Positions 1-43,680 of a DNA stretch of 43,680 nt are shown in pieces (the stretch's first letter is position 1; each line of letters begins with the position of its first letter). The position numbers were made by a program, and so were the translations under genes. Below the pieces are notes generated by a model. That model saw only the letters and a list, made by a program, of their open reading frames with translations. It did no database searches and was not told where the DNA came from. Origin of the DNA: Victivallaceae bacterium (GTDB lineage Bacteria > Verrucomicrobiota > Lentisphaeria > Victivallales > Victivallaceae). The DNA is taken from the NCBI GenBank assembly GCA_045648225.1, contig JAZRNP010000059.1, positions 1 through 43,680 on the forward strand. The letters are read 5' to 3'.

Positions 1-15
1 CACAGAACGACATGG

Positions 16-1440
16 CTACGATCCGACTTCATCCAATTTGTCCAGCAGAGCTTTGATCGACGCATAGGTGCGCGGAGTACAGCGGATGACCAGACGGTTC
101 AGCACGCCGTCAGCGAAAACCCGGACCGGCTGACCGAAAACTTTGGAGTTCTGATCGGTTTCCATGTTGGTTCCGGCGTTGACGGTACTGGAAGGCGTGG
201 TGGTTCGGATGGTGCTGCTGGTACGGCGTTGGGTCGGAGAGTTGATGGTTTCCATCCGGGTATTTCCGGTGTTGGCATCGATGGTAAGAGCAGTACCCTG
301 AGTTTCAAAGATGATGGAAAGGGCTCTGGACAAATGCGCAGCTTTATTGTGGCGGACTTTGTAGACAAAGACGCTTTCCTGATCGTCGCTGCCGGCACTG
401 TCGAGCAGATTGACCCATTCCCGGATCAAATTCACCGCTTCCTGAGTGGCGGCGGAAACCACCATCAGACGCATCCGGTCGAGGCCGACGACATAGACCG
501 CTCCGGGTTGATCGGTACGGTCGCTGGATTTGTGGATTTTCAATCCGAGCACCGGCAGAATTTCCTGCAGTTCAAGGGCGACTTTGGTGGGCAGGACATG
601 GTTGCACGGCACGACGGCACGGGGCCAGTCGGTTTTGCCGTTGCGGTCGAGGTATTCGACAAGTTCGCGGAGTTTAGGCATATTTTCAACGGAATCGCAG
701 ATCATCACCGCATTGGGGCGGGTGAGGTCGGCGACGATTGCACCGGAACCGAGGAAACTCCGGATCTGCCGGGAAACTTCGGTGCTGGTGGCATTGATCA
801 GCTGCCGGTAATAGATTTCGGTTTTGGAACCTTTGCCGGAACGGTTATCCGGCTGCATGGCCAGTTTATTGAGGGACATGACCCGGAGCAGAGAATCTTC
901 AACTTTGATACCGGCACCGGCAAGGAAAACCATCCGGTCAAAGGTGTTCCACAATTCCCGGCGGGTCATTTTGGAATTGAGGTTCAGTGTGACCACTCCT
1001 TTGAGGTCGCTGTCGGCAACGAAATTGAAGCCGAGCAGATCACCGAATGCGGAAAGCACATCCAGAAGCGGTGCGCTGTTGAATACCAGAGAAACTTCAA
1101 GTTCTTCATCGGCATTAAGGGCAATGAAATCTTCGTAAAATTTGGGAGCCGGTTTGGAGAGCTCTGCTGCGGTGGCCTTGGAGGGAGCTGCGACATTGAA
1201 TTTGTTGAGTGCATCGGGAGAAACTACCGGACGCTCTGCATCTTTAGGCTGAACTTTTTCAGCGGATGCACTTTCGTAATTTCCCTCTTTGTTGTTGTTT
1301 TTCTGTTTGTTGCGCAAAAAGGCAAAGCGATCGATCTCCTTCTTTTTCACCGGTTCGGGTTTTGCGCTTTGACAGGCGGTCAACAGCAACAACGGGATCA
1401 CCGCCGACACCAACATTATACGGCTATTAATTTTCAACAT
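16..1440 (-). CDS. Secretin-family protein consisting only of the periplasmic N0-N3 domains (lipoprotein-type signal peptide); the pore domain is not in this ORF
   Basis: 474-aa ORF with SD-like GAGGTG 4 nt before the ATG. Lipobox LLLLTAC. N0-like segment 'LEVSLVFNSAPLLDVLSAFGDLLGFNFVADSDLKGVVTLNL' is followed by three N-domain-like repeats, the last ending 'RLVIRCTPRTYASIKALLDKLD'. The TAG at 16-18 falls where a secretin pore domain normally begins. A new minus-strand ATG at 13-11 opens another ORF that leaves the window. Confidence 0.65.
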   Translation of the reverse strand: MLKINSRIMLVSAVIPLLLLTACQSAKPEPVKKKEIDRFAFLRNKQKNNNKEGNYESASAEKVQPKDAERPVVSPDALNKFNVAAPSKATAAELSKPAPKFYEDFIALNADEELEVSLVFNSAPLLDVLSAFGDLLGFNFVADSDLKGVVTLNLNSKMTRRELWNTFDRMVFLAGAGIKVEDSLLRVMSLNKLAMQPDNRSGKGSKTEIYYRQLINATSTEVSRQIRSFLGSGAIVADLTRPNAVMICDSVENMPKLRELVEYLDRNGKTDWPRAVVPCNHVLPTKVALELQEILPVLGLKIHKSSDRTDQPGAVYVVGLDRMRLMVVSAATQEAVNLIREWVNLLDSAGSDDQESVFVYKVRHNKAAHLSRALSIIFETQGTALTIDANTGNTRMETINSPTQRRTSSTIRTTTPSSTVNAGTNMETDQNSKVFGQPVRVFADGVLNRLVIRCTPRTYASIKALLDKLDEVGS

Positions 1441-1490
1441 CCAACACCTCTGTTTTTTATATGTAAATTTTATTTTGTCAACTTGAATCG

Positions 1491-2315
1491 TTATCGTCTG
1501 GCTCCGCGGTAGCCGCCGCCACCGCCCTGATTGCTCTGGATGGTGCGCTGCATTTGCTGCATGGTGCGCATCATCTGTCCCTGCATTATCATCTGGGCCT
1601 GCTGGAACTGCTGGGTGGAATTCATTCCGGGACGGCGGCCGTTGTTGCCGCCTCTGTTGTTGCGGTTACGGGAGGGTTCCTGAAGCTCCAATTCGATGCG
1701 GTCGTTGCCACGGATCAACGTGGCTCCGGTGCGGGTGACTTCGGCAAGGGTGTAACCGTTACTCAAAGTTTCGCCGACTTTGACATATTGTTTTTCGGCA
1801 CCGGAACTGCGTCCGGCGACCTGACTCCAGCTGGTGAAGCGTCCGTTGCCGCCCCGATTACCCATCATGCCACTGCGATTACCCATCATGCCGCCCCGGT
1901 TGCCCATCATGCCACCGCGATTACCCATCATGCCGCTCTGGAACATCATCTGGGCGAGATAGGGGTTGAATTGGCGGTTCTGGTTATTCTGACGGATGAT
2001 CGCGCCTTCGCTTTTGCCGCACCGGAAGATTCCGACCAGAGTCAGCTGGGTTCTGGAACTGCGGACATTGGCAAGAGGACTGCGGATATTATTGAAAACA
2101 TCGTGCGCAATGACCTTTTTTGCCGATTCATCGATATCGGCAAGCGGAACCACTCCGGAACGCTTGGTGCTGTCACTCTTTGAGGCTTTGGGCAGCGGCA
2201 GGAGTTTGAGCTGAGTGCCGGAATTTTTTTTGCTGTGTGCGGCGATATTTTTGGAAAATCCCCACAAAAGGACAGCTCCGAGGATGACATTGAGTGCGAT
2301 CAACCATTTTCTCAT
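1491..2315 (-). CDS. GspC/PilP-like assembly protein with Met-Gly-Asn-Arg heptad repeats and a Q/M-rich tail
   Basis: 274 aa with an ATGA overlap onto the upstream gene and SD AGAGGTG. N-terminal TM helix WLIALNVILGAVLLWGF, then about 4.5 x MMGNRGG. The beta-rich segment 'KQYVKVGETLSNGYTLAEVTRTGATLIRGNDRIELEL' resembles a GspC/PilP HR domain. It lies directly upstream of the secretin gene. Confidence 0.5.
   Translation of the reverse strand: MRKWLIALNVILGAVLLWGFSKNIAAHSKKNSGTQLKLLPLPKASKSDSTKRSGVVPLADIDESAKKVIAHDVFNNIRSPLANVRSSRTQLTLVGIFRCGKSEGAIIRQNNQNRQFNPYLAQMMFQSGMMGNRGGMMGNRGGMMGNRSGMMGNRGGNGRFTSWSQVAGRSSGAEKQYVKVGETLSNGYTLAEVTRTGATLIRGNDRIELELQEPSRNRNNRGGNNGRRPGMNSTQQFQQAQMIMQGQMMRTMQQMQRTIQSNQGGGGGYRGARR
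1848..1949 (-). repeat. 21-bp in-frame tandem repeat (4 full units plus 1 degenerate) encoding MMGNRGG heptads
   Basis: Plus-strand units gccgccccgattacccatcat / gccactgcgattacccatcat / gccgccccggttgcccatcat / gccaccgcgattacccatcat begin at 1848, 1869, 1890 and 1911. Confidence 0.9.
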
Positions 2316-3064
2316 TTGTTCACCTCTGTACTATTTTTTGCTTCTTCAGTTCTCCGGCCATGCCGGATCTGGCGCATTTTGGCGGCAGCTTCCCGGTCAA
2401 GTTGAGCCAGACTGGGGCGGGTGATCTGTAAGGCCCGGGGAGAGAGGGGGCCGTCATAACACAGCACCCGCAGGGCACCGTTGAAATTCAATCTGGTCGG
2501 CGGCACTTCCAGCCGGGTGGCCAGATTTGAGGCTCCGACGCCGGTGTTGCGGCGGAAACGGTAATCCGGCCGCAGATCCAATCTGCGCCAGCTCAAAATC
2601 GGTTCGATCTTACGCAATGCTGCGAGCAGATTTATGACATCGGCAATATCACCGGAACCGTTGATGTCGATTTCCGCATAGTAAAATTCGGTATTGACTC
2701 TGCCGGTGCGCACTGCGCCGATACCATTGAGCCGGAACTGTCGGGCAGCAGCAATATCGCCGATTCGACGCCGCAAAGTAGTTTCAACTCCGCCGTCATG
2801 ACTGGTGATCCAGGAAGCGGCAGCGAGATTGCGGTACTGTTGTTTGACCTTGGCCATTTCCCGTTTTTCGGCGGCGTATTTTTCGTACTCTTTTTTCTGA
2901 CGGGCGAGCTCTTTTTCCGCTTTGGCGATTTTTTCAGCGTTGGGTATGTTTTTAAGGAAGGACTTCCCGAGGGTGAAAAACAGGAAAATCTGACTCAGCA
3001 CCAACAGGATGCATACGGCGATCAGCTGACCTTTGCGGGTTTTCAATGCGTCACTGATATTCAT
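2312..3064 (-). CDS. PilO/GspM-like bitopic inner-membrane assembly protein
   Basis: 250 aa with ATGA overlaps at both ends. One N-terminal TM helix, a coiled coil (KAEKELARQKKEYEKYAAEKREMAKVKQQY), then an alpha/beta periplasmic domain. The call rests on architecture and operon context only. Confidence 0.45.
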   Translation of the reverse strand: MNISDALKTRKGQLIAVCILLVLSQIFLFFTLGKSFLKNIPNAEKIAKAEKELARQKKEYEKYAAEKREMAKVKQQYRNLAAASWITSHDGGVETTLRRRIGDIAAARQFRLNGIGAVRTGRVNTEFYYAEIDINGSGDIADVINLLAALRKIEPILSWRRLDLRPDYRFRRNTGVGASNLATRLEVPPTRLNFNGALRVLCYDGPLSPRALQITRPSLAQLDREAAAKMRQIRHGRRTEEAKNSTEVNK

Positions 3065-4311
3065 TTTTTCACCGCCTTGGGATCATTGCTTTTTTTGTTC
3101 GGGACGAGTTTCAATGTGATGGTCGCCACTGCGCTGTCCCCGGTTTGACGCTGCTGCAGTTGACCGATTTTCCAATAACCCAGCGGATTGATGATCCTGG
3201 GCAGATCCAGTTTTGCATCTTCACACTGGAGAACCATGTCGATGCCGCTGTCACTCCAACGGATGCTGGAAACCAGAACATTGCCGGGCAGGGCGTTGGA
3301 GAGCAGGGCGAATTTCTGAACGACATCGGGATCTCCGGCACCGGATTCGATGACCCGTTCCATCTCTTTCTGCTCTTTCTGCAATCGTTTGGAATTGCGT
3401 CTTGCCGAATCAATATCCCGTTTCAGCTTTTTATTTTCATTTTGTAAAGTGCGGTAACGGCTGTAGTCGGCTCCCCAGGTTCTGCCGAAGTGCCACAGAA
3501 TGTTGATTCCGATAAGAATAAGCAGCAATGTGGTGACGATCAGGTGTCCGCGGTAGCGTACCGGGCGGAGTTTTTCCGGCAGGACTGCTAAAGAGTTCCG
3601 GTTCCGTTCAAATTTTCCGCAGGCGATCATCCGGGCGATGAGCAATATGGGCAAGATGCCGGAGAATCCGGTTCCGTTCTTGTATTCATCCGGGATGATG
3701 ATAAATTTACTGATGACACTCTGCCAGGCTTCATTACCGGACTCTGCCTCCGGGGCACTGACCGGATTCCATGCACCTTTGTCAAAAGCGAATCCAGGTT
3801 CGATTTCGGGGATAAAGAGTGCCGGATCATCGGGGTTAACCGCCAGAAACGGATAGATGAAACCATCTGCCCGGCAGCCACTTTGAGTCATCTTTGCGCT
3901 GACACCGTTCAGAGAGCTCTCGTCAAAAACGTATACACCGACAGAAACCTGCAGATCATCTCCGGCAGGACTGGCGGCAAATTGGAACATCCTTTTTTCC
4001 GGAATATTCATCAGGTGGCGCGGCAGTTCGAGTTCCACTGCGCCCCGCTGCTCCCGGCTGGGAAGATCTGCGGATTTGAATTGGAAAAATACTCCGTCCG
4101 GCAAAGAACCGGTCAACAACAGCAGACCATCCCGGTGTTGAATTTCCTTGAGGATATTTTTCCAGGTTGCAGCCGGGTTTTCCCTGTTCAGTTCTGCTGA
4201 AGCAAAGCGGGACATTTTCCACTGTTTGTCGACACGCTCAAACCGTGCTCCCCGCACCGTGTCCGGTGTGAAAAACAGCACCGCAAAATTTTTTGTTCCG
4301 AGTAACTCCAC
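3061..4311 (-). CDS. GspL-like / fused PilM-PilN-like assembly platform protein
   Basis: 416 aa with a GTG start. A cytoplasmic domain of about 230 aa is followed by a single TM helix (LIVTTLLLILIGINILW), a coiled coil (NENKKLKRDIDSARRNSKRLQKEQKEMERV) and a periplasmic domain of about 90 aa. Operon context supports the call. Confidence 0.5.
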   Translation of the reverse strand: MELLGTKNFAVLFFTPDTVRGARFERVDKQWKMSRFASAELNRENPAATWKNILKEIQHRDGLLLLTGSLPDGVFFQFKSADLPSREQRGAVELELPRHLMNIPEKRMFQFAASPAGDDLQVSVGVYVFDESSLNGVSAKMTQSGCRADGFIYPFLAVNPDDPALFIPEIEPGFAFDKGAWNPVSAPEAESGNEAWQSVISKFIIIPDEYKNGTGFSGILPILLIARMIACGKFERNRNSLAVLPEKLRPVRYRGHLIVTTLLLILIGINILWHFGRTWGADYSRYRTLQNENKKLKRDIDSARRNSKRLQKEQKEMERVIESGAGDPDVVQKFALLSNALPGNVLVSSIRWSDSGIDMVLQCEDAKLDLPRIINPLGYWKIGQLQQRQTGDSAVATITLKLVPNKKSNDPKAVKK

Positions 4312-4341
4312 CTTTTACACCATTATTTTGAAAGAGTGATC

Positions 4342-5025
4342 TTATTTTTTTCCAGAATCTTTATTCATGCGTTTCATCATATCAGTCAACAGCTGGCGGG
4401 CCTTGGCCGGATCCTGCTGGCGCAGTGCGTCATACTGTTTCATCTCTTCGGGGTATTGGGCCCGGAGCTTCCGGAAATCCGGACGCATAATGTCACGGTT
4501 GCTGCTGGGAACTTCCCGGTTGCGTCCCTCGTTCATGCTGATTTTGCGCTGGGGAATGAGTACAATATTTTTGGCTTTGGCAAGTTCAAGCAGCTTGGTG
4601 ATACCGGTACGGGGATCTGCTTTGACTGCTTTCATTGCAGCGTCGTATCCGGCGGTATCTGCAAGGCGCAGTTTGATCAGGTTGCATTCCAGAGAAGTTT
4701 GCAGTTCAACTCCGGATTTTTTAGCCAGATCAGCATATTTCTGCTCCGTTTCGAGCATTATTTTGTCCAATGCGGTGCTTTCTGCCGGGAATTTTTCCCG
4801 GATCGATTCAAAAGCGATGATACGCTGAACACTTCCCATGAGGCGCATGGATTCCATCATATTTCTGCGGTCACCGCGCATATTTCCTCTGCCGCCGCGC
4901 ATATCGCCACGTCCGCCTCGGAAGTTCTGCCATTGTCTGGGGGCAGGAGGAAGATCAGTTTCTTCTGCGATGACGGCAAAAGCTGAGAGGATGAATGAAG
5001 TCAGTAAAGCAAAAAATTTATACAT
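4342..5025 (-). CDS. Secreted alpha-helical protein with RGG/Met heptads; function unknown (a Spy/CpxP-like periplasmic chaperone is only a guess)
   Basis: ATG 5025 is preceded by AGGAG. Signal peptide MYKFFALLTSFILSAFAVIA. 'RGGRGDMRGGRGNMRGDRRNMM' is followed by a K/E/Q-rich helical sequence. It lies 30 bp upstream of the gspL/pilM-like gene on the same strand. The longer ORF-track start (5100) lacks an SD. Confidence 0.6.
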   Translation of the reverse strand: MYKFFALLTSFILSAFAVIAEETDLPPAPRQWQNFRGGRGDMRGGRGNMRGDRRNMMESMRLMGSVQRIIAFESIREKFPAESTALDKIMLETEQKYADLAKKSGVELQTSLECNLIKLRLADTAGYDAAMKAVKADPRTGITKLLELAKAKNIVLIPQRKISMNEGRNREVPSSNRDIMRPDFRKLRAQYPEEMKQYDALRQQDPAKARQLLTDMMKRMNKDSGKK

Positions 5026-5337
5026 AATTTTACTCCTTGAATGGTGTTGCCATATCCCTTGCATATCTTTGCTCTGTCCTCTTGAAACAAGGACATCCAC
5101 ATCCTTTTAACGCAACACCCTCCGGATTTATTCTGCTTAAAACAAATTAAATTGCGATTCAAAACCGTAAACATAACTAATCAATTATATACAATAACGC
5201 ACAAAACGCCGGATGTCAACCGGGTAAACCCTTTTTTCAGCGTTTTTTCCCGAAAAAGAACAAATCACAAAGGAGCGATTTTTACGGGTAATGGGCAAGG
5301 TGAATCAATGAGGAGACCGGATGGAGTGATTGTCCGG

Positions 5338-5386
5338 AAATAAAAAGGACTGCGGCATCCCCTGTTGAGAGGTTATGCAGCAGTCT
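5338..5386 (-). terminator. Rho-independent terminator closing the phage-like operon
   Basis: The minus strand reads GACTGCTGCAT-N16-ATGCCGCAGTC (10/11 bp stem) followed by CTTTTTATTT, starting 18 nt after the TerL stop. Confidence 0.65.
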
Positions 5387-5403
5387 TGAAATATAGTTGC
5401 GGC

Positions 5404-6666
5404 TTATGCCAGAATAAAACGCTGTCCGGAATCAGACAGTTCGGTCAATGCCCAGACCAGCGCATCCATCCGGTCCGGACTGTGCCGGGATGTCCCCGGT
5501 GCGAATCCGGTCATCTCATCTTCGAGTTCCGCAAATTCGCCGACATGATGTACCCGTCCTTTTTCATAGAGGGCGGCTATCGGCTCGGCCCGGGTCAGCT
5601 TGCCCCGGGTGGCCCGAACCGGACGGAAACTTACATCCGGATCGAACTTGCGGAGCAATGCTTCGATCAGATCGCCGCCGTTGTTGACTTCTCCGGTGAC
5701 CCGGTCGGCTCCCAGTGAGTGGTAAAGGGCGATCACCTGCTTGGCCCATTCCAGAGGAGTTCCATGCATGGAGTTGTCCGCAAGTACATAATAATCTCCG
5801 TCGCAGCCGTATCCGGCGGCGATGATCCCGGTGCGGTCGCTGTTGTCTCCGGAACTTACTGCCGGATCGACTCCGATGACGATACGTTGGAGTTCGGGCG
5901 GTGTGACTACCCGGAAAGGGTCGATCATGTTGCGTTTCCAGAGGGCACCTTCGACTTCATCGAGGAATTTTCCCTCGAGGAAACGCTCCCGCTGGCGGCG
6001 GGGGAGTCCGGCGAGAGTATTTTCAATGTATCCCGGAGGCAGATTATCGACATTGTCCAGTGGATTGATCCGCATGGCAGCGTAATTGCCGGGAATTTTC
6101 AGCGGCAGATTGTCGACCGGATCGATTTTTTCGACAAAGACCCGATAGGTCCAATGTTTTTTTCCGGGCGGGTTGCAGTCAAAGAGAGCCTTAGCGTCGA
6201 GCGGCGGGATTTTCTGGGCGAGCCGGGTGACTGCAGTCTGAACGCTGGAATAATCCAGTTCGGAACACTCATTGAAGTAGACCGTGACAAATTCTTTGCC
6301 GAGAATTTTATCTGCCCGGGAATCATCATCCAGCCCGATCAGCCATATTTCGGAACCGTTGCCGAATGAAAATACTCCTTCTGTTTTACGGTATTCGCAG
6401 TCGATGGCATCGTGAAATCTCTGCCTGAGCACTTTGGGCAAAGTATCGGCCCCGATGGTGCTGCGTACCGAATTGGCATAACGCCGGATGACTGCATGAC
6501 GGGAACCGGGAGCACGCAGGGCCCTGATTACCAGAACACAGCAGAGCAGAAAGGTCTTGCCGGAACGGGAACCGCCGAAAAGCATGATATTCCGGCTTTT
6601 TCCGGAGATCAGTTCCAGAGCCTTTTGCTGGGCAGCGGTATATGAAAAATTTTCACGGTCAGACAT
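5404..6666 (-). CDS. Phage terminase large subunit (PBSX/XtmB-like)
   Basis: 420 aa. Walker A 'LFGGSRSGKTF', Walker B-like 'IWLIGLDD', and a C-terminal RNaseH-like nuclease segment 'IVIGVDPAVSSGDNSDRTGIIAAG'. Confidence 0.85.
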   Translation of the reverse strand: MSDRENFSYTAAQQKALELISGKSRNIMLFGGSRSGKTFLLCCVLVIRALRAPGSRHAVIRRYANSVRSTIGADTLPKVLRQRFHDAIDCEYRKTEGVFSFGNGSEIWLIGLDDDSRADKILGKEFVTVYFNECSELDYSSVQTAVTRLAQKIPPLDAKALFDCNPPGKKHWTYRVFVEKIDPVDNLPLKIPGNYAAMRINPLDNVDNLPPGYIENTLAGLPRRQRERFLEGKFLDEVEGALWKRNMIDPFRVVTPPELQRIVIGVDPAVSSGDNSDRTGIIAAGYGCDGDYYVLADNSMHGTPLEWAKQVIALYHSLGADRVTGEVNNGGDLIEALLRKFDPDVSFRPVRATRGKLTRAEPIAALYEKGRVHHVGEFAELEDEMTGFAPGTSRHSPDRMDALVWALTELSDSGQRFILA

Positions 6667-6668
6667 GG

Positions 6669-7214
6669 TCAGTTTTCTGCAGCGGCCTGTTTGCTGCGGT
6701 TGCGCATGAATCGCTGACGTCCGCTGGAAAGTTTATACATGGTACTTTTGAGCAGAGCGGTCAATTCCGGACGGCTGGCGATGACATCCAATATTTTCCG
6801 GTGCATCGCCTGCCGGGAACAGCCGTGCATTTTGCCCAGATGAGATACGGTGCAGCGTTTTACAGAACGGTCTGCCGGAGAGATGATTTCGCAGATTATT
6901 CCCACGGTGTAGTCATCCAGTTCCAGCAAAAAACGGAAAAAACGGCTCAACATGGGAATCAGATCGGTGTATTGGCAATCATCAGTTGCATTTCCCGGTA
7001 TATGAGTGAAATCGGCACATTCCGGCAGCCAGCTGTGAATTTCCTCATAACAAACGAGTTTGCTTCGGCTGTTGACCGAATTTTCGGTGGCGGCACAATA
7101 ACTGCAGGCCTGACGGTATTCGCATTTCAGACAACGTTCGGTACGGCAATCTGGTTTGCCGAAACAAAAGGTGTAAGAATGATGTTTCTCCATAATCTTT
7201 TCCTTGAATATCAT
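6669..7214 (-). CDS. Cys-rich (putative metal-binding) protein with a C-terminal HTH, immediately upstream of TerL; function unknown
   Basis: ATG 7214 forms an ATGA overlap with the adaptor stop (alternative ATG 7193 has an AAGGA SD). Cys cluster 'CFGKPDCRTERCLKCEYRQACSYC'. HTH-like 'CTVSHLGKMHGCSRQAMHRKI'. Its stop lies 2 nt before the TerL ATG. Confidence 0.6.
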   Translation of the reverse strand: MIFKEKIMEKHHSYTFCFGKPDCRTERCLKCEYRQACSYCAATENSVNSRSKLVCYEEIHSWLPECADFTHIPGNATDDCQYTDLIPMLSRFFRFLLELDDYTVGIICEIISPADRSVKRCTVSHLGKMHGCSRQAMHRKILDVIASRPELTALLKSTMYKLSSGRQRFMRNRSKQAAAEN

Positions 7215-7540
7215 CCCCGCAGCAACGGACATACTGCCGGGAGTTCCGGTTCCGGAGTGAACCATGCTCTGGCCCGGGGTGAAATATGATTTACATTCTC
7301 ATCGGTGGTGTTGCCTGCAAGAATGTTCGGATTCAGCAGCAGATATGCAGCCTGTTCAAATACTGCACAGCGGATGACACCGGAGACCGGTTCCGGCAGG
7401 GCTTCAATATTCAGCATTGCGGCGATATCCCGGGATGCAGTCTGTACCGCCGCCAGACGTTTTTCGTCAGGGAAAGCTGAAAATTCATCTTTGAGCAAAT
7501 GAGCGGCAAAAAAATCGTCGGCATCTTTTAATGTCAGCAT
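7211..7540 (-). CDS. Head-tail adaptor/connector-like protein (gp6-type), assigned mostly by position
   Basis: 109 aa with an AAGGA SD. A small acidic helical protein that is the first gene after the MCP. Its N-terminus 'MLTLKDADDFFAAHLL...AAVQTASRDIAAML' resembles gp6-like connector proteins. Confidence 0.4.
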   Translation of the reverse strand: MLTLKDADDFFAAHLLKDEFSAFPDEKRLAAVQTASRDIAAMLNIEALPEPVSGVIRCAVFEQAAYLLLNPNILAGNTTDENVNHISPRARAWFTPEPELPAVCPLLRG

Positions 7541-7627
7541 AGATTTTTCCTTGAAGTGGTGGTTTCTTTAAGTAGTGTTACGAGCGGCGGGAGGGGCGAC
7601 CAGATGGGTGCCGATCAGTCGGGAACC

Positions 7628-7660
7628 GGTAAAAGTTTCCCGGCAGACAGAGCTGCCGGG
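7628..7660 (-). terminator. Hairpin/partial terminator just after the major capsid gene
   Basis: The minus strand reads CCCGGCAG-ctctgt-CTGCCGGG (8-bp stem) followed by AAACTTTTACC, 17 nt after the MCP stop. The T-tract is weak, so an attenuator is more likely than a full stop. Confidence 0.4.
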
Positions 7661-7676
7661 AGGGATTCAGAACCTT

Positions 7677-8831
7677 TTACGCATTACGCAATGCGGCAAT
7701 GGCTTCGGTGCTGGGCATCAGATTTTTGATGCGGCAACAACGCTGGGCGGCATTGCGGAATTCAAAGGTGAGTTCGCCGATGGCGACCCGGCGGATTCCG
7801 TCAAAACCTTTGGGAGTGGCATCGGTGTCGGTGATACCGCGTCCGGCGAGGTTGGAGAGCGCAAAGCACTGGGGATCGAGGATCCAGGCATCGCAGTCGG
7901 GCACATCCGGATCAGCCATGATGGTCATGCCGCGTCCGTTGATCTCATTGACGATGACGGCAACGTAGGCTCCGCGGCGGTCATCGGAACGCAGGATCTG
8001 GATCCGGTCACGGTATTCATTGGAGATGACCCGGGCCTGTCCGGGAGAGCAGAGGATCTGCATGGGATCACCGCCTTCGCCGAGGACTTTCTGGGCAGCA
8101 TCATTGATGGAGAAGCTGTCCAGACGGGTTTTTCCGGCGTCGATGACCAGCGAATTTTCTCTGGTACCGAAGCAGTACAAACCGCCGGCTTCACCGAGGA
8201 CTCCGGGAGCGGCTTCCACCCGGCGGCCGAAGAGGGCGACCCGGTTGAGATCACGGGCGAGTTCGGAGAGGGCAAAGGCGGTCTGGCGGTTGAGCTGATT
8301 GTCGGCACTGCCGTTGAGTGCGACGGCAAGAGAACTGCCGGAGATGACGATTTCTTTACGGAAGATCTGGGTGGCGTTCCATTCCACGCTGCTGCATTTG
8401 CCGGTTTCGTCGCCGTCGCCATTGGCACTGCCTTCATTCATCGGAGTGGAAACGATGATGAATTCCATCTTGTCTTCGAGGTCGCTGATCCCGGAGAGAG
8501 CGGAACCGTTGCCGGCTGCGAATTCGACGGCAACTTCCGTTCCGTTGACGGCGGTGATTTTGAAGAGGGCCGGATCTTCTTTTACAGCAATGAGCATTCC
8601 GGGAACCGCTTTTGCGGCATCGGCGGCACTGAGAGTCATGGCATTGCCGGAGATGGAGAGTGCGGTGAAACCACGGCCGGAGAGCTGATCTTCGACCCAT
8701 TCGTGTTTGCGCTGAACGGCGTTGCTGCCGACACGGAAATTGGAGATGAAGCGCGGTTCATCCTTGATGACCGTGGACATGATGTCGGAAAGATCACGTT
8801 TGGCATTGGCGAAGCTGTAGGTGTAGAGCAT
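7677..8831 (-). CDS. Major capsid protein (HK97-fold, DUF5309/SU10-like)
   Basis: 384 aa. The N-terminus 'AKRDLSDIMSTVIKDEPRFISNF...RKHEWVEDQL' matches my recollection of the DUF5309 capsid family signature. It sits in a portal-scaffold-capsid order. Confidence 0.75.
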   Translation of the reverse strand: MLYTYSFANAKRDLSDIMSTVIKDEPRFISNFRVGSNAVQRKHEWVEDQLSGRGFTALSISGNAMTLSAADAAKAVPGMLIAVKEDPALFKITAVNGTEVAVEFAAGNGSALSGISDLEDKMEFIIVSTPMNEGSANGDGDETGKCSSVEWNATQIFRKEIVISGSSLAVALNGSADNQLNRQTAFALSELARDLNRVALFGRRVEAAPGVLGEAGGLYCFGTRENSLVIDAGKTRLDSFSINDAAQKVLGEGGDPMQILCSPGQARVISNEYRDRIQILRSDDRRGAYVAVIVNEINGRGMTIMADPDVPDCDAWILDPQCFALSNLAGRGITDTDATPKGFDGIRRVAIGELTFEFRNAAQRCCRIKNLMPSTEAIAALRNA

Positions 8832-8865
8832 CTGTTTTTCCCTTTCTTTAGGATTGTTTGGGTGA

Positions 8866-9324
8866 TTAGATATTCTCCGCGGAGACGGAGTTGAGAGAAT
8901 TTACAATGCGTCCGATCCGGTCACATCCGGAGATGTTTCCGGCATGATTGTGCGGAATTGCTTCCGGGATCGGGTGGTTCGGGCCCGGCGTGATGCGGGC
9001 ATGGAAGCATCCGGGGGATCTGGCGGCGATTTCGTCGGCAAAAAGTTTTACTGCATCGCTGTCTTCGAGATCGATGTTGTGCTTTCTGGCGAGGAAATCG
9101 AAGTATTCCGGATCGGTACAGCCGGTTTCGGCGGCGATTTTTTCGATCCGGCAGCTGCGCCGGAGTTCCTGATGGCGTTCCTGAAGCTCAGCGTATTCAT
9201 TTTGAAGTCTGGCCAGCTCTTCTCCGGCAGAAAAGTCCGGATCAAAATTTTCCAGAGTGCACTGTTCTTCAGGAGAAAGTTCTTCTCCGGCGAGAGTCCG
9301 TTTGATAAGTTCTTTGATATTCAT
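8866..9324 (-). CDS. Phage scaffolding protein
   Basis: 152-aa acidic coiled-coil protein (EELARLQNEYAELQERHQELRR) between the portal and MCP genes. It has an ATGA overlap with the portal stop. Confidence 0.55.
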   Translation of the reverse strand: MNIKELIKRTLAGEELSPEEQCTLENFDPDFSAGEELARLQNEYAELQERHQELRRSCRIEKIAAETGCTDPEYFDFLARKHNIDLEDSDAVKLFADEIAARSPGCFHARITPGPNHPIPEAIPHNHAGNISGCDRIGRIVNSLNSVSAENI

Positions 9325-10703
9325 GCTTGTTCTTTCCGGTTGATTTCGTCAAAGATTTCCTGTTTGCATTTGATGTTGAGCGGTTCGACGGCGTTGAGCA
9401 ATTCGGTGGCGGTGTATCCCACGGCCCGGCGGAACGCATCGCCCATATCCAGCGAGGCCAGCTGGAGAAGTCCCGCAATGGCTGAATTGAGATCACGCAC
9501 TGCAAATTTGCGGTTGTAGATCACCTCCGGCACCGGAATATCCAAATCGTAAAGGTGCATTATTTTCCAGGCTTCCAGTTCGGATTGTTCCAGGAGATCG
9601 GCCCGGGCGGCGAGGAACTGGCTGACATTCTGGAAATCCCATGCCTTGGATTCTGCACTCTGATTGTTTCTGGAATTATTGTGCAGAGCCAGACCGACGA
9701 TCTCATACAGTTCCCGTTTGAGGTGCTCGTTTTCACTGCGGATGGTGGCCGTTTCCACTCCGGACGGGCTGATGTAGCGGCTGATACCTTTTTCGTCAAT
9801 TGATTCGATGATGGCTGCACTGCGGGCGACAGTTGCGGAAAAGTTTTCCGATTTATTTCCGGAAGAGTTCAGTTTTTGTGCGCCCCGGGCGAAACTTTCC
9901 GATACCACCAGCATCCCGAACATCTGTTTGACCGTATTCATCTGGGCCTCGGATTCATTGTTGAGGATCGCTTCACTGATATGCACCACATCTTCAAACC
10001 AGTGGCCGCAGTCGATACCGAAACCATCCGGCTCGGTGACTCCGATCAGCGGCACAACTCCGGTGAGGTTGATGCCGGAATCGATCTCTCTGATCCCATT
10101 CGGAGTCTGTTCGTATAAGTGCCAGGTCTCCCGGGTGAAGAGCCGCCGCCGCCGCAGTTTGACCGGAGGAGAAAACGGATCGCAATTGAGCAGCTCCTCT
10201 TCGGCACAGATCGCCCAGAGCAGACGGCCGTCGGGAGCGTATGCCCAGTCGGTAACCTGCAGCGGAGAAAGAGTCCGGACGCAGGGACGCAATCTTTCTT
10301 TACGAGCCCGTTCTACTGACGGTTTTCCTTCGAAATTCGGCATATCGACCGCTAGCCATGCCCTGCCGTAGACATTGAGCAGTGTCGAAAGTTGTCTCAT
10401 AACCTCATTGCAGCGCAGTCCGGAACGTCCCCAGTCTTCAACAAATCTGCAGTCGGCATTGCGTCGAACCGGGTCGATAGAAAGGACATACTGGGTGATT
10501 TTCTGAGCAATAGCCCGTGGATAGTTGAAGTAATATGCCCGCCGACGCCGTTCGGCAAATTCGATATCGATCTCCGAAACGTGCCGGATCAGAGCCTGAT
10601 CGATATAATTTTTGCCTCCGCAGTAGGCTGCACGGGAATTTTTCCAGCGGTTTTCATTGGCGGCGTATTCCGGATGCCGTCGGTAAAAGATGTAATTATT
10701 CAA
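9321..10703 (-). CDS. Phage portal protein (DUF4055-like)
   Basis: 460 aa with a TTG start 6 nt after a strong SD (GAGGAGA). The N-terminus 'YRRHPEYAANENRWKNSRAAYCGG...RRRAYYFNYPRAIAQKITQYV' resembles podovirus-type portal proteins. Its position before the scaffold and MCP genes agrees. Confidence 0.7.
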   Translation of the reverse strand: MNNYIFYRRHPEYAANENRWKNSRAAYCGGKNYIDQALIRHVSEIDIEFAERRRRAYYFNYPRAIAQKITQYVLSIDPVRRNADCRFVEDWGRSGLRCNEVMRQLSTLLNVYGRAWLAVDMPNFEGKPSVERARKERLRPCVRTLSPLQVTDWAYAPDGRLLWAICAEEELLNCDPFSPPVKLRRRRLFTRETWHLYEQTPNGIREIDSGINLTGVVPLIGVTEPDGFGIDCGHWFEDVVHISEAILNNESEAQMNTVKQMFGMLVVSESFARGAQKLNSSGNKSENFSATVARSAAIIESIDEKGISRYISPSGVETATIRSENEHLKRELYEIVGLALHNNSRNNQSAESKAWDFQNVSQFLAARADLLEQSELEAWKIMHLYDLDIPVPEVIYNRKFAVRDLNSAIAGLLQLASLDMGDAFRRAVGYTATELLNAVEPLNIKCKQEIFDEINRKEQA

Positions 10704-10730
10704 TTTGTTTCTCCTCGTGATATGGTTCGG

Positions 10731-11117
10731 TCAGAGTCCGGCTTCGACCGGAGTGAGCTGTACGGTCACATTTTTCCCGGATGATTTCTTCTTGCTTCCG
10801 GAATGTTTCCACCGTTTGGGGCGGCGATTTTGCAGCCAGAACAAAGCGGCGCGAACATCCGGAGCGATCTCTTTGCCATTGCTGTCTTCATATCCGGTGG
10901 CCCGTTTGAGCAGAGCTGCTTCGACCATATCATCGCACAGGGCGTTGCGGCGGCGGAACAGCTCATCCAGTTCCGGATATTGTTTGCGGTAACGGCGCAA
11001 GGTCGAAATTGATACTCCGAGGAATCCGGCAGCATCGGCGGTGCTTTTTCCTGAATTCAGCAATCTGGCAAGTTCCGGAAGTTTATTCCGGACGATCTCC
11101 TGATATTTTGTGTTCAT
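10731..11117 (-). CDS. Phage terminase small subunit (XtmA/P27-like HTH type)
   Basis: ATG 11117 is preceded by AGGAGA. HTH 'STADAAGFLGVSISTLRRYRK'. The C-terminal 'AALFWLQNRRPKRWKH' is typical of small terminases. The ORF-track start at 11177 lacks an SD. Confidence 0.7.
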   Translation of the reverse strand: MNTKYQEIVRNKLPELARLLNSGKSTADAAGFLGVSISTLRRYRKQYPELDELFRRRNALCDDMVEAALLKRATGYEDSNGKEIAPDVRAALFWLQNRRPKRWKHSGSKKKSSGKNVTVQLTPVEAGL

Positions 11118-11289
11118 TTTCTGGATATTCTCCTGCGGTTTTGGGAACTTTACACTCAAGCGCAGGATCGTCAACACATTTTCGGTTGTTTTCTTTGAGA
11201 ACTGCCATCAGACGGCCAAGACCGGCCAGTGAATAGATGTTGCCGGATGCTGAAAACAGGATTTTTTCTGCAGGATGTCGGTTTTTCAT
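11083..11289 (-). CDS. Small hypothetical protein at the 'Cro' position of the switch
   Basis: 68 codons, with the ATG 9 nt after GGAGA. It is the first ORF downstream of the leftward promoter and is divergent from the repressor. No recognisable domain. It overlaps the TerS start by 35 nt in another frame. Confidence 0.35.
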   Translation of the reverse strand: MKNRHPAEKILFSASGNIYSLAGLGRLMAVLKENNRKCVDDPALECKVPKTAGEYPENEHKISGDRPE

Positions 11290-11318
11290 GATGTTCTTTC
11301 TCCGGGATGAAATGTTTT

Positions 11319-11332
11319 TTGCGTTTGTGCAA
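11319..11332. promoter_or_regulatory. Operator-like site O1 (TTGC-N6-GCAA)
   Basis: TTGCGTTTGTGCAA lies in the 5' leader of the leftward transcript. It shares its outer half-sites with O2 and O3. Confidence 0.3.
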
Positions 11333-11382
11333 TAAAAAAATATTTATCGTCCTTTTTTTAATTAAGAGATGTCTAAAAAATC

Positions 11383-11410
11383 AATCTAATTGCATGGATG
11401 CAATTTTCAA
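11383..11410 (-). promoter_or_regulatory. Leftward (late/packaging operon) promoter with palindromic operator O2 filling its spacer
   Basis: The minus strand reads TTGAAA-N16-TAGATT. The spacer is AATTGCAT-CC-ATGCAATT (plus-strand 11388-11405), a palindrome with perfect 8-bp arms. Confidence 0.5.
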
Positions 11411-11453
11411 GGGGGTAAAAATGGTTTTTTTTAAAAAAAATTATGTGCTTTTC

Positions 11454-11482
11454 TTGCATGAACGCAATAGTCTGATTATATT
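11454..11482 (+). promoter_or_regulatory. Repressor-gene promoter overlapped by operator-like site O3
   Basis: TTGCAT(11454)-N17-TATATT(11477). O3 = TTGCATGAACGCAA (11454-11467) matches the O2 core TTGCATGGATGCAA at 12/14 positions. A perfect T8A8 palindrome (11425-11440) lies between O2 and O3. Confidence 0.5.
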
Positions 11483-11541
11483 TGAAGTGCCGGAAATCTG
11501 CCGGCATATAACAGTTGCAGTATGTCCAAAGGAGGAAAAGA

Positions 11542-12417
11542 TTGAAAATAGATGATGCACTCCGGGCCAAATTGGTCGAAGCTGTGGAAAAATCCGGAGG
11601 TGCAAAGGCATTCTCTTTGCGTTGCGGCATCAATCCTGCCAATATTTCCCGTTACCAGCGTGGTCTTGTTCACAGTATCAATGATGACAATTGGGAGAAA
11701 TTGGCACCTTTTCTGGGCATTAATCCCGGAGAGGGCGGCTTTGTTACCGACAATGAAAATGATGTTATCACGACCTCTCCGGAACTTACCGCCTTTATTG
11801 CCGACAGAATGAGATCACTCCGTATCCGCAATGTTGAGAAGTTGCGCAAAAAAATAAATTTCAGCAGCTACGAAATCCTCCGGCGTCAACTTTCCGGAAA
11901 GCTGAACTGGTTCGCCGATACCCTGTCCCGGGTTATGGAAGTTCTCAAAGTTGACGCTTCTGAACTGCCTTTAAGTGAAGCTGAACGCCGTCTGCTCGAT
12001 CATGCCGCACTGAAACGTCAGGGCAGTTTGACGATGAAAGTCCTGCCGGTACTCGGAGGCATCGAAAACGGGAAACTTTTTATCGACGGCAAGGTGCCGG
12101 TACCGTTGGATGATGACCGGGATCTCCGGGCCTTCCGTATTGCCGGCAGTGCGATGCAGCCGGTGCTGATGCCGGGAGATGTGGTCATTGCAGAAACGGT
12201 TGCATCATCCTATGCGCTTCCGGAAAATTCCCTGGTGGTGATCCGCTTCACCGATCAGGCGACCGGAGAGGAACGCTGGGCCTGCCGCCGCTGCCGTCAT
12301 TTGATCGGCTGCCCGTTGATTTTGAGCGGTGATGATTCTTCCGGAGAATTGATTCCGGTTTTTCCTGGGGATGTGATCTGGTGCGGTGTCATCCGCCGGA
12401 GGATCAGCGATTTCTGA
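11542..12417 (+). CDS. CI/LexA-like repressor: two XRE-type HTH segments plus a C-terminal S24-peptidase-like domain
   Basis: TTG 11542 lies 6 nt after GGAGG (the ORF-track start 11515 is also TTG but has no SD). HTH segments 'AFSLRCGINPANISRYQRG' and 'INFSSYEILRRQLSGK'. S24-like 'LRAFRIAGSAMQPVLMPGDVVIAE'. Confidence 0.75.
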   Translation: MKIDDALRAKLVEAVEKSGGAKAFSLRCGINPANISRYQRGLVHSINDDNWEKLAPFLGINPGEGGFVTDNENDVITTSPELTAFIADRMRSLRIRNVEKLRKKINFSSYEILRRQLSGKLNWFADTLSRVMEVLKVDASELPLSEAERRLLDHAALKRQGSLTMKVLPVLGGIENGKLFIDGKVPVPLDDDRDLRAFRIAGSAMQPVLMPGDVVIAETVASSYALPENSLVVIRFTDQATGEERWACRRCRHLIGCPLILSGDDSSGELIPVFPGDVIWCGVIRRRISDF

Positions 12418-12465
12418 TAAATTACGGAAGAATTTCCCTGACGACCGGCGGTTGCGGTAGTGATT

Positions 12466-12506
12466 TGCGGATATCGCTTTGAAAATATCCGCAACGATGC
12501 TATATT
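12466..12506 (+). promoter_or_regulatory. Promoter for the membrane-protein gene, overlapped by a perfect 10-bp inverted repeat
   Basis: TTGCGGATAT-N10-ATATCCGCAA (12466-12495) overlaps TTGAAA(12479)-N16-TATATT(12501). It lies 49 nt after the repressor stop. Confidence 0.45.
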
Positions 12507-12544
12507 AAACCGGAATTTGCAATCACCCCGGGGAAAGTCCGAAA

Positions 12545-13783
12545 ATGAATACATTGGGCAGAATATTGAGTAAGGCGTTGATGATGGTCGCTGTTTCAGC
12601 GGCGGCATCAGCTCTGATTTGTTTTGTCAATGCTTTTTTCATCCGTCCGGACAGTGAAAAAGAGGCCATTATTCAGCAGGAATTGGCAAGTAATTGTTAC
12701 CAGATCGAATCTATTTGCGAACGGATCGGATTGTGGGAAAAACGCATCGTTTCGATCCGGAACAGTCCGGCGTTGAATCAATTGCGTTACTCGCTTGCGG
12801 TCCCGGCATGGCAGGCCAAAATTACCGAATACCGGACGGTGACGCTTCCGGCGTTGGAGCTGAAAAAATTGCAGCTTCAAGCTGAATTGAGCGGATTTGA
12901 CCGGAATCTGACGGAGCGTTTTATCATAGTGTGCCGGGAAAAATTTTTATTACGGATGAGCGCGATTTTGATTTTTCTGCTGGCAATGCCGCTGGTGATT
13001 TCGCTTGTTGTCTACTTTGTAATTGCCCGTTTCGCAGAAAGAGTGTGTCCGTTTTACCTGCCAGATACGCCACAGACACCTTCCGGTGTGACCATTTCTC
13101 CTGCAACACCCTCTCTGACCGTCAAAATTTCCGGCAGAGAACACTTTTATTTGCGCCCGAATTGGTGCCGGGCCAAAAGCTCCATCACTGCAGCCACCCG
13201 TTTCATATGGAAAAAAAGTGCTCCGCTGGTGAGTTTTGCAGCTGATTTGTTTGAATTGATTGATTTTTCTGCTGACGGCGGAAGTTGCGGCGAATTCACC
13301 GTTACGCCGCCGGTGGAAAATCTGATGATCTCGGAAATATCCCTTGAAGAAAATTCTTCCATCATCCTCCGTCCCCGGCATCTGATCGGAGTCAGTGATG
13401 GGATCCGAATCAGAACCATCTGGGATTTTTCTCCGGTAAATATTATCTGCGGCCGGATCCGGCAGATCCAATTCTGCGGTAAAGGCAGAATTTTGATCGC
13501 CGGGGCGTGGGGGATTGAAGCCGGTGTGGTTTCCGGACACCCTCATGTTATCGAAGAGGAAATGATCGTTGCAGTTTCCGGAGATTCCGGTTACGCTCCA
13601 TTTCGCAGTGCCACCTGGTGGCACTATTTCCGGAAAAAATCTCCACTGTTCAATATCAGAATTCTCTCCGGCACCGTGATTTGTCAGAATCACCCCTGGG
13701 AATACCGCAAACCCAATGCGTCACTGCTGGAAAGATGCGTGAATTTTTTTCTGAATGCAGTGGGAAGTTTTCTCGGATTCTGA
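12545..13783 (+). CDS. Two-TM membrane protein with a coiled coil and a C-terminal beta-rich domain (AIM24/DUF124-like by eye; weak)
   Basis: 412 aa. Predicted TM helices at about aa 10-33 and 135-162 flank a coiled coil. The C-terminal ~230 aa ('GKGRILIAGAWGIEAGVV', 'IVAVSGDSGYAPF', 'FNIRILSGTVICQ') has the alternating beta pattern I associate with AIM24-family proteins. Confidence 0.55.
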   Translation: MNTLGRILSKALMMVAVSAAASALICFVNAFFIRPDSEKEAIIQQELASNCYQIESICERIGLWEKRIVSIRNSPALNQLRYSLAVPAWQAKITEYRTVTLPALELKKLQLQAELSGFDRNLTERFIIVCREKFLLRMSAILIFLLAMPLVISLVVYFVIARFAERVCPFYLPDTPQTPSGVTISPATPSLTVKISGREHFYLRPNWCRAKSSITAATRFIWKKSAPLVSFAADLFELIDFSADGGSCGEFTVTPPVENLMISEISLEENSSIILRPRHLIGVSDGIRIRTIWDFSPVNIICGRIRQIQFCGKGRILIAGAWGIEAGVVSGHPHVIEEEMIVAVSGDSGYAPFRSATWWHYFRKKSPLFNIRILSGTVICQNHPWEYRKPNASLLERCVNFFLNAVGSFLGF

Positions 13784-13824
13784 CAAAAAAGATGGCTGCT
13801 GCCGAAGTTGCGGATGATTGCCTC

Positions 13825-13852
13825 TTGATTTTGCACAGATTTCAATTATATT
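13825..13852 (+). promoter_or_regulatory. Candidate sigma70-type promoter for the thioredoxin gene
   Basis: TTGATT(13825)-N16-TATATT(13847), about 35 nt upstream of the ATG. Confidence 0.45.
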
Positions 13853-13886
13853 AATCTGCAGATCGTTTGTGTGAATGGAGGATATC

Positions 13887-14192
13887 ATGGCGAAAATAAT
13901 CAATATCAATCAAAGCGAATTTGCTGAAATCACCGCTTCCGGAACCGTGATGATCGACTTCTGGGCTCCCTGGTGCAGTTACTGCAATGTTCTGGGAACT
14001 GTCCTTGAACAGACGGCTCCGGTTCTCCCGGAAAATGTTGTCATTGCCAAGATAAATGTTGATGACAACCCTGAACTATCTGCCAAATACAATATAACTA
14101 CTCTGCCGACACTGATCCTTTTTAAAGAGGGCAAAGAGTGTTCCCGGCACGGGATGCTTTCCAAAGCAGCGATTTTGAAAATGTTTGCTTAA
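13887..14192 (+). CDS. Thioredoxin (atypical CSYC active site)
   Basis: ATG 13887 lies 5 nt after GGAGG. 'IDFWAPWCSYCNVL' carries the WCxxC motif. 'TLPTLILFKEGK' is the cis-Pro loop. About 101 aa. Confidence 0.85.
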   Translation: MAKIININQSEFAEITASGTVMIDFWAPWCSYCNVLGTVLEQTAPVLPENVVIAKINVDDNPELSAKYNITTLPTLILFKEGKECSRHGMLSKAAILKMFA

Positions 14193-14250
14193 CGCCCTGA
14201 TCTCAAATCGGGACATATCTCAAATTACGGCGTATTCACCTGTCTGCATC

Positions 14251-14279
14251 TTGAATTGAGGCAGATTGTGGTGTATATT
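14251..14279 (+). promoter_or_regulatory. Candidate promoter of the pseudopilin operon
   Basis: TTGAAT(14251)-N17-TATATT(14274). It would give a ~160-nt leader containing the hairpins TCAGG-N7-CCTGA and GGTCAAA-tcag-TTTGACC. Confidence 0.4.
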
Positions 14280-14334
14280 ATACGAAATTTCCGGTCGTGG
14301 AATCAACGGATGAATCAGGTTTGAATCCTGAACT

Positions 14335-14344
14335 GTTGCGCAAC
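14335..14344. promoter_or_regulatory. LacI-type operator candidate (perfect 10-bp palindrome with a CG centre)
   Basis: GTTGCGCAAC, or 12/14 as CTGTTGCGCAACTG, lies between the candidate promoter and the pseudopilin start. Its half-sites GTTGC/GCAAC recur at 19817-19830. Confidence 0.3.
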
Positions 14345-14440
14345 TGTGTGGTCAAATCAGTTTGACCGAGTCAGATCTCCGCCGCGGCCTGCATCGGCAA
14401 AAGCCGGTGCTGTAAATGCGCATAACATGAAAGGAATCGT

Positions 14441-15556
14441 ATGAAAACGCATTTTGTCAGATTGCGGCATTGGTTGCCGTGTGCCGCCACGGTGGAATCC
14501 GCATCCATCGAACCCCTTAAAAACACCCCGCTTTTTTTGAGCGGCAACCGTGCCGCCTCGGGGGTGTCGCGCCCATCCCGTTGGTCGGGCTTGATCGAAC
14601 CCCTTAAAAACACCCCGCTTTTTTTGAGCGGCAAACGTGCCGCCTCGAGGGTGTCGCGCCCATCCCGTTGGTCGGGCTTGATCGAACCCCTTAAAAATGC
14701 CCCGCTTTTTTTGAAAAGGGGAGAGGGTTTGGGAGAGGAGAAAAACCTCTTTCCCCGTGAAAAAAAGTTGTCTTGTTCCCTCGCATACACATTTACTCTC
14801 ATAGAACTGCTGGTTGTAATTGCTATAATTGCGATTTTGGCGGCACTTTTGCTTCCGACTTTGCAGTCGGCCCGGGATCGGGGGCGGAGTACTAATTGCA
14901 TAAACAATATCCGTCAGATAACGACTGCAAATTTACTGTATTCGGAAGCTCAGAATGGTTTTCTGGTTCCGTATGCGACCGACATGATGGGGGCGAACCG
15001 TCACCGGTGGTGCGGCACGACATCGACATCCAGCAATTCCGGGAATGCCGAATACGATCCGACGGAATCTCCTCTGGCAAGTTACATTGGCGGAAGCGGC
15101 AAAATTTCCCAGTGCAATACTTTAAAAGATCCGCCGTTGAGTTTTGAAAAAAACTGCGGCGGATACGGATATAATGTGTTGGTGGGGACTCTGCTTCCGG
15201 GGGAATATTCCAACGAAGCCTATTCGGCAGGATTTATGCTCAAGCGGATAAAACGGACTTCTCAAAAGATCATGTTTGCGGATTCGGCGATTATGGTTGA
15301 TGCCAACGGCAACTGGAGTTCTTCGCCGAGTCACCATGGGTACAGTTCGGCACTCGAAGCCCCCGGGGGGAGCTGGCAGATGAATCCGACCATGCATTTC
15401 CGTCACAACCGCCATTCAGCGACGAGCTTTTGCGATGGTCACGCTGAATTGCTGCCGATGCTTTCGTCGGCTTACGGAGATGAACAGTATCTGCTGGGAT
15501 TTCCCTGCGAAAACGATGATGAAAACCGTGAAAAATATTTTGATCCCCGTTATTGA
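14441..15556 (+). CDS. Prepilin-type N-terminal cleavage/methylation protein with a C-terminal H-X9-DG motif (pseudopilin-like), with an extraordinarily long repeat-containing leader
   Basis: '[22 protein letters not shown]' and '[13 protein letters not shown]' (H-X9-DG, TIGR04294-type). The only in-frame ATG is 14441, giving a 117-aa leader that contains the 87-bp repeats. In-frame TTG alternatives exist at 14729 (5 nt after GGAG) and 14768. Confidence 0.8.
14507..14713 (+). repeat. 87-bp (29-codon) tandem repeat, 2 full units plus a partial third, inside the pseudopilin 5' region
   Basis: Units start at 14507, 14594 and 14681 (ATCGAACCCCTTAAAAACACCCCGCTTTTTTTGAGCGGCAA(A/C)CGTGCCGCCTCG(A/G)GGGTGTCGCGCCCATCCCGTTGGTCGGGCTTG). 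Each unit holds nested inverted repeats CACCCC...GGGGTG and GCGGCA-N4-TGCCGC. Both strands are open across it. Confidence 0.9.
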
Positions 15557-15558
15557 AA

Positions 15559-15807
15559 ATGAAAAATTTACTGATATATTTTTTTATTGCGGCAACTCTG
15601 GCTGCCGGGAGCGGATGCAAGGAAAATCTGCCTCCGGCATCGCCGGAAAAAACAGAAATACTTGAAACATTATTGCAATGCCGGAAGTGCCGGAAAACTT
15701 CCCGGATCAAGGAGTGCAAAAGAATAAATCAGGTTTTATTCAACTGTCCTCATTGCAATCAGGTAATAAATGCCGCAAAATCAAAAGTAAGCTCAAAAAA
15801 ACGATGA
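15559..15807 (+). CDS. Small lipoprotein-like zinc-ribbon protein
   Basis: ATG 15559 starts 3 nt after the pseudopilin stop. Signal peptide with 'LAAGSGC'. 'CRKC...(21 aa)...CPHC' zinc-ribbon pattern. Its stop overlaps the next ATG (ATGA). Confidence 0.6.
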
Positions 15808-16733
15808 ACATCCGCTTCAACAAAAACACCCCGCTTTTTTTGAGCGGCAAACGTGCCGCCTCGAGGGTGTCGCGCCCTTCCCGTTGGTCGGGCTTGATCG
15901 AATCTGATAAAAACACCCCGCTTTTCTTAAAAAGGGGTGAGGGTTTGGGAGAGGGGAAAAAACTCTTTTCCCGTGAAAAAAAGTTGTCTTGTCCCCTCGC
16001 ATACACATTTACTCTCATAGAACTGCTGGTGGTTATTGCTATTATAGCGATATTGGCGGCGATGCTGCTGCCGGCGTTGGGGAATGCCCGGGCGAGGGGG
16101 CGCAGTGCGAATTGTGTATCCAATTTGAGGCAGCTCGGGGTGATGCAGCAGCAATATACAGATATCTATTCAGGCTGGTATTGTCCGGCGTATTATATGG
16201 ATTCGAGTTATGCGATGGTGTACTGGGATTGGGCGAGTAATTCCGGGGGTACGGAGGATGAGGATGATTCCAGCGGTCTTCTGGCGAGGAGTTTGAACAG
16301 CAACGGTAAAACTTCGGAGGTGAATTCCTGTCCGGACAACCATCTGGACAAGAGCTGGTCGGCGCAAAATTCCGGTTACGGCTACAATGAATTTCTGGGT
16401 TTTGAGCCGGGACTTTATTCCGGGGTGAAAAATTCCTCATTGCGCCGGGCGGCATCGACGTTGATCTTTGCAGATGCATCGGCGATGGATTATTATGACA
16501 ACAGCAAATTGATACCGACTTCGGGACTTTACGCACCGGAGGGGCGAAAGGGTACTTTGCGAGGGGGCGGTTTGACCCATTTCCGGCATTTGAAGAGTGC
16601 CAACGGGGTATTTGCGGATGGTCATGCGGCTTCCACCCGGGAATTTCATGAAGGGAACAAGGGGAATGCGGCATTGCTGTCCGGATACTGGTCCAAAGAT
16701 AATTCAAACTACGATCCGGAGTATGATAAATGA
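15804..16733 (+). CDS. Prepilin-type H-X9-DG protein (pseudopilin-like), paralog of 14441-15556
   Basis: ATG 15804 sits in an ATGA overlap. '[24 protein letters not shown]' and '[13 protein letters not shown]' (H-X9-DG). The 74-aa leader holds one 87-bp unit plus the '[26 protein letters not shown]' element. Confidence 0.8.
15822..15930 (+). repeat. Second locus of the 87-bp repeat (1.25 units)
   Basis: AAAAACACCCCGC recurs at 15822 and 15909 (87-bp period). The unit is nearly identical to those at 14507-14713. Confidence 0.85.
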
Positions 16734-17572
16734 TAAAAAGTATTCTGTTGATCCTGGTGTTTATGGTGATTCCGGCGTTATCGGGCGGGGAGATCAGAGT
16801 GATTTCGCTTTCTCCGGCATTGACTGATATGGTAGTGGAACTTGGAGGAGTTGGGCAGTTGTGCGGGCGTTCTGTCAGCTGCAATGCTCCGGGAACGGAA
16901 AAAATTCCGGTTGCCGGGAGCATGGGATTGCCGGATGTGGAAAAGATCCTGCTGCTGCGACCGGATTATGTGATAAGTGACACCCGGCATCCGGGCGGCA
17001 ATTGGAAAACGTTGTTCCGTCAGGGGATAAAAGTACGGTTTTTCCCGGGAGAAAAATTGGAGGATCACCCGGCGAATCTGCGGGAACTTGGCAGATTGCT
17101 GGGCCGCCGGGAAAAAGCCGAAGCAGCGGCGGTCAGATTTGAACAGAAAATTGCGGAGCTGCGGGGTACACTCCCGGAAAAAAGTTGCCGTGTACTGGTG
17201 GTTTTTTCTGTGCCGCCGGTGATAAGCTGCGGCAAAAAGAGCTTTATCAATGAAGCGTTGAAGCTTGCCGGAGCGGAAAATATCTGCAGCAAAACAGAAA
17301 GATCTTACTTTGCAGTATCCGCTGTGCACATTTTAAAATCGGCCCCCGAAGTGATAATCACCGCCGGGGTGCCGGAAGATCTGGTCAGACGATATTTCCA
17401 GCGTCCGGAATTCCGGATGGTTCCGGCGGTGAAACAGCAGAGATTCATCTCGGTCGATCCGGATGAATTCTGCCGGGCCGGGAGTCGGCTCCCGGACGCA
17501 GTCAGGAAGTTGAAGCTTCAGCTTTCCAGAAATGCGGTATCACCGGGAGCGGCTTCACACTCGTTGAGATAG
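16730..17572 (+). CDS. Periplasmic substrate-binding protein, BtuF/FhuD-like (class III SBP), orphan
   Basis: ATGA overlap with the pseudopilin stop. Signal peptide. '[19 protein letters not shown]...[12 protein letters not shown]'. No permease or ATPase gene nearby. Its 3' end overlaps the convergent GH gene by 55 nt. Confidence 0.7.
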
Positions 17573-19107
17573 AGTGTATCGGCCGAAACATTGAGCAGAG
17601 TCAATTTTTTGCCGGTTGCCATTTGTCCGATTTTGGAAAGGACGGTTCCATCCATGACGATTGCGAGCACTTCGTTTTCATTTTCGACGATGGCGGCTCC
17701 GGCATTACCGGAAGTGAAGATCATCTGCCAGTGTCCGAAATTGAGCAAACTCTGTTTTTCCCGGTATAGATCGAGATAAAATTTGACAATGGACAAGTGT
17801 TCAGCGGGCATGGTGTTGACATCCATGGAAAGCATCGGGACGCCGAGGAACATGACCATCATGTGGCGGGCGACATTGACCGGGCATTCATCGGGTGACC
17901 AGTAGGCCGGGTCGGCGTGAACCGGAATGCCGTCACCCAGAGACAGACGGATATCGACCAGCCGCCGGAAGTTGTACGCCCAGTCAAAGGGAACATCTCC
18001 GGCCCGGAACTGGGTGGCGCAGGAGAGCAGTGAAATCGTGGCATAGCCCTGACGGAATTCGATAAGAGAATCAGGATTATTATTCCGCAACGTGCCGCAG
18101 ATTTTTTTGATCAGATATTCGTTGCTGCGTCCCAAGGGAGCTTCGGCGGAGGGGCGGATGATATCGAGGAAGTCGATTTTCAAACCGTCCAGATTGTTTT
18201 CTGAAGCGAGATTTATCAATTTGTCGGCGATCAGATCCACGGCTTCGGTATTGTGGATATCCAAATGGCAGCATCCCTCTCTCTGGGTATCGCAGACCCA
18301 TTGCGGGTGCTCTTTGAAAATTTTGCTGTCCACGCCCAGAAAGTGCGGTGCAACCCAGAGCATATATTTCAAGCCGATATCCTGAACCCGTTTGACGTGC
18401 GCTTGAAAATCGGGGAATTTGACTTTGGAAACTTCCCATTCGCCGATGGTGTTGTACCAGTTGACCAGAGTTTCCGGCGTGACCCGTTTGGATTCATCGT
18501 AACACCAGCCGTCGTCGACGATCAGAGTGGAGAAGCCAAGGGCTTTGACTTTGCGCATTTGACCTTCGATCCACTTGGCGTTGACTTCGCCGTGGGTGGC
18601 GTACCAGGTGCAGAAAACCGGTTCCCATGCGCCGTCGGGGAATTCGAGATTTTCCGGAACGACGGTTTTGCGCCAGGCGGCGATGCTTTCCTGAAATGTG
18701 ATGCCGTCCCGGCGGTCAACGGTCAGGGTGAAAGGTTGATTTCCGGTGACGGTCAGCGTGACATCATAGGTACAGTTCTGCTGGTTCAAATTGGCCGAAA
18801 TGTCGGTGTCGTCGGCCAGGTTATCGGTTGCCACGGCATAGCGCAGCATTCTTTCGGCGTTGAAAAAGGCCAGAAACGGCATTCCGTGATTGAAGCCGGA
18901 ACTGAACTTGAGCCGCCAGGGCAGGCGCAGCTGAAAGTCGGAAGCATTGCAGTGCCAGAGTCCCTGCACATCGATCATCGGCAGAGCCATCTTTATTATG
19001 GTTTTACTGAAAACCGGCTCGATTTTAAAAGTATTGACCACTCCATTGTAGGCATTGTAGACCGCTTCTGCAGCACCGGAAGAAAAAACGTGTATATCGA
19101 TTTTCAT
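17518..19107 (-). CDS. Alpha-galactosidase-like glycoside hydrolase (clan GH-D, GH36/GH27-like)
   Basis: 529 aa. 'FSTLIVDDGWCYDE', 'LDGLKIDFLD' and 'FRAGDVPFDW' resemble the (beta/alpha)8 catalytic-core motifs of alpha-galactosidases. No signal peptide. Confidence 0.6.
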   Translation of the reverse strand: MKIDIHVFSSGAAEAVYNAYNGVVNTFKIEPVFSKTIIKMALPMIDVQGLWHCNASDFQLRLPWRLKFSSGFNHGMPFLAFFNAERMLRYAVATDNLADDTDISANLNQQNCTYDVTLTVTGNQPFTLTVDRRDGITFQESIAAWRKTVVPENLEFPDGAWEPVFCTWYATHGEVNAKWIEGQMRKVKALGFSTLIVDDGWCYDESKRVTPETLVNWYNTIGEWEVSKVKFPDFQAHVKRVQDIGLKYMLWVAPHFLGVDSKIFKEHPQWVCDTQREGCCHLDIHNTEAVDLIADKLINLASENNLDGLKIDFLDIIRPSAEAPLGRSNEYLIKKICGTLRNNNPDSLIEFRQGYATISLLSCATQFRAGDVPFDWAYNFRRLVDIRLSLGDGIPVHADPAYWSPDECPVNVARHMMVMFLGVPMLSMDVNTMPAEHLSIVKFYLDLYREKQSLLNFGHWQMIFTSGNAGAAIVENENEVLAIVMDGTVLSKIGQMATGKKLTLLNVSADTLYLNECEAAPGDTAFLES

Positions 19108-19482
19108 GGTAAAACTCTTTTCTGTTTGCCAAAATTCATAAACTCCGCTTATAATTTAACATAGTGGACGGCCCATATCAAATAGTGAAATAAAGTTTTT
19201 TGAAAAATAGTACGGACGACGGCGGCTCGCGGGCAATCTCTTGTCAAGTCATCGGACGCTGATTCAGTCGAGTACAGTCGTACACTCCTTCATCATCGCC
19301 TTGACTTGACGGCGACCTTGCCGCACGATCCATCCGCCGCTTGGATCGGAGGTTGGTGGTGCGGCGCAAAGCGCACGCACAGCATGCTGCCGCAAATGCA
19401 GTGCCTAAGGTGCAAACAGTGTTGCTCATGGGAGTTTTTGGGAATTTTTGAGAGGTATTGGGAGATTTTGGGAGTAAAACCT

Positions 19483-19736
19483 CTCTGTTTTGTTGTCGGC
19501 ACCGGGGACACGGCATACCAACTTTAGCTCCCTTAAAATTCCTAGCATTCCTAAAATTCTTAGCATTCCCAGTCAAAGAGCCAGTTACCAATCCACACCA
19601 TTTGCAAAACTCAAATCCGCTCTGTTTTGTTGTCGGCACCGGGGACACGGCATACCAACTCTAGCCCCCTTAAAATTCCTAGCATTCCTAAAATTCTTAG
19701 CATTCCCAGTCAAAGAGCCAAGTACCCAACCACCTG
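19483..19736. repeat. 137-bp-period direct repeat (2 copies of ~117 nt) with internal ~9.5-bp phased ATTCC sub-repeats
   Basis: CTCTGTTTTGTTGTCGGCACCGGGGACACGGCATACCAACT(T/C)TAGC(T/C)CCCTTAAAATTCCTAGCATTCCTAAAATTCTTAGCATTCCCAGTCAAAGAGCCA begins at 19483 and 19620. Confidence 0.9.
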
Positions 19737-19775
19737 CAGTTTCCAAAAAAATCCCAAAATTTTTCAGATATCCTG

Positions 19776-19804
19776 TTGACATTTGCAAAATGCGGATGTA
19801 ATTT
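19776..19804 (+). promoter_or_regulatory. Candidate promoter of the LacI-family regulator operon
   Basis: TTGACA(19776)-N17-TAATTT(19799), 44 nt upstream of ATG 19848. Confidence 0.45.
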
Positions 19805-19816
19805 AACTCGTAGATG

Positions 19817-19830
19817 GTTGCACGCGCAAC
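19817..19830. promoter_or_regulatory. Operator-like inverted repeat between the promoter and the LacI start codon
   Basis: GTTGC-ACGC-GCAAC has the same half-sites as the 14335 palindrome but a 4-bp spacer. Confidence 0.3.
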
Positions 19831-19847
19831 TTAAAAAGGAAAATTTT

Positions 19848-20948
19848 ATGCCGATAACAACAAAAGAGATAGCGGAAATGGTCGGGATCTCCCGGCAGGC
19901 GGTTTCAGCGGTGCTGAACGGTCATCCGGAAAAGGTTTCGCCGGAGAAACGCCGCAAAATCTTTCACATTGCCAAAAACAGCCAGTACCGTCCCAATGAG
20001 GCAGCATTGCGTCTTTCCGGGCACAGTTCCCGCAAGTTTGTTATCGTTGACAGCGGTTTGTTTCCTCCGGTGAAAATCTCGGTGCTTGAGCAGCTTACCG
20101 AATTGCTTTCCGGACATAATATCGATGTGCGTCTCACTCCTCCGGCCGATAAGGGCGGCAAGATCCGTTCACTTTACCACGAAGCTGCCAACGGTGCAAG
20201 TGCGGCGATCACTGATTTGAAAACTGACCTCTTTGATGTGGAGAACTTCCCGGTACCGCTGGTGGTTATGGGCAACAGCAGTGAACCGTGTGATATAAGT
20301 TTTGATTATGAAAGTGCGGTGCGTCAATTGATCGATCATCTGCACACAGTGCATCATCACCGTAAATTTGCCTTGATCTCGGCGGGCAAAGATGCGATCA
20401 GCTGCGGACGGGAACTCTATCGCAGTTTCGAAAAGGTACTGTCGGAATACGGTCAGGAGTTCACCCCTGAATACTACATTCCGGTCCACCGTCAGGAAAA
20501 TCCCTCCGACTATGCGGAGAAACTTTTCAGAGAGCGTGGAGTTACTGCATTTCTCTGTGAAAACGATGCGGTTGCCGCCCGCTTGATCGTCGATCTGAAA
20601 CTCCGGAACATCCGGGTCCCCGAAGATGTTGCCGTCATCGGCAACGGCTGTTCGTTTGTCACCGAATTGACGCCGATCCCCCTGACTTCGATCTATCTGC
20701 CGGCGAGAAAGTATGCCGAAATGCTCTGCGATATTATTTTGAAACGCATTTCCGGAGAAGCAATACCGCAGCCCCGCACAGCGCAATTGATTCCGACCGG
20801 ATTGTTTATCGGCGGCAGTTGCGGCTGTACTCCGGCGGAACTGCCGCAGCTCTACTGGGAAGCGGTTCCCCATTCGCTGGGCGATCAGGAGCAGGAAATT
20901 TGTAAATCCACCCGTTTTGAACAATTTATGAAATATGTCACTTTTTAA
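19848..20948 (+). CDS. LacI-family transcriptional regulator
   Basis: ATG 19848 follows AAAGGA. N-terminal HTH '[21 protein letters not shown]', then a ~300-aa periplasmic-binding-fold sensor domain. Confidence 0.88.
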
Positions 20949-20976
20949 CCTCCAAAATTACAAAGGAGAAAGTATC

Positions 20977-21825
20977 ATGCAAAAGAAAAAATCATTCACC
21001 CTGATCGAACTGCTGGGAAGAAAATCACATCTCAACTGTGATGGCGCAAAGTCTGCCCATGGGCAGGGTAAAGCGAGCTTTACCCTAATAGAACTCCTTG
21101 TGGTTATTGCCATTATCGCAATCCTGGCGGCGATGCTGCTTCCGGCATTGCAGAGTGCCCGGGATCGTGGTAAAACCGCTTCATGTTCATCAAATCACAA
21201 ACAGGTGGCATTGGCTATTCAGCAGTATGCCGGAGATTTTGACGGAGTTATCGTACCGGCGGTACAGGTTTACAACCAGCACGCCACCGATGATGGTTGG
21301 AACTGGCTGTACGGTCTGGTGATGAATGATTACACGTCACCGCAGGCGATTCTCTGTCCCAATGCGATCGTCCGTTCTGGAAAATCCGGTCTTGATGCGG
21401 CACGGCATTGTTACTCCGGGGAAATTAACAAAAGATCGAAACCGTTTGTTTTTACCGTTTCCGGCATGGGTATCAGCCAGCTGATGGGCGGCATGTCCTG
21501 GTATGAAGGCACGACACTCCGGAAAATGAACAACCAGAATCTTTATCCCAGAGTGGTTAAAATCGGCAAAGTCCGCAATCCCGGTAAAAAATTTATGGCA
21601 GGAGATTCGCTTTATTCTGATGCCGCCAAGCCCTATCCTTATTATGTCATCGGTCAGAATGTGGAAAACAACTTCGGTAAGATCGATACCCGCCACGGCG
21701 GAATGAAGCAGGCGATCATGATGTTCGCCGATTGTCACGTCGAAACCCGAACTGATCCGGAAAACTTCTATGCTGAAAGTTCCGTCAACGGTCAAACCGG
21801 AATCTACGCCATTCCGGACAAATGA
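20977..21825 (+). CDS. Prepilin-type protein with a duplicated FTLIELL motif and a variant C-terminal motif (H-X11-DC)
   Basis: ATG 20977 lies 6 nt after AAAGGAGAA. '[58 protein letters not shown]'. C-terminal '[15 protein letters not shown]'. Confidence 0.8.
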
Positions 21826-24194
21826 TAAAAAAACAGATTGAAAATATGAGAGAAAATATTTTAATTAAACTTCCTTACGGCGAAGTGTTGTTCACTCCGC
21901 AGAGCGGCGGAATGCCGGAAAAGATAACTGTCCGGGAATTTGACCGGGAGACCGTTATTTCCAGTGGTTCGGAATTGATGCTTACGATCAAAGATCGGGG
22001 CGTTGTCCGTCCGGCACTGGGAAAATGTGAACCGCAACGCTTCAAAACCAACGGTGCTGAAGCGGTTGAATTTACCGATTTGGCATGGGAGGATGCCGAT
22101 GGGAATGCCATTCCGGAACTGCATTTGGGCTTGCGTTATGAATTCTATCCGGACGGAACCGTTTTTTGTTCTGCAATATTTCATGCTGAAACCGCCCATC
22201 CGCCGGTGTGCCGGGATTTGAAACTGCTCTTTTCGTTGGATTTTTCCACTTTTGATGATTGCCGTTTTGCTGTATTCCCCCGTCTCGGAAGCGGCGGATC
22301 GGTGGATATTCAGCGGATTGCGGCTCAGCGTTTTGTGCCTGGCGGCAAGGATATTGAATATTCTCAAAATATTCCGATTGAGTATGCATTCAATCTGTTT
22401 CGCAACGCCGGACCTTCGCTTTATGCGGAGATTTTTGTGGAATCCGGAGCAGTCCTTGACGGCGGCAACGAACAGGGCAGCGGCAAAATTCAATGGCAGA
22501 ACGGTTCTCCGGTTGTGGAGTGGAACTTTCAGACGGCAGATACCACCAAAGATCATCGGCCTTTGCAATGGCGCAACCGCTGGGGATGGAAAATCGTTCC
22601 GCCTGCGACCTGCCGTAAACTGCCGCCACAGCATTGTTACCAGTTTATTGATAATTACCGGCACTATCCCACTCCGGATGAGTTGGAAACGATTGCCCGT
22701 TCCGGATGTACCATGCTCATCATCCATTCCAATTGGCGTAGGGACGCCGCTAACGGTTCGATCCCCTACGATTTGAAAAAGTTCAGGATGATCAAGGAGA
22801 TGGCACAAAAGTACGGTATCCCTCTTTTGCTGTATATGCGCGGCAGTGAAAAGGAGATCGTCGAAAATGGCGGAGAATGGTTCGAACGCCTGTTGGACAA
22901 GGAAAAAGATGGTTTGTACATGGACTATGCAGGTCCCATGAGCCGTCAGTCTCCTCCGGAAGAGTTCGCCTGCGGAGGTACGGTACTCTACTATCATCAC
23001 TACCTTACTTTGAAAAAAATCCGGGAACATCTTGGCGACAAAGGCCTGCTGATCGGTCACACCGGTGCCTGGTTCAGCAATACCGCCATTGATTTTTGCG
23101 ATGCCTATATTTCCGGTGAAGGTGAACGGGGCCAGCTGCTTTCCGGTCGGCAGGAGTTCGAATACTTCACCATGGCCGCGGCCGCTCCCGGATCGTTGTG
23201 GAGTGCCGCGTTTCCGGAATATGCGACTACGGCAATGATACCGTTTATTGCATCTGCCGGACAGTTTCCGCATTCTCCGCTGGGTATGCAGTTCGCCACC
23301 TCCTCACTTTTGCATCCGCCGGAACCGGGAATCAATGATGCGGTGTTCCGTCCGTTATGGAGAATGTGGAGAATTTTCAGTTTTGAACGCAATGTGAAAG
23401 TTTTCAACGACTATAACTGTTCCGGAATCTTCGGCGGTACGGAAAAAGTCGGCCATTATCTGATGATTTCCGCTGATAACCGGCGTGCACTGCTGGTTCT
23501 GTCCGATTTCGGCGGCAAAGGTGATGTTTCTGTAAATTGGGAACGGGCCGGATTTGATCTGCAGGGCAAAAAGTGTTACCGTCTTGTTCCGGGGGAAACT
23601 GATCCCGGCAAGGTGATCGAAACGGATCGGATCTTCGCAGAATTTTCCGCTTATCCGGCAGAGGCATATTACTTCGATTACAATGACGAGGCACTGGCAG
23701 ATTTTGAACAGCCTTATCCCGAAACCGGTGATTCCGGCAAAGCCTTCCTCCGGGAGATCGAACTCCAGAAGCAATGGCGTCACCCGGCTCCGACTACTAA
23801 AGCAGAGCTGCGCCTCTATCTGGATGACCGGCTCTGTACCGCACTGGAAGATTCCATGGTGATCGACCTTTATGATGAAGATGTTATGTTGGGCACGGTC
23901 ACTCCGGATGGATTCAATGCCCTCGGCATTATCACTCCGGCAGAAATGGTTTCTCCCGGCACTGAAAATGCCGCAAGAATATTTCCCGGAGACACGACTG
24001 CCCCCGTAGATCTGGCAAAATTGCTGGGCAGGGGACATCATCATGTCGCAATCAAAAGTTTCTATAAGAACGAACCATTTTACAGTTTTATAACTGTCAA
24101 ACTGACCACGGATGCCGGAGAATATTCTCTGGAGTTCCGCAACCAGTTGGAAAATGACCGTTCGGAGATAAATTTTGAACTTGATTTGATATAA
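21822..24194 (+). CDS. Large hypothetical protein, possibly a glycoside-hydrolase-like TIM-barrel enzyme
   Basis: 790 aa with an ATGA overlap onto the pseudopilin stop. The central '[13 protein letters not shown]...[12 protein letters not shown]...GLYMDYAG' looks like a barrel core. I recognise no named motif. Confidence 0.5.
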
Positions 24195-24206
24195 TTCCGA
24201 GAAAAA

Positions 24207-24271
24207 CGGGATATTTTGCTGTTCTGTTGCCGCATCAAGCTTGCAGAACGATGGCGAATCCCGTTTTTTTT
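24207..24271 (+). terminator. Composite hairpin plus T8: probable terminator of the 790-aa gene
   Basis: CGGGAT...[GTTCTG-N17-CAGAAC]...ATCCCG is followed by TTTTTTTT (24264-24271). Confidence 0.45.
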
Positions 24272-24490
24272 GCGAATGCAAAAAAATCTTGCAAAAAGCA
24301 AAAATCCTGACTGGCGAATTTATTTGCCTGAGTTCCCGGGCGGGGATCGACGAGGCGGGCTTTGCCCGCCGAAGAGCCGGAGCGCAGCGACGGCAACCCA
24401 TAACGAAGTGAGAATCCCATTTTTTGCGAATGCAAAAAATTACCGTAGTGAAAAGTAAAAATCCTGACTGGCGAATTTATTTGCCTGAGT
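24256..24490. repeat. Two ~78-bp direct repeats (period 156 bp) downstream of the tRNA-Arg 3' end
   Basis: The copies at 24256-24333 and 24412-24490 share GAATCCC(G/A)TTTTTTGCGAATGCAAAAAA...AAAAATCCTGACTGGCGAATTTATTTGCCTGAGT. Each carries the palindrome TTTTTTGC-GAAT-GCAAAAAA. Copy B is part of a ~20-bp-stem hairpin (24448-24507). Confidence 0.85.
24335..24350 (-). other. 16-nt duplicate of the tRNA-Arg 3' portion (acceptor/T-stem), att-like scar
   Basis: CCCGGGCGGGGATCGA at 24335-24350 is identical to 24540-24555 inside the tRNA gene, in the same orientation, fused directly to the end of repeat copy A. Confidence 0.6.
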
Positions 24491-24533
24491 CAGGATTTGC
24501 TTTTCACTGGGATTCTCACGATTTTTAAAAAAA

Positions 24534-24609
24534 TGGTAGCCCGGGCGGGGATCGAACCCACGACCAACTGCTTAGAAGGCAGCTGCTCTATCCACTGAGC
24601 TACCGGGCC
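24534..24609 (-). tRNA. tRNA-Arg (anticodon UCU)
   Basis: The reverse complement is GGCCCGGTAGCTCAGTGGATAGAGCAGCTGCCTTCTAAGCAGTTGGTCGTGGGTTCGATCCCCGCCCGGGCTACCA. It has a 7-bp acceptor stem, a D-arm, the anticodon loop CTTCTAA, the T-loop GGTTCGATCC and an encoded CCA. Confidence 0.95.
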
Positions 24610-24667
24610 ATCTTGTGATGTCTTTCATATAATATGCATTCATAATCAGAAAAAATCAAGTAATAAA

Positions 24668-24696
24668 TTGCATTTGCTGCAATTATATGCTATATT
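24668..24696 (+). promoter_or_regulatory. Candidate promoter of the acyltransferase-lptD operon, overlapped by a palindrome
   Basis: TTGCAT(24668)-N17-TATATT(24691). The palindrome AATTGCA-N5-TGCAATT (24666-24684) has the same arms as operator O2 of the phage-like island. Confidence 0.45.
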
Positions 24697-24743
24697 TATA
24701 ACAGGACTGATTTTTTACAAATATATTTCTTGGATGAATTTGT

Positions 24744-25553
24744 ATGTCATACTACATTTTTGAAAACATGGACAGTTACGATACACCGGCAAATGTCAAA
24801 CGCAGCTGGGTTTATAATCTGTTGTTCCGTAGCCGGTGGTATTTTTATTTTTATAATTTCGGCATTTTTATAAGAGCCGGTCTCGCTGGAAAGAGGGGTA
24901 AATTGGACAAGGAGGCCCAGATCCGTCTTTCCAGTGAAAATGTCGGACTCATTGAACGCATGGGCGGTAAAGTCCATGTCCGCGGTCTGGACAATCTGCG
25001 CAAATGCGCCGGAAAGCCGGCGGTTATCGTCGGCAACCACATGAGTCTGTTGGAAACTGCAATGATGCACGCCATTGTCCGGGAGCATCTGGATATCTCT
25101 TTTGTGGTGAAAAAATCTTTGTTGGAGATTCCGGTTTTCCGCCATATTCTGAAGTCACTGCATGCGATTCCGGTTTCAAGAACCAACCCCAGGGAAGATC
25201 TCAAAACGGTGCTTACAGAAGGTAAAAAAATGCTGGAAGCCGGTTGTACGATGATCGTGTTCCCGCAGTCTACCAGATCTGAAGTTTTTGATCCTGAACA
25301 GTTTAATTCAATCGGTATCAAGCTTGCCAAATCTGCCGGAGTTCCGGTGATACCGCTGGCACTCAAAACCGATTTTCTTTCCAACGGTAAAGTTTGCCGT
25401 GATCTCGGACCGGTGCATCCGGAAAATGAAGTGTATTACGAATTCGGCGAACCGATGATGATCGAAGGCAACGGACAGATTCAGCATCAGGCGGTGATCG
25501 ACTTTATCAGCGGTTGTTTTGAGCGTTGGCAGCAGGAGGATGCGGGGAAGTGA
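24744..25553 (+). CDS. Lysophospholipid (1-acyl-sn-glycerol-3-phosphate) acyltransferase family protein
   Basis: 269 aa. 'VGNHMSLLE' (HX4D/E block) and 'VFPQSTRS' (FPEGTR-like block). Confidence 0.7.
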   Translation: MSYYIFENMDSYDTPANVKRSWVYNLLFRSRWYFYFYNFGIFIRAGLAGKRGKLDKEAQIRLSSENVGLIERMGGKVHVRGLDNLRKCAGKPAVIVGNHMSLLETAMMHAIVREHLDISFVVKKSLLEIPVFRHILKSLHAIPVSRTNPREDLKTVLTEGKKMLEAGCTMIVFPQSTRSEVFDPEQFNSIGIKLAKSAGVPVIPLALKTDFLSNGKVCRDLGPVHPENEVYYEFGEPMMIEGNGQIQHQAVIDFISGCFERWQQEDAGK

Positions 25554-28156
25554 AATTTTTTCCGGGGACATTGAAATTTTTCTTTATCATTCTGGCGGTT
25601 GTGTGTGGTTCAATGCCGCTGCTTCGTGCTGCCAATGATGAGTTGAAAAATCTTTCACTTGACGATTTCAACCAGCTGCGGGCGGATTCCTGGCGGGTGG
25701 TTGGCAATAATGTGATTCTTGACGGTAATGTTTATATGCCGGTGAGAAACACCGAGGTTTTTGCTGATCGGGTGATCGTCAATATGAACAACCGGGATTT
25801 TGAAGCTTCCGGCAATGTCCGGGTTTACCGCTGGCGTGAAGTTTCCGGTCCCGCAACGCTTGATCGCATTGCCCAGCTGGAAAAGAGTGCCAATACTCTG
25901 GTGAAATCGGTCGCCGTTTCCCGGGATACTCTGGGGAACCGGATCTATACCGTAAAGGCGGTTCACCGTACTGATACGATCACCGCAGACCGGGTGTGCG
26001 GAAACTGGGACAGCTCCTATTTCCGTTTTGACAATGTCTCCTTCACCTACAACACCTTTGTCTGCCGGGCTGAATCAGCAGAACATCTGCCCAGCGGTGA
26101 GACCATATTGAAAAATGGTGAAGTCAGTGCCTGTAACTATCTGGAATCCAACAATGCCCACTATTCGGTGGCGGCATCCGAAATCAAATTGATACCCCAT
26201 GTTCAGCGTTTCTATGGTATTGAACACGCTGATTTTGACAAAGGTGACCGGACCATACTTCTGACCAACGGTTTTGCCAAAATTTACGGAGTACCTATCT
26301 TGTGGCTGCCGTTTTTCTGGAAGCCCAAAGACGAGGATATCGGTCTGTGCAATGCCACCTGGGGAAGTTCGAGCGACTGGGGATACTATCTGCGGCTGGG
26401 CAAGCGTTTCCGGTTCGGTGATTATCCGTCATTCAATGTCAAACTGATGACCGATCTGTTTCAGGATCGCGGTGTCGGTTACGGTGTGACCGGAAATATC
26501 GCTACCGAAGAGAGCCATACCAACTTTTTTGCTTATGCGATCTACGATCAGGATCGTTACGCCTCGGATGATTACTACAAGTACCGGATAAAAGTTCCCA
26601 AGTACCGTTATAATTTCCGGGTGAGCAATCTTACCCATATCACTCCGCGTTTGGATTTCCGCGGGGTTCTTGAGCATTCCAGCGACCCCTATTTGCGGCG
26701 GGATTTTTTCACTGCGGACTATGAAAATGATCCTCAGCCGGCAACATTTATGGCATTGGAACAGCAGTTCGACCGTTTGAGTGCGGCGTTGTATGCACGT
26801 TTCCGGATCAATGATTTCTACACGACGGTCGAACGTTTGCCGGAAGTGCGGATCGATTTGCCCCGTCAGGAGATTTTCAATACCGGAATCTATTATCAGG
26901 GTGATTTGTCGGCGACCAAATTCCGCATGAAGTGGACCGAATTTGACTCTTATGTGCCGGGATATTCCAGATTGCGGGATTACGAAGCGTTCCGTTTTAA
27001 CATGACCCACTTCCTTTACTATCCGGTATCCAATCGTTATTTCAGCTTTGTGCCGCGTGCGGGGGTCGGGTTAACCACCTATTCCGACAGCAGCAAACAG
27101 GCGGTTTCCGAGCACGATCTTGCCACGATGATTTCGGCATCCAAACCTCAGAGTTCCGGTAAGTACCACTTCAAAAGTTACGATGACAAGGGCGGTTCCA
27201 AAGTCCGTTTCGCTGCGGAAGCCGGCTTTGAATTGTCAACTAAGATCCACAATACCTGGCAGCATATCCGCAGTCCGTTTTTCCAGCTTGACGGTTTGCG
27301 CCACATTATGCAGCCTTATTTGAATTACACCTACATCAGCAAACCGACCGAAGATCGGGAGAATATCTATTATTTTGACGAAATCGACCGTCTGGATGAG
27401 CAGAATTTTGTCCGGTTCGGTTTGATCAACCGTTTGCAGACCAGATCCGGAAACGGTATCGGAGAAGTTTTCTTTATGGAGAACTTCTGGGATTTGCATT
27501 TGCAGAAGCAGGACGGTTTGAGCCGGGTCGGCAACCTCGGAACGATACTCCGGTGGAAAATATTCAAGGGACTTTCTCTCCACACCCGCTTCCTGATGGA
27601 TATAAGCGGTGACGGCGAAGTTGCTGACACCTACCGCAACGGACGCAATGCCGGAAAAACCGGACTGGCTCTCAAGTGGTTGAATCAGTGGAATATCGGA
27701 ATTGATTATGTTCCGGCTCCGGATTGGAAATTTACCTTCTCCTACAACTATCTGCGTCCCTACTCCACCCGGAGTGCCTATTCCATGGGTTCGACACTGG
27801 CCCAGATCAATGCGACCAGTTACTTTATCAGAGAGTATGATGAACGCAATGAAACATTTTCTTTCGGCTTGGATTTCCCGGTCACTCCTGACCGGCGTAC
27901 ATTGGGATTTTTCCGTTTCTCCTACGAGGTCGAACAGGGCAGTATAGATGTGGTCAAACTGACATTGCTGCACCAATTCCACTGTTGGCAGTTGATCGGT
28001 TCGATTGCTGTGGAGCGGGATTATGACGAAAGAGACTGGGATTTCAACTATTCGATCCAGGCAAATCTGACCGGATTGAATCCCCGTTTGAACAATGTAC
28101 AGAACCGGGTGCTGCGGGGATTGGAAGACTCCGCCATGTCCGGATTTACCTTTTGA
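25550..28156 (+). CDS. lptD: LPS-assembly outer-membrane protein LptD (OstA family)
   Basis: GTG 25550 sits in a GTGA overlap with the upstream stop, 9 nt after AGGAGGA. Signal peptide. OstA-like 'VILDGNVYMPVRNTEVFADRVIVNMNNRDFEASGNVRVY'. The C-terminal ~700 aa is aromatic-rich and barrel-like. Confidence 0.7.
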   Translation: MKFFPGTLKFFFIILAVVCGSMPLLRAANDELKNLSLDDFNQLRADSWRVVGNNVILDGNVYMPVRNTEVFADRVIVNMNNRDFEASGNVRVYRWREVSGPATLDRIAQLEKSANTLVKSVAVSRDTLGNRIYTVKAVHRTDTITADRVCGNWDSSYFRFDNVSFTYNTFVCRAESAEHLPSGETILKNGEVSACNYLESNNAHYSVAASEIKLIPHVQRFYGIEHADFDKGDRTILLTNGFAKIYGVPILWLPFFWKPKDEDIGLCNATWGSSSDWGYYLRLGKRFRFGDYPSFNVKLMTDLFQDRGVGYGVTGNIATEESHTNFFAYAIYDQDRYASDDYYKYRIKVPKYRYNFRVSNLTHITPRLDFRGVLEHSSDPYLRRDFFTADYENDPQPATFMALEQQFDRLSAALYARFRINDFYTTVERLPEVRIDLPRQEIFNTGIYYQGDLSATKFRMKWTEFDSYVPGYSRLRDYEAFRFNMTHFLYYPVSNRYFSFVPRAGVGLTTYSDSSKQAVSEHDLATMISASKPQSSGKYHFKSYDDKGGSKVRFAAEAGFELSTKIHNTWQHIRSPFFQLDGLRHIMQPYLNYTYISKPTEDRENIYYFDEIDRLDEQNFVRFGLINRLQTRSGNGIGEVFFMENFWDLHLQKQDGLSRVGNLGTILRWKIFKGLSLHTRFLMDISGDGEVADTYRNGRNAGKTGLALKWLNQWNIGIDYVPAPDWKFTFSYNYLRPYSTRSAYSMGSTLAQINATSYFIREYDERNETFSFGLDFPVTPDRRTLGFFRFSYEVEQGSIDVVKLTLLHQFHCWQLIGSIAVERDYDERDWDFNYSIQANLTGLNPRLNNVQNRVLRGLEDSAMSGFTF

Positions 28157-28173
28157 AGAAAGTGACATGATCA

Positions 28174-29985
28174 ATGGCTGAACTCAAACGCATAAGAAAT
28201 TTTTGTATCATCGCCCATATCGACCACGGCAAATCCACCCTCGCCGACCGGATGCTGGAAATTACCGGTACCGTCGCCAAGCGCGATTTGCAGGAACAGC
28301 TCCTCGACGGAATGGATCTGGAACGGGAACGGGGAATTACCATCAAATCTCACCCGGTTCGTATGCAGTATGATCCCGGTGACGGAATTACCTATGAACT
28401 TAACCTGATCGACACTCCGGGACACGTCGACTTCGCTTATGAAGTCAGCCGCAGTTTGAGTGCCTGCGAAGGTGCAATTCTGCTGATCGATGCCACGCAG
28501 GGCGTGCAGGCGCAGACCGTTGCCAATGTCAATCTGGCCTTTAATCAGGGATTGAAAGTTATTCCGGTGATCAACAAGATCGACTTGCCGGCAGCCAATT
28601 TGTCCATGTGCTATGAGCAGATGGAGGAGATCCTGGCTCTGCCCCGGGAGGAAGCGTTGAGTGTTTCCGGTAAGACCGGCGAAGGTGTCGCCGAACTGCT
28701 CAAGGCAATAATTGAACGCATTCCGGCTCCGGAAGTCGATGATGAAGAGGGGGCGGCAGCGTTGGTGTTTGATTCCCGGTACGATACTTTCCGGGGAGTG
28801 GTGAACTTTGTGCGGGTTCGCCGGGGCGTTTTCAAACGGGGAACCCGGATCCGGCTTTTCTCCAACGGCATTGAAAGCGAGTTGAAAGAGGTTGGATTTT
28901 TCAATCCCAAAATGCACCCGGATGATACTCTTGAACCCGGCAGCGTGGGATATTTCATCCCCAACTTGAAAACCCCCTCTGACACCCGGGTTGGCGATAC
29001 TATGACCGACACCATGCAGCCGTGCGCTGAACCGCTGCCAGGATTCCGGGAGGTTCGTCCGATGGTATTCAGCGGTATTTATCCTATTGACACCGACGAT
29101 TACGATCAGTTAAAGGCGAGCATGGCGAAACTTCAGCTGAACGATGCGGCATTTTTCTATCAGGCAGAGAGTTCAGCGGCATTGGGATTCGGTTTCCGCT
29201 GCGGCTTTTTGGGATTGCTCCACATGGAGGTGATTCAGGAACGGCTGCGCCGGGAATACAATATGGATATTCTGGCGACCTATCCGTCGGTGATCTACAA
29301 GGTCTATATGAAATCCGGCGAAGTGCTGGATATCGACAACCCCATCCATCTGCCCGATCCCAGCGGTATTGAACAGATCGAAGAACCGATCATCAACTGC
29401 CATTTGATGATTCCGAGCAACTATATCGGTGATGTGATGAATCTTATCATGGGCAAGCGCGGCTTGTGTACCGATACCGCCAGTGTCGATGCCAACCATG
29501 TTATTATCACCGCAGAAATGCCGATGCACGAAATATTGATCGACTTCCACGATAAATTGAAATCGATCACCCGCGGCTACGGCAGTATGGATTATGAACC
29601 GGCCGGTTACCGGGCCGGAAAGCTGGTCAAACTGGATGTGCTGGTCAATGGTGACCCGGTGGATGCATTCAGCAGTATCGTCCATGTGGATATGGCTTAT
29701 GAACGGGGACGGCAGATCTGCGAAAGATTGAAAGATGCCATTCCGCCGCAGCAGTTCCAGATCGCCATTCAGGCGGCGATCGGCGGCAAGGTCATCGCCC
29801 GGGAAACCATCCGTCAGCTGCGTAAAAACGTGCTTGCCAAGTGCTACGGCGGTGATATCACCCGTAAACGCAAACTGTTGGAAAAACAGAAAGAGGGTAA
29901 GAAGCGGATGAAACTCATCGGTCAGGTGAATATTCCGCAGGAGGCGTTTGTTGCAGTATTGAAAGCACAGGACATCAATCAGTGA
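28174..29985 (+). CDS. lepA: Translation elongation factor 4 (LepA)
   Basis: 603 aa. 'IRNFCIIAHIDHGKSTLADRML', 'DTPGHVDF', 'NKIDL', and the LepA-specific C-terminal domain. Confidence 0.97.
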   Translation: MAELKRIRNFCIIAHIDHGKSTLADRMLEITGTVAKRDLQEQLLDGMDLERERGITIKSHPVRMQYDPGDGITYELNLIDTPGHVDFAYEVSRSLSACEGAILLIDATQGVQAQTVANVNLAFNQGLKVIPVINKIDLPAANLSMCYEQMEEILALPREEALSVSGKTGEGVAELLKAIIERIPAPEVDDEEGAAALVFDSRYDTFRGVVNFVRVRRGVFKRGTRIRLFSNGIESELKEVGFFNPKMHPDDTLEPGSVGYFIPNLKTPSDTRVGDTMTDTMQPCAEPLPGFREVRPMVFSGIYPIDTDDYDQLKASMAKLQLNDAAFFYQAESSAALGFGFRCGFLGLLHMEVIQERLRREYNMDILATYPSVIYKVYMKSGEVLDIDNPIHLPDPSGIEQIEEPIINCHLMIPSNYIGDVMNLIMGKRGLCTDTASVDANHVIITAEMPMHEILIDFHDKLKSITRGYGSMDYEPAGYRAGKLVKLDVLVNGDPVDAFSSIVHVDMAYERGRQICERLKDAIPPQQFQIAIQAAIGGKVIARETIRQLRKNVLAKCYGGDITRKRKLLEKQKEGKKRMKLIGQVNIPQEAFVAVLKAQDINQ

Positions 29986-29989
29986 TGAA

Positions 29990-30075
29990 CTTTGGGGGAA
30001 GGGAAAAACTTTTTTTCACGAGAAGAAAAGTTTTTCCCTTCCCCCAAACCCCCATCCTTTTTCAAAAAAAGCGGA
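29990..30075. repeat. Solo, inverted copy of the pseudopilin-leader element; forms a 27-bp near-perfect hairpin
   Basis: 29990-30047 reads TTTGGGGGAAGGGAAAAACTTTTTTTC-ACGA-GAAGAAAAGTTTTTCCCTTCCCCCAAA (one G-U pair, tetraloop). The reverse complement of 29990-30075 aligns by eye at about 75-80% with 14700-14785 and 15917-16005. Confidence 0.85.
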
Positions 30076-30114
30076 GTATATTGGGCAACAATATTTTAAG
30101 GAGATTGATGATTT

Positions 30115-31509
30115 ATGCGTTGGTTTGGTTGTTTAGTGGCAATAGTGTTTGTACTTTTTCAAGGATGTGATATGATGGAAATGTCCTATACGGTTTCCGA
30201 TGCTCCGCATGGAGTCGCCCCGATTGTGGAAAATGTGTCCCCGGCAGTTGATACTCCGGCACCCACGATCCAAAATTCCGTATTCGATCCCAATAACTAT
30301 TCCGGAAGCGACATTGAACGTATCAATGCCGCATTGAAAGATGCCGGAAGCTGCAACGGGACCGTCCGTATCGGCAAACGCCGTCCGGTGATCCAGTTCA
30401 ACGGCGGCAACGGTATCAGCACGATGGAGGAACGGGACATCTGGGTGATTGATTCAGCGGTACTGGTTCCGGGCAATGTCCACCTTATCATCGACAACAC
30501 CACCATTAAACTGAGCAATATCTGCCGGGACAATATGATCCGCAGTGCCAATTGCGGTTTGAATTGCAACACCGTTTCACCGCTGAAAAATATCCGCATT
30601 ACCGGTATCGGCAATGCGATACTTGAAGGCGCAGATATTCCCCGCTCCACCGGAGACGGCGGCAAGCCGCTCTACAAGCCGGGAGTTGTCCCTGAAGGAC
30701 CGGTAAGTTTCGGCAGTGATGCCGGAAAAGCCGGAGAATACCAGAAAGGCGACTGGCGCAATATCGGGATCCTGTTGGTCAAAGTCGATGGTTTTTCCAT
30801 TGAAAACCTGACCATACGGGATTCGCACTGCTGGGCGATTTCGCTTGAAACGTGTACCAACGGCCGGGTCCGGGATATCGAATTTGATTCCAGCAACGGC
30901 AAGATGGTCAACGGTAAATGGGAACTTTTCCGCAATCAGGACGGGCTTGATCTGCGCCGGGGATGCCGGGATATACTTATTGAAAATATCACCGGCAAAT
31001 CCGGAGATGATCTGATCGCACTTACTGCGATCCCCACCAAACCGCGCCCTGCCGGAAACATGGCATCCACTGCGATGCTCGGCGGCGATGAAAAAATTTC
31101 CGATGGTGATGTCTGTAATATCACCATCCGCAATGTTCGCGGATATTGTGCCGGCGGTCATCATATCGTTCGTTTTCTCAATACTAAAGGTGTGAAACTT
31201 TTCAATATCATCCTTGATGGTGTGATCGACACCTCTCCTGCCGGACACCGGAACAGAGCCACAGTCAAAATCGGTGACAATAATAAGAATTGGGGCGGCG
31301 TCACTCCGCTGGGTGATACCTACGCAATTCAGATCAGCAATATTTACAGCTATTCTAAAGATCCGGTGCTGATCGCCGGAAGTTTGCAGGATTCCACTGT
31401 CAGCAATGTGATAAATCACAATCCGGAAACGACTCCGGTGGTCTTTCAATCCGGCTCACAGTATGTCAAAAACTGCGTTATCAGCAATACGCTGACGGTC
31501 GGAAAATAA
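30115..31509 (+). CDS. Right-handed beta-helix lipoprotein, GH28 (polygalacturonase)-like
   Basis: AAGGAG SD. Lipobox 'LFQGC'. 'NQDGLDLRRGC' and 'GKSGDDLIAL' resemble the GH28 NTDG and G-DD motifs. The sequence is repetitive and beta-helix-like. Confidence 0.6.
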   Translation: MRWFGCLVAIVFVLFQGCDMMEMSYTVSDAPHGVAPIVENVSPAVDTPAPTIQNSVFDPNNYSGSDIERINAALKDAGSCNGTVRIGKRRPVIQFNGGNGISTMEERDIWVIDSAVLVPGNVHLIIDNTTIKLSNICRDNMIRSANCGLNCNTVSPLKNIRITGIGNAILEGADIPRSTGDGGKPLYKPGVVPEGPVSFGSDAGKAGEYQKGDWRNIGILLVKVDGFSIENLTIRDSHCWAISLETCTNGRVRDIEFDSSNGKMVNGKWELFRNQDGLDLRRGCRDILIENITGKSGDDLIALTAIPTKPRPAGNMASTAMLGGDEKISDGDVCNITIRNVRGYCAGGHHIVRFLNTKGVKLFNIILDGVIDTSPAGHRNRATVKIGDNNKNWGGVTPLGDTYAIQISNIYSYSKDPVLIAGSLQDSTVSNVINHNPETTPVVFQSGSQYVKNCVISNTLTVGK

Positions 31510-31574
31510 AATCGATCTCCGATACCGTTCCCATTGGCGAACAAAGCAATGGCAGGATGGTCGCATGATAACAG

Positions 31575-31618
31575 AAAAGCGGCAGGTGATGTGAAGTTCA
31601 CAGGAGCTGCCGCTTTTT
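31575..31618. terminator. Bidirectional terminator between the convergent GH28-like and trpS genes
   Basis: AAAAGCGGCAG-[..TGTGAA-G-TTCACA..]-CTGCCGCTTTTT, with A/T tracts on both sides. Confidence 0.65.
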
Positions 31619-31658
31619 CAATTGGCGCATACAGTTGACTGATGCGCATTATCCGTTA

Positions 31659-32621
31659 TTAAAGCAAGCCGACAGCGGTGCGGACTTTGCTCAAAAGTTT
31701 TTCGGCTTCTTCCCGGGCGCGTTCGCCATTTTTGCGGAGGAGTTCTTCGACATAGTCAAGATTGGCGGCGAGTTCTTCGCGTTTTTTCCGCATGGGTTCG
31801 AAGAAGCTCCACATTTTGTCAAAGAGTTCTTTTTTGGCATGTCCGTAACCGTAGTTGCCGGCACGGTAGTTGGCTTTCATCGCTTCAACTTCGGCATCTG
31901 AAGCAAAGAGTTTGAAGAGAGCCACCACGTTGCAGTTTTCCGGGTCTTTGGGTTCTTCCAGACCCTTGCAATCGGTGACGATGCTCATCACCTGTTTTTT
32001 GATCTCCTTTTCTTTGCCGAAAATGGGGATGGTGTTGTTGTAGCTTTTGGACATTTTCTGGCCATCTATTCCGGGAACGATTGCCACCTGATCGGGGATG
32101 TATCCTTCGGGGATGGTCAGGATGTCGCCGTATTCGTTGTTGAATTTGATGGCGATATCCCGGGTGATCTCCAGATGCTGTTTCTGATCTTTACCGACCG
32201 GCACCAGATTTGCACTGTAGAGCAGGATATCGGCAGCCATCAGTACCGGATATGAGAACAGTCCGTTATTGGGAGCAAAACCTTTGGCGATTTTGTCTTT
32301 GTAACTGTGGGCGCGTTCGAGCAGACCGACCGGGGTAACGGTATTGAGGATCCAGGCCAGTTCGCAAACTTCCGGAACGGCGGACTGCCGGAAAAAGACC
32401 GTTTTTTCCAAATCCACGCCGCAAGCGATGAAATCGAGAGCTAGATTGGTGATTCTGGAACGCAGATCTTCGGCTTTGGGGTTGGTGGTCAGTGAATGGT
32501 AATCAGCGATAAAGAGGAAGCTTTCGCCTTTTCCCTGCAGATCGCAGACCTGGCGCATGGCTCCGAAATAGTTTCCGAGGTGAGGGATTCCGGAGGGTTG
32601 AATACCGGTTAAAATACGCAT
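31659..32621 (-). CDS. trpS: Tryptophan--tRNA ligase
   Basis: 'ILTGIQPSGIPHLGNYFGA' (HIGH-type motif) and 'KMSKS'. ATG 32621 lies 8 nt after GGAGA, while the longer start at 32636 lacks an SD. Confidence 0.93.
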   Translation of the reverse strand: MRILTGIQPSGIPHLGNYFGAMRQVCDLQGKGESFLFIADYHSLTTNPKAEDLRSRITNLALDFIACGVDLEKTVFFRQSAVPEVCELAWILNTVTPVGLLERAHSYKDKIAKGFAPNNGLFSYPVLMAADILLYSANLVPVGKDQKQHLEITRDIAIKFNNEYGDILTIPEGYIPDQVAIVPGIDGQKMSKSYNNTIPIFGKEKEIKKQVMSIVTDCKGLEEPKDPENCNVVALFKLFASDAEVEAMKANYRAGNYGYGHAKKELFDKMWSFFEPMRKKREELAANLDYVEELLRKNGERAREEAEKLLSKVRTAVGLL

Positions 32622-32782
32622 TGTGTTATTCTCCATATTATAAATCAGTTATTATTCATTTCTTGTGACAAATCAGACGGACCGCAATGCACCGCCGAAT
32701 GCAGCAATGTTACATGTATGTATCAGTTGCAATAGCCCCATATTTTACAAAAATTTAAACATTACCTGAAAAATAAATCAGT

Positions 32783-33937
32783 TCAAAAAAGAAGTTTTGC
32801 CCCGTCGCCGATGGAACAGATAAAGGTTTGCGGGGTGATGCCGGTCTGAAGTTTGTAAGCGGCAGCGATACGCTCGGAATAACGTTCCGCTTCAGAGGAT
32901 TCCACCAGATGGATGGTTATTCCCCCGAAGCCGCCGCCGGAAAGTCTGGCTCCGATGCATCCCGGAATTGAACGGGAAAGTTCCACCAGATAATCGAGTT
33001 CCGGAGTGCTGTTTTCAAAATTCACCCGGCTGGATTCATGAGAATCGTACAGCAGCTGTCCGAATTCGGCCATCATGCCGTTTCGCAAAATTGAAACCGA
33101 CTGCTGTACCCGGGAACATTCATTGACGACATGACGGGCGCGTAAAAGTTCCAGACGGGAAAGTTTGCCGGCGGCATTTTCCAGCATTTGCGGAGTTACA
33201 TCGCGCAAGGTTTTCACTTCCGGATAGATCGCAGCCAATTTTGCGGCGGCACTTTCACAGTTTTCCCGTCGGGTGTTATAGTCGGAGTCGACCAGATTAT
33301 GTTTTTTCATGGAATTGACCACGACAAATACGAAGCCTTGCTGCAGCGGCAGAGTATCGATCACTTCAACCGAACGGAAGTCGCTCATGATGATATTATC
33401 CGCTTTGCCGAAAAGTGAACTGAACTGATCGAGCAATCCGGTTTTGAGTCCGAGGAAATTGTTTTCGACCCCCTGTCCGGCCCGGGCCCATTCGGTACGA
33501 TCCAATTCAAAGCCGAAGGCCTTGCCCAGAGCCAAGCCGGCAGCTGTTTCCAATGCGGCGGAACTGGACATCCCGGCAGAAAGTGGTACTTCGCTGTCCA
33601 GACCGGCCACGAAACCGGTGAATTTTGCGCCCCGTTTGCGCATTTCATTCATCATTCCGATAATGTAGGCACTGCCGTTTTTGGGCGGCGGATTATCCAT
33701 CGCATCCAGAGAGAACTCCATCACCTCTTTGGAACGGAAGTCCACCACCTGGCACCGGGTCGATTCCGGGCGTCGGGCCAACAGGAAGCGGGTATTCTGG
33801 CCCACGGCACAGGAGAGGACGAAACCTTCATTGTAATCGGTATGGTTGCCCAGCACTTCCAAGCGTCCGGGAGCTGCGGCGGCAGTTTCCGGTGGAGTGC
33901 CGAAAAATTCAGTAAACTTTTCAATAAGCGTGTTCAT
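32783..33937 (-). CDS. galK: Galactokinase
   Basis: 'GRLEVLGNHTDYNEGFVL' galactokinase signature and the GHMP motif 'PLSAGMSSSAALE'. Confidence 0.93.
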   Translation of the reverse strand: MNTLIEKFTEFFGTPPETAAAAPGRLEVLGNHTDYNEGFVLSCAVGQNTRFLLARRPESTRCQVVDFRSKEVMEFSLDAMDNPPPKNGSAYIIGMMNEMRKRGAKFTGFVAGLDSEVPLSAGMSSSAALETAAGLALGKAFGFELDRTEWARAGQGVENNFLGLKTGLLDQFSSLFGKADNIIMSDFRSVEVIDTLPLQQGFVFVVVNSMKKHNLVDSDYNTRRENCESAAAKLAAIYPEVKTLRDVTPQMLENAAGKLSRLELLRARHVVNECSRVQQSVSILRNGMMAEFGQLLYDSHESSRVNFENSTPELDYLVELSRSIPGCIGARLSGGGFGGITIHLVESSEAERYSERIAAAYKLQTGITPQTFICSIGDGAKLLF

Positions 33938-33955
33938 ATTAAAATTCTCCGGGAA

Positions 33956-35131
33956 TTACATAAAACAGATTCGGGAAATGCACTGGTCAAAACTTTCTTT
34001 ACCGCTCAAAATATCGATCTGGATACGCAGATAGTAAACCGGTATTTTGCAGTTTTCGATAAACGGTATGCGAACGGCATCTTTTTCGGTGGTGACGATC
34101 ATTTCAGCTCCGGCTTTTTGAGAAGCGTCAATAAAATCGGTGATCTCTTTTGCGGTATAGCGGTGGTGATCGGCGAAGTGATCTCTGGCGACCAGATCGG
34201 CACCGAGCTGTTCGAGGAAGCTTTCAAAGCTCGCCGGTCGGGCGATAGCGGAAAGTGCCGCCACTTTTTTCCCTTTGAGGAAATCCAGAGGAAACTCATC
34301 GTGATCGGAGAAAAGTTTCACCAGATGCTGCGGTTTGTGGCAGCATTCAATGATCTCCGCCCGGCGGGTGTGGCGGCGCAGGAAACGTTTCAGATGCTGA
34401 TTTTTATGAGTTCCATCCGATTTGGTCAGAAATATATAATCCGCCCGGCGGATATTTTTGATCGGCTCCCGCAGAATGCCCCGGGGCAGCACATGACCGT
34501 TGCCGAAAGGATCGGTCGAATCCACCAGTACGATATTGATATGCGGTTTCAGACGCAGATATTGAAACCCGTCATCCAGAATGATCACATCAGTTTCAAA
34601 TTCATTGATCGCATGGATTCCGGATTTGACCCGGTCTTTGTCCACAACAACGGCGACTCCTTTGAGATTGGAGGCGAGCATATAGGGTTCATCTCCGGCG
34701 TGTTCACTGTCCATCAGCAACTTTTTTCCATCGGAAACCACTTGCGGCGGCAGTTCCATCTCTCCGGAATGAAACGCATGAACCATTTTTTCCCAGAACG
34801 TTCGCTTTTTTCTCCGGTATCCCCGGCTCAAAATGGCAACTTTTCGGCCCTTGGCAGAAAGCGACCGGGCAAAGACCTCCACAACCGGAGTTTTACCGGT
34901 TCCGCCGCAGCTCAAATTGCCGATACTGACGACCAGACAGCCCAGAGCCTGATTCCGGATGACCCGTTTGTCGTAGAGCCAATGGCGGAACTGCATTGCC
35001 ATCCGGTAAAAACGGGAGGCGACAAAAAGTATGCACACCATGACCCGGTCGGGCCAGCGTCGCCGCTTGCCTGCCATAAGATCAAGGAAGTACTGTTCAA
35101 GTTCTTCTGCGCTGAATTTGAATTTGTGCAT
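33956..35131 (-). CDS. lpxK: Tetraacyldisaccharide 4'-kinase
   Basis: '[18 protein letters not shown]' P-loop typical of LpxK. I prefer ATG 35131. The ORF-track start 35167 is a TTG that overlaps the upstream gene. Confidence 0.88.
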
Positions 35132-35156
35132 AAAATTTCTTTCTGTACCGGAAATT

Positions 35157-35927
35157 TCAAATTTCAAAAGTGGATCCGTCGGAAGCTACCCGCAATGGTG
35201 CTCCCCAGGCAGCTTCAGCCCGGGCGAGAGCGTTATCGTAATCGTTGAGCAGTTCCCGTCCGCTGTGGATAAAGATGATATCCTTTATTTTGCGGTTTTC
35301 CCGGCGCAACGCGGCACAAACTTCCGAACTTTTGTGATGTCCGGTTTCCATAAGGAGCAGATCGCACTCATCGAGCCAATCTCCCATATCGGCATAACTT
35401 TTCACATCTCCCGAAGCGACAATCACCTTGTTTTCACACTTGATGCGGTAGGAAAATGAACGGAAAACAGCTGCATCAGGAGCATCAATGTGAAAATTGT
35501 GGCGCGCTTCAATTGAGAGATTGCCGTCATCAAAGATGATTCCGTCCTTTACCGGACTTGGAATCACATTGAACGGCAGAACGCCGCGTTCGGTCATGTC
35601 GAGCCAGTTTTTTGCTGCCTCCCAAAGACCGTTGACCGGTGTAAAAAGCTGAATATCAAAAGATTCATGTCCGCCCATGCGGCTGATGATCTTTTTTATG
35701 GTCCACAACAGATTCGGTAACCCCCCCACATGGTCGATATGGGGATGAGTTATGGCGATGGTACGGATCGACAGCAGATCCAACCCCATCAAATAGGCGG
35801 TATGATAACAGTTTTCGCCGGCGTCGAACCAGTACAGTTTCCCGGCACTTTCAATTGCCCAGGCGGTATGATGCCGCCCCTGTTGCGGTTCGGTGCCGGA
35901 TGCACTGCCGAAAACGTGTAATTTCAT
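35157..35927 (-). CDS. MBL-fold metallo-hydrolase
   Basis: 256 aa with an 'ITHPHIDHVGG' HxHxDH motif. Confidence 0.8.
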   Translation of the reverse strand: MKLHVFGSASGTEPQQGRHHTAWAIESAGKLYWFDAGENCYHTAYLMGLDLLSIRTIAITHPHIDHVGGLPNLLWTIKKIISRMGGHESFDIQLFTPVNGLWEAAKNWLDMTERGVLPFNVIPSPVKDGIIFDDGNLSIEARHNFHIDAPDAAVFRSFSYRIKCENKVIVASGDVKSYADMGDWLDECDLLLMETGHHKSSEVCAALRRENRKIKDIIFIHSGRELLNDYDNALARAEAAWGAPLRVASDGSTFEI

Positions 35928-35952
35928 AGGTTATTTCCGGTGAAATTGTTTC

Positions 35953-36822
35953 TCAGAGTATGCCGCAGTCCAACAGAGTCTTTTTGAGAATTTCTGCGTG
36001 AGCAGCACTCATTTCGCAAAGCGGGAGCCGGTATTCCGGAGTGATGGCTCCGGTCATTCCCATGGCCGCTTTGACCGGGATCGGGTTACTCTCAATAAAC
36101 AGATTGCGGAACAGCGGATAGTATTTGCGGTGAGCCTTGAGTGCAGAAGCAAAATCTCCGGCGAGAGCGGCGGATACCATTTCACTCAATTCTCCGGGAA
36201 TGAGGTTGGAGGCAACACTGATGATACCTTTGGCACCGACGGAGATCATCGGCAGAGTAAGAGAATCATCACCACTCAAAACGGTAATATCGCACAGATC
36301 AAGGATTTCTGAAACCCGGTCAACACTGCCGCCGGCTTCTTTGACTGCTACCATCAGCGGATTGGCAGACAAGCGGGCGATGGTGTCAGTGGCGATGGGA
36401 ACTCCGGCCCGGCCGGGAACGTTGTAAAGCACTACCGGCAGACCGGTTTCGTCAGCGACACTGGAGAAATGGCGGTAAATGCCTTCCTGAGTCGGCTTGT
36501 TGTAGTAAGGAGTGACCTGCAAGGTGGCATCGGCTCCGGCAGCTTTTGCTTCCCGGGTGAGATAGATCGCCTCTTCGGTGGAGTTGGCACCGGTACCGGC
36601 GATGACCTGACAGCGGCCGTTGATGATTTCCACCGTCCGGGCAATGACTTCGATATGCTCTTCATTGGAAAGAGTCGGAGATTCTCCGGTGGTTCCGACG
36701 GGGACAACTCCGGCAACTTTGCCGGCGACTTGTGCTTCGAGCAGTTTTTCAAAGGCCTGCCAGTCAACTTTGCCATTTTTGAACGGAGTTACCAACGCAG
36801 TGTAGACGCCCTGTAATAACAT
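35953..36822 (-). CDS. dapA: 4-hydroxy-tetrahydrodipicolinate synthase
   Basis: 'GVYTALVTPF', 'VPVGTTGESPTLS', 'VLYNVPGRAG'. AAGGA SD. Confidence 0.93.
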   Translation of the reverse strand: MLLQGVYTALVTPFKNGKVDWQAFEKLLEAQVAGKVAGVVPVGTTGESPTLSNEEHIEVIARTVEIINGRCQVIAGTGANSTEEAIYLTREAKAAGADATLQVTPYYNKPTQEGIYRHFSSVADETGLPVVLYNVPGRAGVPIATDTIARLSANPLMVAVKEAGGSVDRVSEILDLCDITVLSGDDSLTLPMISVGAKGIISVASNLIPGELSEMVSAALAGDFASALKAHRKYYPLFRNLFIESNPIPVKAAMGMTGAITPEYRLPLCEMSAAHAEILKKTLLDCGIL

Positions 36823-36977
36823 TTTCTGTTTCCTTCAAAAGTAAATTTTCCATTTGGACACATTGTTCTGCTATAATTTACCACCATTTGCAGTTAAAAT
36901 CAATACTCGGATTTGAAAAAAGCGGCATCAGTGTTAAATTATGTAAAAAGCACCAAATGATATGGAGATTAAACAGA

Positions 36978-37457
36978 ATGAAAAAATTTGTTTATATGGG
37001 TTTTGCGGCAGTTGCGGCACTTGTGTTTGCCGGATGTGTTTCCTATAATTATGACGGCAAAACTGAACCCCCGGTAAAGGCGGCAAAAGATATCCGCATT
37101 TACAACAATGCTGAGAGCATCGGCAAAACATATACGGTGCTGGGCACCGCAGTTGTTTCCGGCAACAGTCAGGATGTCAGCCGGGACCGGATGATCGAAA
37201 AACTCCGTTCTGAGGCCCATAAATGCGGAGCTACAGCAATTCTCATCATTGAACAGCAGCTCATCCCGACCGGAACCGCTTCCGGCAGTCAGCCCTTTAT
37301 GACCGCCTTTGATTATGATGACACCAGCAGCAGCTGGCGTCAGATCTACCAGGATGTTGATCAGAATTTCGCCAACACCAGGCGGGTCAGATACAATCAA
37401 AGCTCTTCCGGCTCATCCCGCCGGATCATCCGTGCTGAATTCATCCGCAGTAACTGA
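36978..37457 (+). CDS. Small lipoprotein, function unknown
   Basis: ATG 36978 lies 9 nt after GGAGA. 'AALVFAGC' lipobox. 159 aa. Confidence 0.65.
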   Translation: MKKFVYMGFAAVAALVFAGCVSYNYDGKTEPPVKAAKDIRIYNNAESIGKTYTVLGTAVVSGNSQDVSRDRMIEKLRSEAHKCGATAILIIEQQLIPTGTASGSQPFMTAFDYDDTSSSWRQIYQDVDQNFANTRRVRYNQSSSGSSRRIIRAEFIRSN

Positions 37458-37490
37458 GCCGGGAAATTCCGGCTGCGCTTCCGGGGTAAT

Positions 37491-38288
37491 ATGAAACCTT
37501 TGAAAGATGAAATAGTCAGTTTGAACAATGCATTCAAACTGAAGTTCAAAAAACTCTACCTCGGAATAAGCAATGTACGATGCAAGTCGTGCTATCCCTA
37601 TCCCCGGCTGATCTATTCGCTGGGCAATGCAGGAGACACCTTTTTTTCAGACGGCTCTTCTGAAACCGTTTTTGAACGGGGAGTCTGGCTGCTGATACCG
37701 CCCTATCTGGAAATTCATCATCATCTCCGGAACAGTCATCATCTGGCGATACATTTCACCTGTTCTCTGCTGGATGGCATGGAATTGTTTTCCGACATAA
37801 AGCGGATCGAACATGGATATGCTCCGGAACTGCTGCCGATCGCCGAATCCATTTCTCCGGAAAATCACATCCATTTTTTAAATGGTGTCAATCTGATTTT
37901 GCGGCATGCACTTTATCAGGTCATGCAGAAGCACGACTGGGATCTGGAACGCAAAGTCGCCGGCATGAATATCTATTATCCGCTGACAGAATATCTGCAC
38001 CGCAAACTTGATCCGCACATTACAGTCGGAGAGATGGCAAAGGTGATGAATTCCGGAGAACAGAGTTTCGCCAGAAAATTTTCTGCCGTCATCGGGGTGA
38101 CGCCACATAAATTCAATGAAAACATCATCATCGATCATGCCGTGGAATTGTTGGAAAACAGCGATCTTTCCATTAAGGAGATCGCCGCCGCACTGCATTT
38201 TTCCAACGAATACTATTTTTCCCGCTTTTTTAAACGGCATATGAAAATCGCCCCGGGAAGTTTCCGGAATAAACCGGACAAATTTTGA
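37491..38288 (+). CDS. AraC-family transcriptional regulator
   Basis: 265 aa. The C-terminal dual HTH is 'ITVGEMAKVMNSGEQSFARKFSAVIGVTPHKF...IKEIAAALHFSNEYYFSRFFKRHMKIAPGSFR'. Confidence 0.85.
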   Translation: MKPLKDEIVSLNNAFKLKFKKLYLGISNVRCKSCYPYPRLIYSLGNAGDTFFSDGSSETVFERGVWLLIPPYLEIHHHLRNSHHLAIHFTCSLLDGMELFSDIKRIEHGYAPELLPIAESISPENHIHFLNGVNLILRHALYQVMQKHDWDLERKVAGMNIYYPLTEYLHRKLDPHITVGEMAKVMNSGEQSFARKFSAVIGVTPHKFNENIIIDHAVELLENSDLSIKEIAAALHFSNEYYFSRFFKRHMKIAPGSFRNKPDKF

Positions 38289-38351
38289 TCAGTTGGGATA
38301 TTGATCAGGTTTAAAATACAGAAAAGTATATTTTTTTGATATTTTTTTGTA

Positions 38352-38380
38352 TTGCTGAAACCTGCTTGAAGCAGTATATT
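38352..38380 (+). promoter_or_regulatory. Candidate promoter of the glycyl-radical enzyme operon
   Basis: TTGCTG(38352)-N17-TATATT(38375). The spacer contains the palindrome CTGCTT-G-AAGCAG. The direct repeat TTGATCAG occurs at 38285 and 38301 upstream. Confidence 0.4.
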
Positions 38381-38408
38381 TGCCAATGTTGAAACAACGG
38401 AGGTAATC

Positions 38409-40613
38409 ATGATCGAATTATGGGAAAACGTATCCAGGAATATTGAAGCAAAATTTGCTGATCCGGATTTTTACCGCGACGCCCCGGGAACACCGTTGCC
38501 GGAATTGCTTAAGGAACTGGATGAGCTCTTTCAAAAAGACTGTGATCTTCCGCGTCCAATTGCCAAAGCCCGGGCATTTTCTTTGGTGTGTGAAAAAATC
38601 CAGCTTAAAGTTTCCAATGGCGATTGCTTCCCCTCTTTTGCCTCCTGTTTGACCAAACCGCTGGCGGGAATTTATATTGCCCGGTGGCGTAAAGATACCA
38701 TGGGGCGGGTGTTTACCGCCGAGGAACGTCAGGAGATCCGTTCTGCTGCGGAAAGCCGTATCATCCAGATCCGCAGTGATTTTGAACATTCCGTCCCGGA
38801 CTGGGATGCGATCTTTGAATTGGGATTGAGCGGATTGCTCGACCGGGTCAGGTTTTATCAGCAGCAGAATTCCGGGAAGTTTGCCGAACATCCGGAATAT
38901 GCCGTCTTTTATGAAGCGGTGATCATGGAATACAATGCTGCACTTGCGCTTGTAGACCGGTTGATTTGCGAAGTGGAGAAATTGCCGCCTCATCCGTTGC
39001 GGGAGCTGCAGTACACCGCATTGAAACAGCTGCGTTCCGGTAAAGCAACCACATTTTATGAAGCATTGCTGCAGATCTGGCTCTATTTCCAATTGTCGGA
39101 GTATATTGACATTATCCAGACCCGTTCTTTCGGCAATCTCGACCGGATCCTTTATCCCTATTGCCGTCGGGATATCGATTCCGGAAAATATACCGAATCG
39201 GATATCCGTTTCTTTATCCGCTGCTTCATGTATCAGGCAACAGCGATGCATTATACCGTCGGTCATCCGTTCTATTTCGGAGGAACCAACGCCGACGGCA
39301 GCAGTGCCATCAATGAACTTTCCTATTGGATCCTGGAAGAATACGACCGCTTGAATATCCTTGATCCGAAATTGCATATCAAAGTTTCAGAAAATACTCC
39401 GCAGGATTTTATCGATTACGCATTGAATATGATCCGCAGCGGACGCAACAGCATCGTTTTTGTCGGTGAACCGTGCATTATCCGTACCATGACGAGGTAC
39501 GGCTACTCTTTGCGGGAAGCGCAAACTGCCGACATCAAGGGCTGTTATGAATATTGTGCCCGCGGCGGCTGTGTGGAAACTGCTCCGCTGACGCTCAATT
39601 CAGTAAAAATTCTGGGCCTTGCGCTGCGCAACGGCATCGAAGTTTTGAGTGGACAGCGGCAGGGGCCTGCGACCGGAAATGCGGCTGAATTCACCTCGTT
39701 CCGGCAGTTGTACCGGGCGTTTTTGCGCCAGTTCTTTTACCTGATCGACCGCCATCTGGCTTATGCTCTGCGCCTGGAGGAAAAATTGGATGAGAGCAAT
39801 CCGGCTCCTATGCTTTCCGGTGTTTTTGAATCCAGTTTGCGCCGTGCCGCCGACGGTTATGCCCGGGGGGCCAAATACAATAATACCAATGTCTGGATCT
39901 GTGGCTGTGCAACGACGGCGGATTCTCTTGCCATGATCAAACGCTATTGTTTTGACCGGAAAAAATTCACTCTGCCCGCTCTTGTAGAAATGCTCGACCG
40001 GAACTTTGAGGGCGATGAACTTATCCGTCAGCAGCTGCTCAATGACCCGGAAAAATATGGCAACAATCAAGATTTGCCCGACCGGATCGCAGTTCATTTT
40101 ACCTCCGCTGCGGCAAAGCGTATCAGTGGCAAACCCAATTCCCGGGGCGGAATCATTACCACGGCACTGCACGCTTCCAACCGCTTTTTCCAATGGGCAG
40201 ATCTTTGTGAAGCGACTGCTGACGGCCGACGTCGGGGGGATGAATTGAGCAAAAATATGAGTGCAACTCAGGGGAGTGCCATTTCCGGTGCCACTTCGCT
40301 GGTATCTTCGGTATTGAAGTTCGACACTTCTTTGTTTATGGCGGATCTGCCGGTGGATATCATGCTGCATCCCAGTGAAGTCAAAGGCGATGCCGGACTT
40401 GCCGCTATGCGGGCATTGCTGATGACCTATATCAAAAATTACGGCCATGCGATGCACTTCAATGTAATGGATGCCGCCGTTCTGCGAGCGGCCCAGAAAG
40501 AACCGGAAAAATACCGGGATCTGCAGGTGCGCATCTGCGGCTGGAACGTCTATTGGAACTCCATCAGCAAACGGGAACAGGATGCTTATATCCGGCAGGC
40601 GGAAAAATTATGA
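38409..40613 (+). CDS. Glycyl-radical enzyme (pyruvate formate-lyase/glycerol dehydratase superfamily), substrate unknown
   Basis: 734 aa. The C-terminal glycyl-radical motif is 'YRDLQVRICGWNVYW'. Candidate thiyl loop 'GGCVETAP'. Followed by a dedicated activase. Confidence 0.88.
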   Translation: MIELWENVSRNIEAKFADPDFYRDAPGTPLPELLKELDELFQKDCDLPRPIAKARAFSLVCEKIQLKVSNGDCFPSFASCLTKPLAGIYIARWRKDTMGRVFTAEERQEIRSAAESRIIQIRSDFEHSVPDWDAIFELGLSGLLDRVRFYQQQNSGKFAEHPEYAVFYEAVIMEYNAALALVDRLICEVEKLPPHPLRELQYTALKQLRSGKATTFYEALLQIWLYFQLSEYIDIIQTRSFGNLDRILYPYCRRDIDSGKYTESDIRFFIRCFMYQATAMHYTVGHPFYFGGTNADGSSAINELSYWILEEYDRLNILDPKLHIKVSENTPQDFIDYALNMIRSGRNSIVFVGEPCIIRTMTRYGYSLREAQTADIKGCYEYCARGGCVETAPLTLNSVKILGLALRNGIEVLSGQRQGPATGNAAEFTSFRQLYRAFLRQFFYLIDRHLAYALRLEEKLDESNPAPMLSGVFESSLRRAADGYARGAKYNNTNVWICGCATTADSLAMIKRYCFDRKKFTLPALVEMLDRNFEGDELIRQQLLNDPEKYGNNQDLPDRIAVHFTSAAAKRISGKPNSRGGIITTALHASNRFFQWADLCEATADGRRRGDELSKNMSATQGSAISGATSLVSSVLKFDTSLFMADLPVDIMLHPSEVKGDAGLAAMRALLMTYIKNYGHAMHFNVMDAAVLRAAQKEPEKYRDLQVRICGWNVYWNSISKREQDAYIRQAEKL

Positions 40614-41482
40614 TTGGAACCATTCTCAATATCGAACACTTTGCTGTCCACGACGGCCCGGGAATAAGAGCGGTTGTTTTTTTAAAGGGCTGTCCGTTGC
40701 GCTGTTTGTGGTGTCATACCCCGGAATCCCAACGCCGGGAGTTTGAATTATTGTATAATCACGAATACTGTCTGGATTGCGGCTGTTGTCAGCAGCTGTT
40801 CCGGAAACTTCCGGTTTCTGATCTTTCGGGAAATGAACTGGCTCTTGCCGGTAATTGTCCGACCCGGGCCCTCTCGATCGCCGGCAGAGAGATTACTGCC
40901 TCCGGAATCATTGCAGAAATCGAAAAAGACCGGATGTTTTTCAATGAGAGCGGCGGCGGCTTGACCATCTCCGGCGGAGAGCCGCTGTTTCAAGCGGAAT
41001 TCACTTTGGAAATCATGCGTCTGGCAAAACAAAATGGTATCAGCTGCTGTATCGAAACCTGCGGTTATGGTAATTTTAAATATTTACAGCAATTCAGCAG
41101 TTATACCGATATTTTTCTTTATGACATCAAGGCATCCGATGGTGAACTGCACCGCCAATTGACCGGTGTGGACAATGCCCTTATTTTGGAGAATCTGCAA
41201 AAACTCAACGATCTCGGTGCCAATATCATTTTGCGTTGCCCATTGATCCCCGGCGTGAATGATGATGAGAAACATCTGTTGGAAATCGCCCGGCTTGCGG
41301 ATAAATTGAACAATGTCCGGGCTGTTCACATTGAACCATATAATCCGCTTGCCAGAAGCAAATACCGCCAGCTCAACCGGTCTGACAATGGTATACCGGA
41401 GGATTTCCCGGCAGAGGAAACGATTCGGCATTATCTTGAAACCATCTCCAATCACACCTCAAAACCGGTGGAAATCCCCTGA
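40610..41482 (+). CDS. Glycyl-radical enzyme activating protein (radical SAM)
   Basis: ATGA overlap with the GRE stop. 'FAVHDGPGIRAVVFLKGCPLRCLWCHTPE' (CX3CX2C) plus ferredoxin-like Cys clusters 'CLDCGCCQQ...CPTRAL'. Confidence 0.9.
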   Translation: MIGTILNIEHFAVHDGPGIRAVVFLKGCPLRCLWCHTPESQRREFELLYNHEYCLDCGCCQQLFRKLPVSDLSGNELALAGNCPTRALSIAGREITASGIIAEIEKDRMFFNESGGGLTISGGEPLFQAEFTLEIMRLAKQNGISCCIETCGYGNFKYLQQFSSYTDIFLYDIKASDGELHRQLTGVDNALILENLQKLNDLGANIILRCPLIPGVNDDEKHLLEIARLADKLNNVRAVHIEPYNPLARSKYRQLNRSDNGIPEDFPAEETIRHYLETISNHTSKPVEIP

Positions 41483-41498
41483 TTGCGGCACAAAAAAT

Positions 41499-41522
41499 CG
41501 ACCGGCGGAAATTCGCCGGTCG
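41499..41522. terminator. Bidirectional hairpin terminator between convergent genes
   Basis: CGACCGGCG-gaaatt-CGCCGGTCG (9-bp GC-rich stem) is flanked by AAAAAAT on the left and AAAG on the right. Confidence 0.6.
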
Positions 41523-41541
41523 AAAGAATCACATCAGCCGA

Positions 41542-43680
41542 TCAGAATTTTACAAAACTGTTCCAGATCGGATAGGTGTAGCGGGTGCGGAAACGCAGAC
41601 GGCTGGAACTTTCTCCGATCCGGCGCCGGGAATATTCTTCAGCGTAGGTATCGAAAATCGGCACAAAGGTCACGCTCGCTCCGTTGTCGTAGAATTCGAC
41701 TGCGGCGGCACCGGCAGGATATTCGGTGGTCTGCGGCATATTGATTTGGGTGAGACCGCCCAATTTGACTGAAGCAGCCACATTTTTGTGTCCGACCAGC
41801 AGCAATCCTTTGCAGCGGGAAAGTTTTTCCAGAAGTTTCCGGGCACCTTCGGGGGCTTCGGAAATGGATTTTTTGCCCCGCGTTTCACCGATGGTAGCTG
41901 ATTTATCTTTGGCGGCAACGTAGTTGTCGGGAATCAACTGGTAGTGGGTGAATATAAGCAGCGGCATTTTTTCGTCGATCTTGTCGATAATGGCACGGTT
42001 TTCCGGAGTATCGATGATTCCGACCGGGATGTTGAGCCGGACAACCTGAACGCCGTTGTGAATGACTATACCGGAAGGAGAACCGAAAGTCGGGATCCAT
42101 TTGCTGGATGCATCACGGATGTGATCATGATTTCCGCGGGTGAATAATACCGGCATTTTGGCATTTTTGAATGCCTCTTTGGCAGCATCGATTTCAGCGG
42201 CAAGACCTTTGTCAGTCAAATCTCCGGGGACCAGGATGAAATCCATCTTGTCGGCATTGAATTTATCGACGATTTCGCCGACCAGTTTCTGACTGCGGCT
42301 GTGCATTCTGCCGAAGTTGTCAGGGATGGTGGTCAGGTGCGTGTCAGACATGACACCGACTTTCAACAGCAGTTTGCCGGTGGCCTCTTGCCGGGTACGG
42401 AAAGTTATCGGTTTTTTCAGCGGGCCGGTGAGAGTGTATTTGGTATCCGGCTTGAGATTGTCAAAGGTGACTCTGCCGAAATAGCCGTCGATCTCCTTTT
42501 TTACACCATTGCTCAATTTGCAGCTGCGCTTGGCGGCGACATTGAAACCGTAGCGGAAGGTCGCACTGGTGGTCGTGACCGTCAGCAGATCGACATGATC
42601 GGCAATATTTTTGCGGATCGGGAAGGGAGGCATGGTTCCCTCTTTTTCCAGCATACCGGGGAATCCGGCTGCGGCGGCAATGCGATGCGGAATATCGCTG
42701 TTTTCCTGCGGAGCTTTGAAGTTTTCCGCACCGGCTCCCTTGGTAAAGGTGATGACTTTGGCCGGTGTGTGGCCGAAGCTGGTGTAGTTGAAACCGCAGC
42801 GGTTATCCCGGATGCGAAGAGCTTCGATGACCAGCGGATTGTATTTGCCGTAACCCATGCTGGCGGTGAATTTGTCGGTCTTGGTCTGTTTACCGGAGAT
42901 GAACTGCTGGCAGGCGGCTTCGATTCTGGCGTTTTCCTCAGCCGAGAGATTAGCGATGCCGACCATTTCAGTGACCTTTTTGATCATATCGGCGGCGGAA
43001 GCTTTATCCTTTTTCATCTGGTTGACGATGCCGGTCATGGAGTTGAGGGATTTCTCCTGCTTGAGGATGGCCTCTTTGCGATATTTGGCAATATCGTTGA
43101 TCTTGGTACCGCCGGTATCGTGGTCAGCGGTGACGACGATCAGGGTCTCTTCCGGATGTTTTTCAGCGAATTTGAGTGCTTCGCCGATGGCGGCGTCAAA
43201 TTCGATCATCTCCCGGAGGGCGGTTCCGTGATCGTTGCGATGGTTACCGTGGTCGATGGCACCGCCTTCGACCATGAGAAAGAAGCTGTTGCCGTTGGCA
43301 GAGAGCAGTTCGGCGGCTTTGGCGGTGACATCCGCCAGCCGGGGTTTGTTTCCGGCGTGGGTATCGGAAATAACCACGTTTCTATTGCCCGGTTTCAAAG
43401 TGGAGAGCTGTTTGCCTTTGACGACGGTATAACCGTTGCGTTTCAGATGTTTGTTGAGATCGCCGATTTTGTATTCCGGCGGCAGAGCAACGGTACTGAT
43501 GCCGAAGAAATCAAAATGTGAAGCGTAGAGGTCCGCAAGGATTCCGGCGGCTTCATAGCGTTTGAGGCGGTTGGCATAGTGGGCAGCCGGAGTGGCATCA
43601 TTGATGCCGACACTGGAAATGATACCGATTTTCCAATCCCGGGCCTGAAGCCGACGGGCCAGACTGCTGCGGGGAGTACC
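41542..43680 (-). CDS. Alkaline phosphatase (PhoA-family) fused to a C-terminal calcineurin-like metallophosphoesterase; 5' end lies outside the window
   Basis: The frame stays open upstream of the ORF-track TTG (43398) to the window edge ('GIISSVGINDATPAAHYA...'). AP motifs 'FFLMVEGGAIDHGNH' and 'VVTADHDTGG'. MPE motifs 'GVMSDTHL', 'VPGDLTDKG' and 'TRGNHDH'. Confidence 0.8.
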   Translation of the reverse strand, partial: GTPRSSLARRLQARDWKIGIISSVGINDATPAAHYANRLKRYEAAGILADLYASHFDFFGISTVALPPEYKIGDLNKHLKRNGYTVVKGKQLSTLKPGNRNVVISDTHAGNKPRLADVTAKAAELLSANGNSFFLMVEGGAIDHGNHRNDHGTALREMIEFDAAIGEALKFAEKHPEETLIVVTADHDTGGTKINDIAKYRKEAILKQEKSLNSMTGIVNQMKKDKASAADMIKKVTEMVGIANLSAEENARIEAACQQFISGKQTKTDKFTASMGYGKYNPLVIEALRIRDNRCGFNYTSFGHTPAKVITFTKGAGAENFKAPQENSDIPHRIAAAAGFPGMLEKEGTMPPFPIRKNIADHVDLLTVTTTSATFRYGFNVAAKRSCKLSNGVKKEIDGYFGRVTFDNLKPDTKYTLTGPLKKPITFRTRQEATGKLLLKVGVMSDTHLTTIPDNFGRMHSRSQKLVGEIVDKFNADKMDFILVPGDLTDKGLAAEIDAAKEAFKNAKMPVLFTRGNHDHIRDASSKWIPTFGSPSGIVIHNGVQVVRLNIPVGIIDTPENRAIIDKIDEKMPLLIFTHYQLIPDNYVAAKDKSATIGETRGKKSISEAPEGARKLLEKLSRCKGLLLVGHKNVAASVKLGGLTQINMPQTTEYPAGAAAVEFYDNGASVTFVPIFDTYAEEYSRRRIGESSSRLRFRTRYTYPIWNSFVKF

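Follow-up and report, generated by a model that had tools for sequence, protein, structure and literature searches.

The locus studied here raises a simple question: why does a gut Lentisphaerota (Victivallaceae) chromosome carry a block of about 7 kb that encodes a complete head assembly and packaging set and, according to Pfam and PHROGs profile searches, no other function? The remainder of the window, by which we mean the whole 43.7-kb stretch of DNA that was analysed, consists of housekeeping genes (Pfam, PHROGs), and these directly adjoin the cassette. A preliminary description had placed the DNA in the PVC group, as the Lentisphaerota/Victivallaceae host confirms, and had recognized capsid, portal and terminase genes, assignments borne out by the Pfam and PHROGs matches. 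It had counted seven co-directional head and packaging genes; they are indeed co-directional and intact, but a 68-aa ORF brings their number to eight. All eight minus-strand genes lie within positions 5339-12417 of the window, in the order 68-aa ORF, TerS, portal, scaffold, DUF5309/SU10 major capsid protein (MCP), 109-aa protein, Zn-ribbon and HTH protein, TerL, and the operon is bounded by a terminator at one end and at the other by a three-operator switch facing an S24-type repressor. The features are as follows, with dN/dS values measured against the cassette at locus L095:

5339..5385, minus strand: terminator-like hairpin at the operon end, about 20-65 nt past the TerL stop, with the U-run UUUUUAUUU after the stem
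5404..6666, minus strand: TerL, 420 aa (Pfam Terminase_6N/6C and Terminase_3; phrog_979, E=1e-70; dN/dS 0.09)
6669..7193, minus strand: Cys-rich Zn-ribbon and HTH protein, 174 aa, with four invariant Cys and a C-terminal HTH in the family alignment (dN/dS 0.15)
7211..7540, minus strand: all-helical protein, 109 aa, homologue of the gene after the MCP in complete siphoviruses (cluster c2/ph121; dN/dS 0.18)
7638..7661, minus strand: GC-rich hairpin with a 9-bp predicted stem, just past the MCP stop
7677..8831, minus strand: MCP, 384 aa, SU10/DUF5309 family (PF17236, E=7e-43; phrog_1328; dN/dS 0.07)
8866..9324, minus strand: scaffold, 152 aa (weak phrog_194 match, E=0.0045; dN/dS 0.16)
9321..10703, minus strand: portal, 460 aa (phrog_145, E=2e-38; dN/dS 0.045)
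10731..11117, minus strand: TerS, 128 aa from its ATG (phrog_309, E=7e-25, and Pfam HTH matches; dN/dS 0.05)
11083..11289, minus strand: first operon gene, 68 aa, in the same position in all clades and gene-called in independent assemblies (dN/dS 0.84)
11319..11333, unstranded: operator O3, TTGCGTTTGTGCAAT, downstream of the operon promoter
11410..11383, minus strand: promoter-like site of the operon, TTGAAA-16-TAGATT
11389..11404, unstranded: operator O2, ATTGCATCCATGCAAT, a perfect palindrome
11453..11468, unstranded: operator O1, TTGCATGAACGCAAT, which, as read off the sequence, would overlap a candidate -35 of the repressor promoter
11515..12417, plus strand: divergent S24-type repressor, 300 aa (phrog_4, E=1.6e-9; weak HTH_26 match; dN/dS 0.08)

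The head genes have clear relatives among complete phages. The portal is 52-62% identical to those of the complete siphoviruses L011 and L040, and its stop overlaps the scaffold start by 4 nt. Although the scaffold has a weak profile match, its identity is supported by its position and by the homologues that precede the MCP in related phages. The MCP has 698 homologues, the best 120 of which are 66-100% identical, and the organism-named matches among those listed all come from Lentisphaeria/Lentisphaerae. The 109-aa protein is a candidate head-tail adaptor or connector: its AF2 model has a pLDDT of 77, searches of Pfam, PDB and BFVD returned no significant match, and comparison with the first connector gene of Bacillus phage KLEB27-1 gives a weak profile link (hhalign probability 43%). 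The earlier argument that the presence of an adaptor implies a tail stays a deduction: the label is positional, and the protein has no significant family or fold match.

TerL has intact Walker A and nuclease aspartates, in common with a bona fide phage TerL. The TerS ORF is open up to a GTG at 11177, and the ATG start is backed by orthologues and gene calls. The window TerS retains its N-terminal HTH; one whole clade, whose MCP is 70-74% identical to that of the window, has a TerS without it, a fact that speaks against a need for sequence-specific packaging. The Cys-rich protein, which may act as a late activator or bind DNA during packaging, probably starts at the ATG at 7193, on which independent gene callers agree. 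Weak HTH-type Pfam matches are found in some members of its family, with none for the window copy, and in phages L009, L011 and L012 a homologue directly precedes TerS, whose place is taken by TerL in the complete prophages discussed below (class B), where a homologue lies upstream of it. The 68-aa ORF is specific to the cassette family: its conserved motif, SG.IYSLAGLxRL, is found only in the cassette loci (class A) and never in related phages, and short-range evidence of selection on it is weak.

Gene junctions within the operon range from a 4-nt overlap to a 34-nt gap, except for the 136 nt between the MCP and 109-aa genes, which contain the hairpin. This hairpin, the terminator and the AT-rich switch had all been described before and were confirmed by computation. 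The terminator region has an MFE of -39.4 kcal/mol (z=-3.62; 0/200 shuffles equally stable); the 151-nt region around the MCP hairpin is not unusually stable overall (z=-0.66), and the hairpin is a possible attenuator. The switch region has a GC of 0.43 versus about 0.51 elsewhere. The operator motif, TTGC-N6-GCAA, is 124-fold enriched at the switch and present there in two or three copies in nearly all repressor-bearing cassettes; in the window, O2 exactly occupies the 16-nt spacer of the predicted operon promoter.

The preliminary description spoke of an intact CI/Cro-type switch facing a CI/LexA-like repressor, of which the three operators prove real and conserved, but the repressor lacks the catalytic Ser/Lys dyad. 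The protein has one or more N-terminal HTHs and an S24 (LexA/CI-like) C-terminal domain, and its orthologues in other cassettes match Peptidase_S24. Aligned with LexA and lambda CI, the window protein has other residues at the positions of the catalytic Ser and Lys (GSAM, CRR); the dyad is gone in the window clade and retained in other clades, and most clades keep a repressor of the self-cleaving type. Self-cleavage in response to SOS or DNA damage is therefore not expected of the window repressor, and derepression in its clade probably needs a protein supplied in trans. Loss of the dyad here and its retention elsewhere fit induction by a trans-acting factor, as in SaPI Stl.

A comparison of the locus across genomes, which had been proposed as a check, found the cassette present, syntenic within clades and constrained. 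It is single-copy and intact in about 39 species-level Victivallaceae genomes (45 class A loci in total, including the window, metagenome contigs and duplicates), with the same gene order and sharp boundaries, identical across species and set among housekeeping genes, in a chromosomal context that is constant across many samples. Against L095, dS is 0.53-1.15 for cassette genes and 0.51-1.2 for the neighboring pilus genes, and dN/dS is 0.045-0.18 and 0.05-0.20, respectively. In four other genome pairs cassette dN/dS is 0.03-0.36, a range that holds for every cassette gene save the 68-aa ORF. Across dozens of species, at divergences from a dS of about 0.5 up to values above 1, none of the eight genes is disrupted, nor is the repressor. 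The cassette is thus inherited with the chromosome, co-diverging with its flanks, and is under purifying selection; such conservation in some 39 species indicates a domesticated module that still works rather than the debris of a phage, and upholds the earlier view that this is no decaying prophage. Erosion is seen in some lineages (L005, L025), where the repressor, TerS or a portion of the Cys-rich gene is missing.

What the cassette lacks is equally constant. Profile searches of the whole 43.7 kb agree with the earlier statement that it holds no tail, lysis, integrase or replication gene. With 10 kb covered on either side in each genome, none of about 40 cassettes has a tail or lysis gene nearby, though unlinked ones, as in the GTA (gene transfer agent) model, may lie farther away; an integrase or replicase, absent from the window, does not recur in the flanks of 34 loci. 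Around the window cassette we found no flanking direct or att-like repeats and no adjacent tRNA. A search with c8, the one tail-tube family tested, gave only 15 proteins, the organism-named ones coming from class C genomes (the L072 and L080 assemblies), and c8 was not seen in cassette genomes.

The block is best explained as derived from the head-encoding half of a siphovirus prophage of Victivallaceae. Three class B loci (L010, L040, L042), one of which (L040) lies in the MAG that also contains cassette L043, represent such prophages in complete form: TerL is followed by neck, tail tube and tape measure genes. They share the unusual order TerS-portal-scaffold-MCP-connector ... Cys-rich-TerL; they are about 59-62% (portal), 63-67% (MCP) and 65% (TerL) identical to the window. 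Relative to the cassette they have in addition a minor head protein, head closure, neck genes, tail tube, chaperones and tape measure. The cassette ends exactly at the point where their neck genes start, without the head-closure and neck genes that follow TerL in the prophages. Conversely, the unit of repressor, operators and 68-aa ORF directly upstream of TerS is present in the cassette and not in class B prophages. The possibility had been raised that relatives carry the locus as a complete prophage of which the window copy is a decaying version; complete sister prophages do exist, but the window copy is not decaying.

Our tentative preference, at somewhat under an even chance, is to read the cassette as a phage head-and-packaging module that has become fixed in the chromosome, passes vertically and relies on tail, neck and lysis functions supplied in trans. 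The course of events that we infer is the following. At rest, the divergent repressor would silence the eight-gene operon from three operators, one in the operon-promoter spacer, one downstream and one over the repressor's own promoter. Its removal would let portal, scaffold and capsid protein be made and procapsids form; because the window-clade repressor cannot cleave itself, an external anti-repressor, most likely phage-encoded, would be expected there. TerS and TerL would cut the chromosome at a site within the cassette or close to it and load heads in situ by the headful mode, without excision or replication, so that heads would carry the cassette and tens of kb of neighboring chromosome. 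The 109-aa protein would cap the portal, and tail, neck and lysis proteins would most probably come from a sister-lineage siphovirus, either resident in the same cell or infecting it, with its homologous portal and connector. In a recipient cell, homologous recombination would rescue the incoming DNA, so that no integrase would be needed. Several points count against this module reading: lacking head-closure and neck genes, tail-less heads may not retain DNA unless a helper supplies such proteins; vertical persistence this long, with host-like dS, is unusual for a selfish satellite; some lineages are eroded, as noted above; one clade has the HTH-less TerS; and the adaptor assignment is weak.

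Vertical, single-copy inheritance with host-like dS and strong purifying selection would also suit a true gene transfer agent (GTA), whose tail, neck and lysis genes would sit at other conserved loci and whose host-regulated particles would pack host DNA to the benefit of the population. The clade with an HTH-less TerS parallels the RcGTA small terminase, and head genes are already dispersed in other Victivallaceae: the scaffold-MCP-connector trio stands alone between leuCD and a P-type ATPase in six other species (dN/dS 0.08-0.3), and in L058 the portal is about 7 kb away from the MCP. We nevertheless consider a GTA unlikely. The window TerS retains its HTH, control is by a phage-type repressor and operators with no obvious host regulator, and a 7-kb cassette fits inside any head while classical GTA clusters exceed head capacity. 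The tail-tube family c8 is rare and not seen in cassette genomes, and GTA status is not demonstrable because no tail gene was found in the window or in the 10-kb flanks. An improbable alternative makes the cassette a domesticated defence or interference module, derepressed by infection or induction of a related siphovirus, whose heads and terminase would compete for neck and tail parts or pack host DNA and so lower phage yield, gene transfer being a by-product. A benefit to the host would explain vertical maintenance and purifying selection, the non-cleavable repressor suits sensing of a phage protein, and portal and connector homology to the sister phages would make parts compatible. The idea is, however, wholly deduced: none of the PADLOC defence models shows similarity to the cassette, no interference gene can be identified, and the self-cleaving repressor of most clades points to SOS, not to infection sensing.

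Two further readings fit the data poorly. A canonical mobile satellite of the cf-PICI type, as first proposed, with integrase and replication genes beyond the examined stretch or supplied by a helper, seems to us quite improbable. Head-only content without tail or holin matches the cf-PICI hijacking module (PMC10085698), and a complete prophage (L040) shares a MAG with a cassette (L043). Yet no integrase or replicase recurs in the flanks, there are neither att-like repeats nor a tRNA target, housekeeping genes directly abut the cassette, and its dS equals that of its flanks in a constant context. Even harder to sustain is the view that the block is an inert leftover of a prophage, so far spared from decay, which the data already contradict. 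The missing tail, lysis, integrase and replication genes and the few eroded lineages (L005, L025) would suit it, but not the intact genes across dozens of species, the low dN/dS outside the 68-aa ORF, the identical boundaries, the conserved operators or the intact TerL active sites. Misassembly or contamination is unlikely given more than 40 independent assemblies.

The head-and-packaging module that we favor resembles several known systems without coinciding with any. The cf-PICI defining set includes integrase, primase-replicase, HNH and protease, and SatelliteFinder reports cf-PICIs from Proteobacteria and Firmicutes (PMC10085698); our cassette, in Lentisphaerota, has none of these four and behaves as a chromosomal gene set. 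Like the cf-PICI EcCIEDL933, it has its own TerS, TerL, portal, capsid protein and head-tail connector-like protein, lacks tail and lysis genes and is silenced by its own regulator, and helper tails would complete its heads. Unlike a cf-PICI, it also lacks an AlpA-type regulator and att sites, uses a scaffold for assembly, is only about 7 kb long and passes with the chromosome instead of moving between sites and species.

RcGTA is split over several loci, with head and tail genes in its main cluster, and its small terminase has no DNA-binding domain. The cassette shares with it phage-derived structural genes that are fixed in the chromosome, vertically inherited, under purifying selection and free of integrase and replication genes, and, in one clade, a TerS without a DNA-binding domain. 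It differs in having no linked tail gene, in its phage-type repressor with operators and in being small enough to be packaged whole. The Stl repressor of SaPIs is derepressed by a protein supplied in trans, as is probable for the window-clade repressor, which cannot self-cleave; what sets the latter apart is its S24 fold and its descent from self-cleaving, LexA/CI-like relatives that remain active in other clades. Finally, PBSX-like defective prophages and tailocins, like the cassette, consist of a part of the structural genes of a phage, domesticated and controlled by a phage-type repressor. PBSX, however, makes complete tailed particles and tailocins are tails only, whereas the cassette is head and packaging motor only: the mirror image of a tailocin.

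The block at 5339-12417 of the window is a vertically inherited, integrase-less, head-only packaging cassette, in which eight genes form an operon and a divergent gene encodes a repressor. The preliminary description had recognized an island of head and packaging genes here, and the ORF map and profile searches agree with it. Its count of seven genes needs correction: the seven genes named are all present, but an eighth gene of the operon was missed, which encodes 68 aa, sits between the operators and the gene for the small terminase subunit (TerS), and has a motif confined to loci with the window's arrangement (class A). Both the ORF map and the translations place the operon on the minus strand. 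The cassette has its own TerS, large terminase subunit (TerL), portal and major capsid protein (MCP), with PHROG/Pfam E values from 7e-25 to 1e-70. The annotated features are the following:

5404-6666, minus strand: TerL (Terminase_6N/6C, Terminase_3; phrog_979, E=1e-70)
ORF 6669-7265, likely start 7193, minus strand: Cys-rich protein
7211-7540, minus strand: 109-aa protein
7677-8831, minus strand: MCP of the SU10/DUF5309 type (E=7e-43)
8866-9324, minus strand: scaffold (weak match, phrog_194, E=0.0045)
9321-10703, minus strand: portal (phrog_145, E=2e-38)
10731-11117/11177, minus strand: TerS with an HTH (phrog_309, E=7e-25)
11515-12417, plus strand: divergent repressor (phrog_4, E=1.6e-9)

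The Cys-rich gene probably starts at 7193, and with this start it does not overlap the 109-aa gene. A GC-rich hairpin lies 3' of the MCP gene, and a strong hairpin with a U-run (z=-3.6) 3' of TerL, whose Walker A, 'YFNE' motif and nuclease aspartates are conserved and common to a bona fide Synechococcus phage TerL. The remaining sizeable ORFs of the 43.7 kb are housekeeping genes (including a pilus/secretin operon, thioredoxin, LepA, TrpRS, GalK, LpxK, DapA and a PFL-like enzyme) or are without a phage-like match; tail, integrase and replication genes, said earlier to be missing from the window, are indeed missing among its profile-searched ORFs. A search covering att sites and a tRNA target found no direct repeats flanking the cassette, and the sole tRNA is 12 kb away. 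Adjoining the repressor, a gene at 12545-13783 (plus strand) encodes a predicted membrane protein of 412 aa with a weak AIM24-like C-terminal region, which we do not consider part of the cassette because it is not conserved beside the cassettes of other genomes. Several large proteins encoded at 14441-16733 and 20935-21825 have an internal or N-terminal prepilin-type N-methylation motif; they are near the pilus/secretin operon (16-5100) and probably reflect an expanded pseudopilin repertoire of the host.

Relatives were gathered from their contexts in public assemblies and from a scan of one genome per GTDB species. We fetched 80 of 105, nearly all titled Lentisphaerota or Victivallaceae; all are MAGs or metagenome contigs, and 10 kb on each side was examined per genome. 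The MCP has 698 homologues, the top 120 being 66-100% identical, and among these every organism-named one comes from Lentisphaeria/Lentisphaerae MAGs. Classes were assigned by tblastn and ORF clustering. Comparison across genomes yields 45 class A loci, which place an intact single-copy cassette in about 39 assemblies that differ at species level; most of the hosts are MAGs from the gut or rumen, sampled in sheep, goat, yak, roe deer, horse and humans. Their order is repressor, small ORF, TerS, portal, scaffold, MCP, connector-like gene, Cys-rich gene and TerL, without other phage-like genes and with housekeeping genes directly abutting (RodA/PurA, FeoB, the NusA-IF2 operon, MoxR or the pilus operon). 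When 150 flanking ORFs of 34 loci were scanned with Pfam, the 25 most frequent families listed were all of the housekeeping kind, and no recurrent integrase, recombinase or tail family was found among them.

The unusual gene order of class A recurs with extra genes in class B (L010, L040 and L042), three loci that are complete siphovirus prophages: a minor head protein is encoded between the connector and the Cys-rich gene, and TerL is followed by head-closure and neck genes, a tail-tube candidate, two chaperone-sized ORFs and a tape measure. The end of the cassette coincides exactly with the start of the class B neck genes, and one of these prophages (L040) shares the MAG CASFJW01 with a cassette (L043). 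Simple neighbour-joining trees of portal and TerL agree on the sub-clades. Judged by portal, class B falls outside a monophyletic class A; judged by TerL, it nests close to L043, which may reflect exchange of TerL or an error of the tree. Two more distant siphoviruses with a tape measure (L011 and L012; MCP 58% and portal 52-53% identical to the window) encode a TerL unlike that of the cassette, its gene following TerS. Contigs of related phages measure 45-52 kb. The nearest cultured phages are distant (28% identity for the MCP with Bacillus phages, 46% for TerL with a Synechococcus phage), a scan of IMG/VR with peptide patterns for close relatives of the window MCP found none, and our literature search returned no paper tying Lentisphaerota or Victivallaceae to gene-transfer agents (GTAs), satellites or a cassette of this kind.

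Other members of these lineages keep capsid genes in other arrangements. A mini-locus formed by scaffold, DUF5309 capsid protein and a p109-like protein (L062:9416-11661) lies alone between leuC/leuD and a P-type ATPase, and is syntenic in six Victivallaceae species (L062, L055, L059, L063, L068 and L081) with dN/dS of 0.08-0.3. Neither portal nor terminase occurs within 10 kb of it, so that capsid genes are here conserved without a linked packaging motor. Also, in marine or deep-sea Lentisphaerota (L072, L073, L058, and L080, which is CP071032 of strain zth2) one or two tail-tube-like genes of cluster c8 come after the capsid genes, in some cases with a neck-like domain fused to them; the portal of L058 is about 7 kb away on the other strand. 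These phage structural genes look scattered or rearranged.

Within clades the cassette does not change its position on the chromosome: where the MCP has 80% or more identity with that of the window, the order is MoxR, cassette, pilus operon, and in the clade with 70-74% identity the cassette is next to RodA-PurA and/or the NusA operon. Cassette proteins and the host proteins beside them diverge in step, as pairwise identities show: between L007 and L024, portal (94%) and MCP (92%) compare with NusA (91%) and IF2 (96%), and between L013 and L014 the portal (89%) compares with the secretin (91%). Against L095, the closest relative found (MCP 92%), dS is 0.53-1.15 in cassette genes and 0.51-1.2 in the neighbouring pilus genes, with dN/dS of 0.045-0.18 and 0.05-0.20, respectively. 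One MCP variant occurs on 24 contigs from many samples, always in an identical context, and a metagenome scan for empty sites with the pilus gene as bait found two loci, both occupied by the cassette. Synteny, matched dS and tracking identities argue for a chromosomal gene set rather than an island hopping between sites. The preliminary description had also ranked a decaying prophage lower, and we reject it on conservation and selection: ORFs are intact, boundaries are identical in about 40 loci, and four other pairs give dN/dS of 0.03-0.36 for cassette genes apart from the 68-aa ORF, values that are approximate because dS is near saturation. A dead or inert remnant, which this chromosomal-gene-like pattern speaks against, is hardly credible.

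Erosion is minor and limited to L005 and L025. The former (L005:7592-13285) is without repressor or TerS and has a truncated Cys-rich gene, and in the latter (L025:11729-12082) the Cys-rich gene is without its Zn-ribbon. The cassette alone is inverted between the same flanks in L013 relative to L003 (MoxR and pilus operon) and in L082 relative to L007 and L025 (RodA-PurA), that is, at least two independent times; there are no inverted repeats at the ends of the window cassette. On the repressor side, the window has the 412-aa membrane protein and thioredoxin where L095 has MoxR (L095:372-2803), and in two independent assemblies with an MCP identical to the window's (L096 and L097) the contig stops some 130-150 nt inside the repressor gene. 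Rearrangement or variation between strains seems to be frequent at this junction (11515-12545).

The switch is an AT-rich intergenic region of 337 nt with three copies of TTGC-N6-GCAA (11319-11333, 11389-11404 and 11453-11468). The central one, a perfect palindrome, coincides exactly with the 16-nt spacer of a promoter-like site (TTGAAA/TAGATT) that reads into the operon. We searched for the motif in the 46 related loci with portal and TerL (43 cassettes and the three class B prophages): it is found two to three times at the switch of nearly every repressor-bearing cassette and is almost absent elsewhere (89 matches in 31 kb versus 19 in 824 kb, a 124-fold enrichment). L006 and L028 have operator motifs upstream of TerS and no adjacent repressor homologue by tblastn; in L006 regulation may instead fall to an HTH_25/HTH_31 protein encoded downstream of TerL. 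The repressor is of the HTH plus S24 type (phrog_4, weak HTH_26; its orthologues match PF00717). In an alignment of 28 repressors with LexA and lambda CI, that of the window reads GSAM/CRR where LexA has GMSM/VKR, so the catalytic Ser-Lys dyad is absent. Both residues are also lost in six orthologues of its clade (L003, L013-L016 and L041), which read GDEM, GEQM, GDQM, GMMM or GTMM, with R or G replacing Lys; L095, the window's closest relative, reads GHAM/CRR. Ser and Lys are retained in 21 other cassettes (G(I/V)SM, CKR), and L036 retains Lys but not Ser. Judging from these residues, the window repressor is a predicted catalytically dead protein of S24-family descent. Still, the operators of the window clade are conserved and a dN/dS of 0.08 shows purifying selection on the repressor gene, which argues for a repressor that works without cleaving itself. 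We would expect phages, not SOS, to induce the cassette in the window clade, and SOS to do so in clades where the dyad is kept. The intact CI/LexA-type switch proposed earlier thus stands as regards the S24 repressor and its operators, but not the dyad.

Two small proteins are harder to place. The 109-aa family sits directly 3' of the MCP gene in loci of classes A and B, in other capsid loci (class C) and in true phages, as its alignment shows. A Pfam scan of 24 members, hmmsearch against PDB sequences, and hhalign against SPP1 gp15 gave no match. Its AF2 model (8-sequence alignment, pLDDT 77) shows four or five helices, while its C-terminus is disordered and has a conserved RG at the end, and Foldseek against PDB and BFVD returned nothing below E=1. 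A weak hhalign link (probability 43%, E=2.4e-4, 89 columns) connects it to gp09 of Bacillus phage KLEB27-1, whose gene opens the set of connector genes that separates the MCP from an HK97-gp10-like gene. With no domain or structural match and a weak profile link, 'adaptor' is a positional label, reasonable for a candidate that is the sole connector component proposed in the cassette. The Cys-rich protein has four invariant cysteines (Zn-ribbon), a DFDHIPG motif and a C-terminal HTH (SRQAMHRK), and some members of its family have weak HTH-type Pfam matches. Its homologues are encoded upstream of TerL in classes A and B and just upstream of TerS in L009, L011 and L012, where late activators or packaging accessory factors are usually placed. 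A single-sequence AF2 model was too poor for structure search (pLDDT 48), and a profile search against PDB gave noise only. In the clade with MCP identities of 70-74% (L001, L007, L017, L018 and L025), TerS is 85-100 aa long and without the N-terminal HTH of the window TerS, recalling the small terminase of RcGTA.

How could such a cassette work? We lean, tentatively and at slightly less than an even chance, towards in-situ packaging completed in trans by phage-supplied tails. The repressor-controlled module would build procapsids from portal, scaffold and MCP, by what appears to be scaffold-based assembly, and these would be filled by its own TerS and TerL. The Terminase_6 and Terminase_3 families are typical of headful packagers (T4, SPP1, P22, PBSX), and membership in them suggests that the cassette TerL would package in this manner. 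Having no genes for excision or replication, the cassette would be packaged in situ, straight from the chromosome, and heads with a capacity like the 45-52 kb of related phage contigs would take up adjoining chromosomal DNA together with the cassette. For neck, tail and lysis it would depend on functions supplied in trans, by siphoviruses of the sister lineage or by unlinked host loci. A supply by phages is suggested by the homology of portals and connectors, by a prophage and a cassette that share one MAG, by the repressor of the window clade, which would not cleave itself, and by the search for a conserved unlinked tail-tube family, which found none.

The second of these sources amounts to a GTA with a split locus, its tail and lysis genes lying elsewhere in the host genome, which we consider unlikely, if a serious contender. 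It would fit the strictly vertical, host-like evolution under purifying selection, with one copy per genome in about 39 species, as well as the loss of the TerS HTH in one clade and the dispersal of head genes in other Victivallaceae. However, no linked tail or lysis gene was found, either by tblastn with the neck and tail proteins of L011 in the 10 kb around class A cassettes or among the frequent flank families, and a profile of one tail-tube family, which accompanies capsid genes in other Victivallaceae, collected 15 proteins, none seen in cassette genomes. A complete set of particle genes and random packaging define GTAs; the cassette is so far known from head and packaging genes. A module that interferes with phages as a defence is improbable, with no match to the PADLOC defence-system models, and a canonical mobile satellite is very improbable, given that no integrase or replicase was found in the window or recurs among the frequent flank families, and that the window cassette has neither att-like repeats nor an adjacent tRNA target. 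In its most specific form, packaging with borrowed tails would make the cassette a host-owned, vertically inherited 'lateral transduction engine': the head and packaging half of a siphovirus, domesticated in gut Victivallaceae as the mirror image of a tailocin, single-copy, repressor-controlled, devoid of mobility genes and kept for tens of millions of years or more, whose tail-less heads, on derepression, would be filled from the chromosome in situ and completed with necks and tails taken from unrelated or sister phages. Such a hybrid of GTA and capsid-forming satellite, the first in PVC bacteria, is a possibility we rate as rather doubtful. If true, related genera should hold more reduced or dispersed versions, of which the scaffold-capsid-connector trio would be an example.

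Known domesticated phage derivatives comprise tails (tailocins, type VI-like systems), whole particles (GTAs, PBSX) or the capsid fold only (encapsulins), and known capsid-forming satellites are mobile islands with integrase and replicase. A head-plus-packaging cassette that is fixed, conserved across a family and without mobility, tail or lysis genes matches none of these kinds. If DNA-filled heads are made, it would give a poorly studied phylum of the gut a novel way of transferring genes or of interfering with phages, and it would provide a natural test of tail piracy as a host-owned trait and a compact eight-gene system for studying capsids and packaging. Elements of this kind will escape programs that look for satellites and prophages by demanding an integrase or by scoring tails.

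Among known systems, the cassette would work most like the hijacking module of a cf-PICI, a likeness drawn from gene content: both have their own TerS, TerL, portal and capsid protein, and tail and holin genes are absent (from the window, and from the 10 kb around class A cassettes by tblastn with L011 neck and tail proteins). cf-PICIs are defined by 11 components, the SatelliteFinder core set (PMC10085698). Unlike them, the cassette lacks an integrase or recombinase domain (none in the window ORFs, the Pfam tables of L001-L007 or the 25 commonest flank families) and a primase-replicase (no replication domain in or beside it), and neither HNH nuclease nor prohead serine protease was found in it. 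The cf-PICI-type character suggested earlier is therefore rejected as membership, these core genes being missing. As elements, cf-PICIs depend on a helper for induction, fill small capsids of their own and spread with the tails of that helper. Compared with LexA and CI, the window repressor shares S24 descent and has lost the defining catalytic dyad. As for GTAs, the cassette evolves as they do, vertically, with host-like dS and low dN/dS, but at 7 kb it would fit any head, whereas the capacity of a GTA head is too small for the GTA's own genes.
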